Shown here: piece by piece, positions 1 through 64,000 of the stretch | How the letters are laid out: every line of letters starts with the position of its first letter | Numbering within the stretch: the stretch's first letter is position 1 | Assembly: GCA_046052125.1 (NCBI GenBank) | Contig: JBJOMY010000003.1 | Coordinates: forward strand, 64,001-128,000 | DNA length: 64,000 nucleotides | Source of the DNA: Cyanobacteriota bacterium | GTDB lineage: Bacteria > Cyanobacteriota > Cyanobacteriia > PCC-6307 > Cyanobiaceae | Direction: 5' to 3' | Position numbers and translations under genes: made by a program | Notes under the pieces: generated by a model | What the model was told of the DNA's origin: nothing | The model's database searches: none | The model's input: only the letters and a program-made list of their open reading frames with translations

Positions 1-58
1 ATCGAGACGAGTTCTACGCAGAGATGCGCCCCATACGCTCATTCTCTGCTTCTAAATA

Positions 59-1804
59 TTAGGCATTAGCCTGTGATTGGTTGATGCCTTTCGATTTTAG
101 CTTCTGAGTTGAGATTGCCTGCTCCAGGAGCGCCTTTAGCTCAGTGTGCATTGGTACCGATGGGCTTGAAATCCGCTTTAACCCCTTTAACTTAGCCGCA
201 TCTGCCGTTCCTACATATCTGTTCTTAGCCGCCTCTTCAACTTTCGTCAAAAGCATTTTACCTTTAATGGTCGCGGCACAACTTCCGCCAAGATCTCTCC
301 AGCGCTTGCTTGGGACGCCGACCGCTCCTTTGCTCAATCCACCAACAGCGGATTGGTACGCCGTATTGAAATCCTTCTCAGCTGCATCAGCATCGATGAG
401 TGCAACTGCTTCGGCAAGCAAAGCAGAAGCATCCTCGCGATCAATATCAAATACATTTTCCAAATGCTGTATTGTGCAGAATCCCGCCTCTATGTCTGAT
501 CCTGCCGGCATCCAAAAAGGAATGTTATGTACATCGTACTCCATTTTTTTGATTAATGCGTCTCTATCCGCATCAGACAAGAAGTCTCGGTCCCTGTGAA
601 CCGCAATCGCGATGCCGAGCTCCGCTCTAGTCTTCGATAGGGCGAGGCCACGTGGCAAAGAGCCCGAGCCAAATGCTGGCCACAGCAGTACCTTCCGTGC
701 TAGTTCGGGCCACTGAGCAAGGATGTTCTTCATGTATTGGAGGTTCCCATCTTCTGTGACGAGAAGTAGGTCCTTGTCAAGGGCTCCCCATCCCATTCGC
801 TGTCTTACCTGATCCTCTCTTTCACTTCGGAGGGCGCCATCGCTTATCCACAGCACGTGAGAGGTGGCGCTAGAAGCCCGTACTAAGCTTGGAGAGTGCG
901 TTGCAAGCATGAACTGAGTTTCCGGAAACGCGCTCGCAGCATCTTCAATAGCCGAGATCAGCCTCTCTTGAGTCCCGGGATGAAGGTGAGAGTCAGGTTC
1001 GTCAATAAGTAGGAGCCTCGGTCTGAAGTGAAGCAAGTAGGCAAAAATCTGAACTACCTGTAAAAAGCCAGTGCCGGCCATCTCCAGCGATCTCCACTGA
1101 AGGTCCAGCTTCTTACCAGATTCAATCATGTCATTAGTGAGGAACTTTGCGTCAATATCTACGTCCCTTAGGCGGTCGAACTTAACCCAAAAGCGCACGC
1201 CTGGAAACACCTTGCCAACCCATCTATTTAGATCAGATAATTCCTCATGTTTCTCGATGCTCTCATGTCCGGTCGCTGTGATTGCCAAACCAAGCAAGAT
1301 GTGACGAAGCACAGATCCGCCCTCACCTGAGGCAGCTCGCCGGTGAAGTACGGGGGTGGCTAGCAGCGACTCCGCTTCCGAGAGACCAGCTAACCCAGGG
1401 ATATACGCAGTCATCTGCGAGGTGGCAGTGACTGTGCTTGCGAGGGCTCCACTAACAATCGCCTTTATTCCTGCATCGTTGCGAGTTGAGTGCATATTTA
1501 TTTCTAACTGGTCAGCGCCAGATTCCAGTATCACGCGCACTTTTGGGGAGGCGGCAGCGCTATTGAGGCGAACCTTGTGAGCAAGATGCAAGAAGTCTCG
1601 ACTTGGCGCGTAATCCATACGCTCCAGAGTTACTCGATCCGCCCCGTCCTTCAAAGCCGCGCAACGCACAGCCCAATGAATTGCCCGAAGAATCGATGAC
1701 TTACCGGATCCGTTTTCGCCGACGAGAATAGTGACCGGCCCCAAGGGGATTCGCACCTCTCCATTAATTCGCATGAAGTTAGCGACAGTCACTGAGTCAA
1801 ACAT
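59..1804 (-). CDS. ABC-type ATPase fused to a probable TOPRIM nuclease domain (OLD-family-like); likely anti-phage
   Basis: 581 aa. Walker A GENGSGKS, Walker B LLLIDEPDSHLHP, H-loop ATHSP, then LVTED...HRDRD (TOPRIM E and DxD). Visibly more AT-rich than its flanks. Confidence 0.8.
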   Translation of the reverse strand: MFDSVTVANFMRINGEVRIPLGPVTILVGENGSGKSSILRAIHWAVRCAALKDGADRVTLERMDYAPSRDFLHLAHKVRLNSAAASPKVRVILESGADQLEINMHSTRNDAGIKAIVSGALASTVTATSQMTAYIPGLAGLSEAESLLATPVLHRRAASGEGGSVLRHILLGLAITATGHESIEKHEELSDLNRWVGKVFPGVRFWVKFDRLRDVDIDAKFLTNDMIESGKKLDLQWRSLEMAGTGFLQVVQIFAYLLHFRPRLLLIDEPDSHLHPGTQERLISAIEDAASAFPETQFMLATHSPSLVRASSATSHVLWISDGALRSEREDQVRQRMGWGALDKDLLLVTEDGNLQYMKNILAQWPELARKVLLWPAFGSGSLPRGLALSKTRAELGIAIAVHRDRDFLSDADRDALIKKMEYDVHNIPFWMPAGSDIEAGFCTIQHLENVFDIDREDASALLAEAVALIDADAAEKDFNTAYQSAVGGLSKGAVGVPSKRWRDLGGSCAATIKGKMLLTKVEEAAKNRYVGTADAAKLKGLKRISSPSVPMHTELKALLEQAISTQKLKSKGINQSQANA

Positions 1805-2111
1805 GTCTTGCGAGCATCCTTGGTCTCAATTTGCACGCATGGAAACTGTTGTATTTCATCTGACAAGAAGATGGCGTACGTTCACGCTTTGGCGACCAAC
1901 CCAGTCTTAAACAACTCAGAAAGCCATGCTGGCGGCATGAGGGTCTGGACAGTGATCATTTCGCTCAGGGTTCCATGGGCATCGGATCGCGCTAGCAGTG
2001 CCTCCTCGGGAAGCTTCCACAAACCGTAGGCGTCATCGACGGATCCGAGAACACCGCCCTGCCACAGGTTGATTGCCGCGCAGGCAAAAGCAGTTAGCGC
2101 AGCTGATCCCC

Positions 2112-3503
2112 GTGCCACCCGCATCCGTCGAAAATCCACTCCCCTGGCCACTCCACCCCACCCTGGCCGCACTGCTCCCTCGCCTGGATCTGATCCAGGA
2201 CTGCTGGGACCTCCTCGCTGGCCGCAAGGAGCTCTATCTCCCCCGGGGTGAACGGGAGCCAGAGAGCGCCTACCGCCGGCGGCTGGAGGCGGCCCTGCCC
2301 TCGGGGTTCTTCCGTGATGCCCTGCGCACCTTCGCGGGGATGCTGGCCTCCAGCCACTGGCGTGAGCTGCCGGCCTCGCTGCAGGCGGTAATCAGTGATG
2401 TGGATGGACGCGGTACCGACCTGGGCGTGTTCCTCGAGCGCGCCGACGTGCTGGTACTCCGTGATGGGGCAGCGCTGATCGGCGTGCTGCCGCCTGAGCA
2501 CCTCTGGCCCAGTGAGGGCGACCGCCAGCAGGCTCTGCGCCGTGGTGATCGCCTCTCCCTGCCGCGCCTTGCTCTGCTGGAGCGCCGCGACGTCCTGAAC
2601 TGGCACCTGCCTGGCCCCCAGTCCTTGCCTGACGCGGTCAGCTTCCGGCTGCCCAACCCCAAGGCCCAGGACGAGCCCCTGGACCCGGATCGACCTCAGC
2701 ATCCATGGCTCTACGGCTCCGTTGCCCTTGATGGCGAGGGCATGAGCATCGAGACCATCGAGCTGGTGGCGGACCCGCAGTCCCCATCAGGGTGGCGACC
2801 GCAACGCACGGGATTGCAGCACTACCGGGGCATCAGCCAGCTGCCGTTGATTTGGTACGCCAGTGATGGCGCTGCCTTTGGCGAGGGCGACCTACCGCAC
2901 CTGGGCCTGGCGCATCAGTACCTCAACCACTTCCGCTGCCAGAGCGACTACCAGGAGCTGCTGTATCGAACCGCGTTGCCGGTGGGTGTGCGTACAGGGG
3001 TCGTCGGCCCCATGGGCAGTGGCACTAGTGAGCCGGTGGTGCTTGGCCCGAACAGCGTGATCGATCTGCCCGACGGGGCCAGCTTCCAGTTCGTGGAAAT
3101 CCAGGCCCGCTCCCTGGCTGAGCACCGCGCTTGGCTGGAATCCCTCGACCAGGGCATGCGTCGTGACGCCCTGATCCCATCCGGCGCCCAAGGGGCTCCA
3201 CGCACCGCTACCGAGATCTCTCTGGCGGCATCCCAGGCCTATGCGCTGCTGCAGAGCCAGGCGATTCAGAAGGCCTCCATGTTTTCGTCGTTGCTGGCTC
3301 ATTGGTGCGCAATCACCGGTGAACCAGTTCCCGTGCAGCAGGGTCCGGCGTTGCTGGTGGAAATCAGCCCGCTGGCCCCCGCGCCCAAACCGCAACCCAC
3401 CGTGGCTGAAATGCTGCAGCTGCATGAGCGCGGCATCGTGAGTGAGCAGGCTCTGCGGCAATGGCTGGGGGATCTGGCCGGTGTGGCACCGGCCTCGGCT
3501 TAA
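2112..3503 (+). CDS. Phage portal protein (DUF4055-like)
   Basis: YLPRGEREPESAYRRRLEAA N-terminal portal signature, ID/VDGRG motif, RTATEI near the C-terminus. ORF is open from TTG 2073; the in-frame GTG at 2112 is preferred. Confidence 0.8.
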   Translation: MPPASVENPLPWPLHPTLAALLPRLDLIQDCWDLLAGRKELYLPRGEREPESAYRRRLEAALPSGFFRDALRTFAGMLASSHWRELPASLQAVISDVDGRGTDLGVFLERADVLVLRDGAALIGVLPPEHLWPSEGDRQQALRRGDRLSLPRLALLERRDVLNWHLPGPQSLPDAVSFRLPNPKAQDEPLDPDRPQHPWLYGSVALDGEGMSIETIELVADPQSPSGWRPQRTGLQHYRGISQLPLIWYASDGAAFGEGDLPHLGLAHQYLNHFRCQSDYQELLYRTALPVGVRTGVVGPMGSGTSEPVVLGPNSVIDLPDGASFQFVEIQARSLAEHRAWLESLDQGMRRDALIPSGAQGAPRTATEISLAASQAYALLQSQAIQKASMFSSLLAHWCAITGEPVPVQQGPALLVEISPLAPAPKPQPTVAEMLQLHERGIVSEQALRQWLGDLAGVAPASA

Positions 3504-4366
3504 GCCTGCTGCGCCCGCTTCTCAGGGAAAGCTGCGGTTGGGCACCAGATCGCTGCACTGGCGTCGCCCAGCGCCCAGGTCCGGCCCTGGAGGTGCTCGA
3601 TCGCAACCCAGGCACAGACCAGGGCATCGAGACAGTCCTCCAGCGGCTTGAGCGCAGAGAGAGATTGGACCTCGGTGGACTGGGGCAAGGGCAGGTTGAT
3701 GTCCTGGATCTGCTGAGCAAGCCCATCACGAATCCGCCCGAACTCCTCCAGCAACCGGCCGATCCGCTCGTTCACAGACAGCTGCTCGTTTCGCCAGTAC
3801 TGCAGCGAGCGGCTGACCTTGTACGGCACTCGGTACTTGCTCTCTAACAAGGCCAGCAGGGCGACATGGGGGTACACCTCGATTAGCCCGCCGGGACCGG
3901 GTTCTGCAGCCACCGTCTGCAGGCCATAGCCGCAGACCTCCAAGTCTTGGCGAATGCTGTCGGCGATGGCGCCTGGCCGCTGCAGTGTTGGGCTGTGCAC
4001 AGCGCAGCCCCGGTTGCCAAAGATCCGCGAGACCGCGCGGTCTGCCTGCCGGCGATGACCGATTGGCTCTTTGGAGAGCGGCATATCGAATGCGATCAAA
4101 TCGATGCGACCATCCGACAGCCGTTCAGCTGCACGCAGCAGGGCCGACATCTGGGGCTTGCTGCCCTGAGCTCGTGCTGACCAGTCGACAGCAATGCCAT
4201 CGGCCAGTGCCATGAAGCTGGCATAGCTGGGTGCAAGAGCGACACACCTCCAGCTCTCGCCTTGGCGTCGCACCAGCGCGATGCCACTGGGTTGATGGGC
4301 CGTCCAGGCCGCATCAATCCCCAGCACCAGCTCTCCGGCAACAGGAGTTGGTCTTGGGCTCGTCAC
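3500..4366 (-). CDS. DUF429 family predicted RNase H-fold nuclease
   Basis: VLGIDAAW, IAFDMPL, IEVYPH and DCLDALVCAW motifs; GTG start at 4366. Confidence 0.8.
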   Translation of the reverse strand: MTSPRPTPVAGELVLGIDAAWTAHQPSGIALVRRQGESWRCVALAPSYASFMALADGIAVDWSARAQGSKPQMSALLRAAERLSDGRIDLIAFDMPLSKEPIGHRRQADRAVSRIFGNRGCAVHSPTLQRPGAIADSIRQDLEVCGYGLQTVAAEPGPGGLIEVYPHVALLALLESKYRVPYKVSRSLQYWRNEQLSVNERIGRLLEEFGRIRDGLAQQIQDINLPLPQSTEVQSLSALKPLEDCLDALVCAWVAIEHLQGRTWALGDASAAIWCPTAAFPEKRAQQA

Positions 4367-4370
4367 TGCT

Positions 4371-4883
4371 GTGCCTGCATCACCAACCCCCGCCGCAATC
4401 TGGCAACCCGGCGACCAGGAGGCCATCCGCCAGTGCCTGGCGCTGCCCGCCACCGTTCCCTGCCTGGATGCCATCGGTCGAGCAATGGCGGATCTGCTGC
4501 GCCAGCACCCGGCCGGGGTGTTGAGCGCCCGAGCGCTTCTGGATGCGGTGGCCCTGATTGATCAGCAGCTGCTGGCCGGCGGCTGCGAGCAGGAGCAGCC
4601 GATTCAGAAGCGCAGCCACTCGGGACCGATCGCCGGCTCGGTGGCCGCAGCTGGAGATGCGCCCCTGCAAAAAGCAGACGTGATCGCCTACGACACAGCG
4701 CTGCTGCGCGAAGAAAGCGAGACCACTTACGCCAGCCCCAGTTCGCCCGCGATGGCCCTGCTGCGCCAGCGGCGCCGCTACGCCGAGCAGCTGCTGTTGC
4801 TCCTGCCTGCGCTCAACAGCTGGATGCAGTTCACCGCCGAGGCCGCAGGGCTGCTGGGAACCACGCCGATGCTGCGGGGTTGA
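4371..4883 (+). CDS. Hypothetical protein of the head module (possible head-completion/adaptor)
   Basis: 170-aa ORF co-oriented with portal and scaffold, 3 bp from the next gene; function inferred from position only. Confidence 0.55.
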   Translation: MPASPTPAAIWQPGDQEAIRQCLALPATVPCLDAIGRAMADLLRQHPAGVLSARALLDAVALIDQQLLAGGCEQEQPIQKRSHSGPIAGSVAAAGDAPLQKADVIAYDTALLREESETTYASPSSPAMALLRQRRRYAEQLLLLLPALNSWMQFTAEAAGLLGTTPMLRG

Positions 4884-4886
4884 GCG

Positions 4887-5453
4887 ATGACCACAAGCCC
4901 CAGACGGTTCACCAGCGGCCAACATCCGCGCGCAGCCGGGTCTTGGCCCGCCACGCCATTGCAGTCGTTTGCCAATGCACGCCTGCTTCTTGCGGAGAAC
5001 GCCATCCCAGGGGACACCACCTCAGCGGTGGTGGCGTCGCATGTGCTCGAGTGCTTCTTGAGCCGGCAGCGCTACATCTCGGCCAAGGAGAACGGACCTG
5101 GGGTCGACACCGGCGACTTCACCTACAGCGGCACTATCTGCCGGGCTACCCGCCTGCCGCCTCACCCGGGCGCCATCTGGCTGAGCAGCACCTTGAGCTG
5201 GCAGCAGAACGGCCGCCGCGTTGCCAGCGGTGCCAGCACCGTGGTGGCCCCCTGCGAGGGGCTGATCTGGCTGGGCAATCTCAGCCTGCTCAACCCTTCG
5301 GGCGCAGCTGATGTGGATCCCTACGCCCAGCACACGGCCTTCGTGGTGCTGGAGTTTGGCGCCGACTACGGCTCTGGGGGCATCGGCGCCCTGGTGCAGC
5401 CGTTGATTGGTGAGCGGGTGTTCGGGACGCTCAAGCCGAATCGACTCATCTGA
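4887..5453 (+). CDS. Hypothetical protein of the head module
   Basis: 188-aa ORF in an operon with 4371-4883. Confidence 0.55.
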   Translation: MTTSPRRFTSGQHPRAAGSWPATPLQSFANARLLLAENAIPGDTTSAVVASHVLECFLSRQRYISAKENGPGVDTGDFTYSGTICRATRLPPHPGAIWLSSTLSWQQNGRRVASGASTVVAPCEGLIWLGNLSLLNPSGAADVDPYAQHTAFVVLEFGADYGSGGIGALVQPLIGERVFGTLKPNRLI

Positions 5454-5523
5454 TTTCTGCCTCGGCAACAGGGGATGGCAGCGCCGCGATGGGCTGCCGA
5501 TCCACTGACAGCCGAGACGGGTC

Positions 5524-6384
5524 ATGGCCACTGCTTCCGCAACCCCCAGCACCAGCACCACCCGCAGCGGAGGTGATGGCCACGAACTCCTGGATCTCCA
5601 GGGCTCTGAGACCAGCGAGCAGGACAGCACTCAGGGCGACCACAGCACTGGCCCGGATCCTGCACCCACCGCCAATGAACCCACCCAGGGATCTGGAGGT
5701 GATGGCCTCAGCGAGGCCCTCAAGGCCGAGCGCCGCCGCAGTAACAACCTCGAAAAAGAACTGCGCGGGCTGCGGCAACAGCTGACTCGTTTCTCGGAGA
5801 TCAACCCCGAGGAGTACGCCCGTCTGCAGGAGGCCGAACGCCAAAAGCAGCACCTCGAGCAGCAGCTGGAGCTGCGGGAACGCCAGATGGAGGAGGCCGC
5901 CGCCAAGCGGGTGGCAGCCGTCAGTGCAGAGCGCGACGCCGCCCATGAGCGGGTGCAGGAGCTACGCAAGGAGCGGCTGCTGGAGCGGGCTTTCTCAGAA
6001 GCGGAAGGGCGCACCGGCGGCGATGGGCGCGGCACCTTCTTTCAGGTGTTTCGCTCGATGCTCTGGGACTGCTTCCGGCTGGGCAGCAGCAAGGACGGCG
6101 GCGATGTGCTCGAACCCCTCGACGGCCATGGCCAGCCACTGCTCGGTGACGACGGCCGGCCGATGACCACAGCCGACTACCTCGATCAGCTGCGCATCCA
6201 CCCCGTGTATGGCTTTCTGTTCCAGCAGCGCGGCGCCATGGGTACCGGTGCCATGCCCGCGGGCACTACAGCCGGCAGCCTCGGCGCCAGCGGTTTTGGG
6301 GAGGTGATCAATCCACAGGCGATGAGCGCCAGCGAGCTCTACCGGGCTGGCTTTGTCAGCAATGGCCGCATGGCCCGGCACTGA
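5524..6384 (+). CDS. Putative capsid scaffold protein
   Basis: Acidic disordered N-terminus, long coiled coil (ALKAERRRSNNLEKEL...INPEEY), YGFLF motif and Gly-rich tail, as in phage scaffolds; lies between portal and capsid genes. Confidence 0.65.
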   Translation: MATASATPSTSTTRSGGDGHELLDLQGSETSEQDSTQGDHSTGPDPAPTANEPTQGSGGDGLSEALKAERRRSNNLEKELRGLRQQLTRFSEINPEEYARLQEAERQKQHLEQQLELRERQMEEAAAKRVAAVSAERDAAHERVQELRKERLLERAFSEAEGRTGGDGRGTFFQVFRSMLWDCFRLGSSKDGGDVLEPLDGHGQPLLGDDGRPMTTADYLDQLRIHPVYGFLFQQRGAMGTGAMPAGTTAGSLGASGFGEVINPQAMSASELYRAGFVSNGRMARH

Positions 6385-6442
6385 ACGCTTCTGCCAGCCG
6401 TTCCTACGGTGACATCACCAAGGGGGATTCCCCAGACAGCAA

Positions 6443-7330
6443 GTGATGGCCAGGCAAGAACAGCGGTTGGCGGCCAACGTTCCTGGGCCCTTCTATGTCG
6501 ACGGCAGCTGCATCGACTGCGGCACCTGCTGGCAGTTCGATCCGCTGCACTACGCCCCGACCGGCAGCAGTTCGCGGGTGCAGCGCCAACCGGATGGCGC
6601 TGCCGAACTGCGGCAGGCACTGCTGGCCCTGCAGGCCTGCCCGGTGGCTGCGATCGGCACCAGCCGTGAACTGCTGGCTCAGATGCCCATGGATGGCTTT
6701 CCGGTTCTGATCACGCGCCATGCGGCTGGGGACGTCTACTACTGCGGTTGGGCATCACGGCGCAGCTTTGGTGCCAGCAGCTGGTTGGTGGTGCGCCCTG
6801 ACGGCAACGTGCTGATCGATGTGCCGCGCTGGAGTGCACCCCTCGCCCGGCGCATCAAGGATTTGGGCGGTCTGCGGCGCATCGTGCTGACGCACCGCGA
6901 TGACGTGGCCGATCAGGCGCACTGGTCCCGGGCATTCGGAGCCGAACGCTGGATCCACGCGGCCGACGCCGATGCCGCCCCCCAGGCCGAGCATCAGCTG
7001 AGCGGCAGCGATGCCCTGCACCTGGATGTGGACCTGCAGTTGATCCCCACTCCTGGTCACACAGCTGGCTCGATGGTGGCGGTGCTGGGAGGGCGCGAAC
7101 AGGTGCTGTTCAGCGGCGATCACCTTTGGTGGAACCCGGCGCATCAAGCGGTCGTGGCTTCCAAGGCCTACTGCTGGTGGAACTGGAGTGCGCAGCTGCG
7201 CTCCGTCGAGCGGCTGCTGGATCTCGATGTGGCCTGGCTGCTGCCTGGTCATGGCCATCAGCATCAGTTCACGCCCGGCCAGTGGCGAGTTGCCTTGGAG
7301 CAGACGCTGGCGTACGCCACGGCGCCGTGA
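6443..7330 (+). CDS. Ferredoxin-fused MBL-fold metallo-hydrolase
   Basis: CIDCGTC...CP ferredoxin motif; THRDD, PGHTAGS, FSGDH and LPGHG MBL motifs. Confidence 0.9.
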   Translation: MMARQEQRLAANVPGPFYVDGSCIDCGTCWQFDPLHYAPTGSSSRVQRQPDGAAELRQALLALQACPVAAIGTSRELLAQMPMDGFPVLITRHAAGDVYYCGWASRRSFGASSWLVVRPDGNVLIDVPRWSAPLARRIKDLGGLRRIVLTHRDDVADQAHWSRAFGAERWIHAADADAAPQAEHQLSGSDALHLDVDLQLIPTPGHTAGSMVAVLGGREQVLFSGDHLWWNPAHQAVVASKAYCWWNWSAQLRSVERLLDLDVAWLLPGHGHQHQFTPGQWRVALEQTLAYATAP

Positions 7331-7339
7331 AGAGCAAGC

Positions 7340-7363
7340 AAAAAGGCCCGGCAAGGCCGGGCC
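7340..7363 (-). terminator. Intrinsic terminator
   Basis: GGCCCGGC-AAG-GCCGGGCC stem preceded by an A-run (U-tract on the minus strand), just past the stop of 7378-7593. Confidence 0.65.
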
Positions 7364-7377
7364 AGGAGGCCGCCGCC

Positions 7378-7593
7378 TCAGAGCACCGAGACGGTGCCGA
7401 GGCGCTTGGCGGCCAGCTTGCGGGCCAGCTGATGGGCCAGCTCAGCTGGAATGAAACGCGGCTTCTTCACGGGCTTGCCGCGGCGGCCATAGAAGACCGT
7501 GACGCGCTCGGCAGCGGCGACCTTGAGCCCAGCCGGATAGCTGTGCAGCACCAGCTGACGGATCGGACAGGCCAGAGGAGCAGAGGAGGCCAT
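7378..7593 (-). CDS. Small basic hypothetical protein (71 aa)
   Basis: MASSAPLACPIRQLVLHSYP...KKPRFIPAELAHQLARKL; followed by a terminator and preceded by a hairpin element. Confidence 0.6.
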   Translation of the reverse strand: MASSAPLACPIRQLVLHSYPAGLKVAAAERVTVFYGRRGKPVKKPRFIPAELAHQLARKLAAKRLGTVSVL

Positions 7594-7805
7594 GGGACGG
7601 AGGCGAGGAACACCTGTCCCATCGCCCCGGACGACACGCCCTGGCAAGGGTCGGCGTAGCCGACTCGCGTCAGCCCTTGCCAGGGTGGGGCGAGCAGGGC
7701 GCAGCCCTGCGCTCCGGGGCAGTGCTGGTGATTCCTCGCCGACCCCATGGCCGGACGGCTGCCGGGGCCTGGTTGAGACAGCAGCCGCAACACCGGCTGT
7801 AGAAC

Positions 7806-8486
7806 GTGGCGATGACGGCTCCTGAGAACGCCCACAGCCAGCGCTACACCGATGCCCTGGGCTGGGCGGCTGAGCTGCACCGCGGTCAGCGTCGCAAGGG
7901 CAAGCCGGTTCCTTACATCGCCCACCTGATCGCCGTGAGTGCTCTGGTGTGGGAGGACGGCGGCAGCGAAAACCAGGCGATTGCGGCTCTGCTGCACGAC
8001 GCCATCGAGGATGCGGGTCAGAGCCAGGCCTCGATTGCCGCACGCTTTGGCGAGGAGGTGGCCGCGATCGTGGTGGACTGCACCGACACAGCTGGCCCCG
8101 TGGAGCCCGGCGCCGAAAAGGAACCCTGGCTGCTGCGCAAGACCCGCTATCTCGCCTCGCTGGAGGAGAAGCCGCAGACCTCTTTGCTGGTGACGGCAGC
8201 CGACAAGGCCCACAACGCCCGCGACCTGGTGCTCGATGCCCGCAGCCACCCTGGTGGCTGGGAGCGTTTCACGGCGGGGCTGGAGGGCAGCGCCTGGTAT
8301 CTGCTGCGCGTTCAGCAGGCCCTGAGCCATCGCTTGCCGGAGAGTCGCTCCACCGCCCTACTGGCAGAAGCTGTGCAAGAACTGCTGAGCAGCGAGCCCT
8401 ACCGGCGCCTGGTGCCCCATGGCATCGCTCCGGCGGTGTGGGCCGCCAGCTACCTGGAGCGGCCAGAGGCCCATCCCCAGCCTTGA
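7806..8486 (+). CDS. HD-domain protein, small alarmone hydrolase/Mesh1-like
   Basis: HRGQRRKG..PYIAHL, ALLHDAIED and ADKAHN motifs of the RelA/SpoT hydrolase domain. Confidence 0.85.
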   Translation: MAMTAPENAHSQRYTDALGWAAELHRGQRRKGKPVPYIAHLIAVSALVWEDGGSENQAIAALLHDAIEDAGQSQASIAARFGEEVAAIVVDCTDTAGPVEPGAEKEPWLLRKTRYLASLEEKPQTSLLVTAADKAHNARDLVLDARSHPGGWERFTAGLEGSAWYLLRVQQALSHRLPESRSTALLAEAVQELLSSEPYRRLVPHGIAPAVWAASYLERPEAHPQP

Positions 8487-8525
8487 ACGTCCTGCGGCCG
8501 TTCTCAGCGCTGCGGCCAGACTGGT

Positions 8526-8783
8526 TCAGTTGTCTGGATCGCGGCGTCGGCCGCTGACGATGCTGCCGCCACCGAGCAAGGCCAGGCTGGTTCCAACCGC
8601 CGCCTCAAAGGTCTGCTGCAGGTTCTCGGCGTAGCTGCTGCACACCGGGCCAAGCCGCCGCTGCAGACCAAGCCAGAAGCAACCGCCCAGGCCAGCGGCA
8701 TAGAGCGCGAACTGGGCGATGAAGACCCCCGCCACCGCCCGCAACAGAAAGCGCTCGCGATCAAATCCATCGCCACCAGCCAT
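8526..8783 (-). CDS. Small two-TM membrane protein, holin-like
   Basis: 85 aa, two hydrophobic segments, charged C-terminus, directly downstream of the peptidase gene. Confidence 0.45.
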   Translation of the reverse strand: MAGGDGFDRERFLLRAVAGVFIAQFALYAAGLGGCFWLGLQRRLGPVCSSYAENLQQTFEAAVGTSLALLGGGSIVSGRRRDPDN

Positions 8784-8800
8784 GGCTGTGCTCCTTGGGG

Positions 8801-9547
8801 TCAGGGTTGGCAGGTGAGCAGCCAGCCGGTGCCGGGGCCATCGGCCTGCCAGCGCGGCAGCCAGTTCTTCCAGCTGTAGTGCTGCCCTGCTCCATTGGTG
8901 TTGGCGGTGTAGCCGCCGTGGACCAGGTCGGCCTCACCGTTGGGGTCGTTGTGGATGGCGACTGTCTCGGTGAAACCGATCACCACGCTCCAGTGACCGC
9001 CGCCGCTGGGTGCAGAAGCGGGGCCGTGGTGCAGCCAGCCCACTGCGACCGGTCGCCCCAGGTTGATCTGTTCCTCCAGCGTTGCGCGCTGGCCGTTGGT
9101 GGCGAAGTGGGCAGTCAGCCCCAGGGATCGCAACGCCGCCAACTGAGCTTCTGCCGAGGTGGTGTCGCCATAGCGGGCACGGATGACGTTGTAGGCGTCA
9201 TCGCCACTGACCTTGCCCCAGAAGCGGGCGAGCATGGCGCAGCTGCTGGAGAAGCACTCGCGGTAGCCAGTGCCTGAAGCGTTGTCGTTCTGGTTCTCCC
9301 AGGCCACCGGCAGCGGATTGGCATGGGCCGGGGCTGGGGGAGCTGATGAAAAGGTCTGCCGCCATGGGGCGGCCTCGGTGAGGACCTGTGGATCGGCCGC
9401 CATGACCGCCAGCCGCAATTGCTCGATGCCGGCGAGCTGCTGAGGCTGACCCTTCCAGTGGTCCCAGAACTGACGCCAGCGCTCAGCGCTGAACGGCGCC
9501 TGGTCACCAGGCGCGACGGCAGCCGGAGTGGGAGAGCTTGGAGACAT
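8801..9547 (-). CDS. C39-like cysteine peptidase (putative endolysin)
   Basis: NQNDN...RECFSSSCAM, GGGHWSVVIG and HNDP motifs (Q, C, H, D catalytic layout); alternative start at 9586. Confidence 0.8.
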   Translation of the reverse strand: MSPSSPTPAAVAPGDQAPFSAERWRQFWDHWKGQPQQLAGIEQLRLAVMAADPQVLTEAAPWRQTFSSAPPAPAHANPLPVAWENQNDNASGTGYRECFSSSCAMLARFWGKVSGDDAYNVIRARYGDTTSAEAQLAALRSLGLTAHFATNGQRATLEEQINLGRPVAVGWLHHGPASAPSGGGHWSVVIGFTETVAIHNDPNGEADLVHGGYTANTNGAGQHYSWKNWLPRWQADGPGTGWLLTCQP

Positions 9548-9681
9548 GGCAGCAGGGCAGTCCTCTGCTGTTGCCGCAGCATCCATCCACTGATCAAGGC
9601 CTGCCTGCGTGTCACCTGTCGGGCTGCTTGAGACCGCCGCGCCCGTGATACCTGCGGTTCAGATTGCTTAGCCTGGGGGCC

Positions 9682-9900
9682 ATGACCAACCCCCAGCTCA
9701 CCGAGAACCTGCTCGCCGTGATCCGCAGCCTGCCGGCTGACGATCGCCGCTGGCTGCTCAGGCAGCTGGAGCAGGACAACAGTGACCTGAGTCACGGTGC
9801 CCTGGCTGAGATGGCGATGGCCGGGGGAGCCTTTGACGACCTGGCCGCTGAACCTGAGCTCTACAGCTTCTCCGACGGAGAAGCGATCGTTGCCGGCTGA
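9682..9900 (+). CDS. Putative antitoxin
   Basis: Small acidic ORF coupled (TGATG) to the PemK/MazF gene. Confidence 0.65.
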   Translation: MTNPQLTENLLAVIRSLPADDRRWLLRQLEQDNSDLSHGALAEMAMAGGAFDDLAAEPELYSFSDGEAIVAG

Positions 9901-10247
9901 TGCTCAGCCGCTACGACATCGTGCTTGTCGCCTTCCCTTTCACGGATGGGCCGGCGGCCAAGCCTCGCCCGGCTTTGGTGATCACCACCAGTGATCGCCA
10001 TGGGGATGTGCTGCTGGCCTTCATCAGCTCCAACATCAGCGGCCCAACGGCCAGCGATGAGCTCGACATCCCAGCCGACCATCCAGGCTTCTCAGACACC
10101 GGCCTGAAGGTGAGCTCAAGGCTGCGGCTCAGCCGCATGACAACGCTGGCCATGCCACTCGTGAAACGGCGCATCGGACGACTGCCGCTGGCCTTGCAGA
10201 CGAACTGCCAGCAGGTGCTGCAGCGGGTGATCGGCGCCCAAGGCTGA
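9900..10247 (+). CDS. PemK/MazF family toxin
   Basis: DIVLVAFPFTD...KPRPALVI...TGLKVSS...IGRL. Confidence 0.9.
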   Translation: MLSRYDIVLVAFPFTDGPAAKPRPALVITTSDRHGDVLLAFISSNISGPTASDELDIPADHPGFSDTGLKVSSRLRLSRMTTLAMPLVKRRIGRLPLALQTNCQQVLQRVIGAQG

Positions 10248-10323
10248 ACGCTCTCCTGTGGGGCAGTTCGTGTCGCCTCGGCAATAGCCCCTGACATCAA
10301 TGGGGCCCGGCCCCACCTGTGCC

Positions 10324-11253
10324 ATGGGCCTCACCCTGATCGAGGCAGCCAAATACGAGCACCGGCTTGAGCACCTGGCTGTGCTCAAGACCTTCTCGGA
10401 GGGCGAACTGCTCGCCCGGCTGCCGTTCATGAACATCGCCGGCAGCGGCCTCTTCTATTCCGCCGAGCAGGAGCTGCCCTCGGTGGGCTTCCGCGCCGTG
10501 AACGAGGGCTACACCCAGAGCTACGGCGTGGTGGATCAGCGCGCAGAAGCGGTGCACCTCTTTGGTGGTGATGTGGATGTGGACCGCTCGATCGTGGACC
10601 TGATGGGCCCTGAGGCCCGCGCCAGCCAGATCGAGATGAAGGTGCGCTCGATGCGCCTCACCCTGGAGGCGACCGTGATCAACGGCGACACCGCCAGCAA
10701 CCCCCGCGCCTTTGACGGCTTGAGCAAGCGCCTGCCGCCCGGCAACCCGATGGCGATCAACAACGCCTCCGGTGCCATTCCCGGTGCGCCGCTGAATTTC
10801 GATCGGCTTGATGAGCTGATCGATTCAGTGAATGCCTACGGCGGCAGCAAGGTGCTGGTGATGAGCAAGGCGATGCGCCGCCAGCTCAATGCTCTCGCCC
10901 GCGCCTCCATCGGCGGTGGTGTGTACCAGACCAGCACCAACTCCTACGGGATGACGGTGCACCGCTACCAGGACTGCGACATCCTCACCGTCGACCGCGA
11001 TGCCCAGGGCGTCGAGGTGATGGGCTACGACGAGGCGGGCGGCACCAGCTCGATCTACTGCTGCACCTTTGGCGATCAGGGCGTGACCGGCCTGCAGGGC
11101 CCGTTCCAGGGCCGCTATGGGATCTCGGTGCGGGACCTGGGCGAGGTGCCCGATGCCCCGGTGTTCCGCACCCGCGTGGATTGGTACGTGGGCTTTGCCG
11201 TGCTGCAGCCCCGCGCCGCCGGCCGTCTGTTCAACATCACCCCCGCTGCCTGA
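10324..11253 (+). CDS. Major capsid protein (HK97-fold, resembles the epsilon15 gp7-like family)
   Basis: MGLTLIEAAK...LPSVGFRAVNEG...GGDVDVDR...INGD...FDGL...TSSIY...RTRVDWYVG. Confidence 0.85.
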   Translation: MGLTLIEAAKYEHRLEHLAVLKTFSEGELLARLPFMNIAGSGLFYSAEQELPSVGFRAVNEGYTQSYGVVDQRAEAVHLFGGDVDVDRSIVDLMGPEARASQIEMKVRSMRLTLEATVINGDTASNPRAFDGLSKRLPPGNPMAINNASGAIPGAPLNFDRLDELIDSVNAYGGSKVLVMSKAMRRQLNALARASIGGGVYQTSTNSYGMTVHRYQDCDILTVDRDAQGVEVMGYDEAGGTSSIYCCTFGDQGVTGLQGPFQGRYGISVRDLGEVPDAPVFRTRVDWYVGFAVLQPRAAGRLFNITPAA

Positions 11254-11256
11254 GCC

Positions 11257-11694
11257 ATGGCCCTCACAAACGGCAACCCCTTGATCGATGCGGAGACCAC
11301 CCTGGTGGGCTGGACCAACCGCAGCGCCATCCGCAACACAGAGCACACCTTCCTCTCCGGAGAGGAGGTGCTGCTCAACACCAAGCTCGATGCGGCCTCC
11401 CGCTTCTCGCTGGTGGCCTCCCATCCCGGCGCGCCTGCCGCGGTGGAGGTGGAACTGCTGCTGGCACCGGTACTGCGCGATGGCACCACCGGCAGCTGGA
11501 TCAGTGCCGTCCGCGTTGCCCTACCGGCAGAAGGCGGCCGGGTGGAGGCATTTCTTTCCGGCCATGACATCCAGATCACACCGGCGGATCTGCCCAACCT
11601 CGATCTGCCGGCGGTGTGTTTCGCCAAGGCGCTCGTGACCCCGACCACCCCGGCGGGCATGCACGCGGGCCTGACGGCCACGATTGCGGCCTGA
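11257..11694 (+). CDS. Putative capsid decoration/cement protein
   Basis: 145-aa beta-rich ORF 3 bp after the capsid gene. Confidence 0.5.
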   Translation: MALTNGNPLIDAETTLVGWTNRSAIRNTEHTFLSGEEVLLNTKLDAASRFSLVASHPGAPAAVEVELLLAPVLRDGTTGSWISAVRVALPAEGGRVEAFLSGHDIQITPADLPNLDLPAVCFAKALVTPTTPAGMHAGLTATIAA

Positions 11695-11698
11695 GCCC

Positions 11699-12121
11699 AT
11701 GGCCCGCAAACGCTCCACCAGCCCTGCAGAGGAACCGGCAGCCGAGGAGCAGCCGGCGCAGCCCACGCCGATCGAGCTTCCACCCGCCGCCGCAACCCGC
11801 CACGACCTGGGGGATCCCACCGTGCCGGCCGGCCTGGTGCGCATCAGCAACGGCAGCGGTGAGCGCTTCATCTGGCCGGTGCACCTGGGCGGCTGGCAAC
11901 AACAGGGCTGGACCCTGATCGCTGCCGCCACCGGCCTTCAGATCACGCCGGCACCAACAGCGCCTGCAGCAGTGATCGAGGTGCCGCTGGCCGCAGCAAC
12001 GCCAGAGGCGAGCACAGTCGAACCAATCCCAGACGACGCCGAGTCCGAGTTGGCAGCCACCTGGGAGCTGGAAAGCAGCGCCACAAGCGAGGCGCTGCTG
12101 CTCGACGACCCGCTGCTTTGA
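11699..12121 (+). CDS. Hypothetical virion-associated protein
   Basis: ATG at 11699; Pro/Ala/Glu-rich with a central WPVHLGGWQQQGW motif; in the capsid operon. Confidence 0.55.
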   Translation: MARKRSTSPAEEPAAEEQPAQPTPIELPPAAATRHDLGDPTVPAGLVRISNGSGERFIWPVHLGGWQQQGWTLIAAATGLQITPAPTAPAAVIEVPLAAATPEASTVEPIPDDAESELAATWELESSATSEALLLDDPLL

Positions 12122-12124
12122 GGG

Positions 12125-12913
12125 GTGATCGCTTCCGTGCGCTCCTTTCTTCCCTCCCAAGCGAGCAGCACGGCAGCCAGCCCGCAGCTGATTCGCGTGC
12201 TGCCTCCTCTGGGCTGCCCGGGCGAGAGCGTGTGGGTGCCTCCCGTGGAGGTGAGCCGCTGGGAGCAGCAGGGCTACCGCCGCGCTCCCATCCCCGCCGC
12301 ACCGCTGGAGTTGGCCTGGCTGCCGGATGCGCCTGTGCCCCTGGACCCAGCTGGCAGCACCGCGGTGTTGCTGCTGCTCCAGGCCCGGCCACCGTTGCCA
12401 ACGGCGCTGTCGCTGGATTGGGGTGACGGCAGCGTTGAAACCTGGCCCTGGCCCCGCGGCGACAATGCGCCGCGGCTCCGCCATGCCTATACCTGCGCCC
12501 AGGACTGGCAGGTTTCGGCAGAACTGAGCGGCAGCGGCATCAGCGCCGAGCTGGCGGTGCATCTGCTGGGCTGCCCGATTTGGCCGCCACCGCCACCCCT
12601 GCCGCCGGGGGCGATTCAGCCGCTCATCCCCGGCAGTGGCCTGCTCGGCCAACCGTTTGATGGCCGGCGCCGCGAGCAGTGGCAGCTGCAGCGCTGGAGT
12701 GGCGGCACCAGCAGCGGCGGCGTACCAGCCAGCGATGGCTCCAGCACCCGCTTCCTGCGGGCCGATGGCCTCTGGGCCACCCCGCCGGGCAGTGGCGGTG
12801 GCACCCGCTGGTGGAGCGGCGAGGGGCCACCCGGAGTGCTCCCTGATGCCCAAGCGGGTGACTTCTATCTCGACACCCGCAGCGGTGATCTCTACCAACT
12901 GGAGCTGAGCTGA
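12125..12913 (+). CDS. Putative fibre-base protein with PKD/Ig-like segment
   Basis: LDWGDGS...HAY (PKD-like), RFLRADGLWATP fibre-type motif, C-terminal GDFYLDTRSGDLY. Confidence 0.6.
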   Translation: MIASVRSFLPSQASSTAASPQLIRVLPPLGCPGESVWVPPVEVSRWEQQGYRRAPIPAAPLELAWLPDAPVPLDPAGSTAVLLLLQARPPLPTALSLDWGDGSVETWPWPRGDNAPRLRHAYTCAQDWQVSAELSGSGISAELAVHLLGCPIWPPPPPLPPGAIQPLIPGSGLLGQPFDGRRREQWQLQRWSGGTSSGGVPASDGSSTRFLRADGLWATPPGSGGGTRWWSGEGPPGVLPDAQAGDFYLDTRSGDLYQLELS

Positions 12914-13380
12914 TGCCCTGGACCCACAGCACCAACCTCAAGGGGCCTTCGATGCTGCGGCTGGCGCGGCTACCGGCGGCGCTGAGCACCAGCTCCGGCA
13001 CCAGTTGGCTCACCTTGTTCACCACACCGCTGGCGGCGCAGCAGGTGCTCTCCTTTGCGGCGGAGCTCTACTTCTCCAGCGGCGCCAACAACACCGGCCT
13101 GGTGACCACCCTCTCTGGCCCCGCCGGGCCGCATGCGGTGATTCACAACCTGGTGACGGGTGAATCGCTCACCACCTTCCGCAACCTCACCGCCAGCAGC
13201 TACGACACGCCCCTGATCGGCACCAGCTCCGCCGGCAGTTCGGTGCTCAGGGCTCAGGTGAGCGGCACGGTGGAGAACGGCGCCAATGCCGGCAACCTCA
13301 GCCTGCGTTTTCGCTCAGAGGTGGCCGGCACCGCGGTGACAGTGCTGCGCGGCTCCTGGTGGCAAGTGCTGCAGCACTGA
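12913..13380 (+). CDS. Putative fibre-tip beta-sandwich protein
   Basis: TGATG-coupled to the previous gene; Ser/Thr-rich beta pattern resembling collagen-associated C-terminal head domains. Confidence 0.5.
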   Translation: MPWTHSTNLKGPSMLRLARLPAALSTSSGTSWLTLFTTPLAAQQVLSFAAELYFSSGANNTGLVTTLSGPAGPHAVIHNLVTGESLTTFRNLTASSYDTPLIGTSSAGSSVLRAQVSGTVENGANAGNLSLRFRSEVAGTAVTVLRGSWWQVLQH

Positions 13381-13450
13381 GCTGCGTTCACTCCAGCTCA
13401 CCAACGGCAATAGGGAGTGTTCTCTCTGGCCCTTGGGCCGCTGCTCTGTC

Positions 13451-14011
13451 ATGGCCTGGATTCCCTCCGGTTCACTCAAGGGTCCGCACGGTGATCCCGG
13501 CCCCCAGGGCCCCCAGGGGGTGCAAGGCCAACCCGGTGCCGATGGTGCCCAGGGCGTGCAAGGCCCGCAGGGACCTGCGGGGATACAGGGCGTCGCCGGC
13601 CCAGAAGGACCCCAGGGCCAGCAGGGCATCCAGGGTGCCCCGGGTCTGGGCATCACCTTCAAGGGGCACGTGCCCACGGTGGCGGATCTGCCCGCCGATG
13701 CCGCCCAGGGCGATGCCTACATCGTGCAGGCCGATGACTCCTTCCGCGTCTGGGACGCCACCAGCAGCACCTGGGTGGATGGGGGTTCGATCCAGGGACC
13801 CCAGGGCATCGCCGGCCCGCAGGGACCGCAAGGCCTGCAGGGAGAGCCCGGCCCCCAGGGCCTGCAGGGGGTGGAGGGCCCCAGTGGCCCCCAGGGCAAC
13901 CGCGGCACCGGCTGGTTCACCGGCAGTGGCGCACCCACCACCATTTCCGGCTCCATGCCGGGTGATCTGTACCTGGATCAGACCAGCGGCGATGTGTACG
14001 TGCTGAGCTGA
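13451..14011 (+). CDS. Collagen-like fibre protein
   Basis: Two Gly-X-Y runs (GPQGPQGVQG...) separated by a small knob domain. Confidence 0.9.
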   Translation: MAWIPSGSLKGPHGDPGPQGPQGVQGQPGADGAQGVQGPQGPAGIQGVAGPEGPQGQQGIQGAPGLGITFKGHVPTVADLPADAAQGDAYIVQADDSFRVWDATSSTWVDGGSIQGPQGIAGPQGPQGLQGEPGPQGLQGVEGPSGPQGNRGTGWFTGSGAPTTISGSMPGDLYLDQTSGDVYVLS

Positions 14012-14056
14012 GGCCCGGCGTGGCGTGCTGATCACGCCCGCCGAGCCGGGATGGGC

Positions 14057-14410
14057 TCAGGCCAGCATCAGCCGGCGCTGCGCCTCGAGCTGGGAGCGCC
14101 GCAGCAGCTCCTGCTCGGCCAGCAGCCGCTCATCGAGCTCATCGATGCGGGCCAGGCACTGCTGGATCGCGGGAATCACCTCTTCCTCCAGCAGGGTGAT
14201 CTCCTCTTCTCCATAGGGCTGCTCAATCCAGGTGCGCCGCAGCGCCAGCCCGCGCCGGCGCAGCAGGATCTCCTGCACGGAGCGGAGCGTGGATTCCAGC
14301 AACAGAAAGGGATCTTCCTCTGGTTTGCAGAACGCACCTTCCGGTGCGATAGGCCGGCAGAACGGTGATTCCGCGGAAGGCGGGATGCCAGCAGCAGAGC
14401 GTGTGGCCAT
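14057..14410 (-). CDS. Hypothetical protein (117 aa, coiled coil)
   Basis: ATG-started ORF with protein-like helical composition filling the gap. Confidence 0.6.
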   Translation of the reverse strand: MATRSAAGIPPSAESPFCRPIAPEGAFCKPEEDPFLLLESTLRSVQEILLRRRGLALRRTWIEQPYGEEEITLLEEEVIPAIQQCLARIDELDERLLAEQELLRRSQLEAQRRLMLA

Positions 14411-14520
14411 GACGATCGGCGCCGAGAGCGGCGCAGCGACGGGACCGATCCCAGCGGAGGCCCGACCGCAGGAGGGCCTCAGACTGGAGAGGCCCCGAGC
14501 CAGCCAGCTTCAGGGTCGGC

Positions 14521-14997
14521 TCAAGGCAGTCGACGCGTCAGTTGCTGCAGGCGTTCCGCGGCCTGTGTGGCTTCCTGCAAGAGCTGATCCCAGTCGTCCG
14601 GCGGATGGCCGCTGGCCAGCATCGACTGGAACACCCGGTAGGCATCGCTCTTGCTGCCGTAGGCGCGCTTGGTGTCGGTGTCGTTGACCCAGCCCAACAC
14701 GATCAGCCGTGAGCGGGTGTGAAACCGGAAGAACAAGCGGTATTGCTGAAAGAACTTGGCGCGTCGCCAGTGGCGATGCGCAGCGCCAAGGGTTGATCCC
14801 TGCTGATACTCCTTGCGGCTGGGGTCCTGGGGGATGTCCTGGAGCATCAGGCGGGTGATGGCCGCCAGGCGCTTGCTGGCGTTTTTGCTGCCATAGCCCT
14901 GTGGATCCTTGGCGCGCAACGCCTCCACCTCAGCGATCAACGCGTCCAGCTGATCCAGAAACAAGGGATGCGCATAGATCGTCCATCCGTTGATCAC
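14521..14997 (-). CDS. yhaV: YhaV family toxin (type II TA)
   Basis: INGWTIYAHPLF, QGSTLG..HRHWRRAKFFQQYRLFFRF, WVND..TKRAYGS. Confidence 0.92.
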   Translation of the reverse strand: MINGWTIYAHPLFLDQLDALIAEVEALRAKDPQGYGSKNASKRLAAITRLMLQDIPQDPSRKEYQQGSTLGAAHRHWRRAKFFQQYRLFFRFHTRSRLIVLGWVNDTDTKRAYGSKSDAYRVFQSMLASGHPPDDWDQLLQEATQAAERLQQLTRRLP

Positions 14998-15365
14998 GCG
15001 TCGTCTGGCAGCGCTTCCTCCAGATCAACCTCGATGCCGCCCACCAGATCCTGCAGCCGCTCAACCAGCTCGGCACCGATGGGCTGCAGCCGCTCGGGAT
15101 GGTTGGCGATGTCCTGCTCCAGCAGCGCCAGAAAGGGAGCCAGTGCCGGGTCGTCGTTGTCTGAATCTGCGCTGACCCGTTGCATCACCACCTCACCGTT
15201 GGCGCGGAAGGCGTAGCGGATGCGGTCGCGCTTGCGCAAACCAAGAGCCCGCCGCACCGGTTGCGGCACGGTGGTCTGATAGCGATCCGTGAGTGCCGAT
15301 TCCACCTCGTCCTGGGGGGTGCCCAGGGAGGCGCCAGCAACATCAGGAGTGGAAAGAGGAGCCAT
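14994..15365 (-). CDS. prlF: PrlF/SohA family antitoxin
   Basis: ESALTDRYQTTVP..VRRALGL, DPALAPFLALLEQDI..HPERL; 4-bp overlap with yhaV. Confidence 0.92.
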   Translation of the reverse strand: MAPLSTPDVAGASLGTPQDEVESALTDRYQTTVPQPVRRALGLRKRDRIRYAFRANGEVVMQRVSADSDNDDPALAPFLALLEQDIANHPERLQPIGAELVERLQDLVGGIEVDLEEALPDDA

Positions 15366-15390
15366 CAGGCCGCCCGCTGAACCTGACACC

Positions 15391-15414
15391 AAAGTAATGC
15401 AGGTGCATTGCCTT
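15391..15414. promoter_or_regulatory. Probable PrlF-YhaV autoregulatory operator
   Basis: Imperfect palindrome AAAGTAATGCA-GG-TGCATTGCCTT about 25 bp upstream of prlF. Confidence 0.55.
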
Positions 15415-15722
15415 GGCGAGGTTGGCGGCTCTGCGCACACGCCTCGGCGCCTTCCGATGGTCGCTCCTGTGCCTTTGGTTGCGCGGTGTTGTCACCCTTT
15501 TCACTAGGGCAGCGGCTCAGCCAGATCAGGCTGGTGGCCTGCATTTTCAGCTCACGCCATGCTCCGTATTCACGGCGACAGAAGCAGCCTTTTGGCAGCC
15601 CTGGCGGCCCACTGGGCCGAACAGCAACTGCAAATCCCGCCGTCGCTGCGGCCTGTGCTACGGCCGATCCACCGCCAGCCAAGGGGCGTGCGCTGAAGGA
15701 ACAGGCCGGAGCAATAAGGCCC

Positions 15723-16352
15723 TCAGCCCCCGCCCACCAACTGCAGGCGCAGGGCGGCGATGGCCTTTTTCTGGGCTCGCTGCACCGCCATGGCGCTGAT
15801 GCCCAGCTTGAGCCCAGCGGCCCGTAGCGACAGCCCCTCCAGCAGGGTGAGCCGCAACGCAGTGGCCTGTGGGGCTGGCAGCTGCTCGACCAGCTGCTCC
15901 ACGGCCAGCTCCTCAGCCCCAAGGCCTGAGGCCAGCTCGGCTGCAGGAGCTTCCAGCTGATCGAGCAGAGAGTGCTCGCCTTCCACCTGGACATCGAGGC
16001 TGACGTGGCCCAGCGGGCAGGTGCCCTTCTCGTGCTGCCGGCGGGAGATGCGCACCAGCCGCACTCGATCGCGCAGGTGGTGGTGCAGCGCCCCGGTGAT
16101 GCAGCGACGCAGATAGGGCTCCGCCGGCTCGCCGGGCTTGCAGCGCGGCACCGAGCGCAGCAGGGCCTCGCGGGCCACCTGGATCAGATCATCCCGCTCC
16201 ACCAGCGGGAACAGGCGCCGGGCCATGACGGAGGCGATGGCATCAGCCAGTGGCAGGTGCTGCAGCACCAGGGCATCGCGCGCAGCAAGGGATGCAGCCG
16301 GCAGGGCAGAGGCCTGCGGCTGGCGCCGGGACGGGGAAGCAAGGGCAGCCAT
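15723..16352 (-). CDS. Alternative sigma-70 factor (group 3, SigF/FliA-like, compact)
   Basis: RDALVLQHLPLA..IA (region 2.1), DDLIQVA, ITGALHHHLRDRVRLVRISR, VSLD, region 4 HTH LSLRAAGLKLGISAMAVQR. Confidence 0.85.
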   Translation of the reverse strand: MAALASPSRRQPQASALPAASLAARDALVLQHLPLADAIASVMARRLFPLVERDDLIQVAREALLRSVPRCKPGEPAEPYLRRCITGALHHHLRDRVRLVRISRRQHEKGTCPLGHVSLDVQVEGEHSLLDQLEAPAAELASGLGAEELAVEQLVEQLPAPQATALRLTLLEGLSLRAAGLKLGISAMAVQRAQKKAIAALRLQLVGGG

Positions 16353-16629
16353 CGGAGGGACGGCACACAACCCCACCCCCAACGGCCGGCCGGATCGCCG
16401 CGGCAAGGACGCACCGCCGAGGCAGGGCCTCAAGGGGCGCCAGGCCTGATCCTTGCCATGGCGTGAGGACTGGCCAACGGGATGCGGTGGGTGTGCGCCG
16501 GCTCACTGGCGGACCATTCCCATGACGTAGCAACAGCAGGCGAGGCCGCAGCTGCCCCAGCAGAAGCGGTCACTGCATGGAAGCCGCACCGGCCTGGCGT
16601 CAACGAAAGGGGGCCGCAGCCCCCAGCCC

Positions 16630-16857
16630 TCAGAAGGGCAACAGCGCCTCCAGCTCGCGATCAGCAGGCGGCTCAGGCTGCTCCGCCTGACGCTCAGTGA
16701 GCAGATCATCCAGCAGAGCTGCCAGCCGGATCAGCCCGCGGCACCAGCACTCTTCTGAAAGCCAGAGCAGCAAGCCATCGCTGCTGGCTGAGAAGTGCAG
16801 CCGGCGGGCGGCATGCAGGTGAACAGGGGTGTGAGCGGGAAGGCAAAGCGTGGCCAT
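16630..16857 (-). CDS. Small hypothetical protein (75 aa)
   Basis: ATG at 16857, preceded by a hairpin element; acidic tail ending LLPF. Confidence 0.5.
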   Translation of the reverse strand: MATLCLPAHTPVHLHAARRLHFSASSDGLLLWLSEECWCRGLIRLAALLDDLLTERQAEQPEPPADRELEALLPF

Positions 16858-17027
16858 GGCGGACCCAGCGCAGGACCCCACCTCCAAGCGGGGCGGGGTC
16901 AAGGACCCGCGCCATTCGCTTGATGTGCCGCGTCATGCGGCACCAACGACAACCAACCGCGGGCATGGCTCCGATCCTTGACGCCGCCCCGCACCATGAA
17001 GAGGCCTGCGCGGCAAGGTCAGGGGGA

Positions 17028-18035
17028 TCACTCCCCCCCGCTCTCGGGGCAAACCAGATCGGCCGCTTTGCGGGCATCGCTGAGCACCTGCAGCAGCACC
17101 CGCGGCGACTCTTTGAGCAGCTCCACCCAGTGGCCCAGGTAGGCGGCGTGATTGGCCATGGCACTGCCGATCTCCAAGCGATCACCGAGCAGCACCGCCC
17201 CCAGCTCGGCCACCAGCTCTTCTCGGGCATAGGCCCGGCCGCCATCGCCTGCTTTGCCCATGCCGCCGGAGAGATCACGGGCCAGCCGGGAGCTGTGGCC
17301 TGTGGAATGGATCACCTCATGGGCCCAGGTGGCATAGAGGGCCCCTGCCGAGTGGAAGGCGGTGCGATCAGGGAGCTGGATGCGATCGGGCACCGGCAGG
17401 TAGCAGGCCCGATCTCCTGCAAAGCTCACGGGCACCGGCCAGGTGCTGAGCACCGCCTCAGCATCAGCCAGCCGCTCCGGCTCGGGCCGCCGCACGGCCC
17501 CCTCGGCCTGGCGGCGCTTCTGGATCAGCGCCTCCAGAGCCTCGCCTTCCAGATCGGCGGCATTGAATAGTGCCACCGGCCGATAGCTGACCCAGCTGGG
17601 GCCAGGCTGAACCGACTGCTGGCCATCGGCGCCAGGTAATACCTGGCCACCCTGAGCAACTGAGCCCGGCTCCGCCAGACGGCTTTCGACTCCCAGATGC
17701 ACCTGGGGCCGCAGCACATGCACCGCTTTGCTGCCCTTACGGGGAAAGATCCCCAGGGCCTTGGCCTCCGAGAAGCCACACCAGTAAGGCAGGGCTGATT
17801 CCCGCAGGTGCATGCCCAGGGTGAGCAGTGCCGGGTTTGCTCCACGGTAGCGGCGGCCGGAGAGCAGATTCACGTGATGGCCCCCCGAGGCGGCATCCCA
17901 CTCCCGCCTCCAAGGGGTGGTGCCGGCCTCCAGCAGGGCGACCAGGGAGGCCACCAGCTTCTCCTCAGGGGAGACCTTGGCAGCAGCAGCTCCCTTGGCT
18001 GGCCGGGCGGAACGGGATGGTGAGGCAACAGCCAC
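17028..18035 (-). CDS. ardC: ArdC-like ssDNA-binding antirestriction protein (DUF1738 plus zincin-like domain)
   Basis: LEAGTTPWRREW, NLLSGRRYRGAN, ACYLPVPDRIQLP, AHEVIHSTGH, YAREELVAELGA. GTG start at 18035 preferred; ORF is open from 18101. Confidence 0.9.
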   Translation of the reverse strand: MAVASPSRSARPAKGAAAAKVSPEEKLVASLVALLEAGTTPWRREWDAASGGHHVNLLSGRRYRGANPALLTLGMHLRESALPYWCGFSEAKALGIFPRKGSKAVHVLRPQVHLGVESRLAEPGSVAQGGQVLPGADGQQSVQPGPSWVSYRPVALFNAADLEGEALEALIQKRRQAEGAVRRPEPERLADAEAVLSTWPVPVSFAGDRACYLPVPDRIQLPDRTAFHSAGALYATWAHEVIHSTGHSSRLARDLSGGMGKAGDGGRAYAREELVAELGAVLLGDRLEIGSAMANHAAYLGHWVELLKESPRVLLQVLSDARKAADLVCPESGGE

Positions 18036-18225
18036 GGATGGACAAGCGCAGGACCGCAAGCGCCAGCGCGGCCAGCGGCAAGGGCCGGCCAGGACACTCA
18101 TGGAACAAGTGCCACCGGTGTTTCATCGTCCGTGGCGGGCCGGCTTGCGAAGCCCTTGCGCGGCCGCGCACGCTGAGGATTCCTGCGCGTCGTTTTCCCC
18201 AATGACAGGGTCGGTGTTGGGTGGG

Positions 18226-18798
18226 CTATGGAACTTCGTTGCTATGGCTCCTGGAGAAGCGCATCACGATGGGCGGCTGGAAAGGGGTGAGCTGCTGAGC
18301 GATGGCCTCGAGAAAAGCCACCAGGATCGTGATCAGCAGGATGTAGTCGCGCAGAGATGGATCCTTGGGAACATGGTCAGCCAGTAACGGCTCCAAGATT
18401 CCCCACAGGGGGTTGGCACGGGCGTCCTTATAGACCTCCTGCAATCGCGCGCGATGTGCAGGATCATCGAGCGATGCCGTCTCCGTGGAGTGGGCAAAGG
18501 CATTGCGCAGTTTGCGCAGGGCGTTGAGGGCTCGTTCGATGGGTGGATCAATCAGCCCCAGACGGCTGGCCAAGGCCACTTTGGAGCCGAGGGATCCCAG
18601 GGGGCGATCCGGCAGAAATAACCCATCTTTCTTGTCGGTGGCTGGGGCCATCACCGCCTGCAGCAGGTGCTCCAGGGCCGCATCCACCCGGGCCACGCCC
18701 ACCAGCACCGCACCACGGCCCCGCTCTTCCAGCATCTGCAGGGCGATCTGCTGGGCGGCCTGGGCAACGGCAATAGTGCTGGGGTCGGTAGCCATCAC
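18226..18798 (-). CDS. MltR-like / HEPN-like protein
   Basis: RGAVLVG, RPLGSLGSKVALASRLGLI, RKLRNAFAH (RxxxxH); coupled to the hsdR stop. Confidence 0.7.
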   Translation of the reverse strand: MMATDPSTIAVAQAAQQIALQMLEERGRGAVLVGVARVDAALEHLLQAVMAPATDKKDGLFLPDRPLGSLGSKVALASRLGLIDPPIERALNALRKLRNAFAHSTETASLDDPAHRARLQEVYKDARANPLWGILEPLLADHVPKDPSLRDYILLITILVAFLEAIAQQLTPFQPPIVMRFSRSHSNEVP

Positions 18799-21700
18799 GA
18801 GGAGGACGCTCCTGCGCGTTCACGCAGCTCTTCATAGAGGCCTGTCTGGTTGAGCAGTACCTCCTTCATGCCGTTGCGGATGGACTCGGAGCCCAGGGCC
18901 TGACTGCTCATCGATTGATGGGCATCGAGGGCGCTGATGATGGCGTCCATCAGGGCCGTGCCCAGATCCGGCGACGCGCCAAATTGCTCCTTGCTGTTGG
19001 CGGAGGCCTGTTGCTGCAGGGTGGTGGATTCAAGCAACTTGCCCCGAATCACCGCCTGCACATAGGTCACCTTGTCCTCATCGGTGAGGTCGCCGGTGAA
19101 GAGGTCGTTGAGCTTGGCGATGATTTCGGAGAGCAAGGCCTTGTCTTTGTCCTGCACCGAACCGCCACCTGGGTTGAGGCCCGCCAGCTTCTCGGCATCG
19201 CCCTGGGCCAGGTCGAGCCGTCGTTGCCCCTTGTTGCGCAGGTGATGGTGCGTCAGCACCACCTTGCTCAGGTCCACCGTGGACACCTCCCGCTCGAATT
19301 CCAAGAGCGGTAGCAGCCGCTTGAACACCATCGCCCGCTTCTCGAGAGCCGTGTTGCCGTAGTCGAAGATCTGGCAGAGGAAGGTGTAGAAGCGCACGTA
19401 GGTGCCCATGTCGCTTCTGAACAGGGTCAAGGCATCCAACTCATCCTTGGCGGCCTTGATGCCGTCGGGGTCGTTGATGTCTTCCGCTTGGCGCATGGCC
19501 TGCCTGGCTTCTCTGTAGGCATTCATCAGCCGCTGGGCGATCGGCTCCAGAGCGCCGATCAGCTGGCTCTGCTTGGCGTTGGGGTCGAGTAGCACCTTCA
19601 CCACGCGGTCCACCTCGAACTCGTCGTAGTGACCCTGGCTGTCGAGCTTGGCCTTGAGGTTGAAGATCAGGTCTGGATCAGTGGCCTCGGCCAGCTCAGC
19701 GGTTTCGTAGTAGGCCTTGAAGGCGGCGAGGATGTCGTCGGGTTCGTTGGCGAAGTCCACCACGTAGGTGGTGGTTTTGCCGGGGTGGCAGCGGTTCAGG
19801 CGAGAGAGGGTCTGCACCGCCTGAATGCCGGAGAGGCGGCGATCCACATACATGCCGCAGAGCAGCGGCTGATCGAAGCCCGTCTGGAACTTGTTGGCCA
19901 CCAGCAGGATCTGGAACTCATCGCCCTTGAATGCCTCACGGATGTCGCCCTTCATGCCGGGGTTGAGGGTGCTGCTGCGCTCGGTGAAGGGTTCAGGGCC
20001 GGATTCGGCGTCGTTCACCTCACCGCTGAAGGCCACCAGGGTGCCCAGCGGGTAGCCCTTGTCTTTGATGTACTTGTCGATCGCCAGCTTCCAGCGCACG
20101 GCTTCTTTTCTGGAGCCCACCACCACCATCGCCTTGGCCTTGCCATCGAGCAGCGGAGCGACGAACTTGAGGAAGTGCTCCACGATGATCTGCACCTTCT
20201 GGGCGATGTTGTGCGGGTGAAGCTTCACCCAGCCCATCAGCTTCTTCTTGGCGGCACTCCGCTCCACCTCCTCGTCACTCACGCTTTGGCCGCCCTGAGC
20301 AAGGCGGAAGGCCAGTGAGTACGAGGTGTAGTTCTGCAGGACATCGAGGATGAAGCCCTCTTCAATCGCCTGCCGCATTGAGTAGACGTGGAACGGCTCA
20401 GGCAGGTTCCCGTCACCGGCTGGCTCGTTGGGGTTAGGCCGTCGACCGAACAGCTCCAGGGTCTTTGCTTTGGGCGTGGCGGTGAATGCCACGTAGGTGA
20501 TGCCGTTCTCCTTGACCCGGTCGGCCATTTGAGCGGCCAGGACCTCGTCCATACCAACCTCGCCACCGTCGGCAAGGTCAGCTGCTTCTGAGGCACTGAG
20601 CACCTTCTTGAGCTTCTCAGCGGCCTGTCCCGTCTGGGAGCTGTGGGCCTCGTCGGCAATCACGGCAAACCGCTTGCCTTCCGTGGCCGTGAGCTCTCGG
20701 ACGGCTTCGAGGGCAAAGGGAAAGGTCTGAATCGTGCAGACCACAACCTTCTTGTCGCCGCTCAGGGCCTGGGCCAGCTTCCCGCTCTTGCTGCCGTCTT
20801 CGCTCGTAATCGAAGCGACGACACCTTTTTTCCGCTCAAACGACTCCAGGGCCTCCTGCAGCTGGGTGTCGATCACGTTGCGGTCGCTGACCACCAACAC
20901 CGAGTCGAAGACCTTTTTGTTCTCAGCGTCGTGGAGCTCGGAGAAGAAGTGGGCTGTCCAGGCAATGGAGTTCGTTTTGCCAGAGCCGGCCGAGTGTTGA
21001 ATCAGGTACTTCTGCCCTGGCCCTTCACTCCGCACGGCGTCCTGAAGCAGGCGGGTGACAACGAGCTGGTGGTAGCGGGGGAAGAGCACCCGAGACACCT
21101 GCTTCTTCTTGTTCCGCTCGGCAATGCAGTAGCGACCAAGGATTTCCAGCCAGCTCTCCCGCTCCCACACCTCCTGCCATAGGTAGTCAGTGGGGTAGCC
21201 GGGGCCGTCGGGCACCGGGTTGCCGGCCCCACAGTTCTTGCCGCCAGGGTCGCTGCCTTTGTTGAAGGGCAAGAACACCGTTGCAGGGCCAGCGAGCTTC
21301 GTAGTCATGCGGACTTCGCGGGTGCTCACGGCAAAGTGCACCAGCGCACCGCTGGGGAAGCTCAGAAGCGGTTCAGGTGTTTTGCCGGCGAGCTGAGGCA
21401 GGCGGTCGGTCTTGTATTGCCACACCGCGTCTTCTATCGACTGGGTGTTGTCGGTCTTCAGTTCGACCGTGGCGACCGGAATGCCATTGAGGAAGAGCAC
21501 CAGGTCGATGCAGTTCTCGTTGTGCAGCGAGTACCGCACCTGGCGAACGACTCGCAGGCGGTTGGCGTTGTAGCGGGCCAGGATTTCTGGGTTGAGGCCC
21601 AGGGCGGGTTTGAACTCCGCCAGCTTGAGGGCCTTGGGCAGACCCATGACCTCGATGCCATTGCGAAGCAGGTCGAGCGTTCCTTGCTGGTCGAGCTGTT

Positions 21701-21926
21701 CGCGAACACGTTGGAGAAGAGAAGCCTCCGCCTTGCTTCCGTTCTTCTGCTTGTAGGTCTTCCAGAGATCGCTCTGGGATTCTTCCAGCCAGGCGGTCAG
21801 GTCTGGCGGGTAGAGGGCCAGCTTGCGGTCGTAGTTGTCAGCTGTCTTGTCTTCGTAGAGCCACCCGTGGCTGCCGAGGTACTCGCAGACCTCCTTCTCG
21901 AAGGCGGATTCGAGGTGGACGCTCAT
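18795..21926 (-). CDS. hsdR: Type I restriction enzyme R subunit
   Basis: 1043 aa; DLVLFLNGIPVATVELK nuclease motif, QHSAGSGKT, IADEAH, FTATP, FQTGFDQP, QTLSRLNR. Confidence 0.97.
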   Translation of the reverse strand: MSVHLESAFEKEVCEYLGSHGWLYEDKTADNYDRKLALYPPDLTAWLEESQSDLWKTYKQKNGSKAEASLLQRVREQLDQQGTLDLLRNGIEVMGLPKALKLAEFKPALGLNPEILARYNANRLRVVRQVRYSLHNENCIDLVLFLNGIPVATVELKTDNTQSIEDAVWQYKTDRLPQLAGKTPEPLLSFPSGALVHFAVSTREVRMTTKLAGPATVFLPFNKGSDPGGKNCGAGNPVPDGPGYPTDYLWQEVWERESWLEILGRYCIAERNKKKQVSRVLFPRYHQLVVTRLLQDAVRSEGPGQKYLIQHSAGSGKTNSIAWTAHFFSELHDAENKKVFDSVLVVSDRNVIDTQLQEALESFERKKGVVASITSEDGSKSGKLAQALSGDKKVVVCTIQTFPFALEAVRELTATEGKRFAVIADEAHSSQTGQAAEKLKKVLSASEAADLADGGEVGMDEVLAAQMADRVKENGITYVAFTATPKAKTLELFGRRPNPNEPAGDGNLPEPFHVYSMRQAIEEGFILDVLQNYTSYSLAFRLAQGGQSVSDEEVERSAAKKKLMGWVKLHPHNIAQKVQIIVEHFLKFVAPLLDGKAKAMVVVGSRKEAVRWKLAIDKYIKDKGYPLGTLVAFSGEVNDAESGPEPFTERSSTLNPGMKGDIREAFKGDEFQILLVANKFQTGFDQPLLCGMYVDRRLSGIQAVQTLSRLNRCHPGKTTTYVVDFANEPDDILAAFKAYYETAELAEATDPDLIFNLKAKLDSQGHYDEFEVDRVVKVLLDPNAKQSQLIGALEPIAQRLMNAYREARQAMRQAEDINDPDGIKAAKDELDALTLFRSDMGTYVRFYTFLCQIFDYGNTALEKRAMVFKRLLPLLEFEREVSTVDLSKVVLTHHHLRNKGQRRLDLAQGDAEKLAGLNPGGGSVQDKDKALLSEIIAKLNDLFTGDLTDEDKVTYVQAVIRGKLLESTTLQQQASANSKEQFGASPDLGTALMDAIISALDAHQSMSSQALGSESIRNGMKEVLLNQTGLYEELRERAGASSS

Positions 21927-22801
21927 GGATTGCTGGCCTCCGGCTCTCGAATCAGCTCATGCAGGGTTTGTCCTTGTGGGCTCTTCCATTCCTTCCACCC
22001 GTTGGCGGTGCGACCGAGCAAGGCAATGGCAGCACCGCTTGGGGACTTGAACAAGTGGTCTTTCGGGAATACCAGGTGGCCCTTGTCATCAGGTTGCATG
22101 ACACCGCTGTCCAAGAGCCGTTGTCTCCACCGCTCATTCGTCTCCCCGAGGGAGGGAGCTGTGTCTACACGGCCGACAGAACCGGCCAGCACGACGAAGC
22201 CTTCCGCTGTGTAGAGGCCCTTCGCTTCCACTCCGTTTGAGGGGCTTCGGAGGCTGAAGACTTCCGCTGGCTCTTCGCTCTGCTTGGGCTTAGCTACAGG
22301 GTCAAACAGCGGGTAGCCAAGGCTTGAGACAAGGACGCTGCCCGTCTCAAACACTTCAAAGCACTCGGCTTCCAGCGGAGCTGGGGTGTGCGGCCTAGAG
22401 CCGCTGTTGCCATTCTCATCAGCAAAGCGACCGGCAGTTCGAATCTGCTGGAGGGAATGCCACTCCAAGAACAGAGCGTGGGTCTGCGTGAGACTGTTGG
22501 TCCTCGAGACAAGGACCAAGGCCCGCTCCCAGAAGTCCTTCTTCTGGTTGTGGGCTGTCAGGCGAGCACGCAGGTCGCCGGTCTGCCCGACGTACACCAG
22601 ACGGTCGCCATCTTCTGTGTCTTCCCCAATCAGGAAGTAGACACCGACTTGAGAGCTTTGCTCCATAGATAGGAAGCTGCTCAGTAGGCTCCGTGGCACC
22701 TCAATGACTTGGACAATCCGGGTGGTTATCTCCGCGATGCGAATGCCGTGAGGCTCGCCGCTTGGCAGGAAGATTTGGATGGTCTTGGGTGTAGCGGTCA
22801 T
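21923..22801 (-). CDS. GIY-YIG nuclease with DUF4357 C-terminus
   Basis: GVYFL...VYVGQT..LRARL..H; FKSPSGAA..LLGRTANGW.EWK. Confidence 0.88.
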   Translation of the reverse strand: MTATPKTIQIFLPSGEPHGIRIAEITTRIVQVIEVPRSLLSSFLSMEQSSQVGVYFLIGEDTEDGDRLVYVGQTGDLRARLTAHNQKKDFWERALVLVSRTNSLTQTHALFLEWHSLQQIRTAGRFADENGNSGSRPHTPAPLEAECFEVFETGSVLVSSLGYPLFDPVAKPKQSEEPAEVFSLRSPSNGVEAKGLYTAEGFVVLAGSVGRVDTAPSLGETNERWRQRLLDSGVMQPDDKGHLVFPKDHLFKSPSGAAIALLGRTANGWKEWKSPQGQTLHELIREPEASNP

Positions 22802-24132
22802 TGCTCGACAGGCTCCTCTTCCACTAGCCCTCGGACATCTATCTGGCCGGTTACAGCAGCGGAGATGAGAGCTGAGCGGCGCTCTTGAAGGAGGCTCAAG
22901 ACGTTTTGCAACGCTTCGATTACTTGGTCTTGAGCGGCAACTTTCTTTCGGACTTCTGCAACTATCACTGCCTGCTCCTCGAGCGGAGGCAATGCTGACC
23001 TAAAAGAGTAGATATCTGGCATGTAAATCGTGTTATGAGTAGATCCGTACTTAAGCCGCTCGAACTCGCTCTTCATCCCCCTAAAAATGAGCAATAAGAA
23101 CTCGGGAAGAAGCTTTGGTCCGCAAATCCAGTTCACAAAGTCCTGAGTGGTCGCCATTTCTTCGCCCAGTATCCCCGAATACCCAACACTTGCTGTTCTA
23201 GAGAGAATGACGGTTCCTTTGGGTAGAAGGCGTGCGGCAGAGTTGTCCAGGCCCGCCTGGCTCACCCTTTCTTTTGTCCCGTATACATAATCGGTTTTCC
23301 CGGGTCTTATTTGCCAGACATCAGAAAGAGTAAACCACGGGAAAACGCACTCTTCTTGAATCCAGTAGTTTTCTACTGCCCTGCTCGGCGTGTGTCCCGA
23401 TTCAATGCGGGCAGCAAGTCTCAGTGGTGTTACTACCCAATGCTCCGGAACCTCTCCCAGCCACTCCACTCCCGAATCCTTCATCGGTGCATTCGGGTTC
23501 AGTCCCTTGGTCACCGCATGTGAGATGACCGCCTGCCTCTTCTCTTGTAGCAGCTCAATCAGGCGTTGCTGCTCGGCGATAAGGGCATCAATCTTGGTGG
23601 TTTCGCGGTCGAGGAAGCTGGCAATCTTTGCCTGCTCTGACTCCTCGGGAATGGGGACACTTATTGCGCCTAGATCACTCTTTGTTATATGAACCATCCC
23701 GATTATGCCGTGTGCTTGGTCTTCCACGTGCGCTGTAACGGCCTTGAGTATCCAGTAGAGCTCTCGCTTCTCTATGTCCCGAGCAACAACACGAAAGATG
23801 TGCTGATTAAGAGCGCAGACTTCCTTCCTATGCCAAATGAAGGGACCAAACGATGTACCCCTATTTCCCGACCATCCAAACAGTAGGTCTTCTTCGTGGA
23901 CCAAATAGCGATCATCAACACCTCCATCGAAGTAGTTGAAGTCCTCGCTTCCGTTTAGGTTCTGAATTCGGATAATGGGCATTCCCGACTCGGACCACTC
24001 TTCTGGCTTGAACGCGGCTCCGTTGATAAATTCGGCAACATGCTTAAGGGGGATAGTTCGCCAATGCTCAGGCACCTCTCCCAGCCATTCCACGCTGCTG
24101 GGCTTGTAAGTCGGGTAACGAGGGAAGCTCAT
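22798..24132 (-). CDS. hsdS: Type I R-M specificity subunit
   Basis: Duplicated [12 protein letters not shown] conserved regions flanking two TRDs; [13 protein letters not shown]. Confidence 0.96.
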
Positions 24133-25907
24133 GCAGACAGCCCCCCAATCATGTCCAGAATCCGGTCGGTCACCTGCTTCAACTCAGCATCTATCTCCTC
24201 CAGTGGCCTGGGCGGCGTGAAGACGTAGAAGTGCCTGTTAAAGGGAATCTCGTAGCCCTTCTTGGTCTTGCTGTGGTCAATCCAGGCATCAGGCACGTGC
24301 GGCAGTACCTCTCGCTCGAAGTAGGTCTCCACGTCTTCTGACAGCGGCACGTTCTCCGTGTCTCTCAAGCTGCTGTCGGCCTGGGGCTGTCCTTTCGCTT
24401 TGCCCCGCTGCCCTAGAACGACGTTCCCTGACTCGTCCCTCAATGGCCTCTCAACCGTGATGGTCTGGTAGCCGAAGTCCTCGTTCTTGAAGACCTTGCT
24501 GATGGGCTTCCCGTCCTTTTCTGCCTCCTCGAAGTCCCCGAACAGCTTCGTAATCTCCTCAATATGCTCGGCGGCCAACTCTTTCCGCTTACTGCCGAGG
24601 CTCTTCCGCATCTTCTGCCAGAAGCTGCTGGCGTCAATCAGCTGGACTTTGCCCTTCCTCTCTTCGGGCTTGCGGTTGCTCAGAATCCAGATGTAGGTGC
24701 TGATTCCCGTGTTGTAGAACATGTCCGTTGGCAGGGCGATAATCGCCTCCAACAAGTCGTTCTCAAGCACGTACCGGCGGATTTCACTCTCGCCTGAGCC
24801 GGCTCCTCCGGTAAACAGCGGAGAGCCATTGAGAACGATGCCGAAGCGGCAACCACCGTCCTGGGCGGGCCTCATCTTGCTGATGAGGTGCAGAAGAAAC
24901 AGCAGTGAGCCATCGCTCACTCTTGGCAAGCCAGGGCCAAAGCGGCCGCTGTAGCCCATCAGCTCAGCTTCCCGCTGGACCTCCTTCTGAATCTTCTTCC
25001 ACTCCACCCCAAACGGCGGGTTGGAGAGCATGTAGTCGTACTTCTCCTCTGGCAACTGGTCGTCCGAGAGCGTGTTGCCGAAGCAGATGCTGTTGATGTC
25101 CTGCCCCTTGATGAGCATGTCCGCCTTGCAAATGGCGTAGGACTCCGCGTTCAGTTCCTGCCCGCTCAACACCAGACGAGCGGAGGGGTTATGGCTGACC
25201 AGGTGCTCCTCGGCCACGCTGAGCATGCCGCCCGTACCCGCTGTCGGGTCGTAGAGGCTGCGGACGATGCCGGGTTGGGTCAGTGCTTCGTCGTCTTCGA
25301 TGAAGATGAGGTTCACCATCAACTTGATGACCTCACGTGGAGTGAAGTGTTCCCCGGCGGTTTCGTTCGACAGTTCCGCGAACTTCCGAATGAGCTCTTC
25401 GAACACCAACCCCATCTCGGCATTGCTCACCGTTTCGGGGTGCAGGTCAATTTGTCCGAACTTCTCGGTGACCAGGTAGAGCAGATTGGCCTTGTCCAGG
25501 CGGTCCACCTGCAGGTGGAACTCAAAGCTTTCGAAGATGTCCCGCACAGCCGGGCTGAATGCCTGGATGTAGCTCCGCAGGTTCTCGGCGATGTTGTCGC
25601 CGTCGCCCATGAGCCGCTTCATATCCAGCGGCGAGGTGTTGCAGAAGTTGTGGCCGGACTTCCGCAGCAGGAAGGGTTCGGGGTCTAGTCCCTGTTCCTC
25701 TCGCAGAGCCTTCTCCTCGAGCACCGCCGCTTTAGTCGGCTCCAGAACGCAGTCCAGTCGCCGCAGGACTGTGAACGGGAGGATGACCTTGCCGTAGTCG
25801 CTCTGCTTGTAGTCGCCCCGCAGGAGGTCGGCGACGCTCCAGATGAAGGCGGAGAGGTTTTGCTTGCCGCTGGGTTGCTGGGTGGGGGCAGCCGAGGTGG
25901 TCGTCAC
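24129..25907 (-). CDS. hsdM: Type I R-M N6-adenine methyltransferase subunit
   Basis: [34 protein letters not shown]. Confidence 0.97.
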
Positions 25908-26120
25908 GGGTTCAGGGGTATGAATTGAGCCACGGGGATTGGAGCTGGGCAGGCTCCGACGCGGCAGGTTCTCGCCGAGGCACCGATCGCCTGTAGAGCA
26001 CCGATGAATACCTGCTGGGCCAGGCCTGCGTCCATGGAGCCAGCCGACAGATCACCGCTGTGTCCAGTGTGCAGCGAGTTGTAGCAGCTGCCAGCCAATC
26101 CGCAGCCTCTGAAACGCTGA

Positions 26121-27011
26121 TCAGAACTGGTTTTCATGCAGATCCTGCATTGTTTCGGAGAGACGCAGCTGCTGGCGTAGGGCCCGCACGGCTTCACGGG
26201 CGGCGGAGCCGCTCGCGGCTCCCTGGGGCAGCAGCAGCCAGAGCTGCTCCACCAGCAGCGGTTGATCAACCAGGAGCTGCAGGTCGTGGCGCTCCAGCCA
26301 GCTCTGCGTCACAAGTTCCGGGCTGATCGGCAGGGCCAGCTGCCGATCGCGGGCGCGCTTGATCCAGGCCTCGGCCTCCTGGCAGGCCGCTGGCTGCTGC
26401 TCCACCCCATAGCCCTGGGCGGCAACGGCCTGATGCAGCAGGGGGGCAACAGCTCTACGGGGCAGCAGCACCCGGCGGCTGGTGGCGGCTGTGGCCACCA
26501 ACTGCAGACGCAGTTGGCCCAGCGGCAGCACCACCAACCCCTCCCAATGCGGCAGCTGACCCGACAGCAGCCGGCGCTCCAGGCAAAAGGAGCTGAGCAG
26601 CGCTCCATCCAGCAGGCCATGTCGCACCAGCTCCGCCCAGTGCTCCGCCTGGCGGCAGCGCGCTGGCACCTGCTGAATCCCGGCCAGGCCCTGCAGCAGG
26701 CGTTGGTGCAGCACATCGGTGCCGATGCGCAGCAGCCCCTCCATCAAGCGGTGCTCGCGGTAGGCCAGCCGCAGGTGCTGCAGGCAGGTGTTGTGCCCGT
26801 GGCGGCACACCGACGATCCCTGACGCGGCACCAGCCGGAACTGCAGCTGCATCAACTGCACGCTTCGGCACACCGTGCTCTGGTGCATGGCCAGTGCAGC
26901 GCCGGCCTTGGCCTGGGAGCCGGCCAGCTCGAGAAAGTCGAGGATGTGCAGGTCTTCCAGCGCCGTGGGTGGCGCGTAACTGCTGACTGGAGGACTGCTG
27001 GAGCTGGCCAC
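26121..27011 (-). CDS. Putative regulator with LysR-like N-terminal HTH
   Basis: LELAGSQAKAGAALAMHQSTVCRSV HTH; LVRHGLLDGAL resembles a LysR effector domain; divergent from the WYL gene. Confidence 0.6.
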   Translation of the reverse strand: MASSSSPPVSSYAPPTALEDLHILDFLELAGSQAKAGAALAMHQSTVCRSVQLMQLQFRLVPRQGSSVCRHGHNTCLQHLRLAYREHRLMEGLLRIGTDVLHQRLLQGLAGIQQVPARCRQAEHWAELVRHGLLDGALLSSFCLERRLLSGQLPHWEGLVVLPLGQLRLQLVATAATSRRVLLPRRAVAPLLHQAVAAQGYGVEQQPAACQEAEAWIKRARDRQLALPISPELVTQSWLERHDLQLLVDQPLLVEQLWLLLPQGAASGSAAREAVRALRQQLRLSETMQDLHENQF

Positions 27012-27138
27012 GGCTGGCTGGAACGTTGCTGGCTGCAGCGTCAGCGCCGCAGCACCGATCCGAGTTGTTTTTCGTGCGAAAGAGAAGCCGCCGGGTCAGG
27101 ATGCGGCTTCTGTTGTGGGGTGGGAGTTGCCGGTGCCG

Positions 27139-29337
27139 ATGACGCCTGCGTTGCGCTGCCACCTATTGATCGGCCAGCCCGCCAGCGGCAAGACCACCCT
27201 GGCTAAAGCGCTGGCGCCCCTGCTCAGCGCCCCGGGTGAACCGCCGGCCCAGGTGCTCTCCACCGATGCGATCCGGGCAGAGGTCTCCGGGGATGCGGCG
27301 GTACAGGGCCCCTGGGTGGATATCCAACAGCGGCTGCACCAACGCATCCAGGAGTGTGTGGCCGCCGGCATCCCGGTGATCGTGGATGCCACCCATGCCC
27401 GCCGCGCTTGGCGGCTGGCGATCACCCAGGCGTTGCCGCTGCCAGCAGCGGTGGAGTGGATCGGTTGGTGGCTCTACACCGATCTGCCCACCTCGCTCGC
27501 CTGGAACGCCAAGCGCGAGCGGGCCGTGCCCGTGCCGGTGATCCAGGAGATGGCGGCCGCCCTGGCCGATCCGCACTTCGGGCCGTCACGGGCGGAGGGG
27601 TTTGCGGCGATCTGTGCCGTGGTGCCCACCCACCACAACGATCTGACGGCGGTGCTGCAGGCCGAACTGACCGGGCTCGACCAGCGGATTCGCTCGGCCA
27701 CCAACCGCGAACGCAAGCTGCAGCGCCACGGCTACTCGCGGCTGCTGGATCTGGAGCGGCTGCTCCACCTGATCCGGCTGCTGAGCACCTGGCCCGATCT
27801 GGCAGCCACCGACCCTGCCAGCGCAGAAGAGCTGGAGGCGATCCTCTCGCCGCTGCCTGCGGGCGATCTGGCGGATCGGGCGGCGGCCTTTTTGGGCAAG
27901 CTGCACGGAGCCTGTTTTGCCGATGCCAGCGCCATCCGCAACGACTTGGCCTGGCTGGAGGCCAATGGCTTCTGCAGCGCCATCCCTTGCACCACGCCCA
28001 TTCAGCTGGCGCCAGCGCCGCGGGCCGTCGGCCCCATTCATGGCGGGCTGCCGCCCATGGGCGATGGGCCGGTGTTTGTGCGGGTGATGACGCTGCTGCG
28101 CCACCTGCTGCAGGTGCCCTTTGATCGGCCAGCCGAGCGCGGCAGCACCCTGCATCAGCACCTGATCACCGCCACAGAAACCATCCCCGGCGCCTACCTG
28201 CCGGGCGAAACAGCCACCCTGCGCAAGGACCTCGAGAAGCTCCTCACCCCCTACGGCTTCCGCAACCGCAACGACAACGTGCGCCACGGCTACTGCCTGG
28301 GCACGGCCGTGCTCTCGCCGGCCCGGCTGCGGGAGGTGCACAACGTGGTGCAGCAGGCGGCTGGCCGGCTGGCCGATCCCTCGGCGCAAGACCTGTTGGC
28401 CGACCTGGATGAACGGCTGGGCTGGGCTGGCATCAGCGCCGATGGCCTGCCGCCGGTACGCAGCTACGCCCGCCATGCGGTGGTCGACACCCAACTGGTG
28501 CGCCGCGACTCGCTGGCGGCACCCCGCCGCGCCGAAGCGATCGAAGCGGCGATCGTCGAACACCGCCGCGTGCTGCTGCAGCGCTACCCCGGTGTGGGCA
28601 GCTTTGCTGACAGCCCCGCCGGTGAGCTGCGCGTCTGGCCGCTGCAGCTGATCTTCCACAACGTGGGTTGGTATCTCCTCTATGAGGAGGACCAGGTGGG
28701 GCGCGAGCAGGGGTTGATCCGCAGCGAACGGCTCGATCGCCTCGCCATGGCCCGCGGCGATGGCGACCTACGCCGCAGCCGTGAGCAGCACGCCGCAGCC
28801 ATCAACCGGCTGGAGCGCTTGCTGCACCACAGCGGCGGTGTTTACTTCGGCAGTGATCTGGAGCAGCAGCATGCGGTGGCCAGCAGCTCAGCCCAGCGCC
28901 GCAGCCAGGCGCTGGTGACCCTGCGCTTCTGCTGCAGCCCCTGGGCCTTTGCCTTCATTCGCGAGGGCCTGCAGCGCTACCCGATCGAGCACACCCGCTT
29001 CTCCAAACCCCTGCCCGGCGACACTTGGTGGCATCACCCCAAGGCTCCGCACGTGCTCGAGCCAGGGGCCTCAGATGCCAGCCACCCCTACCCTGTGGAG
29101 CTGGATCTGCCGCCCTGGACCGTGGCGGCCGACATCGACCTGCGCAGCTGGCTGTTCGCCTTTGGCGGCGGCATTCGCATCGAGCAACCGGATGCGCTCA
29201 GGCAGGAGCTGCTGCAGCGCTGCCAGGAGGCGATCGCGGCCAATGGCGGGCCAGCAAGCCCAGCGGATGCCGCGGACCAGCCCTCCCAGCGGACTCCTTT
29301 TGCGAACCGCCTGCACAAAGACACGCGGTTGTTGTAG
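27139..29337 (+). CDS. P-loop kinase (AAA_33/PNK-like) fused to a WYL-WCX domain
   Basis: LIGQPASGKTT, STDAIR, VIVDATH; VWPLQLIFHNVGWYLLY...SERLDRL; WLFAFGGGIRIEQPDALR. Confidence 0.88.
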   Translation: MTPALRCHLLIGQPASGKTTLAKALAPLLSAPGEPPAQVLSTDAIRAEVSGDAAVQGPWVDIQQRLHQRIQECVAAGIPVIVDATHARRAWRLAITQALPLPAAVEWIGWWLYTDLPTSLAWNAKRERAVPVPVIQEMAAALADPHFGPSRAEGFAAICAVVPTHHNDLTAVLQAELTGLDQRIRSATNRERKLQRHGYSRLLDLERLLHLIRLLSTWPDLAATDPASAEELEAILSPLPAGDLADRAAAFLGKLHGACFADASAIRNDLAWLEANGFCSAIPCTTPIQLAPAPRAVGPIHGGLPPMGDGPVFVRVMTLLRHLLQVPFDRPAERGSTLHQHLITATETIPGAYLPGETATLRKDLEKLLTPYGFRNRNDNVRHGYCLGTAVLSPARLREVHNVVQQAAGRLADPSAQDLLADLDERLGWAGISADGLPPVRSYARHAVVDTQLVRRDSLAAPRRAEAIEAAIVEHRRVLLQRYPGVGSFADSPAGELRVWPLQLIFHNVGWYLLYEEDQVGREQGLIRSERLDRLAMARGDGDLRRSREQHAAAINRLERLLHHSGGVYFGSDLEQQHAVASSSAQRRSQALVTLRFCCSPWAFAFIREGLQRYPIEHTRFSKPLPGDTWWHHPKAPHVLEPGASDASHPYPVELDLPPWTVAADIDLRSWLFAFGGGIRIEQPDALRQELLQRCQEAIAANGGPASPADAADQPSQRTPFANRLHKDTRLL

Positions 29338-29488
29338 TCACACCTGGCCCCAACAGAACCTCGAGATCTCTTGATTCGATGCGGATTTCGCATGGTTCCA
29401 ACCATTCATCACGACGCTCCTGAATGGCGCACATCAGCGACTAAATCAAGGCCTGAGCCCAGCTGTGGCCAACAGGAGCACTTGCATC

Positions 29489-30436
29489 GTGAAGAGAACG
29501 CATGGTCCGCTCAGCTTGTTCGCCGCAGCTGCGCTGTTGAGCAGCCAGCTTCCGGTGCTTGCGGATGATCTGCCGCTGTATTGCAAATATCCGCCGGGTC
29601 GCGGACTCACTCCTGACCAGGAAGCCCGCTGCGCTGAAGACCCGGCCAAGGCCCAAGCGGCCAAGAAAAAGGCGGATGAATTGCAGCCGCCCACCTATCC
29701 CTTCTCCCGCGCCGGTTTCCTGACCGTTGAACCAACCAGCGGGAAGCAAATTGGCTTGACGTTGCTCTCCAAAGACGGCAGTGCGATCACCTTCGACTAC
29801 GGCAAGAACAAAGAGAGCCTGGTTCTGAAGCCGGCCGAGATCATCAGCTGGAAATCGGCCAATGCAGGCTCAGGAACCGACGCCAGCAGCGCGGTCAGCG
29901 TTGCCGTCGCGGGCGCCCTGTTCTTCTGGCCGATGATGCTGGCGGCCCCGTTCATGGTGAAGAACTACACCATCACCGGCTTTCAGGTTGAGACCATTGA
30001 TCGGCTCGGCAAAGATGTCAGCCTTGATTTCGCCACCATCGAAAGCCCCAGGCCAGCGATGGAGCTGCTGCGGTTTTCCACGGGCCTGACGGCAGGCACC
30101 AGACGCGGACCTGACACCACCAAACCGCTCTATGAAGCCGGACTCAAGCAATCGCTGCTTGAGCTGGAGACCTTGAAGAAACCGCTTCTGGTGGTGAACA
30201 ACAAAAAGCCGTGGTGCTCAACCATCAAGCTCAGCGACAATCCAGACAGTGCCGCCTACAAGGGCATGGTTGAGCACATCAATGCCTTGCGCCGCAAGCT
30301 GGAGCTGCCGCCCGTGCAAGACCTGGCAACCCAATCGACCGATCAGCAGTGGGAGGCCTATCTGGATTCCAAGCCAGGCCTGAGGCAATGGGCGGCGACC
30401 TACAAGCACCAGGCAGAGACGCTGAAACAGTGCTGA
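29489..30436 (+). CDS. Exported/membrane hypothetical protein
   Basis: Signal-peptide-like N-terminus, internal hydrophobic segment VAVAGALFFWPMMLAAPF. Confidence 0.7.
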   Translation: MKRTHGPLSLFAAAALLSSQLPVLADDLPLYCKYPPGRGLTPDQEARCAEDPAKAQAAKKKADELQPPTYPFSRAGFLTVEPTSGKQIGLTLLSKDGSAITFDYGKNKESLVLKPAEIISWKSANAGSGTDASSAVSVAVAGALFFWPMMLAAPFMVKNYTITGFQVETIDRLGKDVSLDFATIESPRPAMELLRFSTGLTAGTRRGPDTTKPLYEAGLKQSLLELETLKKPLLVVNNKKPWCSTIKLSDNPDSAAYKGMVEHINALRRKLELPPVQDLATQSTDQQWEAYLDSKPGLRQWAATYKHQAETLKQC

Positions 30437-31384
30437 GCGATCGGCGCCGGCATCCGCGGCGCCTCTAGTCCGAGCGAGGCCCTCGCCTCAGCAGCAAGGG
30501 CGCAGGCACTGGCTCTGGGAATAATGCACAATCTGCATCTTTTTTGCCGGCACCCTTGAGCTGCCCCACGGCGCCGGAGGCTCATGGAAGCCGGAATTCC
30601 ACCGCTACTGGCGCTAGATCGAGGGACAGCACTTGCCAGGTGGCGCGAATCCCGAACCACGCCAATCGGGCAATGGCGCAGTTATCGGTGCGCAGTTGCA
30701 GACAACGATGCACGAACTGCATCGAAATTCCGCGATTGGCTGTTGGCAATGGCGCGAGCCGGGGTCGGATTGCCGCGACCCGCCAGATCCGCAATTGTCA
30801 CAGCTACTCAAAATGAGACACGTGAGGAGACCCCAAGACCCGTTGCGCTGCAATCGATCTCAAAAGTGTGGATTATTTTTCGTTATACGGGCCCGTGGTG
30901 CGCAGCCCTCAGACTCTCGCGCCAAGTAATCACCAGCGCGCGATTCTAGGCCCACCCACCAAATATTTAATCTTTGCTTCAGGGTCTGGTTGGGAATTGA
31001 CACCACCACTGGTGGTGGCGGGTGGTTCAGGACCCCACCAGTGCTGATAGAACTGATGGGCGCCTTGGCAAGGGGCGGCACTCCCGGTCACGGCCGGGCG
31101 AAACGGGGAGTCCCGGGCTTTTCGCAAAGAAAAGGCCCAGGGAATGTCACCTCCCTAGGCCTCCCCTTGAAGGGTGCTGCTTTCTGTCAGCAGATTCATG
31201 GTGACCCATCGACCGCCTGTTGCGCGCCATTCGCGACACATCTCAGCAATTGACCCCAGCCCCTTGACAGAGCTGTCAGGGCAGGTCAATCCATCTCTAC
31301 CCAGCCGGCACTGTTCTGGTGTGGCCTGCATCGCTTCTGATGCTGCTGCCCAGTCCTGCGCTGCACACACCGGAGGTGGCCTTC

Positions 31385-31846
31385 ATGGCTGAGCCTCTCC
31401 CCACCCGCTGCTTGCTGCATCAAGTGCTGTACCAACGCACCTCGCCCTACGGCGATCCTTACGCCGTGGCTCTGATGATCGATCCTGCCGGCAATACCCA
31501 TACAGCACTTGCTTGCAGCAAGTTCTTCGGCGATCTCAACAGGCTCACTGAGTTGGAGGGCCACGAGGTGAACCTGCTGCAAACCCCCAACGGCTTGAAG
31601 CTCAGGCCGTGGGCGGAACAGTCCATCGAGGCCAGCGAGAGCTGCGATGAAACCTGTTGTTCATCGCCGTCGATGGAACCTGGCGAACTGCCAGACCCCT
31701 TGTTTGCAGAAGAAGAGCCGCCCGCAAGCAGCACGGCTGCGAGCACAAGCTCGGCAGCCTCTGCCTTCACGGACCTGGCCACCACCATGGCCAAGTTGGC
31801 GCGGGATCTCAAGCTCCCGACGGCCATGTGGATTCACCTCCCGTAG
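31385..31846 (+). CDS. Hypothetical protein
   Basis: ATG at 31385 preceded by GGAGG; followed by a strong hairpin. Confidence 0.6.
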   Translation: MAEPLPTRCLLHQVLYQRTSPYGDPYAVALMIDPAGNTHTALACSKFFGDLNRLTELEGHEVNLLQTPNGLKLRPWAEQSIEASESCDETCCSSPSMEPGELPDPLFAEEEPPASSTAASTSSAASAFTDLATTMAKLARDLKLPTAMWIHLP

Positions 31847-31859
31847 CGGCGACCCCCGT

Positions 31860-31897
31860 CAGCCCCCCTGCTCAGGCAGTCCAGAGCAGGGGGGCTG
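31860..31897. terminator. Stem-loop between convergent genes
   Basis: Perfect 14-bp inverted repeat CAGCCCCCCTGCTC / GAGCAGGGGGGCTG. Confidence 0.6.
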
Positions 31898-31908
31898 CAC
31901 CCAGGCGA

Positions 31909-32583
31909 TCAGCGCAGGCTTTCGCAGGCCTCGCCATCACCGTTGCCATCGAGATAGCTATGCCCCTGGCGCAGCAGCTCCTGGGCACGGTCGTAGGAGC
32001 CGATCTCGATGCAGCGGTAACGGCGGCCACCGGGAGTGGTGCCATCGGGGATCACCGTTGCGCTGCGGCCTCCACGGCGGAAATCCCACGGTCGGGTGAT
32101 GCCGCCTTCCACCTGCCACACCCCATAGCGATGCCGGCTGGCGCGGACTTCAGCGTCCAGATACTCCTTGGCGTTGCAGCCACCCAGGTACTGCCGATAA
32201 GCAAAGGCCTGCCCGTCTTCCACCATCACCAGGTTGAGGTTGATGTCACTGATCACCTCGGCCACCGTGCGGCCGTAGCGGTCGGTGGTCTTGACCTCAA
32301 GCGACACCTCACGGCCAATCGGCAACCGCTGCTGCAGGTAGCGCCTGGCCTGCTGGCCCCACGGACTCTGGGCCGTCTCGGGGGCATCGATGCAGGCCAA
32401 CCGCACGGTCAAAGCCCGGCCGGCCTGACGCACACGAATCGTGTCGCCGTCGCCGATGGAGAGCACCGTGGCCCTGACGCTTTGGCCCTGCACCTCAGCC
32501 GGCACGCCCACGGACGCCCAAAGCGCGACACCCAGCAGAAACCACCTGACCATCGCCGGAGTTTGCACCGGCGCCGATTCCAT
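31909..32583 (-). CDS. Secreted thermonuclease (SNase) with Excalibur-like Ca-binding tail
   Basis: DGDTI, VRLACIDAPE, DRYGRTVAEV; C-terminal LDGNGDGEACE; start at 32583 or 32553. Confidence 0.92.
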   Translation of the reverse strand: MESAPVQTPAMVRWFLLGVALWASVGVPAEVQGQSVRATVLSIGDGDTIRVRQAGRALTVRLACIDAPETAQSPWGQQARRYLQQRLPIGREVSLEVKTTDRYGRTVAEVISDINLNLVMVEDGQAFAYRQYLGGCNAKEYLDAEVRASRHRYGVWQVEGGITRPWDFRRGGRSATVIPDGTTPGGRRYRCIEIGSYDRAQELLRQGHSYLDGNGDGEACESLR

Positions 32584-32651
32584 GCAGCTCCTGCATCGCC
32601 TGGATGGGCAGGGGTGATTCACGCCAATCTGGGGCTCTGCCTCTGCCTGCA

Positions 32652-32981
32652 ATGGGCCGCACTCCCCTGCTGATCGCCCTTGCTGTCTCGGCTCTTGCAG
32701 CCGGCAGCGGTCTGGCCCAGCAACCGGTGAGGCCCCTCCCGAAAGTGGGAGGGTGCCCGCTCGGCTACTACAGCTCTGGCAGCTACTGCGTGCCCAACAG
32801 CAGCGGCAACACCCGCGGGGCGATCGAAAAGAGCGGCACCGGTTGTCCACTCGGCTTTTATTCCTCGGGCAACTACTGCCTCAGCAGCCCCAGCAACGAG
32901 CGCGAGGCGATCCAGAAGGCCGGCAACTCGTGCCCACTGGGCTGGTTCAGCTCCGGCAGCTACTGCGTCAAAAACCGCTGA
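32652..32981 (+). CDS. Small secreted Cys-repeat protein
   Basis: Signal peptide plus three CPLG(Y/F/W)(Y/F)SSG(S/N)YC repeats. Confidence 0.8.
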   Translation: MGRTPLLIALAVSALAAGSGLAQQPVRPLPKVGGCPLGYYSSGSYCVPNSSGNTRGAIEKSGTGCPLGFYSSGNYCLSSPSNEREAIQKAGNSCPLGWFSSGSYCVKNR

Positions 32982-32986
32982 TCGCC

Positions 32987-33541
32987 ATGGGCTTCCGTTT
33001 CCGCCGCTCCGCCCGCCTGGGGCCGCTGCGCTTCAACTTTGCCAAGGGGGGTCTGAGCTCGATCTCCTTGGGAGGGCGCGGTGCCGCCTTCAACATCCCG
33101 GTGAGCCGCAGCGGCGCTGCCCGCACCACCGTGGGATTGCCGGGCACCGGCCTGAGCTGGAGCGTGGAGCACAACCCCAATCGCCCCGCTGCACTCCCGG
33201 CTGGACCTGCGGCGGGCCTGCCCAACAGCCGCCGTCTGCGGCCGGGCCAGCTCGATGCCCTCAAGCAGTCGCTCCTTGAGGTGCTGCACCGGGAGCTGTT
33301 CGCCCCAGGATCGATTGGGGAGCGGCTGTGGGAGCACGGCCTGGTGAGCCGTCTGCTCACCGATGGCTCCCTCTCGGCGCGAACGGCTGGCCTGCTGGCG
33401 CTGATCGAGACGCCAGACGCGATGGAGGCCTACCTGCTGCGGGCCCAGGGCCAGGACGATGCCAAACGCCGGGCCCAGCGCTGCATCGCGGCGGTGCAGC
33501 TGGCGCAGCGGTTGAGCGCCGATCGACAAAGCCTGGGATGA
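32987..33541 (+). CDS. DUF4236 domain protein
   Basis: MGFRFRRS.RLGPLRFNF.K.GL.S.S.G...TTVGLPGTGLSW. Confidence 0.85.
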   Translation: MGFRFRRSARLGPLRFNFAKGGLSSISLGGRGAAFNIPVSRSGAARTTVGLPGTGLSWSVEHNPNRPAALPAGPAAGLPNSRRLRPGQLDALKQSLLEVLHRELFAPGSIGERLWEHGLVSRLLTDGSLSARTAGLLALIETPDAMEAYLLRAQGQDDAKRRAQRCIAAVQLAQRLSADRQSLG

Positions 33542-33972
33542 CTCTGGATCCCAGCTCCATGCCGCCCCAGGTGCGGGACTTTGCTGAGGCCGTGCGCTGC
33601 AGCCCCGGCGATCAAGCCTGGCTACGCCTCCACGGCCATGCCCTGATCGACGCCCTCATCGAAGCGGATGGGGGTTCGGTCGCCATGGTGCTGGAGATCC
33701 TGCGCTTGATGCGTGACAACCTGCTTGGTGAGAGTGGCTGGGGCTCCTTGATCTGGGACCACGATCTGGTGCCCAAGGTGATTGAAGCGACCGGATTAAG
33801 CGGCGAAGCCAGGGAACAGCTGGAGCTGGTGGCGAGCTGGGATGGGGTGTGCAGCTACGTGTGCGAAGGCCTCGATGGCGCCACCGCGCAATCACGGGCA
33901 CTAGAGATCACCGAGCGCATTCAGGAGGTCGTGCGCCTGGCCGTGGAGTTTGAGCTGGTGGATCTGGAGTAA
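33538..33972 (+). CDS. Hypothetical protein
   Basis: ATGA-coupled to the DUF4236 gene; acidic helical ORF. Confidence 0.6.
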   Translation: MTLDPSSMPPQVRDFAEAVRCSPGDQAWLRLHGHALIDALIEADGGSVAMVLEILRLMRDNLLGESGWGSLIWDHDLVPKVIEATGLSGEAREQLELVASWDGVCSYVCEGLDGATAQSRALEITERIQEVVRLAVEFELVDLE

Positions 33973-34493
33973 TGCAGCTGAGATGAAGTCCCCTTCATGA
34001 ACTCCCGTTGCATCCGATGAAGACCGGTGTCGATCGCCCTCGGCTCCTTGCCGGACCCTGCCAGCAGATCCATCGTGGCTGCAACGGGATTCGGAGGCTC
34101 CATTGATGGACGACACCCCCCCTGAGCACCAACCAGGAGTGCGCTGACGATCCGGCCCCTGCTCCAACACTCTCGACGGATCTCTGACGTTCCTGGCGTG
34201 TAGCCAAGTCGCCGTCCATTGCACCGTTCACGGCCCAGCCTCAGGTGCCCCGGACCCAACGGAACGTCCCGATTGACACCTGGCCCCAGGTGCCAGCGAC
34301 GGCAGCTCCGACCACAACTGAAGACACCCTGATCTGACGATCACGGCTGTTGCCAAGTAAACCCATCGCGCAGCTGCGCCCGACCCCCTTGGAGAGGCAC
34401 CACGGCTGAGCAGACAAATGCCCGGGCCCCGCGCTCCGGGCTTTGTTGTGGTCTTGGCCTCTGCCGTCATTCTCAGGTGCGCGACCAGCCAAG

Positions 34494-34829
34494 ATGCCCG
34501 CAGGCGACTCACCTGCTTTGCTCACCACCACCGGCCTGTTCCTCCTGACCGCCGTGGCGGAGATGCTCGGCTGCTACCTCACTGATCTGGTCGTGAATCA
34601 TCAGAGGCCGCCGTGGCTGCTGATGCCTGCGGCCTTCTCCCTGGCACTCTTCGCCTGGCTGCTGACCCTGCACCCGACAGCCTCTGGACGTGTCTACGCC
34701 TCTTATGGCGCCGTGTATGTGGCAATGGCCCTGATCTGGCTGCGACTGGTGGATGGGCTGCCCCTCAGCCTGCGCGATCTGATCGGCGGCAGCGTGATCC
34801 TCACCGGCATGACGATCCTGATGGGGTAG
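34494..34829 (+). CDS. YnfA/UPF0060 small membrane protein
   Basis: LFLLTAVAEMLGCYL, LLTLHPTASGRVYASYGAVY. Confidence 0.9.
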   Translation: MPAGDSPALLTTTGLFLLTAVAEMLGCYLTDLVVNHQRPPWLLMPAAFSLALFAWLLTLHPTASGRVYASYGAVYVAMALIWLRLVDGLPLSLRDLIGGSVILTGMTILMG

Positions 34830-34889
34830 GTGCAAGGCTGCGCGCCCAGCACCGGCCTTAACGTTGACCTGGAGGCAGGCGAGAGGCCC

Positions 34890-35297
34890 ATGCGGATTGG
34901 TGAACTCGCCCGGGCAACCGGCGTCTCCGTGGATACCCTGCGCTACTACGAGCAGGAGCAGCTACTCACCGCACCGCTTCGGAGCCGCTCCAACTACCGG
35001 CTCTACGGCAATGTTCACTTGGAGCAGGTGCGGTTTATCCGGCATTGCCGCAGCCTCGACATCGGACTGGATGAAATTCGAGAGTTGCTGAGCCTGCAGC
35101 GCCAACCCCAACAGAGTTGCCTGAGGGTGAACGCCCTACTCGATGCCAAGTTGGCCCAGGTGGATCAGCGCATCGCCGACCTGCAGCAGTTGCAACGCGA
35201 GCTCCAGGACTTGCGGGGGAACTGCGCCGCCCCAGCCACTGCAGGCGATTGTGGGATTCTGCACAGCCTCAATGCCGCGGCTCAAGCCCAGCGCTGA
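34890..35297 (+). CDS. cadR: MerR-family Cd/Pb-responsive regulator (CadR/PbrR-like)
   Basis: MRIGELA, LRYYEQ, SNYRLY, FIRHCRSLD; three metal-binding Cys (SC, NC, DCGIL). Confidence 0.88.
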   Translation: MRIGELARATGVSVDTLRYYEQEQLLTAPLRSRSNYRLYGNVHLEQVRFIRHCRSLDIGLDEIRELLSLQRQPQQSCLRVNALLDAKLAQVDQRIADLQQLQRELQDLRGNCAAPATAGDCGILHSLNAAAQAQR

Positions 35298-37447
35298 CGC
35301 AGCAATCGCAAACCATTGGCGATCACCAGCAGGCTGGTGCCCATATCGGCAAACACGGCCTGCCACATGGTGGCGTTGCCCAGCAGCGTGAGCACCAGAA
35401 AGGCCGTCTTGATGCCCAACGCCAGGGCAATGTTCTGCCAGAGCACCCGCATGGTGCGCCAAGACAGAACGATGGTGTCCACCAGCCTCATGGGGTCATC
35501 GTCCATCACCACCACATCGGCCGTGTCCATGGCGGTATCGCTGCCGGCGGCCCCCATCGCAAAGCCGATCGCCGCTCCGGCCAAGGCGGGGGCGTCGTTG
35601 ATGCCATCGCCCACCATGCCGGTGGGGCCCTGGCGCTGCAGCTCAGCAATCACCTCCAATTTCTGCTCAGGCAGCAGCTCGCTGTGCACGTGATCGATGC
35701 CGATCTGCGCAGCGATCACGTTGGCGGTGCAGGCATTGTCGCCGCTGAGCATCACCAAACGCAGACCCAGCCGGCGCAGCTGCTCCATCGCTGCTCTGGC
35801 CGTAGGGCGAGGCTGATCGGCAACGGCGATCAGGGCCAGCACGCCGTTGTCATCAGCCAGGAGGCTGACGCTGCGCCCTTGCCGTTCATGGGCCTCCATC
35901 CTCTGCTCCAGTGCCGGCGAGCTCAACGTGAGCTCATGGATCCAGCGGTGGTTGGCCAACCGCAAGGCCTGGCCGTCGATGATCCCGGACACACCACGGC
36001 CCGCCCTCGCTTCCAGGGCGTCCACCGGCATGGGCTCCGCCTTGATCGCGGCGGCGATGGCCCGGGAGATTGGATGATCGCTCCGGCCGGCCAGGGAGGC
36101 AGCCCACTGGCGCTGACGCTCAGCCGGCACGGCTGGATTGATGATCTCGAAGGCCTCCACGGTGGGACGACCGGTGGTGAGGGTGCCGGTTTTGTCGAAC
36201 GCCAGCGTGCGCAGGCGGCGGGCCTGCTCCAGATACAGGCCGCCTTTGATCACAATTCCGCGCCGTGCTGCGGTAGTGAGTCCACTCACCATGGTGACTG
36301 GTGTGGCGATCACTAGGGCACAGGGACAGGCAATCACCAGCAGCACCAGGGCCCGATACACCGCATCCAGTGGTGTGAGACCCAGCAGGGGTGGAGCCAG
36401 CAGGGCCACCGCCAGGGCCAGCACGAACACCGCTGGGGTGTAGCGAGCTGCAAAACGATCCACAAACCGCTGAATCGGCGCCCGGGAAGACTGGGCTTCT
36501 TCCACGGCATGGATGATCCGCGAGAGGGTGTTCGTGGAGGCCGTGCTGCTGGCCTGAATGACCAAGGCGCCATGGGTGTTCAACGTTCCGGCAAACACGC
36601 GGTCGCCACTGGTTTTGTCCACCGGCAGGCTCTCGCCCGTCACCGGCGCCTGGTTCACGGCACTGTGGCCGCTCAGAACCCAACCATCGAGGGGGATCCG
36701 CTCGCCCGGCTCCACACGCAGCCGCTGGCCCATGGCCACGTTGCTGACCGGAATGCGTGACCAAACTCCGGGCTGCCATTCAACAGTGGCCTGCTCGGGA
36801 GCCAACTGCATCAGGCCGTGGATGGCCTGGCGCGCGCGATCAGCCGCCCTGGCCTCCAGGGCTTCCGCGATGGCATAGAGCGCCATCACCATGCCGGCCT
36901 CGGGCCAATGGCCGATCAGGAAGGCGCCTGTGACGGCGACGGACATCAGGGCGTTGATGTTGAGACGTCCCTGACGCAGAGCCGCCAGCCCTTTCCAGTA
37001 CACCGGCAGCCCGGCCAGGGCGATGGCCCCTGCAGAGATCGTCAGCTCCAAGGCCTGATACGCCAGCGATTCGGGCAGCAACAGGTTGATCAGCTCCGCT
37101 GTTGCCGCCAGCAGCAACGCGGCGATCATGCGGGGCCAGGGCACGGCTTGGGTGCTGGATACTGCCGTGTTGCTGCCATCAACAAGCTGGGGCGGATAGC
37201 CCAGACGCCTGAGGATCGCCTCTCCTTCCTGCCGTGCTGTGTCCCCGGCCCTGATCACCAGAGTGCGGCTGGAGAGCTGAAAGCGCAGGTCGTCGATGCC
37301 GGCCACGTTCCTGAGGGCATGGCGGATCTCGTTTTCTTCATTGGCGCAGTCCATCCCCGGGATGTGCCACACCACCTCATCGGGTTTCTGGGGCTGGGGC
37401 GGCGCACAGTCGGCGCTGGAGCCACAGCAGGAGTGGGGATTGGCCAT
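35282..37447 (-). CDS. cadA: Heavy-metal P1B-type ATPase (CadA/ZntA-like)
   Basis: GMDCANE HMA domain, TGES, CPCAL, DKTGT, SDHP, GDGINDAP. Confidence 0.95.
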   Translation of the reverse strand: MANPHSCCGSSADCAPPQPQKPDEVVWHIPGMDCANEENEIRHALRNVAGIDDLRFQLSSRTLVIRAGDTARQEGEAILRRLGYPPQLVDGSNTAVSSTQAVPWPRMIAALLLAATAELINLLLPESLAYQALELTISAGAIALAGLPVYWKGLAALRQGRLNINALMSVAVTGAFLIGHWPEAGMVMALYAIAEALEARAADRARQAIHGLMQLAPEQATVEWQPGVWSRIPVSNVAMGQRLRVEPGERIPLDGWVLSGHSAVNQAPVTGESLPVDKTSGDRVFAGTLNTHGALVIQASSTASTNTLSRIIHAVEEAQSSRAPIQRFVDRFAARYTPAVFVLALAVALLAPPLLGLTPLDAVYRALVLLVIACPCALVIATPVTMVSGLTTAARRGIVIKGGLYLEQARRLRTLAFDKTGTLTTGRPTVEAFEIINPAVPAERQRQWAASLAGRSDHPISRAIAAAIKAEPMPVDALEARAGRGVSGIIDGQALRLANHRWIHELTLSSPALEQRMEAHERQGRSVSLLADDNGVLALIAVADQPRPTARAAMEQLRRLGLRLVMLSGDNACTANVIAAQIGIDHVHSELLPEQKLEVIAELQRQGPTGMVGDGINDAPALAGAAIGFAMGAAGSDTAMDTADVVVMDDDPMRLVDTIVLSWRTMRVLWQNIALALGIKTAFLVLTLLGNATMWQAVFADMGTSLLVIANGLRLLRQRWA

Positions 37448-37470
37448 GGCATCACCGGGTGCTCAAGCCC

Positions 37471-37501
37471 ACCTTCAACCCTCAAGCCACTCCAGGGTCA
37501 A
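37471..37501 (-). promoter_or_regulatory. MerR-type promoter/operator for cadA
   Basis: TTGACC-19 bp-GAAGGT with dyad ACCCTGGAG-TGG-CTTGAGGGT. Confidence 0.7.
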
Positions 37502-37552
37502 GGAGCCTGGAGCGTGGAGCTGCCAGGCGCCGCCCAGGCCCAGGCTGAGAGC

Positions 37553-37583
37553 TTGACCCTGGAGCTACTCCAGCCTTTTTACT
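37553..37583 (+). promoter_or_regulatory. MerR-type promoter/operator for the VKOR gene
   Basis: TTGACC-19 bp-TTTACT with dyad CTGGAG-CTA-CTCCAG. Confidence 0.7.
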
Positions 37584-37610
37584 CATGGCATTGCCCCCAC
37601 GCTCCCGCCA

Positions 37611-38540
37611 GTGACCAGCTCTCTGTTGAGCGAGAAGCTCAGCCATCGCCAGGGATCGAGAACCCGAAATTCCCCATGGCTGCGCTTGGCCATGGCCGTG
37701 CTGGCCACCATCGGGCTCGTGGACACTGGCTCGATCACCCTCAAGCGGTGGGGCCTGATCGGCAGCCTCTCTTGCCCTGGAGGCCTGGATGGCTGCGACA
37801 AGGTTCTCAGCAGTGCCTGGGGCTCAATCTGGGGACAGCCGCTCTCACTGTATGGATCCTTGACCTATGGCCTGGTGATTCTGTTGGCTGTGCTTCCACT
37901 GTTGCCGATCGGGAAAAACAACAGAACGAGCGAGCCGCTGACAGTCACTCTGCTGGTCTTGATCACCACTGGAATGGCCTGCTTCAGCGCGGTGCTGATG
38001 GGAATCATGGCGCTGCAGATCAAGGCATTCTGCGCATTTTGCGTTCTATCCGCTGCTCTCTCCTTTTCTCTCTTTGTTCTCGCCTTGATCATGGCCAGAG
38101 GAGAGGAGCGATCATCCACCGTGTTCCGTGTCGTGATCACGGCTTTGCTCGTCTTGCTTCTGGGCCTGGGCTGGTCGGCCATGGCCGATCAACCATCTAT
38201 CAGTGGCGGTCCAGGCTCAGCTCCAGCTGTCCAGGCGCAAAGCAGCCCCGCCAAGGTCCAATTGGCAGAGCACCTCAGCGCAATTGGCACCAAGCTGTAT
38301 ACCGCCTATTGGTGTCCCCATTGCCGTGATCAAAAAGAGCTCTTTGGCAAGCAAGCAACGGCCAAGATCAGCGTGATTGAGTGCGCTCCCGATGGCCAGA
38401 ACAGCCAGAGCACGCTTTGCGCCCAGAAGGGCGTTCAGGGTTACCCCAGCTGGGAGATCAATGGCACGCTCGATTCTGGCGTGAAATCACTGGATCAGTT
38501 GGCTGATCTCAGTGGCTACAAGGGATCCCGCGCGTTCTGA
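37611..38540 (+). CDS. VKOR fused to a thioredoxin-like domain
   Basis: GCDKVLSSAW, AFCAFCVLS, YWCPHC.DQKELFG, GYPSWEING. Confidence 0.93.
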   Translation: MTSSLLSEKLSHRQGSRTRNSPWLRLAMAVLATIGLVDTGSITLKRWGLIGSLSCPGGLDGCDKVLSSAWGSIWGQPLSLYGSLTYGLVILLAVLPLLPIGKNNRTSEPLTVTLLVLITTGMACFSAVLMGIMALQIKAFCAFCVLSAALSFSLFVLALIMARGEERSSTVFRVVITALLVLLLGLGWSAMADQPSISGGPGSAPAVQAQSSPAKVQLAEHLSAIGTKLYTAYWCPHCRDQKELFGKQATAKISVIECAPDGQNSQSTLCAQKGVQGYPSWEINGTLDSGVKSLDQLADLSGYKGSRAF

Positions 38541-38641
38541 CCAAGCTGCTGTTTGTTGTCCAGAGCGGTCGTCAGGTCAGCAATACCCAACCAGGTTCAC
38601 AGCCTTGATCGCCTTAACGTCCAGCTCCTCGGCATTGCCCC

Positions 38642-39952
38642 ATGCCTGATGCACCACTCGGCAACTCCGCCCCCGTCACCCCTCGGGTCGTGGACGTTCC
38701 GGCCGGTTTAGGCACGCTGCGCACCTTTCTACGGGTACTGGGCCCCGGCTACCTGGTGGCCGTGGGCTATATGGATCCGGGCAACTGGGCCACCGATCTG
38801 GCGGCAGGCTCCCAGTTCGGGTACCGCCTGCTGTGGGTGATCGGACTCTCCAGCCTGATGGCGATGGTGCTCCAGTCGCTGTGCTGCCGCTTGGGCATCG
38901 CCACACGGATGGACCTGGCCGAGGCCTGCAGCCGTTTGCTGCCGCGGTCCTGGCGGATCCCCCTCTGGCTTCTGGCCGAGATGGCGATCATCGCCTGCGA
39001 CCTGGCCGAGCTGGTGGGCAGCGCCATCGCCTTGCAGCTCCTTTTCGGCCTGCCCCTGCCCTGGGGGGTGGGCCTCACGGCGGCCGACACCCTGCTGCTT
39101 CTGGCGTTGCAGCGTTTCGGTGTCCGACGCCTCGAGGCGCTTGTGATCGCCTTGGTGGCCCTGGTGGGCGGTTGCTTCGCCGTGGAGATGTTTCTGCTGC
39201 AGCCGGATTTGGGCCAGGTGGGCCAGGGATTCCTTCCCCAATCCTCCAGCCTCAGAGACGGCACGCAACTCTTTCTGGCAGCCGGCATTCTTGGCGCCAC
39301 GGTGATGCCCCACAACCTCTATCTCCATTCCTCCCTGGTGCAGACCCGCCACTGGAGCGCGGCGGCGGGGGAAACGCGCAGGGCCCTGGCCTTCAGCACC
39401 TGGGACACGCTGATCGCCCTCAGCCTGGCCCTCCTGATCAATGTCTCGATCCTGGTGCTGGCCGCCGGCAGCTTCTACGGACGACTGCCACAGCCGGTCA
39501 CGGACCTCAGCGAGGCCTATCGGCTGCTGACGCCGATGCTGGGCACCTCTCTGGCCAGCGTGCTGTTTGGGGTGGCGCTGCTGGCGGCGGGCCAGAGCTC
39601 AACGCTCACCGCCACCATGGCCGGCCAGATCGTGATGGAGGGGTTCCTGCAGATCCGTCTGCCGGACTGGAAGCGGCGGCTGCTCACCCGCGGCCTCGCC
39701 CTGATCCCGGCGATGGCCACGGTGATCCTGTTCGGTGAGCGGGCCACCACCAACCTGCTGGTGCTGAGTCAGGTGGTGCTGTCCCTGCAGTTGCCGTTCG
39801 CGGTGATCCCGCTGGTGTGGTTCTGCGGGCGGCACGGCCTGATGGGCGAGCTCCGATCACCGCTCTGGCTGCAGGTCGCGGGCTGGCTGTGCGCCAGTGT
39901 GATTGTGTCGATCAACCTCTCGTTGCTGAGTTCGGTGCTGCGTGGCGGCTGA
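38642..39952 (+). CDS. mntH: Nramp family divalent metal transporter
   Basis: YMDPGNWATD, GATVMPHNLYLHS, GQIVMEGF. Confidence 0.95.
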   Translation: MPDAPLGNSAPVTPRVVDVPAGLGTLRTFLRVLGPGYLVAVGYMDPGNWATDLAAGSQFGYRLLWVIGLSSLMAMVLQSLCCRLGIATRMDLAEACSRLLPRSWRIPLWLLAEMAIIACDLAELVGSAIALQLLFGLPLPWGVGLTAADTLLLLALQRFGVRRLEALVIALVALVGGCFAVEMFLLQPDLGQVGQGFLPQSSSLRDGTQLFLAAGILGATVMPHNLYLHSSLVQTRHWSAAAGETRRALAFSTWDTLIALSLALLINVSILVLAAGSFYGRLPQPVTDLSEAYRLLTPMLGTSLASVLFGVALLAAGQSSTLTATMAGQIVMEGFLQIRLPDWKRRLLTRGLALIPAMATVILFGERATTNLLVLSQVVLSLQLPFAVIPLVWFCGRHGLMGELRSPLWLQVAGWLCASVIVSINLSLLSSVLRGG

Positions 39953-40091
39953 ACGGTCGGCAATGCAGCTTCTCCGTCGCCGCATGACGAGCAAACAATC
40001 CCTGAGGCACGACCGACGCAATCAAGGACCCTGAGTCGTTGAGCCGGTATCGGAGGCACCATGCCCGTCCAGCGGCTGGAGGCCTGGAGTC

Positions 40092-41438
40092 TCAGCCCAC
40101 CGCCAGCTGCAGCACCCCGCGCCCCAGTCCCACCAGGGCGGCGAGACCGATCAGGGGCAGGACGCCCCAGCGGAAGCGCAGCAGCAGGGTCAGCGCCAGG
40201 GCGGCCAGCAGGAGCGCCAGGGCATCGAGCTCGCCAGCTGGCCACAGCACAGGCCCGGCGAAGAACACCGCCAGGCTCACGATCACGCCCACCACCGCTG
40301 CGGTGATCGCCGTGAGCGGGGCGCCGAGGCGCAGATCGTCGCGGGTCGCCTCCACCAGCGGAGCGCCGCAGAGGATGAACCCGAAGGTGGGAAGGAACGT
40401 GAACCAGATCGTCACCAGAGCAGCCGCTGCTGCCCCGATCCAGGTGCCAGGGGGGCCGAACACCCCGCCGTTCCAGCCGCCCATGAAGCCCACGAAGGCC
40501 AGCACCATGATCAACGGCCCAGGTGTGGTTTCCCCGAGGGCCAGGCCATCCACGACCTGGGCAGCGCTGAGCCAGCCGAACTGTTCCACCGAAGCCTGGG
40601 CCACGTAGGGCAGCACCGCGTAGGCACCGCCGAAGCTCACCAGCGCCACCCGGCTGAAGAAGCGCCCCATGGTGGGCAGGAGACCCTGCTCGCCGAAGCC
40701 GGCGCTGAGCAGGGCCAGGGGCACCAGGGTGGCCAGCCCCCAGACGAGCAACATCAGCGCGAGGCGCCGGTGCGAGGGCCGGGCATGGGGCGGGATGGGG
40801 GTGTCGTCGCCATGGATGGCGGGCGGCTCGGCAGCGGCCTTGGCCGCCTGGCCTTGGCGGGATTCGGCCCTGGGCTTCTGCACCCACTGAGGTTTCCAGC
40901 GTCCGGCGCCCCAACCCAGCAGCGCCGCCGCTGCCACGATGAGCGGGTAGGGCAGCTTGAGCAAGGCCAGGGCCACGAAGGCCGCAGCGGCCACCAGCAC
41001 CAGGGCTGGATGGTGCAGGGTGCGGCGGCCGATCCGCAATCCGGCCTGCAGCACGATCGCCAGGACCGCCGGCTTGAGCGCCCAGAACACGGCAGCCAAT
41101 AGGGGCAGCTGGGCTCCGACCGCGTAGAGCGTGGAGAGGCAAAGCAGCACCAGCACCGATGGCGCCAGGAACAGACCACCGGCGATGAGACTCCCGGGGA
41201 TGCCATGCATCAGCCAGCCGAGATAGGTCGCCAGCTGCATCGCCTCCGGCCCGGGCAGCAGCATGCAGTAGTTGAGGGCATGCAGGTAGCGCCGCTCTGA
41301 GAGCCAGCGCCGCTGGTCGACCAGCTCACGGTGCAGCAGGGAGATCTGGCCGGCCGGCCCACCGAAGCTCACCCAGCCGAGCTGGAACCAGAAACGGGAG
41401 GCCTCCGCCAGGGCCACGGCGGAGGGTGGTGGTGTCAT
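40092..41438 (-). CDS. chrA: Chromate efflux transporter
   Basis: SFGGPAGQI, LPGPEA, SFGGAYAVL, ETTPGP. Confidence 0.95.
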   Translation of the reverse strand: MTPPPSAVALAEASRFWFQLGWVSFGGPAGQISLLHRELVDQRRWLSERRYLHALNYCMLLPGPEAMQLATYLGWLMHGIPGSLIAGGLFLAPSVLVLLCLSTLYAVGAQLPLLAAVFWALKPAVLAIVLQAGLRIGRRTLHHPALVLVAAAAFVALALLKLPYPLIVAAAALLGWGAGRWKPQWVQKPRAESRQGQAAKAAAEPPAIHGDDTPIPPHARPSHRRLALMLLVWGLATLVPLALLSAGFGEQGLLPTMGRFFSRVALVSFGGAYAVLPYVAQASVEQFGWLSAAQVVDGLALGETTPGPLIMVLAFVGFMGGWNGGVFGPPGTWIGAAAAALVTIWFTFLPTFGFILCGAPLVEATRDDLRLGAPLTAITAAVVGVIVSLAVFFAGPVLWPAGELDALALLLAALALTLLLRFRWGVLPLIGLAALVGLGRGVLQLAVG

Positions 41439-41519
41439 GAGTTCTCTTACGGGCCTGGCATCAGGGCCCATCTTGCGGGGAACCGCACCCCGGCGGGGTG
41501 AATGCGAGCACAACCGCTC

Positions 41520-41550
41520 TTGACTCTCCAGTAGCTGCAGACCTCAGGCT
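41520..41550 (+). promoter_or_regulatory. MerR-type promoter for the glutaredoxin-MauE gene
   Basis: TTGACT-19 bp-CAGGCT with dyad TCTCCAG-TAG-CTGCAGA. Confidence 0.65.
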
Positions 41551-41577
41551 GGAGGGATCCTGTCCTCCCCGTCGTCC

Positions 41578-42303
41578 ATGGCCGCCACCAGCCTCCATGC
41601 CGTCCGCCTGTACCGGATGGATCTGCCGGACCACCCTTGTCCCTGGGGCCTGCGGGCCGTGCGCCTCTTGCAGGAGCGGCACATTCCCTTTGAGGACCAT
41701 CGCCTCACCAGCACTGAGGCGGTGGACTCCTTCAAAGCGGCCCAGGGGGTGGCGACCACGCCCCAGATCTTTGCCGGCCCTGAGCGGATTGGCGGGTACA
41801 CCGAGCTGGCCGCACGGCTCGGCGTCCGGCCGGAAACGGCCGTGATCTCCTACACGCCGGTGGTGGCGGTGTTCAGCACTGCGGCCCTGATGGCGCTGGC
41901 GCTGAGCGCCGGGGTGAGCGGCTTCATGGGGTTCGCCATCTGCCTGCTGGCCATGCTCAAGCTGATGGATGTGGACGCGTTTGCGGCCAGCTTCCGCAAG
42001 TACGACCTGCTCAGCCAGCGTTGGCGGCCCTGGGGTCGCCTCTACCCAGGTATTGAGCTGCTGGTGGGCCTCGGCGTGTTGCTCCAACCCGAGCCCGCCG
42101 CCGCTTCCCAGCTGGTGGGCGCCGTAGCTGTGTGGCTTGGGGCGATGGGGATGGTGTCGGTGGGCAAGGCGGTGTTCAGCGATCACTTGGCGCTCAACTG
42201 CGCCTGTGTGGGCGGCAACTCAAAAACACCCCTTGGGGTGGTGAGTTTCGCCGAGAACCTGATCATGGCCGCCATGGGGGCCGTGATGCTCGCCGGCCGC
42301 TGA
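41578..42303 (+). CDS. Glutaredoxin-like domain fused to a MauE/DoxX membrane domain
   Basis: CPWG, TTPQIF...IGGY, LNCACVGG...PLG. Confidence 0.88.
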   Translation: MAATSLHAVRLYRMDLPDHPCPWGLRAVRLLQERHIPFEDHRLTSTEAVDSFKAAQGVATTPQIFAGPERIGGYTELAARLGVRPETAVISYTPVVAVFSTAALMALALSAGVSGFMGFAICLLAMLKLMDVDAFAASFRKYDLLSQRWRPWGRLYPGIELLVGLGVLLQPEPAAASQLVGAVAVWLGAMGMVSVGKAVFSDHLALNCACVGGNSKTPLGVVSFAENLIMAAMGAVMLAGR

Positions 42304-42310
42304 GCGGCGA

Positions 42311-42595
42311 TCAGGCTCGGGTCCGGCTGCTGGAGAGGAGCATGGCAGTCCCGGAAACAATCACCACCAGGGTGAGGACACCCAGGAGCAACGAGTAATA
42401 CGGCTGCAGGTTGATCGGCCCAAACCGGCCGGTGTGGATCTTGACCAGCCAGAAGGCATCGATTCCCTGCTCCAGCAACAGGCTGTAAAGCGAGCCACTG
42501 GCCGCCGTGAGCAGCAGGGGGGCAGCCGCCAGGGGCACCACTACTCGGTGGGCGCGGCGGAACCTGGCGTTGAGGGCGCGCGGCATCGGCATCAT
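42311..42595 (-). CDS. PepSY-associated TM-like small membrane protein
   Basis: RRAHR...PLLLTAASG, IHTG.FG. Confidence 0.7.
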   Translation of the reverse strand: MMPMPRALNARFRRAHRVVVPLAAAPLLLTAASGSLYSLLLEQGIDAFWLVKIHTGRFGPINLQPYYSLLLGVLTLVVIVSGTAMLLSSSRTRA

Positions 42596-42846
42596 TCCTG
42601 CCGCAGCTCCTTGTGCAGCATCGCCTCACCGCTGCAGGGCATCCACAGTCCGTTGGTCTGGTGTGTGCCTTTGCAGCCGAGCTCCTTGGCCCGCTGCTCC
42701 GCTTCTGCCTGGGTCTTGTACATGCCCTTGGCATGGGCCAGGGCCTGGTTGGGCAGCTGCAGAACAGACAACAGTGCCAAGGCACCAACCGCGAAATGTT
42801 GCTTGCGGATCCAATGGATCCGAACCTGTGAGAACAGGTAGGCCAT
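42592..42846 (-). CDS. DUF3721-like small protein
   Basis: Y.TQAEAE.RAKELGCKGTHQ.NGLWMPC; start uncertain. Confidence 0.75.
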   Translation of the reverse strand: MAYLFSQVRIHWIRKQHFAVGALALLSVLQLPNQALAHAKGMYKTQAEAEQRAKELGCKGTHQTNGLWMPCSGEAMLHKELRQE

Positions 42847-42877
42847 CTGGAGAGGATTGACAGGACGCGGGTGGTGA

Positions 42878-43591
42878 TCAGAAGGAGAAAAGTGCATCGA
42901 ACTGGTAGTACTCAGGCTTGTCGAGCCCGTCATGCCTGAGCATGCGGCGCAGCTGGAGAATCTCGCGGCGTTGGGCGACGATGATCTGTCGCGCCAGGCG
43001 TTGGATGGTGGGGTTGCTGCTCTTCTTGAGCGCATCGTGAGCCATCACCAGCGCACCGCCGTGATGGGCGATCATCCCTTCCAGAAACCAGGTGACGCGG
43101 TTGTCCTTTGTTGGCGTGGAGCCCGTCATCTGCATCGCCTGAATCTGGGCAGCACTCATGCGCTCAAGGCTTCCCATGCTGTTGGGATCCCCACCGGCCT
43201 TCAGGGCCACGGGATAGACGGGGGCCTCGGGATACCAGGCCTTACGCCATTGCCCCATCGCCTTGACCTCCTGGGCCTGATCCCGCCAGATGTCCTTCCC
43301 CAGCGAGCCCACACCGGGCACACCGATGTCGAAGACAAACTCACTCATCCGCAGCGCGCCGGTGTGGTGCTGGACCATCGCATCGAGCCAGCGCAGGTCA
43401 TAGGTGCTTCCCGCTGGGCCCACGTCATGGTTGTGGGCGCTGTGATCCATGGGTGTGGCAGCCGGCGCTGATCCCGGCGCGGGAGCCGGAACAGCCATCT
43501 GATGGTGTTGATGGGGATCCATCTGGGCCAGGGCCGGAGCTGTAGCCCCAAGCAGGCCCAGCAGGGCAGTGGAGACGGCGGCGAGTCGCAT
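42878..43591 (-). CDS. DUF305 (CopM-like) exported metal-binding protein
   Basis: His/Met-rich N-terminus; two MxxHHxGAxxM repeats. Confidence 0.9.
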   Translation of the reverse strand: MRLAAVSTALLGLLGATAPALAQMDPHQHHQMAVPAPAPGSAPAATPMDHSAHNHDVGPAGSTYDLRWLDAMVQHHTGALRMSEFVFDIGVPGVGSLGKDIWRDQAQEVKAMGQWRKAWYPEAPVYPVALKAGGDPNSMGSLERMSAAQIQAMQMTGSTPTKDNRVTWFLEGMIAHHGGALVMAHDALKKSSNPTIQRLARQIIVAQRREILQLRRMLRHDGLDKPEYYQFDALFSF

Positions 43592-43620
43592 GAAAACAGC
43601 AGGGGAAACGTCCAGCATTT

Positions 43621-43651
43621 AGCCTGCACCCTCCAGCGGGGGGAGAGTCAA
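43621..43651 (-). promoter_or_regulatory. MerR-type promoter for the DUF305 operon
   Basis: TTGACT-19 bp-CAGGCT with dyad CTCTCC...GGAGGG, abutting the divergent MerR gene. Confidence 0.7.
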
Positions 43652-44062
43652 GTGGCTGCGCGACATCCAGCGGGCCTGCTGCCCGGGGCGCTCGAAAAGA
43701 TCGGCGCGGTGGCCAGCCGCTCGGGCCTGACGGTCAAAACCATTCGCTTCTACTGCGACGAGGGCTTGATTCAGCCGAGCAGCCGCAGCGAGGGCGGCTA
43801 CCGCCTGTTTGATGAGGGCGTCTTCGCTGAACTCGCCCTGATCCGCACCCTGCGGGCGATGGAGATCTCACTGCCGGATGTGCGCCGGATCCTCGAGGCG
43901 CGGCGTTCAGGCATCTGCACCTGCAGTGATCTGAAGGCACGGATCCGCAGCAAGGCCGGCGAGATCGGCGAGAAGATCGTCGCGATGCAGAACCTCCAAT
44001 CTGAACTGTTTGGCCTGCTCAACAGCTGGGAAGCCTGCGGCGGCAAAACTCCAGGTTCATGA
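43652..44062 (+). CDS. MerR-family heavy-metal regulator
   Basis: KIGAVA.RSGLTVKTIRFY, RSEGGYRLF, GICTC, C-terminal ACGG. Confidence 0.9.
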   Translation: MAARHPAGLLPGALEKIGAVASRSGLTVKTIRFYCDEGLIQPSSRSEGGYRLFDEGVFAELALIRTLRAMEISLPDVRRILEARRSGICTCSDLKARIRSKAGEIGEKIVAMQNLQSELFGLLNSWEACGGKTPGS

Positions 44063-44087
44063 CCGTGATGAGGCGCTGTGCTGGCGC

Positions 44088-44291
44088 TCAGTGTTCGCGG
44101 GGGGCCAACTGGCGCACTGACTCCCCAACTGGATGGATTGTTTCCAGCTGCAGGGTGCTCTTCCGAACCCCCAGCCGTGCCAACTGCTGCTGCGCCAGGA
44201 TCAGCAGTTGATCACGACTGAGCCCTTCCGCCGTCAGTTGCTGAGGATTGATAACCACGTGGGCGGTGAGTGCGGCGCGCGAGGTGCCCAA
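44088..44291 (-). pseudogene. C-terminal remnant of a CDF (CzcD-like) cation efflux transporter
   Basis: LGTSRAALTAHVV...LARLGVRKSTLQLE with no upstream TM domain. Confidence 0.65.
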
Positions 44292-44401
44292 CCGAACAGT
44301 CCCAAGCAACCGGGCGCGACGATGTTGGGGATCTCGTCGCGCAGCTGCATCAGCCAGCGGCCATCCTGCTGCAGCATGGCCAGGGCGATTTCAACGGCCA
44401 T
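44281..44401 (-). pseudogene. N-terminal remnant of a NUDIX hydrolase
   Basis: MAVEIALAMLQQDGRWLMQLRDEIPNIVAPGCLGLFG, breaking just at the start of the Nudix box. Confidence 0.7.
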
Positions 44402-44410
44402 GGCTCGGGC

Positions 44411-44653
44411 TCAGGCTGCGGCCGGCCGGCGCCGCTGCGTGGCATAGACCGCTGCTCCACCAGCCGCCAGCACCAAGCCACCGCTGATGGCCAGGAACAC
44501 CAGGGTCTGCAGCAACAGCAGCAAGATCCCCAAGGCCGAGCCGGCCGCGATCTGCACCCTGGCCTTGATCAGCAGGGTGAGCAGCAGCAGCACGGTGGCC
44601 TTGAGGGCGAGCACCTTTGCCGTGCTGAACGGACAGAACGGGTTCAGAAGCAC
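44411..44653 (-). CDS. Small hydrophobic membrane protein
   Basis: Leu-rich ORF from GTG 44653 with a basic tail. Confidence 0.45.
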   Translation of the reverse strand: MLLNPFCPFSTAKVLALKATVLLLLTLLIKARVQIAAGSALGILLLLLQTLVFLAISGGLVLAAGGAAVYATQRRRPAAA

Positions 44654-44709
44654 GGGGTGATCACGGGTATCCCCATGCTGGCGGGCCGATCCGGGTGCGG
44701 TGGTTTCAC

Positions 44710-44994
44710 TCAAGCCCTGGGCGGCTGCGGTGGGATCCACTGAGGTGGACAGGCCCGCCAACCGGCCCGGCGCTTCTGGGCCCAAAGCTTCATCGCCTGC
44801 TCCCGCGTCAGCTCCTTGCGGCGTTTCAGCAGGGGTGTCGCCTCCCCGGGAATCAACTCCCCCAGCGTCACCTCCAGGATCTGGCTCCAGCGGTCGTAGC
44901 GGCGCGGCTGGAAATGCAGGACCTGACGGCCATCACTGATCCAGCCCTCCTGCGGGGAGCGCGGCGGCCGGCCGGATCTGCCCGTCACGTTCAT
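44710..44994 (-). CDS. DUF1651-like cyanobacterial protein
   Basis: EGWISDG.QVLHF, PLLKRRKEL....A.KLW......GW..C.PQW. Confidence 0.8.
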   Translation of the reverse strand: MNVTGRSGRPPRSPQEGWISDGRQVLHFQPRRYDRWSQILEVTLGELIPGEATPLLKRRKELTREQAMKLWAQKRRAGWRACPPQWIPPQPPRA

Positions 44995-45001
44995 CGGCCG
45001 A

Positions 45002-45286
45002 TCAAGCCACCTCCGGCGCCCAGCCACGGCTGCGCGTCATGTCATCGGTCCAGCCCTGGCAGCGCCTAGTGAGGTGCTCGCCGTGGGCGATCAGCCCTTG
45101 GTGCAGCTGGCAGGTGAGCACGGGGATGCAGTTCACACCGGCGTGATGCCTGAACCAGTGGCAGGTCATGCAGACCTTGCGGCTGCGGGTCTTGAGCAGC
45201 ACGGCCTCATCGAGGTAATGCCACTCCTCGATAGGGATTTCAAGCCGGGCGGCCAGGACCGCAGGCCGAGGCAAGGGGATGGCCAT
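45002..45286 (-). CDS. Small Cys/His-rich conserved hypothetical protein
   Basis: CMTCHWF...CQLHQ...HGEHL.RRC.GW. Confidence 0.7.
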   Translation of the reverse strand: MAIPLPRPAVLAARLEIPIEEWHYLDEAVLLKTRSRKVCMTCHWFRHHAGVNCIPVLTCQLHQGLIAHGEHLTRRCQGWTDDMTRSRGWAPEVA

Positions 45287-45301
45287 GACTCATTCCAGAT
45301 G

Positions 45302-45315
45302 CGTACATCTGCACT
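45302..45315. promoter_or_regulatory. LexA-box-like site
   Basis: AGTGCAGATGTACG on the minus strand versus the picocyanobacterial-type AGTAC-N4-GTACT; 15 bp upstream of the 45286 start. Confidence 0.55.
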
Positions 45316-45469
45316 AGCACGTCTCCAGTCTTCTGACTGCCGCCGATTTGCTGGGCCGACCTGGCGACGGTTGACCAGCCTGCTAGTTTTCGGACAGCAA
45401 CACCCCCCAGGCCTCTGCCGGCCTCCGGCACGCCCAAACAGGGGGGTCACTCTTCCCAGCGGACGTTTG

Positions 45470-46392
45470 TTGAGGTACTCCAAGCCTCCGCTGAACATTC
45501 CAGATCAGCTGCAGCAGTTACGCGAACGAGACCTGCTTGTTGGGTCAGACGACCTGGCGCTGAATGCTCTCGAACTGATCGGCTACTACCGCTTGAGCGC
45601 GTATTGGCTGTTTTTTGAGGAACCTCCAGCTCCAGGAGAGACCAGAAGCCACCGTTTCAGGCCTGGCACCAGTTTTGAGCAGGTGATTGAGCTCTACAAC
45701 AAGGATCGTCTGATTCGGTTGCTGGTGATTGATGCGATTGAGCGGATCGAAATCGCGGCCAGATCAGCTTGGGTTCAGGAAATGAGCAGGAAGCATGGCC
45801 CCCACTGTTACCTCGATCCACTGCTGTTCCGACCTGACTTCAATCACGGCGAACAGCTCGAGCAATTACGTAGTCAGATTCAGCAGAGCAACGAAACCTT
45901 CGTGATCCATTACCGGCAGACCTATTCAGAGCCCGAGCTGCCCCCAATCTGGGCCATGACGGAGCTGATCTCCCTTGGCACCCTTCGAGCCTGGATTGCC
46001 CCGCTTCAGAACTGGACAGCAAGACCAAGGTGGCACGATCCCTGGGAATGCCATCGGCCCAAGTGCTCAATGGTGTATTGCACTCCCTGAATCTGATCCG
46101 AAATATCAGCGCTCATCACGGCAGGCTCTGGAACCGACTGATTGTGAAGCGGCTCCCAAAGATCAAGAAGCTCCAGCACATCCTTGTGCTGGAGGACGTT
46201 GACGGAGAAGGGGTCCAGCCATCCAAGAATCTGTACAACTACCTTGTCGTGATGGCCATCATTGTGCGCAAGGTTGCGCCTCTCAGCACCTGGCCATCGC
46301 GCATGGCGAAAGTCATTTCACCAATGCCAAGCGAGCAGCAAGAAGCCATGGGCTGCCCTGTGGGCTGGCAAGAGCAACAGATCTGGAGTTGA
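45470..46392 (+). pseudogene. Abi_2 (AbiD/AbiF-like) HEPN protein, frameshifted near 46000
   Basis: YSKPPLNIPDQL, IGYYRLSAYW, IERIEIAARS and PPIWAMTE in one frame; IRNISAHHGRLWNR (HEPN RxxxxH) in the -1 frame. Confidence 0.85.
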
Positions 46393-46444
46393 CCGGTCCC
46401 ATCGACACCCATAGCCCAATGAGGTGGAACCACTTCGGATCCGC

Positions 46445-47221
46445 TCATCTGGCCTCCAACGCAGCTCCGGGAACCACCACGGGATGCATGTCGCCGGTGT
46501 GCGACACCAAGAACGCTTCGATCCATTCGTGGTGACGCCGCTGGCAGATCCGATCGGCGATCGAGGGGGCATCAGCCGGCACCTGAAAGCGCTTGCGGAA
46601 CGCCTTGGTGAAGCCCTCCAGAGCAGGGCGGGGCAACCCCCGCACGGTGGCCAGGATCTGCTGGACGGTGGCGGGATCGAGGGGTTCCAGGCCCACCTCT
46701 GCCGTGGGCTCGGCAGCGGCGCTGTTGCGCTGAGGCGCCGGTGTGTGGCGGACTGGTGCGGGAACAGTTGAGCTGGTGACCTCCCGCTGCTGCTTGTCGT
46801 AGAGCGCCAGCCCAAACGGATTGCCGAAGGTCATCAGCGCCCGCTTCATGGCGTCGGTCTCGGCCTCCTTGAGGGCGGACTCGTGGGCCTGGCCCAGGTC
46901 GGCGTCGATGCCGTGGCCGGCACCGCTGCCCTCTCGGATGACATCGCCGACACGGATACGAACGCGAGCGGTGTAAGTGACACCCCAGCCAGCACGGCTG
47001 CTGCTGCCCAGGGTGCGCTCCCGCTCAGAGACGCACTGCACGGCGATCGTTTCGCGCTGCCAGCCATCGAAGCCAAAGATGCGGTTGGCTTCTGCGATGG
47101 CTTGCCAACCCTCCAGGTAGGCCAGGGAGCGGCCAGCCTGGCTGCGGGTCTGGACCTTGGCGCGATCGAGTGGGGCACTGAGAGCAGCGATCTGCTCGGG
47201 GGAGAAGACAGCGGTGGCCAT
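46445..47221 (-). CDS. Rad52/Rad22 (Sak-like) single-strand annealing protein
   Basis: AYLEGWQAIAEANRIFGFDGW, REGSGAG, KEAETDAMKRALMTFGNPFGLALYDK. Confidence 0.95.
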   Translation of the reverse strand: MATAVFSPEQIAALSAPLDRAKVQTRSQAGRSLAYLEGWQAIAEANRIFGFDGWQRETIAVQCVSERERTLGSSSRAGWGVTYTARVRIRVGDVIREGSGAGHGIDADLGQAHESALKEAETDAMKRALMTFGNPFGLALYDKQQREVTSSTVPAPVRHTPAPQRNSAAAEPTAEVGLEPLDPATVQQILATVRGLPRPALEGFTKAFRKRFQVPADAPSIADRICQRRHHEWIEAFLVSHTGDMHPVVVPGAALEAR

Positions 47222-47316
47222 GGTGGAGCTCCGGGCGAAAAGGGCTGGGGATTGCAATTGAGGGACGTGGGCCCGCCCGTACAGCAGGCCCATGTCGACG
47301 GGGGGCTCTGCCCCCC

Positions 47317-47943
47317 TCAGTGGATGCGCCAGCTGCGGCGGGAGAGGAGCTGGGCGCCGGTGATCTGGCGGCCGGCCTTGAGGGCCTCTTTGATGGCGGC
47401 CTTGTCCGGCTTGCTGGTGGTGGTGACGGCGAGCCATTCGGAATCGAGGGCCTGCTCGTCGTCGATCACGACGGCCGTGGATTTGCGGCTGCTGAGCTCG
47501 TGGTTCGGGAACGAGAACCGGGTGGCGCTGGGCTGCAGCTGGGTGAGGACAAAGATCAGCGACTCCTCAAGGGCATCGGCTCGGCCTGCATCGGAGCGGG
47601 CCAGATCGCTGAGGCGCTTGGCCTGCTGCTGGCGGTAAGCGGCCTGGCCACGCAGGTGTTCGATCACCCAGCAGGTGGCATCGGCCTTGGCTGAAAGGGC
47701 CTGCTTGTTGCCCTCTTCTGCCAGCAGGGCGGCCTCCAGCTCAGCCAAAGCTGATGCGCGCTGTTCGGGGTCATCGCCTTCCAGCTGCTCAGCCAGCTGG
47801 CCGATGGCGGTGGTGAGCTCTTGGGCCTCGATGCCCAGCTGCCACAGCGAACCGGACCGCTGGAGGGAACAGACCGGACCTGCCGCTGAGGGAGCCGACT
47901 CCAGGACAGCAGCGGAGGCGGGGATGGGAGTGAGAACAGCCAT
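47317..47943 (-). CDS. Siphovirus Gp157 family protein
   Basis: Coiled coil, SRKSTAVVIDDE..L..EW, PDKAAIKEALKAG..ITGAQL. Confidence 0.88.
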   Translation of the reverse strand: MAVLTPIPASAAVLESAPSAAGPVCSLQRSGSLWQLGIEAQELTTAIGQLAEQLEGDDPEQRASALAELEAALLAEEGNKQALSAKADATCWVIEHLRGQAAYRQQQAKRLSDLARSDAGRADALEESLIFVLTQLQPSATRFSFPNHELSSRKSTAVVIDDEQALDSEWLAVTTTSKPDKAAIKEALKAGRQITGAQLLSRRSWRIH

Positions 47944-48002
47944 GAGGGTGTGGGGAATGAATGAACCAGAGACAGAACGGAGCGCCGATAGGGCGGAAGG
48001 CT

Positions 48003-48521
48003 TCAGGAGCGGGCGGAGGCAGGAACAGCCCAGAGCCCGGCCGAGGGGCTGACTTGCGCAACCGAGATCGGCACCGGAGATCGGGGGGCCATGCTCCGGG
48101 CCTGCTGCACCAGCGAGGCGGTGCCTGCGCCGCCGGGGAAGGCCACCACCAGCACCGAAGCGATCGAGCCGGGGGAGGTGTGAGCCACTGCTCGGGCAAT
48201 GGCCTGCTGGAGCAGCTCACGATTGCGGATTGGCCCGGCGGCCCGGCCGTGGCGCTCCCACTGGGCCGGCATCACCAGAGACGACCAGCCCAGCTGATGG
48301 GCCGCTCGGCCGATGGCGGCATCGGCGCCGCGGGCACCGCCATGGAGCAGCAGGTGCACCAGCCTGCCGCCGCTACGGGCGAGCAGCTCAGCGGCGACCC
48401 GCTGATGCGGCCAGGCCAGATCACGGCCGCCACCAGCCGCGATCACAAGCGAGTAAGCAGAGCCCGAAAGCGGCTCGAGTGAATGACAAATAACCATGGA
48501 ATCAGTTGCCAAAAGTGACAA
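48003..48521 (-). CDS. SLOG/DUF2493 (YspA-like) protein
   Basis: AAGGGRD, LHGGARGAD, AQWERHGRAAGPIRN, VAFPGGAGT; start uncertain. Confidence 0.85.
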   Translation of the reverse strand: MSLLATDSMVICHSLEPLSGSAYSLVIAAGGGRDLAWPHQRVAAELLARSGGRLVHLLLHGGARGADAAIGRAAHQLGWSSLVMPAQWERHGRAAGPIRNRELLQQAIARAVAHTSPGSIASVLVVAFPGGAGTASLVQQARSMAPRSPVPISVAQVSPSAGLWAVPASARS

Positions 48522-48633
48522 CTGATCGGGGCATCATAACCGCTCAGAGATACGCGGCTTTGATGGCGAGATCAGGCGATGAGGTTGCCGCAGGCGATGG
48601 GCTCGGGGCCTTTGGCGTAACCCTTATTCTACC

Positions 48634-48647
48634 AGTACAGATGCACT
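48634..48647. promoter_or_regulatory. LexA-box-like site
   Basis: AGTACAGATGCACT, one mismatch from AGTAC-N4-GTACT, upstream of the SLOG-gp157-rad52 genes. Confidence 0.6.
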
Positions 48648-49175
48648 CTAGAGGCAGCAGAGCCACTGCGATGCAATGGATCTACGAAAAGCTGAGCTCC
48701 ATAGAGGAGCCCCGGCTCGCTGAGAATCAAGACCATCAGATCTGAGCCGAATCAACCCGCCCCCGCCGCGCAGCTGCGAGAGAATCGCTGGGGCCCCTAT
48801 GGCAGCTACCGCCGGTGACCAGCCCTTAGGCCACCGCAGCCGCGGGAGAGCAGCACGGCAAGCGTGACCTTCGCCACCCATCCCGGCGGCGGCGAGGAGC
48901 AAGGCCAACATGCGAGCGCAAGGGTCGGTGACCGCGTAGCGGCCTCACCGACTCGCGCAGCCCTTGCGCCGCATGGCACCATCGCGCCCCGCTGCCGGGT
49001 GGGGACTTCAGTGCCCGATATCCAATTGCTGGAAGAGCTTCAGAGATTTGAGGGAAGACGTTCCGCGAAGCGCCTGGAGGCGCCTGCCGCTCAGCGCCCA
49101 GAGGTCTCCGCAACAGGCGATTTCGCAATCAATCGAGGGCTAAGAGGGCCTGGGAGAGGGGGCCCCGGATGGCCG

Positions 49176-49199
49176 GCCATCTCACATGCCATCTCACAT
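49176..49199. repeat. Tandem 12-bp direct repeat, candidate integrase arm-type sites
   Basis: GCCATCTCACAT twice, about 30 bp from the tRNA 3' end on the island side. Confidence 0.65.
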
Positions 49200-49227
49200 G
49201 GCCCTTGGCCAATCCCTGAGAAGTCAA

Positions 49228-49301
49228 TCGGGGCGACAGGATTCGAACCTGCGACCTAGTGCTCCCAAAGCACCCGCGCTACCAAGCTGCGCCACGCCCC
49301 G
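49228..49301 (-). tRNA. trnP: tRNA-Pro(UGG)
   Basis: CGGGGCGTGGCGCAGCTTGGTAGCGC-GGTGC-TTTGGGA-GCACT-AGGTC-GCAGGTTCGAATCCTGT-CGCCCCGA cloverleaf. Confidence 0.98.
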
Positions 49302-49313
49302 CCGCACCGGAGC

Positions 49314-49559
49314 TTACCCGTCGCCCTTGCTGGGTGCAGAGATCCACTGCACGGTGCAGCGGTAGCGGGCAGAGAGGTCGCGGATCAGCGTGGTGCACTT
49401 CACGCCTGTGATCTGGCTTCCGGCCGGCATCGAGACGCTGGCGTTGGCGATGGCGTCGGTTTTGCTGATGATCGATCCGGCGGTCACGGAGCCCGCATGG
49501 GCTGGGGCTGTGCCCAGCAGCGCGAGCAGTGCCAGCCAAGTGGTGCGTTGAGGCTTCAC
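49314..49559 (-). CDS. Small secreted hypothetical protein
   Basis: Signal peptide ending PAHA, two Cys. Confidence 0.6.
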   Translation of the reverse strand: MKPQRTTWLALLALLGTAPAHAGSVTAGSIISKTDAIANASVSMPAGSQITGVKCTTLIRDLSARYRCTVQWISAPSKGDG

Positions 49560-49662
49560 GGCTGCTGCGTGGCGCTTGATGCACCGGTCTACTGGTTGCG
49601 ATGGCGTCGCTGGCGCCTGGCTTGAGGCCCGTTACAACGACCCCAGCCATTGCCGGGCTGGT

Positions 49663-50358
49663 GTGAAAGGTCAGCGACTGGTTCTCGGATTGTTCGCCTG
49701 GTGCACAACGCTGGCCTTGGCGACCCAGGCTGACCCCAGCCCGATCGCTGACGGCGCATCCGCATTACCGCCCAAGCCAGCCCTGATTCCAGAGGCGACG
49801 CCCGTTGCCGATGTGGTGCTGGTCAGCGCGATGACCGCGGGACTGTCGCGCGATGACGCCTGGCCTCTGCGCCCCGGGGAACCGTTGCGGCTTGTCTACC
49901 CCTTGGCCACGGCCGCCGAAGAGATCGATCCCTACGGCTGGCGTTACTCCGAAAGCCGTCAGGCCTGGCGCATGCACGCCGGCCAAGACCTGGTGGCTCC
50001 TGAGGGCACACCGATCCTGGCGATGTTGCCGGGGCACGTGGTGCTGGTGGAGGAGCTCGATGGCTATGGCCTCACCGTGGTGCTCGATCACGGTCGTGGT
50101 TGGCAGACGCTCTATGCCCATTTGCAGGCGGCCTCTGTGCAGCCAGGCGATTTCCTGCCGGCGGCCACCCCCTTGGGCACCGTGGGTCAAAGCGGCCGCG
50201 CCAGTGGCCCCCATCTGCACGTGGAGCTGCGTCGCCGCGACGGCGATCGCATGTTGGCCCTTGATCCCACGCCGTTGCTGGAACAGGCCACGCGTTTGTT
50301 ACCCGTGGCGCCGCCATCGCTGCAGCAGGCTCAGGGGATCACGTCTGCCCAGCCTTGA
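49663..50358 (+). CDS. M23 family metallopeptidase
   Basis: HAGQD, TLYAHL, GPHLHVELR. Confidence 0.92.
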   Translation: MKGQRLVLGLFAWCTTLALATQADPSPIADGASALPPKPALIPEATPVADVVLVSAMTAGLSRDDAWPLRPGEPLRLVYPLATAAEEIDPYGWRYSESRQAWRMHAGQDLVAPEGTPILAMLPGHVVLVEELDGYGLTVVLDHGRGWQTLYAHLQAASVQPGDFLPAATPLGTVGQSGRASGPHLHVELRRRDGDRMLALDPTPLLEQATRLLPVAPPSLQQAQGITSAQP

Positions 50359-51044
50359 TCCGGATTGAGCGATCTGGCCTGCAGCTGCGCCACGCTCCGG
50401 CCTGGCTGCAGCAGCGGGGCCTCAACACCCAGAACCTTCGGCAGGCCTTGGGCAGCGGCTTGGCCTGGGAGCAACCCCTGGTCACGGTGTATGGAAAGCA
50501 GCACCGCACGCCACGGCTCACCTGCTGGGTGGCCGATCCCGGCTGCTCCTACCGCTACAGCGGCCTGCAGCAGCGCATCCATCCCTGGACCGAGGAGCTC
50601 TCGCTGCTGCGCGAGCTCCTCCACGAGCAGCTCGGCGTGCGCTTCAACAGCCTCTTGCTCAATCGCTACCGCGATGGCGCGGATTGCATGGGCTGGCATG
50701 CCGACGACGAACCTGAACTCGACGTTCACGCACCGATCGCCTCCCTCAGCCTTGGCGTGGCCCGTGATCTCCGTTTTCGGCCGCGTCAAGGCGGCGAAGC
50801 GCCCTTTGCGATCAACCTGGCTGACGGGGATTTATTGGTGATGGATCCGCCCAGCCAGCGCCACTGGCAGCACGCGTTGCCCGCGCGGGCGCGGGTGGTG
50901 GCGGAGCGGATCAACCTCACCTTTCGGGTGATTCAGCCCAGCACGGCAATGCAGTCGATCTCCACCCGGGCCCCCTTGGGCAGGGCGGCCACCTCCACGC
51001 AAGCCCGAGCCGGCGATACACCAGCGCCGAACACCTCGGCATAA
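50355..51044 (+). CDS. AlkB-like 2OG-Fe(II) dioxygenase
   Basis: LLNRYRDG.D.MGWHADDE, WQHALP, RINLTFR. Confidence 0.92.
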   Translation: MIRIERSGLQLRHAPAWLQQRGLNTQNLRQALGSGLAWEQPLVTVYGKQHRTPRLTCWVADPGCSYRYSGLQQRIHPWTEELSLLRELLHEQLGVRFNSLLLNRYRDGADCMGWHADDEPELDVHAPIASLSLGVARDLRFRPRQGGEAPFAINLADGDLLVMDPPSQRHWQHALPARARVVAERINLTFRVIQPSTAMQSISTRAPLGRAATSTQARAGDTPAPNTSA

Positions 51045-51331
51045 AGGGCATTTACCTTGGCGAAATCCCCCAGATCGGCCAGAAACACGGTGGTGCGCAC
51101 CACCTGCTGGGGCGTGCAGCCGGCTTCCTGCAGCACCGCTTTCAGATTGGCGAGCACCTGGCGGGTTTCGGCCTCCACATCGCCATCGCCCACCATGGCC
51201 CCGGTGGTTGGGTCGAGGGCGATCTGGCCGCTGCAATAGAGCACGCCGCCGGCCTTCACGGCCTGGTTGTAAGGACCCACCGGTGCCGGAGCAGCGCTCG
51301 TTGTCACGGCTTCGATCGTGGGGCTGGTCAT
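50933..51331 (-). CDS. ridA: RidA/YjgF family deaminase
   Basis: APAPVGPYNQA, SGQIALDP, PARACVEVAALPKG..VEIDCIA. Confidence 0.95.
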   Translation of the reverse strand: MTSPTIEAVTTSAAPAPVGPYNQAVKAGGVLYCSGQIALDPTTGAMVGDGDVEAETRQVLANLKAVLQEAGCTPQQVVRTTVFLADLGDFAKVNALYAEVFGAGVSPARACVEVAALPKGARVEIDCIAVLG

Positions 51332-51374
51332 GCGGGAGAGAAGATGGGCGCTGAGCCTATGGCGAACCCGCCTG

Positions 51375-52487
<1,113 letters not shown>

Positions 52488-52495
52488 AGCAGCGA

Positions 52496-53263
52496 TCAGC
52501 CCTTCCAGAGATCTTTGCTGCCGCGTAGGCGCCGCAGGCTGGCAGGGTCCGCTGCCCGGACAAACAGGTTCGTGGCGCGCTCCATCGCGATGCTGGTGGG
52601 GATCGTGGGCTTGCCCTCGTCCCGCATCTGAAGCACGGCGGCTAGCCGCTCGTTGATCGCGGCGTTGGCCGGCTCTTCCGCTGCGGCCCAGCGCAAATTG
52701 CCAGCGGTGTACTCGTGGGCGCACCACACCTGGGTGGCCTCCGGCAGGGAGGCCAGCTGCTGCAGCGAGTGGTGCATCTGCTCCGGGGTGCCTTCAAACA
52801 GGCGGCCGCAACCGGCGGCAAACAGAGTGTCACCGCAGAAGAGGTGGCCGTCATCTCCTGAGGCGGGAGGCAGATAAAAGGCGATGTGGTGAGCCGTGTG
52901 GCCGGGCACCTCCAGCACCCGGGCGGTGCGCCCCAGGAGTTCGAGCTCCTCGCCGCCCTGCACCCCTTGGGTTTGCAGCGGAATGCGGGTCCGATCGGCA
53001 GCGCTGGCGATTACTGCAGCTGCAGGCCAGCGCTGCAGCAAGCCCGCGGCGCCACCGATGTGGTCGTGGTGGTGGTGGGTGTGCAGGATCGCGGCGAGGC
53101 TCAGCTGCCGCTCCTCCAGCCAGGCGATCACCGGCTCTGCCACGGCAGGGTCCACCACCACGGCTGGACCGGGCCCCTCGCCGTGGAGCACAAACACGTA
53201 GTTGTCGTTGAGCACCGGAATCAGCGACACCCGGCTGGCGCCCGTGGTGGTGGCCTGTTGCAT
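52496..53263 (-). CDS. gloB: Hydroxyacylglutathione hydrolase
   Basis: [36 protein letters not shown]. Confidence 0.96.
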
Positions 53264-53292
53264 CGTTAAAGTCCCGGTTCAGGCTGCCTCCC

Positions 53293-53940
53293 ATGATCAC
53301 CGTCGCGCTGGCCAAGGGAGCCCTCCTCAAGGATTCGGTGGCTCGCTTCGCCGCTGCGGGGCTCGATTTCGCTGCCGTGCTCGAGCCGGGCAATCGCCAG
53401 CTGATGGTGCCCAGCGCCTGCGGCCGCGCCCGTGCGTTGCTGGTGCGGAACGCCGATGTGCCCGTGTATGTGGCCTACGGCCAGGCCCAGCTCGGGGTGG
53501 TGGGCTACGACGTGCTGCGCGAACACCAGCTGCCGGTGGCCCATCTGGTGGATTTGGGATTTGGCGGTTGCCGCATGAGCGTGGCGGTGAAGGCCACCAG
53601 CCCCTACCGCCGCGCCGCCGACCTGCCCGCCCATTGCCGCATTGCCAGCAAGTTCACCCGCTGCGCTGAGGAGTACTTCGAGGCCCTGGATTTGCCGGTG
53701 GAGCTGATCCACCTGGCCGGATCCGTAGAGCTCGGCCCGATCACCGGCATGAGCGAGGCGATTGTCGACCTGGTCGCCACCGGCCGCACACTGGTGGAAA
53801 ACGGCCTGATCGCCATCGAAGATCTCTTCCACTCCACGGCCCGTTTGGTGGGGCATCCCCTGGCGCTGCGCCTTGATGGCGGGGAGCTGCAGGCGATCGT
53901 GGATCAGATCGCGGCGGTGTCCAGCCGGCCGGCGGCCTGA
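53293..53940 (+). CDS. hisG: ATP phosphoribosyltransferase (short form)
   Basis: [38 protein letters not shown]. Confidence 0.97.
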
Positions 53941-55739
53941 TGGCCCATCTCGATCGACAACGACTGCTGCGACTGCTGCCCTACCTGGGCCGCGATCGCC
54001 GGCGCCTCCTGCTCACCCTGGTGCTGCTGATCCCAGTGGCCGGTGCGGCTGCGGTGCAGCCCTTGCTGGTGGGGCAAGCCATTTCCGCGTTGCGTCAGGA
54101 GCCGGTGCTGGCCTGGCTTGAACCTCTGCCCCTGGCGCAACAGCTGCGCACCTTGGTGTTGCTGCTGCTCGTTGCGGTGTTGGTGAGGCTGGGGCTGCAG
54201 GGCCTGCAGAGCTTCAACGTGCAGGCGGTGGGTCAGCGGCTTACGGCCCGGATCCGCAACGACCTCTTCGCCCACGCCCTCGATCTCTCCCTGCGCTTCC
54301 ACGACCGCACGCCGGTGGGCAAGCTGCTCACCCGCCTCACCAGCGATGTGGACGCCCTGGCCGAGGTGTTCGGCAGCGGCGCGGTGGGCTTGCTGGCGGA
54401 TCTGGTCACCCTGCTGGTGATCGCCGCCACGATGATCGCGATCGAACCGCGATTGGGAGTGTTGCTGCTGGCCTCCCAGGTGCCGGTCACGCTCACCATG
54501 CTCTGGCTGCAGCGCCGCTACCGCAAAGCCAACTACCGGGTGCGCGAGGAGCTCAGCCAGCTCAACGCCGATCTTCAGGAAAACCTGCAAGGTCTTGAGG
54601 TGGTTCAGATGTTCCGCCGCGAGGCCTACAACTCCGCCCGTTTCGGCCGCACCACTGAGGCCTACCGCCAGGCGGTGAACGGCACAATCTTCTACGACTC
54701 CGCCATCTCCGCTCTGATCGAGTGGGTGTCGCTCGGGGCGATTGCCTTGGTGCTCGCCCTGGGTGGCTGGATGGTGACCGCCGGGGCCATGGGCCTGGGC
54801 ACCCTCACCACCTTCATCCTCTATTCGCAGCGCCTGTTTGATCCGCTGCGCCAGCTGGCGGAACGCTTCACCCAGATCCAGGGCGGCCTCACCGCTGTGG
54901 AACGGATCGGCGAGCTGATGGAGGAGCCGATCGAGATTCAGGAGCTGCCCCAGGAGCAGCGCTCCGCAGCGGCGCTGGTGAGCGGCGGCAAGCGCAGCAG
55001 CGCCGGTGAGGTGGTGTTCGACAACGTGTCGTTCGCCTACCGCTCCGACGATCCGATCCTCACCAACCTCTCCTTCCGCATCGCCCCCGGCGAGCACGTG
55101 GCCCTCGTGGGCCCCACCGGATCGGGCAAGAGCACGGTGATCCGATTGCTCTGCCGCCTCTATGAACCGCAGCAGGGCCGGATCCTGCTGGATGGCATCG
55201 ACATTCGCGAACTGCCGATCCCCACCCTGCGCCAACGGCTCGGCGTGGTGCTGCAGGACACCTTCCTGTTCAGCGGCAACGTGGCCGACAACCTCCGCCT
55301 CGACGGCTCGATCAGCGACGCTGACCTGCAGCGCCTCTGCAGTGAGTTGGGGCTCGACCCGCTGCTGCAGCGCTTGCCTCAAGGGCTCTCCACGGAGCTG
55401 CGCGAGCGCGGCGGCAATCTCTCCTCCGGTGAACGCCAGCTGCTGGCGGTCGCGCGTGTAGCGATCCGCGACCCCTCGGTGCTGGTGATGGATGAGGCCA
55501 CCGCTTTCCTCGATCCCTCCACCGAGGCCACCCTTCAATGCGACCTCGATCGTTTGCTCTGCGATCGAACCGCCATCGTGATCGCCCACCGTTTGGCCAC
55601 CGTGGAGGCGGCCGATCGGATCCTTGTATTGAAGCGCGGCCGGCTGATTGAGCAGGGCAGTCACAAAGTGCTGCGGGCTGCGGGTGGTCTCTACGCGCAG
55701 TTGGCGGAGCTCCAGGAGCGGGGGCTCGCCAGGCTCTGA
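53940..55739 (+). CDS. ABC exporter, fused permease/ATPase
   Basis: TM domain plus GPTGSGKS, LSSGERQL, VMDEAT, IAHRL. Confidence 0.95.
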   Translation: MAHLDRQRLLRLLPYLGRDRRRLLLTLVLLIPVAGAAAVQPLLVGQAISALRQEPVLAWLEPLPLAQQLRTLVLLLLVAVLVRLGLQGLQSFNVQAVGQRLTARIRNDLFAHALDLSLRFHDRTPVGKLLTRLTSDVDALAEVFGSGAVGLLADLVTLLVIAATMIAIEPRLGVLLLASQVPVTLTMLWLQRRYRKANYRVREELSQLNADLQENLQGLEVVQMFRREAYNSARFGRTTEAYRQAVNGTIFYDSAISALIEWVSLGAIALVLALGGWMVTAGAMGLGTLTTFILYSQRLFDPLRQLAERFTQIQGGLTAVERIGELMEEPIEIQELPQEQRSAAALVSGGKRSSAGEVVFDNVSFAYRSDDPILTNLSFRIAPGEHVALVGPTGSGKSTVIRLLCRLYEPQQGRILLDGIDIRELPIPTLRQRLGVVLQDTFLFSGNVADNLRLDGSISDADLQRLCSELGLDPLLQRLPQGLSTELRERGGNLSSGERQLLAVARVAIRDPSVLVMDEATAFLDPSTEATLQCDLDRLLCDRTAIVIAHRLATVEAADRILVLKRGRLIEQGSHKVLRAAGGLYAQLAELQERGLARL

Positions 55740-56455
55740 GCCTCGTCGCTGCGTTTGGGTAGACCCTGCTGCTCCAACCACTCGTTGAGCAGCGCCGCCA
55801 GCTGGGTTGGGGCGGTGCGCATCAGCAGATGGCCCTCGCCCTCCAGGAGTTCGAACTGGTGCTCGGCGCTGTAGCCCGCCAGGTGGCGCACGTAACGCGG
55901 CTCCATCACCGTGTCGCGGCTGCCGGCCACCCAGAGGCTGGGCACCTGCAGTTGCGCCACCAGCCCCGGCAGCTGTTGCACCGCTCCCCGTTGCATGCTC
56001 GAAGCGAGCAATCCGCGCGCCGCCCGCAGCTCAGCCACCAGGGGGCTGCGGATCGCTTCGGTGCCGGGCAGCTGCGCCAGCCAGCTGGGGCGCCAGCGCA
56101 GGAAGGCCGCTCCACCGCGGCGCACCATCCGGAAGGGTCGGGGTTGAAACACCCCCCCGCCGGCCGCCACCTGCACCACGCCAGCCAGCTGATCGCCCAG
56201 GTGCCCCGCGGCATGCACCACCAGGCTGCCGCCGAGGGAATGGCCGATCAGTACCAGCGGCCGATCACCGGCCTGCTCTCGTGCCGCATCCGCCAGCCAG
56301 CGCCCGTAACTCGCCAGGCTGGGCTGCAGCCCGCGGGGCCGCGGCTGATCACCAAAACCCGGCAGGTCCGGGCTCCAGCTGTCCCAGTAGGGGTTGAGCT
56401 GGTCGGTGAGCGGTTGCCAGAGCCGGCCCGAGAGCAACCAGCCGTGCACACACAC
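55691..56455 (-). CDS. Alpha/beta-fold hydrolase
   Basis: VHGW, DLPGFG, GHSLGG, C-terminal GH; start uncertain because there is no in-frame upstream ATG. Confidence 0.9.
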   Translation of the reverse strand: MCVHGWLLSGRLWQPLTDQLNPYWDSWSPDLPGFGDQPRPRGLQPSLASYGRWLADAAREQAGDRPLVLIGHSLGGSLVVHAAGHLGDQLAGVVQVAAGGGVFQPRPFRMVRRGGAAFLRWRPSWLAQLPGTEAIRSPLVAELRAARGLLASSMQRGAVQQLPGLVAQLQVPSLWVAGSRDTVMEPRYVRHLAGYSAEHQFELLEGEGHLLMRTAPTQLAALLNEWLEQQGLPKRSDEAQSLASPRSWSSANCA

Positions 56456-56540
56456 CAGCAGGGGGGAGCGCTTCAGGGGAGCTTCCGGTGCTTGAAGGGT
56501 CTCCAGCCTGCATCAGCTTTGGCCAGAGTGGGGGAGGATC

Positions 56541-57041
56541 ATGCCAATGCTTAGCTCTCCCACCACCGAGCTCGAGGGCCTTTACGGGCTGGGCCACCGC
56601 GTTTGCCCCACGCCCAATCCCCAGCTCAGCCTGGTGCTTAGCACCTGCCGGGAGATCGATCTCTATGAGCTCGAGCAGCTCTGCGATGCCGTGGGCTGGA
56701 GCCGCCGGCCGCTTCGGCGTGTGCGCAAGGCCCTGGAGAACAGCTTGCTGGTGGTGGGCCTCTGGCGTCACGACCCGCGCCTGCCGCGTTTGGTGGGCTT
56801 TGCCCGCTGCACCGGCGATGGCGTGATCGAAGCCACCGTGTGGGATGTGGCGGTTCACCCCCTGTATCAGGGCGTTGGCTTGGGCAAACAGCTGATGACC
56901 TACGTGATCGATCTGCTGCGGGCTCAGCAGGTGGAGCGCATCACCTTGTTTGCCGATCCGGGTGTGGTGGAGTTTTACAGCGCCCAAGGCTGGGAGCTTG
57001 AGCCCCAGCAGCGCCGCTGTGCCTTCTGGTACGCCCCCTGA
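56541..57041 (+). CDS. GNAT acetyltransferase (Ycf52-like)
   Basis: LCDAVGWSRRP, WDVAVHP.YQG.GLG, LFADP.VV.FY. Confidence 0.93.
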   Translation: MPMLSSPTTELEGLYGLGHRVCPTPNPQLSLVLSTCREIDLYELEQLCDAVGWSRRPLRRVRKALENSLLVVGLWRHDPRLPRLVGFARCTGDGVIEATVWDVAVHPLYQGVGLGKQLMTYVIDLLRAQQVERITLFADPGVVEFYSAQGWELEPQQRRCAFWYAP

Positions 57042-57050
57042 ACGGCTGCT

Positions 57051-59156
57051 TCAGCTGGCGGTTTTGAACAGGTACCCCTGAAACAGGCGGACACCCCGCT
57101 CCTGCCAGTACTCGAGTTGCTCCTCCGTTTCGATGCCTTCGAGGATCAGGCCGCAGCGGTTGAGCTCGCCGTAACGCAGCAGAAAAGCCACGAGGGCATC
57201 CACATTGGCGTCGCCGAGCCGTTGGGTGTAGGTGAGGTCGAGCTTGAGAAAGTCGGGGCGGAGCTGAAACAAGTAGGCGATCGAGGCGTAGCCCACCCCG
57301 AAATCGTCGATGGCAATCCGAACGCCGCAATCGCGGAGCTGTTGCAGTCGCTGCTCCCACAACTCGGGTTTGTTCACCAGCGCCGTTTCCGTCACCTCCA
57401 GCACCAGCCGCCGCCGCACCGATCCCGGCAGCGCGCGCACCAGATCCACCATCGCCTGCAGATGCAGCTCTGATCCGAAGCTCACGGCCGAGATGTTCAC
57501 CCCCAGCATCTGCTCCTGTCCCCAGGGCTCCCGCAAGAGGGCGATGGCCCGCCCCAACATCAGCTGATCGAGCAGATGCACGTTGTTGTTGCGCTCGAGG
57601 GCCAGCACCAGCTCTTGCACGCTGATCGAGCTCTCCAGTTCCTGCGGGAGGCGAAACAGCATCTCGCTGTAGGCCAGCCGCCGTTGGCCATGCACCAGCT
57701 CCAGCACCGGCTCTAGGGCGTAGCGATGCTCCTCGAGGGTGGCGATTGCGCGGCTTAGGTCGAAATCGCGCCTCTGTTGCTGTCGCAGTTGCCGGGCTTG
57801 CTCGGCCACGTTGTCGGGCAGCAGGTGCACCACCTCGGCGGTGTCGCTGTGGGCGAGCACCAAGGCCAGATCCGCCAGTTGCTGGGAGGGATCGCTGCGC
57901 TCGAGCTCGGTGACGATCCCACCCACCGCCAGCTGCATCGTTTCGGCCATGGCCTGCTCCAGCTCCCGCAACACCTGCTCGATGCCACGCCGGGCTTCGC
58001 TGGGATCGATGCCGTTGGCCCCACTTGGGCGGAGCACCTGCAGCAGGGTGTTGTTGTCGCCAAGGCCCAGAACGCTGCCGGGCTCAAGCTGCTGCAGTCG
58101 CTCCCCCAGCCAGGCCAGGGCCTGGTGCTGGGCCTGACTGCTCTGGCGGATGGCATCGCGGAACAGCAGCACCTTCACCTGCAGCGCCGCGATCCATAGC
58201 CCTGGTGGTGCACCGCCGGGCGGGCCGATCGCCTGGAGCAGGGCCCTGCGGCTGAGCAAGGGGCCCGGTAGCTCCTGCCGCAGCAGGCGCAGCTGGCGCA
58301 GGCCCATCAACCCGCCGATCCCCGCGAGGCCCACCAGAGCGTTCAGGCCGATCCAGCCCGGCGCCATCTCCACCAGCGCTTGCCAGCGCTGCCGCCACGG
58401 GTGCAAAGCCGGCTTGAGCTGCAGGGCCTGGCCTGCGGGCAGCAGCTCGCTCACGGCCGTGGCGGGGATGCTCTGGCTGCTGGCCGCGTTATGCAGGCTG
58501 CTGTTGATCCGGCTGAAGGCCGCGTTCACGGCTGTGTTGTAGCTGGGTCGCTCGATGCGGCTGAAGTGCAGCAGCCAGCCCCGCTCGGGCCCACCCCCGC
58601 CGCTGCGGCGGATCGCAGTGCCCGCCCCCAGCACCGATTGATCAGCGGCTTGGCAGTGGAAGCCGAAGGCCTGATGCCCCTCCCCCTGGGCGCTGCGACC
58701 CGCCAGGCGCTCCAGTTGTTTGTGCAGGCACTGGCGCAGCGGCGCTGACATCCCTGTGGCGATCGCTGCCCCGCGCGCCAACAGCTGACGCTGTTGTGCA
58801 TCCACCACCAGCAGCCCCTGACCGTCCTGAATAATTGAGGAGTTGTTGAGTTCGCGGGCCACGAAGCTGGGATCGTCTCCACCGGCGTAGGCATACAGGG
58901 GGTCCCAGTGCCCCCAGTCGAGCGCGGTGATCTTGTGGCTGTTCACCCGCAGCTCCAGCAGGCCCTGATCGGTTTCCCCCTGGTGGGCCTGGCTCTGTTG
59001 CAGCAGCAGCCAGCGTTGATGCCAGAGCACTCCGGCCAGCGATCCGCTCAACAGCACCCAGATCAGCAGTGCTGCGCTCAGGCTGCGGGGATGCTCCTGC
59101 CGCAGCCGTTGCCATTCGCCGCTGAGGTTGCTCAACCAGCGTGTGGGGCGCTCCAT
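57051..59156 (-). CDS. CHASE4-like sensor / degenerate GGDEF / EAL-domain protein
   Basis: DWGHWDPLY (CHASE4-like), EMLFRL, VNIS, LEVTE, IDDFGVGYAS, LEGIET, QGYLF. Confidence 0.85.
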   Translation of the reverse strand: MERPTRWLSNLSGEWQRLRQEHPRSLSAALLIWVLLSGSLAGVLWHQRWLLLQQSQAHQGETDQGLLELRVNSHKITALDWGHWDPLYAYAGGDDPSFVARELNNSSIIQDGQGLLVVDAQQRQLLARGAAIATGMSAPLRQCLHKQLERLAGRSAQGEGHQAFGFHCQAADQSVLGAGTAIRRSGGGGPERGWLLHFSRIERPSYNTAVNAAFSRINSSLHNAASSQSIPATAVSELLPAGQALQLKPALHPWRQRWQALVEMAPGWIGLNALVGLAGIGGLMGLRQLRLLRQELPGPLLSRRALLQAIGPPGGAPPGLWIAALQVKVLLFRDAIRQSSQAQHQALAWLGERLQQLEPGSVLGLGDNNTLLQVLRPSGANGIDPSEARRGIEQVLRELEQAMAETMQLAVGGIVTELERSDPSQQLADLALVLAHSDTAEVVHLLPDNVAEQARQLRQQQRRDFDLSRAIATLEEHRYALEPVLELVHGQRRLAYSEMLFRLPQELESSISVQELVLALERNNNVHLLDQLMLGRAIALLREPWGQEQMLGVNISAVSFGSELHLQAMVDLVRALPGSVRRRLVLEVTETALVNKPELWEQRLQQLRDCGVRIAIDDFGVGYASIAYLFQLRPDFLKLDLTYTQRLGDANVDALVAFLLRYGELNRCGLILEGIETEEQLEYWQERGVRLFQGYLFKTAS

Positions 59157-59243
59157 GTAACGGGCTTGCCACCTCGCTCAGCCCATTCTGTTGGGGCTGA
59201 TCGGCTTGAGCCAACAGCCTCGTGAGCGAACCTCCACATCAGC

Positions 59244-59938
59244 TCACCGGCGGTTGCCGTAGTAGCGCTGGGCCAGCTGATCAGCGCTGATGCCTTGGCG
59301 CCAGGCCTGACGCAGCTGGGCGTTGCGCCAGGCTGTGCCGATCACGCCGTGCCGTTGCCAGCGGCGGCCATCCACCTGCAGGGGCCGTTGCAGGCTGCGG
59401 ATCCGGGTGATGGCCCTGAGCCTCTGGATCAGCAGCAGGTCTTCCATCAGCGCGAGCTCAGGCATCCCGCCGGCCTGCTCCAGCAGGCTCCGGGGCACCA
59501 ACAGCCCCTGATCGCCGTAGGGCAGCTGCCGCCAGCGGGAGCGCAGCCGCACCGCCAGCTCCAGCAGCCGCAAGCTGAGGCCCGGGGCATCGATCGCCAG
59601 ATCAAAGGCCCAGGCCCCTGGCGCTTGCTGCAGCGCTCTCTGCACCACCAGCGCCCAGTCGTGGCAGAGGCGTGCATCGGCATGCAACAGCAACAACCAG
59701 GGAGCCGTTGTGGCATTGATGCCTCGGCGCAGTTGCTGTCCCCGTCCAGCAGGACTCTGCACAACCTGGGCACCGGCCAGGCGGGCGATCAACGGGGTGC
59801 CATCGTCGCTGCCGCCATCGACTACCACCCGCTCCCTGATCAGAGTGGGGGGCACCTGGGCCAGATCCGCCAGCAGCAGAGGCAGCCGTTGCCCTTCATT
59901 CAGGGCTGGGATCACCACAGCCAGCGCTGGGCGGCTCA
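59244..59938 (-). CDS. GT2 glycosyltransferase (TIGR04283-like)
   Basis: VVIPALNE, VDGGS.D, LHAD, PYGDQG, LMED; start approximate. Confidence 0.9.
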
Positions 59939-60871
59939 CGACCAGAGGCTGGGATCGCGGCTGATGGGCAGCTGCGCCAGTGGGTCGTGGGCGCACAGCA
60001 GATCGCCGCTGATGGTGGTGCACACCGAATCCATCGGCACACAGAAGCTGCTGCCATCGCGATCGAAGGGGTTTTCCACGTAGGCGCCCACGCGCTCCGC
60101 CGTGACAAATCCCAGAAACAGCACCAGCCCTTCCCAGGCATCACCACGGTTGCTGAAGTTGAGGAACTGCGCGTAGCCGTAAAACCAGCAGATCAGACGG
60201 ATAAACACGTCGTAGGTGGGTGGGATCGGCGAATTGCGAATGCGCTGCAATCCCCCCAGGGCGTTGCTGAAGGTTTCGCAGCTGCGCAGCAGCGCATCAC
60301 GGCCCCAGTCGTTGATGCGGCCGTCGCGGTGGAGGCGCGCGATGGCATCGGCTTTGTGCAGCATCCCGTGCTGCAGCCGGAGATCGCTCGGGAGAGCCAG
60401 CCTGGTACAGAGCGCGTCGACGGCCTGGCGGGCGTCCCTGCGCCAGTAGCCCCGCAGCTCAAAGTTGAGCAGCCAGCAGAGCAACACCTGCAACGACACC
60501 ATCTGTTGCTGGCTGGTGGCGGCATCGCCCTGGCTGGCCAACAGGGTGCGGAGGCTGTCGCGCCAGTGGCGGCTGAGGTTCACGATTGAGCCCCAGAGGA
60601 TGCGTGATTCCCACCAGCGGTTGATGGCCTGGGTGTTGCGGAAGGCCACGAACACGGAAACGGCGATGCCGAGCACGGTGAGCGAGGCGCCCTCCATCAG
60701 CACCAGGTTTTTCAGCTGTGGGCTGATCCGCAGCATCAAGCCGATGACGCACAGTGCTGCCATCACGGCCAGATCCCAGCGCATCCGGTAGGTGAGCTGA
60801 AACAGCACCCGCCCGGCGTTGCGGCGGGCCAGCTTCGGCGGGGGGATGGCGTTGGGGTCGCCCTGGATCAT
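59936..60871 (-). CDS. Bestrophin family channel
   Basis: AFRNTQAINRWWESR.LWG, RIRNSPIP..Y, ENPF. Confidence 0.9.
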   Translation of the reverse strand: MIQGDPNAIPPPKLARRNAGRVLFQLTYRMRWDLAVMAALCVIGLMLRISPQLKNLVLMEGASLTVLGIAVSVFVAFRNTQAINRWWESRILWGSIVNLSRHWRDSLRTLLASQGDAATSQQQMVSLQVLLCWLLNFELRGYWRRDARQAVDALCTRLALPSDLRLQHGMLHKADAIARLHRDGRINDWGRDALLRSCETFSNALGGLQRIRNSPIPPTYDVFIRLICWFYGYAQFLNFSNRGDAWEGLVLFLGFVTAERVGAYVENPFDRDGSSFCVPMDSVCTTISGDLLCAHDPLAQLPISRDPSLWS

Positions 60872-60895
60872 GCCCAGCTGCGGATCAAGCTCCGA

Positions 60896-61552
60896 TCATC
60901 GCCGCAACCAGGGGCGCAGGCTGGCGGCGGTGTCGAGGTCGCTCTGCTGCCGCAAGAGCCCAACGGGAAGCGCAAGCTCTGCCGCCTGCTTCAGGCTCTG
61001 CTGCAGCACCTGATCACTGCCCCAGGCGATGCCGCTCATCAGTCGGCGGCTGCCCTTCAAAAAACCACCCCGGTTGAAGCCGATCAGCCAATAGCCGCCA
61101 TCGAGGGCTGGCCCCAGCACCACCGGAGCTTGATTCAGCTGCGCGAACGCCTGCTCCAGATCGCCGGGTTCAAGCTCCGGAAGATCCGTGCCGATCAACA
61201 CCACCTGCTCAGCGCCAGCCGCAAAGCAGCGGCGCAGCTGGCCGTGCATGCGGCAGCCGAGAGTGCCGCCGCCTTGCGGTACCAGCTGCAGGCTGGGGCA
61301 ACCGCTGCTCGCTTGCAGATGCTGTTGCCAGCGCCTGGATGCCCTGGCGCCCAGCCCAGCCACCGCCAGGCTCAGCTGCGCTGGGCAGGAGGCCGCGGCT
61401 CTTGCTGCTACCGCCAGGGTGTGATCGGTGAGCTGGCGCTGCACTGCCGCGGCGCGGGCGATCGAGCCGATGCTGGCGGCCAGTCGCCGTTTACAGCGGC
61501 CCGGTGCTGGCCAGCGGGCCAGCACCACCAGCTGGCGCCCCGCGATCGCCAT
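60896..61552 (-). CDS. TIGR04282/DUF2064 glycosyltransferase-like protein
   Basis: ARWPAPGRCKRRLA, QG.G.LG.RM, LIGTDLP, LGPA.DGGYWLIG, DLDT. Confidence 0.9.
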   Translation of the reverse strand: MAIAGRQLVVLARWPAPGRCKRRLAASIGSIARAAAVQRQLTDHTLAVAARAAASCPAQLSLAVAGLGARASRRWQQHLQASSGCPSLQLVPQGGGTLGCRMHGQLRRCFAAGAEQVVLIGTDLPELEPGDLEQAFAQLNQAPVVLGPALDGGYWLIGFNRGGFLKGSRRLMSGIAWGSDQVLQQSLKQAAELALPVGLLRQQSDLDTAASLRPWLRR

Positions 61553-61556
61553 GGCG

Positions 61557-62675
61557 TCAGTTTTGGCGCGGCAGTTCAGCGGGCCGGAGCTGCAGGTTGA
61601 GCTGTTGATCACCCCGCTGCACTTGCATGCTCAGCGCTTCACCCACCCGTCCCTGATCCACGGCTACCTGCACCTCGGAGGGGTTGTCCACCACGCTCTT
61701 GCCCACGCGTTCAATCAGATCGCAGGCCCGCAGGCCGCCGCGGGCCGCTGGGCTGCCGGGCATCACCTCCACCACCACCACGCCGTTGCTCTCCGGCAGC
61801 TGGCATTCGGCGTTGGTGGCATTCACCTCCCTGGCCAGGGTTGGGGTGAGCGAAAGCAACCGCACCCCGATATAGGGATGGGAGGCGCGGCCGCTCTCCA
61901 GGATCTGGGCAGCGATCTGGCGGCCCAGGTTGATCGGGATCGCAAAACTCAGGCCGGCGCCAGGCGCCTTGCGGATGGCGGTGTTGATGCCGATCACCTG
62001 GCCCCGCTCGTTGATCAGCGGTCCGCCGCTGTTGCCGGGATTTACCGCGGCGTCGGTTTGCAGATAGGGCACCCGCTGGCCCTCGCCCACCGCGTTGGTG
62101 CGCTGCACGGCGCTGATGATGCCGGCGGTCACGGTGTTGTCGAGGCCGAGGGGGTTGCCGATGGCGATCGCCCACTCACCGGGGCGCACCTTCTCTGAAT
62201 CGCCCAGTGGGGCCACGGGTAGGCCGGCGGCGGCCACCTTCACCACAGCCACGTCGGTCACGGGGTCGGCACCGAGCACCTTGCCGCGGAAGCTGCGGCC
62301 ATCAGGCAGCGTTACCCCCACCTCACTGGCGCCTTCCACCACGTGGGCATTGGTGAGGATCACCCCATCGGAGCGGGTGATGAAGCCCGAGCCCTGTCCC
62401 TGCTGCTGCTGAATCGAGGGGCCGCCGCCGAACAGGCCGCCCAGCGGGTTCACCACGCGCCGCACCGTGTCGATGCGCACCACGGCGGGGCCCACCTTCT
62501 CCACGGCGCTCACGATGAAGTTGTTGCCGGGCTGCAGGCCAGCGCTCGGTGGGGCATCGCTGACACGGGTGGGATCTCCGCCTCGGCGTCCAGGAAGCCC
62601 CCCGCTGCAGGCGCTGAGAAGCCCTGCCAGCAGCAGGGCGCCGAGCAGGGATGGGCGGCTTGTGATGCGCATCAT
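61557..62675 (-). CDS. HtrA/HhoA-like serine protease with PDZ domain
   Basis: [29 protein letters not shown]. Confidence 0.95.
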
Positions 62676-62736
62676 TGGAGACGGACCCCTCCGGGGACTG
62701 CCCTTATATTCGTGGCCCGGAAGGGTTTGTGTGGCG

Positions 62737-64000
62737 GTGCAGCAAGGCGAAACGCTGTGGCGTCAGGTTCAAGAAGCGCTCCAGGGCAACCTCTCCAAAC
62801 CAACCTTTGAAACCTGGATCCGGCCCGCCCGCTGTGCTGGATTCGAAGGCAGTCAGCTGCAGCTTCTGGCGCCCAACGCCTTCGCCTGCGGGTGGCTGCG
62901 CAAGAACTATCTGGTGACCATCTCGGCCGTGGCCAGCGAGATCGCCGGCCGCAAGATCAGCGTTCAGGTGGAGGCCGGCACCGATCCAGACCTGGCTCAG
63001 GCGCTCAATGGCCATGGCGCTCAGGCCGTTGCGGCTCCGGGTGAGGCCAGCCCTGTAGGTGAATCCTCCTTGCCCGCCGCTGGCCAGCGCCTCCCCACGG
63101 GTGAGGCGCCCCGCAAGTTGGCCCCAGGCCTCAACCCCCGCTACGTGTTCAACCGCTTCGTGGTGGGCCCCAACAGCCGCATGGCCCATGCGGCAGCACT
63201 CGCGGTGGCCGAAGCTCCCGGCCGTGAGTTCAACCCACTGTTTATTTGTGGTGGTGTGGGCTTGGGGAAGACCCACCTGATGCAGGCGATCGGTCACTAC
63301 CGGCTTGAGATCGACCCGGATGCCCGCGTGGCTTACGTGAGCACCGAAACCTTCACCAACGATCTGATCCAGGCCATCCGCAAGGACGGCATGCAGAAGT
63401 TCCGCGATCGCTACCGCGCCGCTGATCTGATCCTGGTGGACGACATTCAGTTCATCGAAGGCAAGGAATACACCCAGGAGGAGTTTTTCCATACGTTCAA
63501 TGCCCTGCACGAGGCGGGCAGGCAAATCGTGATCGCCAGCGATCGGCCGCCTTCGCAGATTCCGCGCCTTCAGGAGCGGTTGATCTCGCGCTTCTCGATG
63601 GGCCTGATCGCTGATATTCAGGCGCCCGATCTGGAAACCCGCATGGCGATCCTGCACAAGAAGGCCGAACACGAGCGGGTGAATCTGCCCAGAGATCTGA
63701 TTCAGTACCTGGCCGGCCGCTTCACCTCCAACATCCGTGAACTCGAAGGCGCCCTCACCCGCGCCGTGGCCTTCGCCTCGATCACCGGTCTGCCGATGAC
63801 GGTGGAATCGGTGGCCCCAATGCTCGATCCCGCCGGCGTGGAGGTGGAGGTGACCCCCGCTCAGGTGTTGAACAAAGTGGCTGAGGTGTTTGGCGTGAGC
63901 GTGGAGGAGATGAAGAGCCCCAGCCGCAAGCGGGCGGTGAGCCAGGCCCGCCAGGTAGGCATGTATCTGATGCGCCAGGGCACCAACCTGTCACTGCCGC
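62737..64000 (+). CDS. dnaA: Chromosomal replication initiator DnaA (truncated at the window end)
   Basis: [62 protein letters not shown]; not in the ORF track because it runs off the edge. Confidence 0.97.

Follow-up and report, generated by a model that had tools for sequence, protein, structure and literature searches.

The long tail fibre of phage T4 is built from gp34, gp35, gp36 and gp37, which are joined end to end by non-covalent contacts with the receptor-binding piece last; collagen is absent from it, a gp35 monomer forms the hinge, and assembly depends on dedicated chaperones. In anchor-branch systems of podoviruses and CBA120-like phages (the K1-5/SP6 adaptor, the Klebsiella KP32-type), one virion-binding protein offers a docking site, and the receptor-binding proteins are exchangeable, carry a short conserved N-terminal piece and dock via folded N-terminal domains or T4 gp10-like modules. 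In chaperone-usher pili, an N-terminal strand completes the previous subunit, and the pilins, which are monomeric and Ig-like, rely on an usher and a periplasmic chaperone. Here, we analyzed a 64,000-nucleotide stretch of DNA (the window) containing a Cyanobium prophage-like element, in which two halves of a knob motif lie at the ends of three proteins, a putative fibre anchor (gene A), a putative tip protein (gene B) and a collagen-like rod.

The fibre proposed for the window would resemble that of T4 in consisting of non-covalent, separately encoded segments, whereas the junction structures differ and no sequence likeness was found. As in the anchor-branch systems, a short N-terminal piece is common to unrelated receptor-binding modules encoded downstream of gene A, in 62 of 68 loci, but the docking site proposed for the window would be a domain completed by the first strand of the partner. 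Donor-strand complementation, invoked in an earlier note on this DNA, applies to the split knob by analogy only: the units proposed here are trimers of a different fold, the knob is modelled as four short strands with weak matches to small domains of phage tailspikes, not to pilins, and among the neighbouring genes neither Pfam nor PHROG profiles named a pilin, chaperone or usher family. C1q and Bacillus BclA combine a collagen rod with a trimeric TNF/C1q-like jelly-roll head, an arrangement that the rod and the putative head of the window may parallel, whereas stalk and head in the window are encoded by separate genes with half-knobs; BclA (1wck) was a weak match to the collagen region (E 0.065). 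The trimerization domains of the multiplexin collagens XV and XVIII (3n3f, 9bnb) are, like the internal knob of the rod, small beta-rich units beside a triple helix; 3n3f aligns with 50 of 53 residues at Z 4.9, which is under the meaningful level of the tool, and with no sequence relation, a likeness that we treat as a functional analogy only. No description of a split knob was found in the literature searched, which excluded subscription journals and is weak evidence of novelty.

A knob motif divided between protein termini

The nearest known counterparts of the window proteins are phage fibres in which the knob is continuous. The consensus motif, W-x-x-G-x-G-x-P ... G-D-x-Y-L-D ... G-x-x-Y-x-[KL] ... 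W ... [NS]-[LI]-[KR]-G, was found unbroken in six other phages: in tail fibres of Erwinia phages pEp_SNUABM_01 and Hena1 and Agrobacterium phage Atu_ph07, in a collagen-like protein of Bacillus phage Thrax1, and in Streptomyces phages Endor1 and Francob. The Francob protein sits between the capsid and head-to-tail adaptor genes. In these phages and in the window, the same sequence motif occupies the same place right before Gly-X-Y repeats, but there it lies on one polypeptide, whereas in the window the chain stops after the third strand and the next protein starts two residues before the Trp. All elements of the continuous knob-before-collagen family are thus present and in register in the window, distributed over two chains, and, judged by sequence, the window proteins are a split variant rather than ordinary members of the family. 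The features are listed in Table 1.

Table 1. Putative fibre genes, knob halves and capsid gene, with positions in the window
Feature	Position	Strand	Details
Major capsid protein	10300..11253	+	phrog_212, E 1.6e-70; PF20911, PF17236
Gene A, proposed fibre anchor, 262 aa	12125..12913	+	GTG start; C-terminus ...TRWWSGEGPPGVLPDAQAGDFYLDTRSGDLYQLELS; N-terminal domain with GCPG and WGDG motifs, proline linker, FLRADGxWxxP, knob first half
Knob first half, gene A C-terminus	12809..12910	+	Residues 229-262 (WWSGEGPP..GDFYLDTRSGDLYQLELS)
Gene B, proposed tip protein, 155 aa	12913..13380	+	N-terminus MPWTHSTNLKGP; knob second half, residues 1-12 (nt 12913-12948), then beta-sandwich head, residues 15-155
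Collagen-like rod with both knob halves, 186 aa	13451..14011	+	PF01391, tail-fibre PHROGs
Knob second half, rod N-terminus	13451..13486	+	MAWIPSGSLKGP
Intact internal knob of rod	13658..13807	+	Residues 70-119 (FKGHVPTVADLPADAAQGDAYIVQADDSFRVWDATSSTWVDGGSIQGPQG), between two Gly-X-Y segments
Knob first half, rod C-terminus	13913..14008	+	Residues 155-186 (WFTGSGAP..GDLYLDQTSGDVYVLS); rod end GWFTGSGAPTTISGSMPGDLYLDQTSGDVYVLS

The earlier note had described a knob cut in two at protein termini, and the sequences bear this out: the products of gene A and of the rod gene both finish in the first half (WxxGxGxP..GDxYLD..G..Y.L), those of gene B and the rod gene both begin with the second half (M-x-W..LKGP), and the rod contains an intact internal knob as well. 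For brevity, and after their proposed roles, we call the C-terminal first half the socket and the N-terminal second half the plug. The whole 2.64-Mb genome contains 24,457 open frames that reach 60 aa, and the first-half pattern at the frame end matches two of them, gene A and the rod; the second-half pattern at an ATG has seven matches, namely gene B, the rod and five frames of 58-79 aa with poor likeness. The pattern of terminal halves in the window is far above chance.

The likeness of the terminal halves to the internal knob, also claimed earlier, holds in part. The terminal first half resembles the first half of the internal knob only weakly (profile E 0.09-1.1). The second half at the rod N-terminus aligns to positions 38-50 of the internal-knob profile with E 7e-4. 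The terminal first halves match the continuous motif of other phages much better (profile search, E 1.7e-8 to 0.046). Against a profile built from eight continuous copies, all 14 C-termini start at positions 1-14 and finish at 21-36, and 11 of 15 N-termini map to positions 40-50, beginning from residue 2-4. In the window, the C-termini of gene A and the rod cover positions 1-36 (E 3.5e-4) and 1-35 (E 1.7e-8), respectively, and the rod N-terminus covers positions 41-50 from residue 2. In a tblastn search, a 46-aa continuous copy spans the boundary between gp16 and gp17 of Nocardia phage NBR1 with 100% cover and 36.7% identity. The two halves thus map to neighbouring stretches of a motif that other phages have in one piece.

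The TGA of gene A (12911-12913) overlaps the ATG of gene B by one base. For the rod, the open-frame listing has a TTG start at 13433; we set the start at ATG 13451 because the homologues begin at MAW. The order capsid gene, two small genes, gene A is shared by the window and the three related loci whose gene order was examined (L025, L019 and L063). Gene A has no Pfam or PHROG family match, and for its N-terminal domain no Pfam, PHROG or PDB sequence match was obtained, the ESM Atlas search returning its own relatives only; a W..QQG[WY] likeness between this N-terminus and the protein encoded at 11684-12121 is insignificant (E 0.12).

The rod is recognizable as a collagen-like fibre protein, with PF01391 (Collagen triple helix repeat) found in two stretches at 58.5 bits against a cutoff of 27.2 (E 5.8e-16) and with matches to the tail-fibre families phrog_819 (1.5e-30), phrog_3904 (8e-28) and phrog_1806, 'collagen like minor tail' (9.3e-12). 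Both halves are present in 71 of its best 120 homologues, most of which are 177-193 aa long. In the AlphaFold2 (AF2) model, the internal knob has four strands (69-74, 88-92, 97-102 and 107-110; pLDDT 89-94), the C-terminal first half three (155-158, 173-176 and 181-185; pLDDT 80-90), and the N-terminus one (3-8 by DSSP; mean pLDDT 85 over residues 1-10). Foldseek with the rod model gave no match at E <= 0.001, a wide VIA structure search reached at most Z 5.4, and at sequence level the PDB yielded only collagens or chance WD-repeat matches for the rod, the internal knob and gene A.

Neither gene B nor gene A matches a tail-fibre PHROG. The AF2 model of gene B (pLDDT 89.2) matches by Foldseek the TNF-like lectins 9ib6 (probability 1.00, TMq 0.55, E 2.9e-4) and 2wq4 (probability 1.00, TMq 0.48), with TM scores that are moderate. 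Its N-terminal 10 residues are modelled as coil with pLDDT 46, and confidence there is lowered because few rows of the alignment hold the plug. The head is a widespread C-terminal domain (541 matches) and, as its relatives are often fused straight to collagen repeats, the union of rod and tip is a natural one. Two distant tip proteins, P0139 and P0126, also begin with MPW; scans of viral contigs with these two gave no usable context.

Conservation of the split and modular use of its second half

Homologues keep the split, a check that the earlier note had proposed. In a set of 100 homologues of gene A, 94 finish in the first half, at 38-90% identity and with lengths of 186-284 aa, the C-terminus lying 3-5 residues past a conserved aromatic residue; the six exceptions are 152-264 aa long, and two of them have unrelated residues at the first-half site. 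Invariant columns of the gene A alignment are G232, G234, P236, G245, D246, Y248, L249, G254 and L259. At the level of loci, gene A ends in the first half in 68 of 70, and in 62 of these 68 at least one downstream gene carries the N-terminal second half, with two or more such genes in 53; locus L022 has second-half genes too, but this locus falls below the GC3 filter. The spacing from gene A to the second-half gene is within -1 to +3 nt in 21 loci. In the large group whose gene A product has the C-terminus ...YELSA, most loci have a gap of about 700-1400 nt before the first gene with a plug, five loci having one of 34-112 nt, and two plug proteins face one free socket.

Homologues usually fused across the junction would have pointed to a recent fission or frameshift. 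No fused gene A-second half form was found among the 100 near-length homologues (up to 459 aa), and a search of proteins of 460-2000 aa gave none either, the sole match covering the FLRADGxW repeat only. With the split kept in 94 of 100 homologues and 68 of 70 loci, and the same trio of genes in actinophages, a recent fission or frameshift is not borne out; the split is real, conserved and ancient.

This trio, a small anchor, a collagen of about 190 aa with both halves and a tip beginning M-A/G-W, is encoded by phages of Nocardia, Corynebacterium and Mycobacterium. Nocardia phages NBR1 and KYD2 have a 96-aa protein with the C-terminus GDYYIDTSTGTIYRLGD, a collagen of 187 and 193 aa, respectively, that starts with MAW..GNIQGP and ends with GDMYLDT.TGDVYLLS, and a third gene for a 125-aa protein beginning MAWDKVA. 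In Corynebacterium phage EmiRose and Mycobacterium phage phiGD17-1, the trio is gp24, gp25 and gp26. NBR1 gp18 and phiGD17-1 gp26 retain M-A/G-W only, the rest of the plug being gone.

The plug is the sole part shared by a set of downstream proteins that are unrelated in all else: the TNF-like tip, a beta-helix protein of 435 aa (PF13229), a fibre of 278 aa, a collagen of 414 aa with Lcl_C and a protein of 128 aa. Of the 120 second-half-bearing genes counted, 111 encode G, A, P, S or T directly behind the Met, a bias that is consistent, given the specificity of methionine aminopeptidase, with removal of the Met.

The proposed connector and competing readings

Since the same cut recurs in distant phages, the knob probably clips fibre pieces end to end. 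We favour, with moderate confidence, a split knob that would serve as a non-covalent connector building an anchor-rod-tip fibre; here, we infer plug-socket binding, the trimer stoichiometry, the assembly order and the placing of the anchor on head or tail. The knob would be a small beta-stranded domain, lying in one piece just before the collagen-like triple helix in many phage fibres. In the Cyanobium prophage-like element and several actinophages, the chain would be interrupted in the loop that links strands three and four, with three strands closing one protein and the fourth, which carries the conserved Trp, opening the next. A trimeric C-terminal first half would present an open docking site, and the N-terminal second half of another trimer would fill it, rebuilding the knob with no covalent link. 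The anchor would be gene A, its N-terminal domain holding the virion and its C-terminus providing the socket; the 186-aa collagen protein would serve as the rod, bearing a plug at its N-terminus and a socket at its C-terminus; and gene B would contribute a TNF-like head, predicted to be probably sugar-binding, with a plug. The likeliest product would be anchor-rod-tip, although anchor-tip could form too, and the common plug would make unrelated receptor-binding modules exchangeable. The AF2 models may lend this connector indirect support: the rod N-terminus is ordered in a chain that contains its own socket, whereas the gene B N-terminus, modelled with no socket, is coil. Several observations speak against the connector: the excess of plug proteins over free sockets and the distant first plug gene in most YELSA loci, the incomplete plugs of NBR1 gp18 and phiGD17-1 gp26, the first halves that run on into another domain (below), and the mutual information between the two ends of the rod family, which is unremarkable, the best pair of N- and C-terminal columns ranking 64 of 16,290.

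The best-surviving alternative, which we nevertheless consider rather unlikely, is that there is no docking in trans: the halves would be self-sufficient caps, the C-terminal one trimerizing and the N-terminal one capping collagen helices, genes would merely start and stop where domains do, the conserved ends would be recombination joints at which modules are swapped, and the fibres would be held by other virion contacts. The rod socket is confidently folded in the AF2 monomer, and the first half can precede an unrelated domain in cis: in fibres of 344-414 aa, the first-half motif (GDLYLDLLTGTVYQL) continues directly into a different domain, and the first half is therefore not strictly dependent on the W..LKGP strand. 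Likewise, a Pasteurella phage encodes one protein with a C-terminal first half next to an annotated gene that lacks the second half, and plug-bearing modules are clearly shuffled among loci. Yet the 12-residue plug is followed directly by Gly-X-Y, so these fibres have no other attachment domain; the plug on its own is modelled as disordered; the chain is always interrupted at one and the same loop of a motif that other phages have in one piece; and socket and plug genes remain neighbours across phyla. As to recombination, no recent event is visible in the window, because its two plug-coding stretches share little DNA identity.

The head-to-tail polymer put forward in the earlier note, in which the rod would join to itself by its own plug and socket to give anchor-(rod)n-tip with a length set by relative expression, seems to us improbable. 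It draws on the presence of both halves on the rod and most of its best homologues, on the conservation of the two ends together from cyanobacterial to actinobacterial phages, and on the high confidence of the N-terminal strand when the AF2 monomer holds its own socket; but anchor and tip have the same kinds of ends, and self-pairing is indistinguishable from pairing with them. A joint change also speaks for it, in that four homologues lacking the Trp (MATLVGNL[RK]GP) are the only four of 76 with a 5-residue C-tail, although these may form one clade and record one evolutionary event. Because its length is tightly kept and a single rod gene lies between anchor and tip in each phage, the rod looks like a defined spacer; it is, moreover, absent from most related Cyanobium loci, and we know of no virion fibres of undefined length, which counts against a polymer. 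The order anchor, rod, tip in three actinophage lineages is no less compatible with a fibre of three defined pieces, if not more so.

A higher copy number of the rod had been linked to a promoter of its own, but a consensus scan of 11900-14300 found no sigma-70-like site. Four metatranscriptome runs contain the stretch, and in all four the summed contig depth is greater over the collagen gene, with DNA carry-over possible; we draw no conclusion on copy number, because contig depth gives no ranking of genes and is raised here by related collagen genes from other strains. We also doubt a wider version, a general snap-fastener spanning phyla, in which any socket trimer would take any Trp-strand trimer and set the collagen register, the rod, having both ends on its roughly 186 residues, could add to itself, and relative expression would set the length and tip of a variable-length polymer.

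That the split is apparent only, through frameshift or read-through fusion or as the remnants of a broken single gene, is very improbable: several actinophage junctions do lie in one frame with a stop and 1-4 codons between (both in KYD2, both in EmiRose, 16/17 in NBR1 and 25/26 in phiGD17-1), but junctions are diverse overall (a 1-nt overlap, +2/+3 nt, gaps of 34-1437 nt), in L006, L017 and L043 a reverse-strand gene separates gene A from gene B, 12889-12913 contains no slippery heptamer, every downstream gene has its own ATG, and 94 of 100 homologues keep the split, with no fused form found.

If plug and socket do bind, the connector would explain how fibres are fixed to the virion with about 12 residues before the collagen helix, and how very different receptor-binding heads are exchanged behind a single anchor. 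It would be a rare natural trimerization domain divided between polypeptides, and a small natural connector for collagen-based protein assemblies or phage re-targeting. For actinophages and cyanobacterial prophages it would also offer an annotation rule, namely to look for genes beginning M-x-W behind one that ends GDxYLD..G..Y.L... In the genomes of both, these genes are mostly annotated as 'hypothetical' or 'minor tail protein'.

The divided knob and its genomic setting

An uninterrupted copy of the knob, a small beta-stranded domain, occupies residues 70-119 of the 186-aa collagen-like protein that we propose to be the rod of a phage fibre. As the earlier note had read from the sequences, halves of a similar motif also lie at the termini of this protein and its neighbours. 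The first half (the proposed socket) closes gene A (WWSGEGPPGVLPDAQAGDFYLDTRSGDLYQLELS) and the collagen protein (WFTGSGAPTTISGSMPGDLYLDQTSGDVYVLS), and the second half, which carries a Trp (the proposed plug), opens gene B (MPWTHSTNLKGP) and the collagen protein (MAWIPSGSLKGP). A pattern scan of the whole genome in six frames covered 24,457 open frames (60 aa or longer) and found the first half at a frame end only in gene A and the collagen gene. The second-half pattern occurred at an ATG seven times, twice in gene B and the collagen gene and five times in short frames of poor likeness. On its N-terminal side the gene A socket is adjoined by an FLRADGxWxxPP motif (residues 201-222, window 12725-12790), which is present in three copies in an unrelated 813-aa protein, P0259, and in several tip relatives stands ahead of the tip domain; it is a further mobile fibre motif.

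The three genes follow the capsid gene and two 145-aa genes, in the order gene A, gene B, collagen gene, among phage head genes at window positions 2,000-14,000 that also include one endolysin-like gene and toxin-antitoxin genes (see table). The collagen gene start was placed at its ATG because the homologues begin at that point. Neither gene A nor gene B matched a Pfam or PHROG family, and the collagen protein matched PF01391 and many tail-fibre PHROGs. The host genome comprises 2.64 Mb with about 66% G+C, and its relatives are, by record titles, freshwater Cyanobium and Synechococcus. Non-phage and defence-type genes are interspersed among the head genes (window 1-26000), and none of the scanned window ORFs was named as a terminase or tail-tube gene; the element may be decayed, or may be a satellite-like particle.

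Coordinates of phage head, fibre and interspersed genes in the window
Feature	Position	Strand	Remarks
Portal	2073-3503		phrog_145
DUF429	3500-4474	minus	
Scaffold	5524-6384		phrog_206
Ferredoxin and metallo-beta-lactamase fusion	6443-7330		
MazF	9900-10247		
Major capsid protein	10300-11253		phrog_212, E 1.6e-70; PF20911 and PF17236
Gene A (proposed anchor)	12125-12913		262 aa
Gene B (proposed tip)	12913-13380		155 aa; ATG overlaps gene A TGA by one base
Collagen-like gene (proposed rod)	13451-14011		186 aa; ATG at 13451, 70 nt past gene B
YhaV/PrlF	14521-15440	minus	
Sigma factor	15723-16433	minus	
ArdC-like	17028-18101	minus	
1043-aa ORF	18795-21926	minus	translation resembles type I restriction enzyme, by eye

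The collagen gene had also been credited with its own promoter; a scan upstream of it detected no promoter-like site. Metatranscriptome contigs matching window 11900-14100, many of them at 99% or above, come from four libraries made in four studies of riverine and outdoor water. Their summed depth is greater over the collagen gene in all four runs, although such depth cannot rank genes, and one 660-nt contig corresponds exactly to 13430-14089, beginning 21 nt upstream of the collagen gene ATG.

Conservation of the split in related loci and distant phages

The first half forms the C-terminal end in 94 of 100 gene A homologues (identity 38-90%), which stop 3-5 residues past a conserved aromatic residue. 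The other six measure 152-264 aa, and in two of them unrelated residues replace the first half. Nine of the 28 invariant columns of the family fall in this C-terminal motif. No homologue fused to the downstream protein was found among proteins of up to 459 aa, and a search of 460-2000 aa gave one match, confined to the FLRADGxW repeat. Most homologues keep the split, a check that the earlier note had proposed, and the break is not of recent origin.

The survey of related loci took in 66 genome contigs and four viral contigs, and 68 of these 70 loci have a gene A with a first-half end. Downstream genes starting M-x(1-4)-W-x(3-9)-[LIVM]-x-G number at least one in 62 loci and at least two in 53, the flanking sequence being too short for judgement in five; L022 carries such plug-type genes, which fell below the GC3 filter. 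The next gene lies at -1 to +3 nt from gene A in 21 loci, and the junctions range from a 1-nt overlap through small gaps to gaps of 34-1437 nt. Such variety speaks against the arrangement serving frameshifting or read-through. In three loci where gene A ends ..YAFSA* (L006, L017 and L043; e.g. L043:5757-6129), an opposite-strand gene of about 60 aa separates genes A and B, so translational coupling is not required.

From locus to locus, the N-terminal plug is joined to different, otherwise unrelated modules in the genes 3' of gene A: a TNF-like head, a 435-aa right-handed beta-helix (PF13229), a 278-aa fibre protein, a 128-aa protein, and collagen fibres of 344-449 aa, of which both translated ones (344 and 414 aa) carry an Lcl_C-like domain at their end. 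Direct fusion to collagen repeats is common among relatives of the gene B head. Where a 12-residue plug is followed directly by triple helix, there is no further obvious attachment site on these fibres.

Tiny proteins of 66-84 aa lie directly 3' of gene A in L062, L063, L066, L068, L069 and L074 (about 5735-6104). They have the plug start M[GS]W[TS]P[TS]G[DE]SL[LR]GP and end earlier in the motif (..PGDLWIDT[TN]*), hence a second break position in it is possible. A long collagen fibre in L074 (9522-10735) occupies two frames, 9522-10157 and 10067-10735, the second beginning inside the GDMYLDTVSGTVYKL region, and appears to be broken by a frameshift. The capsid, gene A and fibre module is multicopy in single genomes (loci L023-L076), with seven loci in Cyanobium sp. 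Cruz-8D1 and five each in Synechococcus sp. BA-132 and one LacPavin MAG; such copy number is unusual for an ordinary prophage, and the genome of the window has a single copy.

When phage records were searched by tblastn, with the collagen protein and the gene A C-terminus as queries, the same layout of three consecutive genes, in the order anchor, rod, tip, emerged in Nocardia phages NBR1 and KYD2, Corynebacterium phage EmiRose and Mycobacterium phage phiGD17-1. The first gene encodes a small protein (76-98 aa) with the first half at its end, e.g. ..GDYYIDTSTGTIYRLGD*; the second, a 187-211-aa collagen protein with the start MAW..G[NS][IL].GP, an internal knob and a first-half end; the third, a tip protein starting M-A/G-W. 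In these actinophage loci (L078-L081), six of eight junctions are in-frame, with a stop and 1-4 codons between, which may be chance, NBR1 and KYD2 being related, or may reflect low-level read-through. Among the best 120 rod homologues (102-326 aa), 71 carry both halves and are mostly 177-193 aa in length; 15 carry the first only, nine the second only and 25 neither. Pasteurella phage PMP-GADVASU-IND (L083:1175-2700) encodes a 477-aa protein with a first-half end (..GDWWLDTDAMELHEITGV*); at an unannotated TTG one base past its stop, the predicted next protein starts MAITSEIIGKLGG, a plug lacking Trp, like the MATLVGNLRGP class.

Register of the break and structure models

The motif also exists in one piece, in tail fibres of Erwinia phages pEp_SNUABM_01 and Hena1 and Agrobacterium phage Atu_ph07, in a Bacillus phage collagen-like protein, and in Streptomyces phages Endor1 and Francob; Gly-X-Y repeats come directly after it in several of these proteins. 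When aligned to NBR1, one 46-aa continuous copy bridges the gp16|gp17 boundary with full cover and 36.7% identity. Against a 50-position profile built from eight continuous copies, all 14 tested C-termini align, with starts at positions 1-14 and ends at 21-36 (E 1.7e-8 to 0.046), and 11 of 15 N-termini align from residue 2-4 to positions 40-50, each a weak match of ten positions; the other four are NBR1 gp18, phiGD17-1 gp26 and two Cyanobium proteins. This placement locates the break in a short loop between a conserved Tyr and a conserved Trp. An internal-knob profile put 13 of 15 N-termini on positions 37-50 and detected the C-termini weakly.

The rod was modelled as a monomer with AF2 (68-row alignment, mean pLDDT 69); in this model the internal knob has four strands (69-74, 88-92, 97-102, 107-110; pLDDT about 90) and the C-terminal half three (155-158, 173-176, 181-185; pLDDT 80-90). 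Residues 3-8 form another strand (mean pLDDT 85 for residues 1-10), and the collagen parts between these elements have pLDDT 36-57. By position, the modelled N-terminal strand is the counterpart of strand four in the internal knob; a DSSP strand call requires a partner strand. A control model of gene B, which has a plug and no socket, gave a beta-sandwich head (pLDDT 89, pTM 0.81) and unstructured residues 1-10 (pLDDT 46). The contrast fits the predicted plug-socket pairing; it is indirect, and it is confounded because fewer rows of the alignment for gene B carry the plug. Structural matches to the gene B head lie among TNF-like lectins, 9ib6 (prob 1.00, TMq 0.55) and 2wq4. The structural neighbours of the knob are weak (Z <= 5.4) and consist of small domains of tailspikes and the trimerisation domain of collagen XV/XVIII.

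A putative connector between anchor, rod and tip

Multi-piece fibres, as in T4, and anchor-branch receptor-binding systems are known, as are collagen-like phage fibres. What appears to be new is that one small domain forms the junction and is shared by two polypeptides, with the division always at the same loop, and that phages of cyanobacteria and of actinobacteria alike conserve this design; a description of the split knob was not found in the literature searched. The most economical explanation, and a moderately probable one, is a plug-socket connector joining anchor, rod and tip. The C-terminal three-strand half would be the socket and the N-terminal Trp strand the plug, together reconstituting the knob between separate trimers, with gene A as anchor, the 186-aa protein as rod with both ends and gene B as sugar-binding head. 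The likely products would be anchor-rod-tip and possibly anchor-tip.

Several observations count against this connector. Long fibres run the first-half motif into another domain of the same chain, and the socket can therefore be satisfied otherwise. The large group of loci in which gene A ends ..YELSA* has two plug proteins and one free socket, and most of these loci have some hundreds of bases between gene A and the first plug gene downstream. Two actinophage tips retain M-A/G-W alone.

The earlier note had gone further, proposing that rods add to one another in an open-ended, head-to-tail polymer. The rod protein does carry both ends, and the four Trp-less rod homologues are the only four with a longer C-tail, but these four possibly belong to one lineage. 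Rods keep closely to one length, their gene occurs once per phage, between anchor and tip, and no evidence distinguishes self-pairing from pairing with anchor and tip; we consider open-ended addition improbable.

Streptomyces phage Francob gp29 (L086:1156-1770) contains two continuous motif copies, and its gene sits between the major capsid and head-to-tail adaptor genes. Gene A has the same position relative to the capsid gene, and fibres of its type may be head fibres instead of tail fibres.

Follow-up and report, generated by a model that had tools for sequence, protein, structure and literature searches.

A conserved family of DNA hairpins, candidate single-stranded DNA promoters, in head-encoding elements of picocyanobacteria

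To our knowledge, single-stranded DNA (ssDNA) promoters have so far been shown only in conjugative plasmids, in which a relaxase makes the single strand, and we know of no ssDNA stage in elements that carry a double-stranded DNA (dsDNA) terminase. The Frpo promoters (class 1) are defined by canonical boxes (PMC9849209, PMC11541004), and class 2 includes ssp2 of F, located before klcA/yfgB, and the pESBL promoters located before klcA and ardA (PMC12672017, bioRxiv 10.64898/2026.01.09.698686). The anti-restriction protein ArdC is described as being needed in the recipient (PMC7213743). The locus analyzed here has, in succession, an ardC gene, a small open reading frame (ORF), and a sigma factor gene, and the first-pass annotation had compared it with the leading region of a conjugative plasmid, each gene being preceded by a long hairpin (designated H1, H2, and H3, respectively). 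Hairpins of this kind, probably structures of template-strand DNA, form a real and conserved picocyanobacterial family, and no description of such hairpins in cyanobacteria or phage-like elements was found in a titles-level search of the open-access literature. On balance we favor the view that H1, H2, and, less surely, H3 are ssDNA promoters that are active only with a single-stranded template, during establishment by a non-conjugative route. If they are real, ssDNA promoters in this setting imply a single-stranded stage of an as yet unexplained kind.

The host element and its hairpin-led genes

The window (the whole 64-kb stretch of DNA that was analyzed, G000:C3:64001-128000) lies within a 2.64-Mb picocyanobacterial genome. 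The 3' half of tRNA-Pro(TGG) is repeated at window positions 49211-49270 and at C3 47918-47960, and these repeats mark the two ends of a 65-kb element, beyond which lies a second element. The 65-kb element encodes an integrase, an HTH protein, a gp2.5-like SSB, a VRR-NUC protein, a helicase, a primase, and a large terminase, together with portal, scaffold, and capsid proteins, an endolysin-like peptidase, a collagen-like fibre, a type I restriction-modification system, metal cargo, and SLOG-Gp157-Rad52. The features referred to below, in window coordinates unless indicated otherwise, are as follows.

2073..14011, + strand: head module (portal 2073-3503; scaffold 5524-6384; major capsid protein 10300-11253; collagen-like fibre 13433-14011)
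7612..7708 (about), + strand: H5, a hairpin copy of the 52 nt class, located before a 71-aa ORF (7378-7593, - strand); z -4.3
15723..16352, - strand: sigma factor with regions 2 and 4 (sigma-70), 209 aa
16366..16495 (about), + strand: H3, upstream of the sigma gene; placed in the family by its core stem and junction, without a -10 core
16609..16629, - strand: stem resembling an intrinsic terminator, in the interval between the small ORF and H3
16630..16857, - strand: 75-aa ORF with an acidic stretch followed by LPF at the end; its homologues are also hairpin-led
16868..17011, + strand: H2, upstream of the small ORF, with a -10-like core at 16992-17001
17028..18035, - strand: ardC, 335 aa (PF08401 + PF18818, ArdcN + MPTase-PolyVal; phrog_7245)
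18046..18188, + strand (the template of ardC): H1, upstream of ardC, from its predicted fold and covariation
18108..18125, - strand: TG-R-R-AC-N6-GG-C-A-Y-T motif in the H1 loop, separate from the hairpin
18147..18153, + strand: GC-GAA-GC DNA mini-hairpin at the H1 junction
18169..18178, + strand: -10-like core and discriminator of the H1 far arm (putative A-11, unpaired, with T-7 and G-6)
48872..48999 (about), + strand: H4, a further copy about 370 nt upstream of the SLOG-Gp157-Rad52 operon, adjoining the att site
49211..49301, - strand: tRNA-Pro(TGG) and att repeat, the right end of the 65-kb element
G000:C3:47918-47960, outside the window: left att repeat

ArdC combines an ArdC-N ssDNA-binding domain with a zincin metallopeptidase domain in which the HE-x-x-H motif is kept in 12/12 aligned sequences. 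The 75-aa ORF gave no match in Pfam, PHROG, or the ESM Atlas. The stem at 16609-16629 cuts H3 off from the upstream genes. Between members of four genera, capsid gene identity reaches 99-100%. PHROG scans recognized no tail tube, sheath, or tape measure protein among the ORFs of the element and no tail gene among 47 unknown proteins, almost all of which come from related elements; many of these 47 have no match of any kind, so that the elements may encode tail parts that such scans do not recognize. In its PHROG-recognized genes the element is capsid-forming PICI-like, having head and packaging genes and no tail genes.

Conservation and covariation of the hairpin family

The three hairpins differ in how they compare with chance. 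H1 and H2 fold better than their dinucleotide shuffles (DNA z -3.2 and -6.0), and of the 18 GCGCAGG...CCTGCGC pairs in the 2.64-Mb genome whose arms lie 97-207 nt apart, only H1 and H2 enclose CAAGG...CCTTG. H3, drawn by the first-pass annotation at 16396-16463, does not stand out clearly from chance (z -0.5 in a 91-nt window, -1.75 as drawn, and -1.24 when extended), but its stems are kept in 13 other distinct copies with G-T/G-C exchange and one two-sided change, and these copies extend it to about 16366-16495. The proposal of a hairpin before each of the three genes therefore stands for H1 and H2, and the genes are confirmed, whereas the third hairpin is weak as drawn and is recognizable by its conservation in relatives. 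The bases of all three lie 11-14 nt upstream of the minus-strand gene starts; the annotation had described each hairpin as just upstream of such a start.

Alignment across relatives, which the annotation had suggested, reveals compensatory changes and conservation of the hairpins. Of 60 relatives, 15 have an ArdC homologue, and a further 160 loci were added to the sample; a complete hairpin is present in 66 of the 136 distinct ardC upstream regions (60 distinct cores). In an alignment of 51 of these complete hairpins (A2), the 28-pair structure, itself drawn from these related sequences, is paired in 94.7% of cells as against 87.3% in shuffles, and two-sided changes occur in 10 of the 28 pairs (0/500 shuffles); slid controls give 28-51%. 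In the middle stem, 5/7 pairs differ between two ardC subtypes and are still paired when each is read in its own register, it being noted that one subtype is misregistered in one helix of A2. Conservation and covariation thus confirm H1 and H2 as real, and H3, although weak when taken by itself, is conserved and extends beyond the limits first given for it.

A loose first descriptor, which gave 395 matches with 87 in the control, was dropped in favor of a strict one; this finds 147 copies, of which 105 are distinct, when run on the genome and the loci, and none in reversed sequence. Removed before the core and motif counts given below were a chance match on C2, reverse readings (C3 and L165), and the mis-anchored L116. 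An opposite-strand gene starts to the left of 91 of the 105 distinct copies and to the right of 11, and the hairpin core is 41-44 or 51-57 nt from the start codon. The genes led in this way include ardC, the small ORF, the sigma gene, DUF7227, and several unknown ORFs, and belong to at least eight unrelated gene families. A covariance model built from H1 relatives (R1) recovers H2 (E 2.8e-7), H4, and the new copy H5; H4 (z -4.1) has no start codon at the usual distance. R1 matches 41/121 genomes of the family, in 17/36 genera, and 0/93 genomes of other cyanobacterial families. A close capsid homologue is present in 30 of the 41 hairpin-bearing genomes. In 26 head-gene loci (not all independent, and with one reverse reading, L239, removed), 53/53 copies are on the sense strand of the head genes, which is the template strand of the hairpin-led genes; in the capsid-less neighbor elements of the same genome, copies are on both strands.

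Alternatively, the hairpins may be single-strand priming signals or replication roadblocks, read by the element primase or by RNA polymerase acting as a primer maker, with gene expression secondary; a primase is among the products of the element, no gene lies at the usual distance from H4, and the copies are on one strand. Mini-hairpins of the type described below mark the G4 and ssiA priming sites (PMC13037366), Frpo transcripts prime, and ssp2 stalls second-strand synthesis (bioRxiv 10.64898/2026.01.09.698686). Priming requires neither the fixed distance to the start codon, kept in at least eight unrelated families, nor a -10-like core on the far arm, and we regard this explanation as unlikely.

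Folding strand and proposed promoter anatomy

The predicted fold of H1 has an outer stem, a bubble, a GC-rich stem, a CAAGG(18079-83)/CCTTG(18154-58) stem, and a three-way junction. In 58/60 gene-anchored ardC hairpins, the junction carries on the template strand a mini-hairpin of the form GC-G(N1-2)A-GC or GT-GAA-AC, its middle bases being free, and one of the 58 shows a compensatory change in the mini-hairpin stem; the corresponding counts on descriptor matches (90/102 versus 20/102) are circular and are excluded from the evidence. Mini-hairpins of this class have a far greater stability in DNA than in RNA form and are found at ssDNA origins, G4, ssiA, and the N4 promoter (PMC13037366). Folding energies give a divided picture: with ViennaRNA, the sense strand is preferred in 34/37 H1-type copies, and the template strand in 23/23 copies of the second ardC subtype and 13/13 H3 copies. 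G-T wobbles over whole arms favor the sense strand, 60 to 37, and those in core helices favor the template strand, 16 to 10, with 15 more from one subtype. The tentative assignment to the template strand is based on motifs, the mini-hairpin and the -10-like core, and not on folding energy.

The structure might instead act as RNA, either as a sense leader that blocks read-through or translation, like EGeRS1, or as a site at which the late transcript of the other strand is processed. Sense-strand folding is equal or better for H1, 11-14 nt separate the stem from the start codon, late genes have the + strand as their sense strand, and EGeRS1 blocks read-through and has no promoter (PMC8708921). 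The mini-hairpins, however, with their 2-bp stems and free G-N(1-2)-A loops that are in most cases not GNRA, are suited to template-strand DNA, and transcripts from the motif in the H1 loop would not include the far arm. U-tracts, too, are absent on the sense strand (0/103, and 1/103 on the template strand), and no match to Rfam 15 reached the gathering score. A role as RNA thus seems improbable, to about the same degree as priming. On the same observations, a known RNA family was rejected, and so was an intrinsic-terminator reading, none of H1-H3 being called as a terminator; the annotation had named terminator function as a result that would count against it, and this is not what was found.

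On the far arm, just after the GC-rich stem, the sequence A-N-N-N-T-G, with its A usually unpaired, is present in 14/18 subtypes; on the near arm it occurs in 2/18, and 2.3 are expected from shuffles. This motif was defined after inspection of the data and in related sequences; it is found in 22/24 new distinct copies gathered after its definition. In the columns of A2 the A is kept in 50/51, the T in 51/51, and the G in 51/51 sequences, and the bases between them vary. In most subtypes the T (T-7) is 22-28 nt before the start codon. The core is absent from 12/12 copies of the H3 subtype, 8/8 of the orf77 subtype, H4, and H5. A-11, T-7, and the bases from -6 to -4 are bound by sigma on fork junctions, and the loss of T-12 costs 170-260-fold in E. 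coli fork-junction binding (PMC3753650); in the present hairpins, position -12 is G or C and never T.

Canonical boxes are another matter. No canonical sigma-70 promoter is found in 15500-18400, and no pair of canonical -35/-10 boxes 15-18 nt apart is restored on the far arms. The annotation had seen no canonical -10, which is correct, although H1 and H2 have the -10-like core on their far arms; it had also taken the TTG at the start of each right arm to be a -35-like hexamer. The TTG is there, but in H1 and H2 its distance from the -10-like core is 7-8 nt, and in most copies 5-8 nt, which is not a -35 spacing, and a -35 role with a -10 element 17 nt later was rejected since no conserved hexamer is present at that place. 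In the orf78 subfamily, the core is 16 nt after the TTG and the start codon is also about 10 nt further away. A sigma-54 reading of TGGC-N-TTG, as found in H2 and H3, was rejected since PF04552 was not found in the genome (99.96% complete).

Under the reading that we favor, the far arm, whose pairing with the near arm is demonstrated by covariation, would fold onto the near arm on a single-stranded + strand. The fold would give a short GC-rich duplex that ends in a fork, at which the first unpaired base would serve as A-11 and be followed by T-7 and G-6, and it would be capped by the mini-hairpin, with a presumptive role in resistance to nucleases and SSB. Host RNA polymerase would then start about 16-22 nt before the start codon, leading to the production of ArdC and small establishment proteins. 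Second-strand synthesis would silence the hairpin promoter, since the near arm has no -10 core. Such a compact promoter may work without a -35 element or T-12. The suggestion of ssDNA promoters made by the annotation thus gains from the compensatory changes, the lack of U-tracts, and the template-strand anatomy, and is weakened by folding energies that go against the template strand for H1 and by the lack of a core in H3. Coverage by metatranscriptome contigs (X1-X4) is in short pieces and does not distinguish genes from intergenic DNA; the contigs may be DNA, and give neither strand nor transcript ends.

The H1 loop contains a second motif that bears on a different explanation, in which ordinary dsDNA promoters drive the genes (the loop motif in the case of ardC), the inverted repeats are operators or supercoil-extruded cruciforms, and there is no single-stranded stage. 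The motif is on the sense strand in 92/136 ardC upstream regions, compared with 1/136 on the opposite strand; 34 regions have motif and hairpin, 58 have the motif without a complete hairpin, 32 have the hairpin only, and 12 have neither. In 14/21 genomes it is also found at a fixed distance before the ComM-like gene of the host (ChlI family), with 0 on the opposite strand, and it is likely to be an ordinary dsDNA promoter or operator common to host comM. From its frequency and its sharing with comM, ardC probably has an ordinary dsDNA promoter too, so that a finding that the annotation had listed as contrary to its reading is in part borne out; ArdC, moreover, occurs in dsDNA phages. A position weight matrix scan gave 16 matches, including comM and two small genes, and no comEC was seen among them; the motif therefore lacks support as a general competence box. 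As an account of the hairpins themselves, however, dsDNA promoters leave aside the 32 regions with a hairpin and no motif, and the spacer stems vary freely in sequence while staying paired; extrusion of cruciforms from duplex would be hindered by the many mismatches and the GC-rich arms. We consider this explanation very unlikely.

Possible source of a single strand and comparison with known systems

A single-stranded template requires a source, and the annotation, having suspected an odd pairing of conjugative and capsid traits, had proposed a search for a relaxase or type IV secretion system. That search detected none of 7 relaxase/T4SS families (including relaxase, coupling protein, and VirB4) in the genome. 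Rep_trans was not found in the genome, and Rep_1 gave no match there, its positive control being likewise silent. The coupling protein is absent from 26 genus genomes and 111 family genomes, and there is no relaxase or conjugation family among 120 recurrent families of ardC neighbors, a scan that left out 119 long proteins seen in fewer than 3 loci. ArdC, which had been taken as a conjugative trait, is also present in 44 phage records, including cyanophages. The cassettes might nevertheless be a conjugative leading region, the element being mobilized in trans or recently descended from a conjugative element, as the co-oriented, hairpin-led small genes with ardC and a layout resembling F ssp2 would suggest; set against the missing relaxase, coupling protein, and VirB4, the lack of such genes among the neighbor families, and the absence of the hairpin family from the 93 genomes outside picocyanobacteria, this appears highly improbable.

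The sigma factor fares no better in the part that the annotation gave it, that of a protein driving the capsid genes and switched on by ssDNA. No link of the full (209-aa) sigma to capsid genes was found; a short sigma is located between terL and portal in 4/4 elements where this stretch is seen, and several capsid regions have no sigma of the full type near ardC. Close homologues of the sigma mostly carry H3, which in the 12 copies of its subtype has no -10 core, and a more distant sigma subfamily in capsid loci has no descriptor match upstream.

Of the remaining routes for ssDNA, uptake through the competence channel of the host, from tail-less particles or released DNA, would fit best. The boldest version, which we regard as doubtful, is that tail-less, head-forming elements deliver packaged DNA to the ComEC of a recipient and that establishment proceeds from ssDNA promoters, in the manner of a conjugative leading region, until primase, SSB, and annealing proteins rebuild the duplex; if true, the element would resemble a virus that propagates itself and uses transformation as its means of infection. 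The lack of recognized tail or conjugation genes, the motif shared by ardC and comM, and the near-identity of the capsid gene across genera are consistent with this. Provided that packaging follows the head genes and that ejection is last in, first out, the 53/53 copies would be on the strand with the leading 3' end, an outcome with even prior odds. The strand taken in by ComEC is the one whose 3' end goes first (PMC12455585). The host comEC has an intact reading frame, and comEC is present in 90/121 family genomes, 40/41 hairpin-bearing genomes, and 33/33 capsid-bearing genomes, an association that is confounded by phylogeny; those listed as lacking comEC belong to other genera and are small, and the element is missing from many genomes that have comEC. 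The hairpin family points to a single-stranded step in the spread of the element, with its defence and metal-resistance cargo, among freshwater picocyanobacteria, and the transfer route becomes directly testable.

Among virus-related elements, particles of capsid-forming PICIs become infective with helper-phage tails. The present element resembles capsid-forming PICIs and Tycheposons in its tRNA integration, its integrase, primase, terminase, portal, and capsid genes, its lack of recognizable tail genes, and its defence cargo, and differs from them in its size of 65 kb, its collagen-like fibre and annealing proteins, its two sigma-like genes, and its hairpins resembling ssDNA promoters. The RcGTA particle of Rhodobacter capsulatus is tailed. 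The DNA of these capsid particles passes the inner membrane via ComEC/ComF, with DprA and ComM required, and is a precedent for the proposed route only; RcGTA packages random host DNA and cannot propagate itself (PMC12378983).

With respect to the hairpins, the likeness to Frpo/ssi1-3 and Frpo'/Frpo* (PMC9849209, PMC11541004) consists of a fold-back that rebuilds a promoter before establishment genes and of several co-oriented copies; unlike class 1, the present hairpins have no canonical -35/-10 boxes, no relaxase was found in their genome, and no oriT is known in their element. Because such boxes define Frpo, the hairpins at best work like ssDNA promoters and are outside the described classes. 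The hairpin of F before klcA (NC_002483; class 2/ssp2 by position) is, by eye, also a long imperfect template-strand hairpin before an anti-restriction gene, with a mini-hairpin beside CCCTTG, a GC-rich stem, a bubble at the -10, and GGAGG/GAGG after T-7. It differs in having a near-consensus -10 at 15 nt from the TTG and about 58 nt between T-7 and the start codon, whereas the present hairpins have G or C at -12, a spacing of mostly 5-8 nt, a short leader, and an integrated, head-encoding host rather than a conjugative plasmid; R1 gives no match at E<=10 to F 50000-67000, which contains ssp2, Frpo1, and Frpo2. EGeRS1, which precedes ardC operons in the pLS20 family (PMC8708921), likewise consists of repeated GC-rich structures before ardC and small genes at which no sigma-A promoter is seen. 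It is 400-750 nt in length, and the transferred strand is the non-template strand (PMC8708921), whereas the hairpins described here are 110-145 nt in length and have their promoter-like core on the template strand.

Capsid gene and related elements

The capsid protein of the 65-kb head-encoding element (gene at 10300-11253) is 99-100% identical to those of G143, G172, G083 and G175, genomes of three genera, all other than that of the present genome, G000; this level of identity indicates recent cross-genus transfer. Other elements of G000 also carry the conserved hairpins, candidate ssDNA promoters.

C1:about 661000-689000, second head-encoding element, with a copy of H3, the hairpin before the sigma gene
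C3:14532-47918, capsid-less DnaG/DnaB element, with the hairpin family
C1:about 159000-179000, the same
C1:about 707000-736000, the same

The three capsid-less elements are related and could be passengers of the capsid elements. Several proteins of 290-500 aa encoded 3' of the collagen gene in related elements (L228, L233, L237, L238, L242) have no PHROG match and are possibly unrecognised attachment or tail parts; they are absent from the window's element.

Candidate regulators and control sites

The 18-bp motif in the hairpin loop upstream of ardC (18108-18125, minus strand) is shared with host comM: it precedes that gene in 14 of 21 genomes, and in G000 it stands about 27 nt upstream of the start. 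It also lies in front of two other genes, one encoding a DUF4160 protein and one an aspartyl protease. The loci concerned, besides that of ardC, are G000:C5:217561, C5:171361 and C2:306987 and L247-L267. It may represent a picocyanobacterial promoter class or operator, perhaps not yet described.

26121-27011, minus, unannotated helix-turn-helix-like gene, divergent from the AAA_33 gene
27115-29337, plus, AAA_33 protein gene, weak match to WCX (WYL-associated)
about 45302-45315, LexA-box-like site of cyanobacterial type, upstream of a 94-aa ORF
48634-48647, the same, upstream of the SLOG-Gp157-Rad52 operon

WYL regulators sense ssDNA, and by analogy the AAA_33/WCX protein could be a second ssDNA sensor. 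The LexA-box likeness is to the cyanobacterial consensus. An identical 9-mer precedes the scaffold gene (5460-5468) and the capsid gene (10276-10284) and may be a word of late promoters. Just left of the window, terL is followed by a short sigma-region-2 gene (C3 about 63440-63950).

Small element proteins

The 117-aa ORF has family members elsewhere that are led by a hairpin; at this locus (14395-14560) the near arm seems to be all that is left of it. At its C-terminus the 75-aa ORF has an acidic stretch and LPF, LPY in relatives (16630-16680), and a 124-aa protein of the element (G000:C3:60896-61270) likewise has LPF at its C-terminal end. Both ends resemble the C-terminal tail of SSB and are possible mimics.
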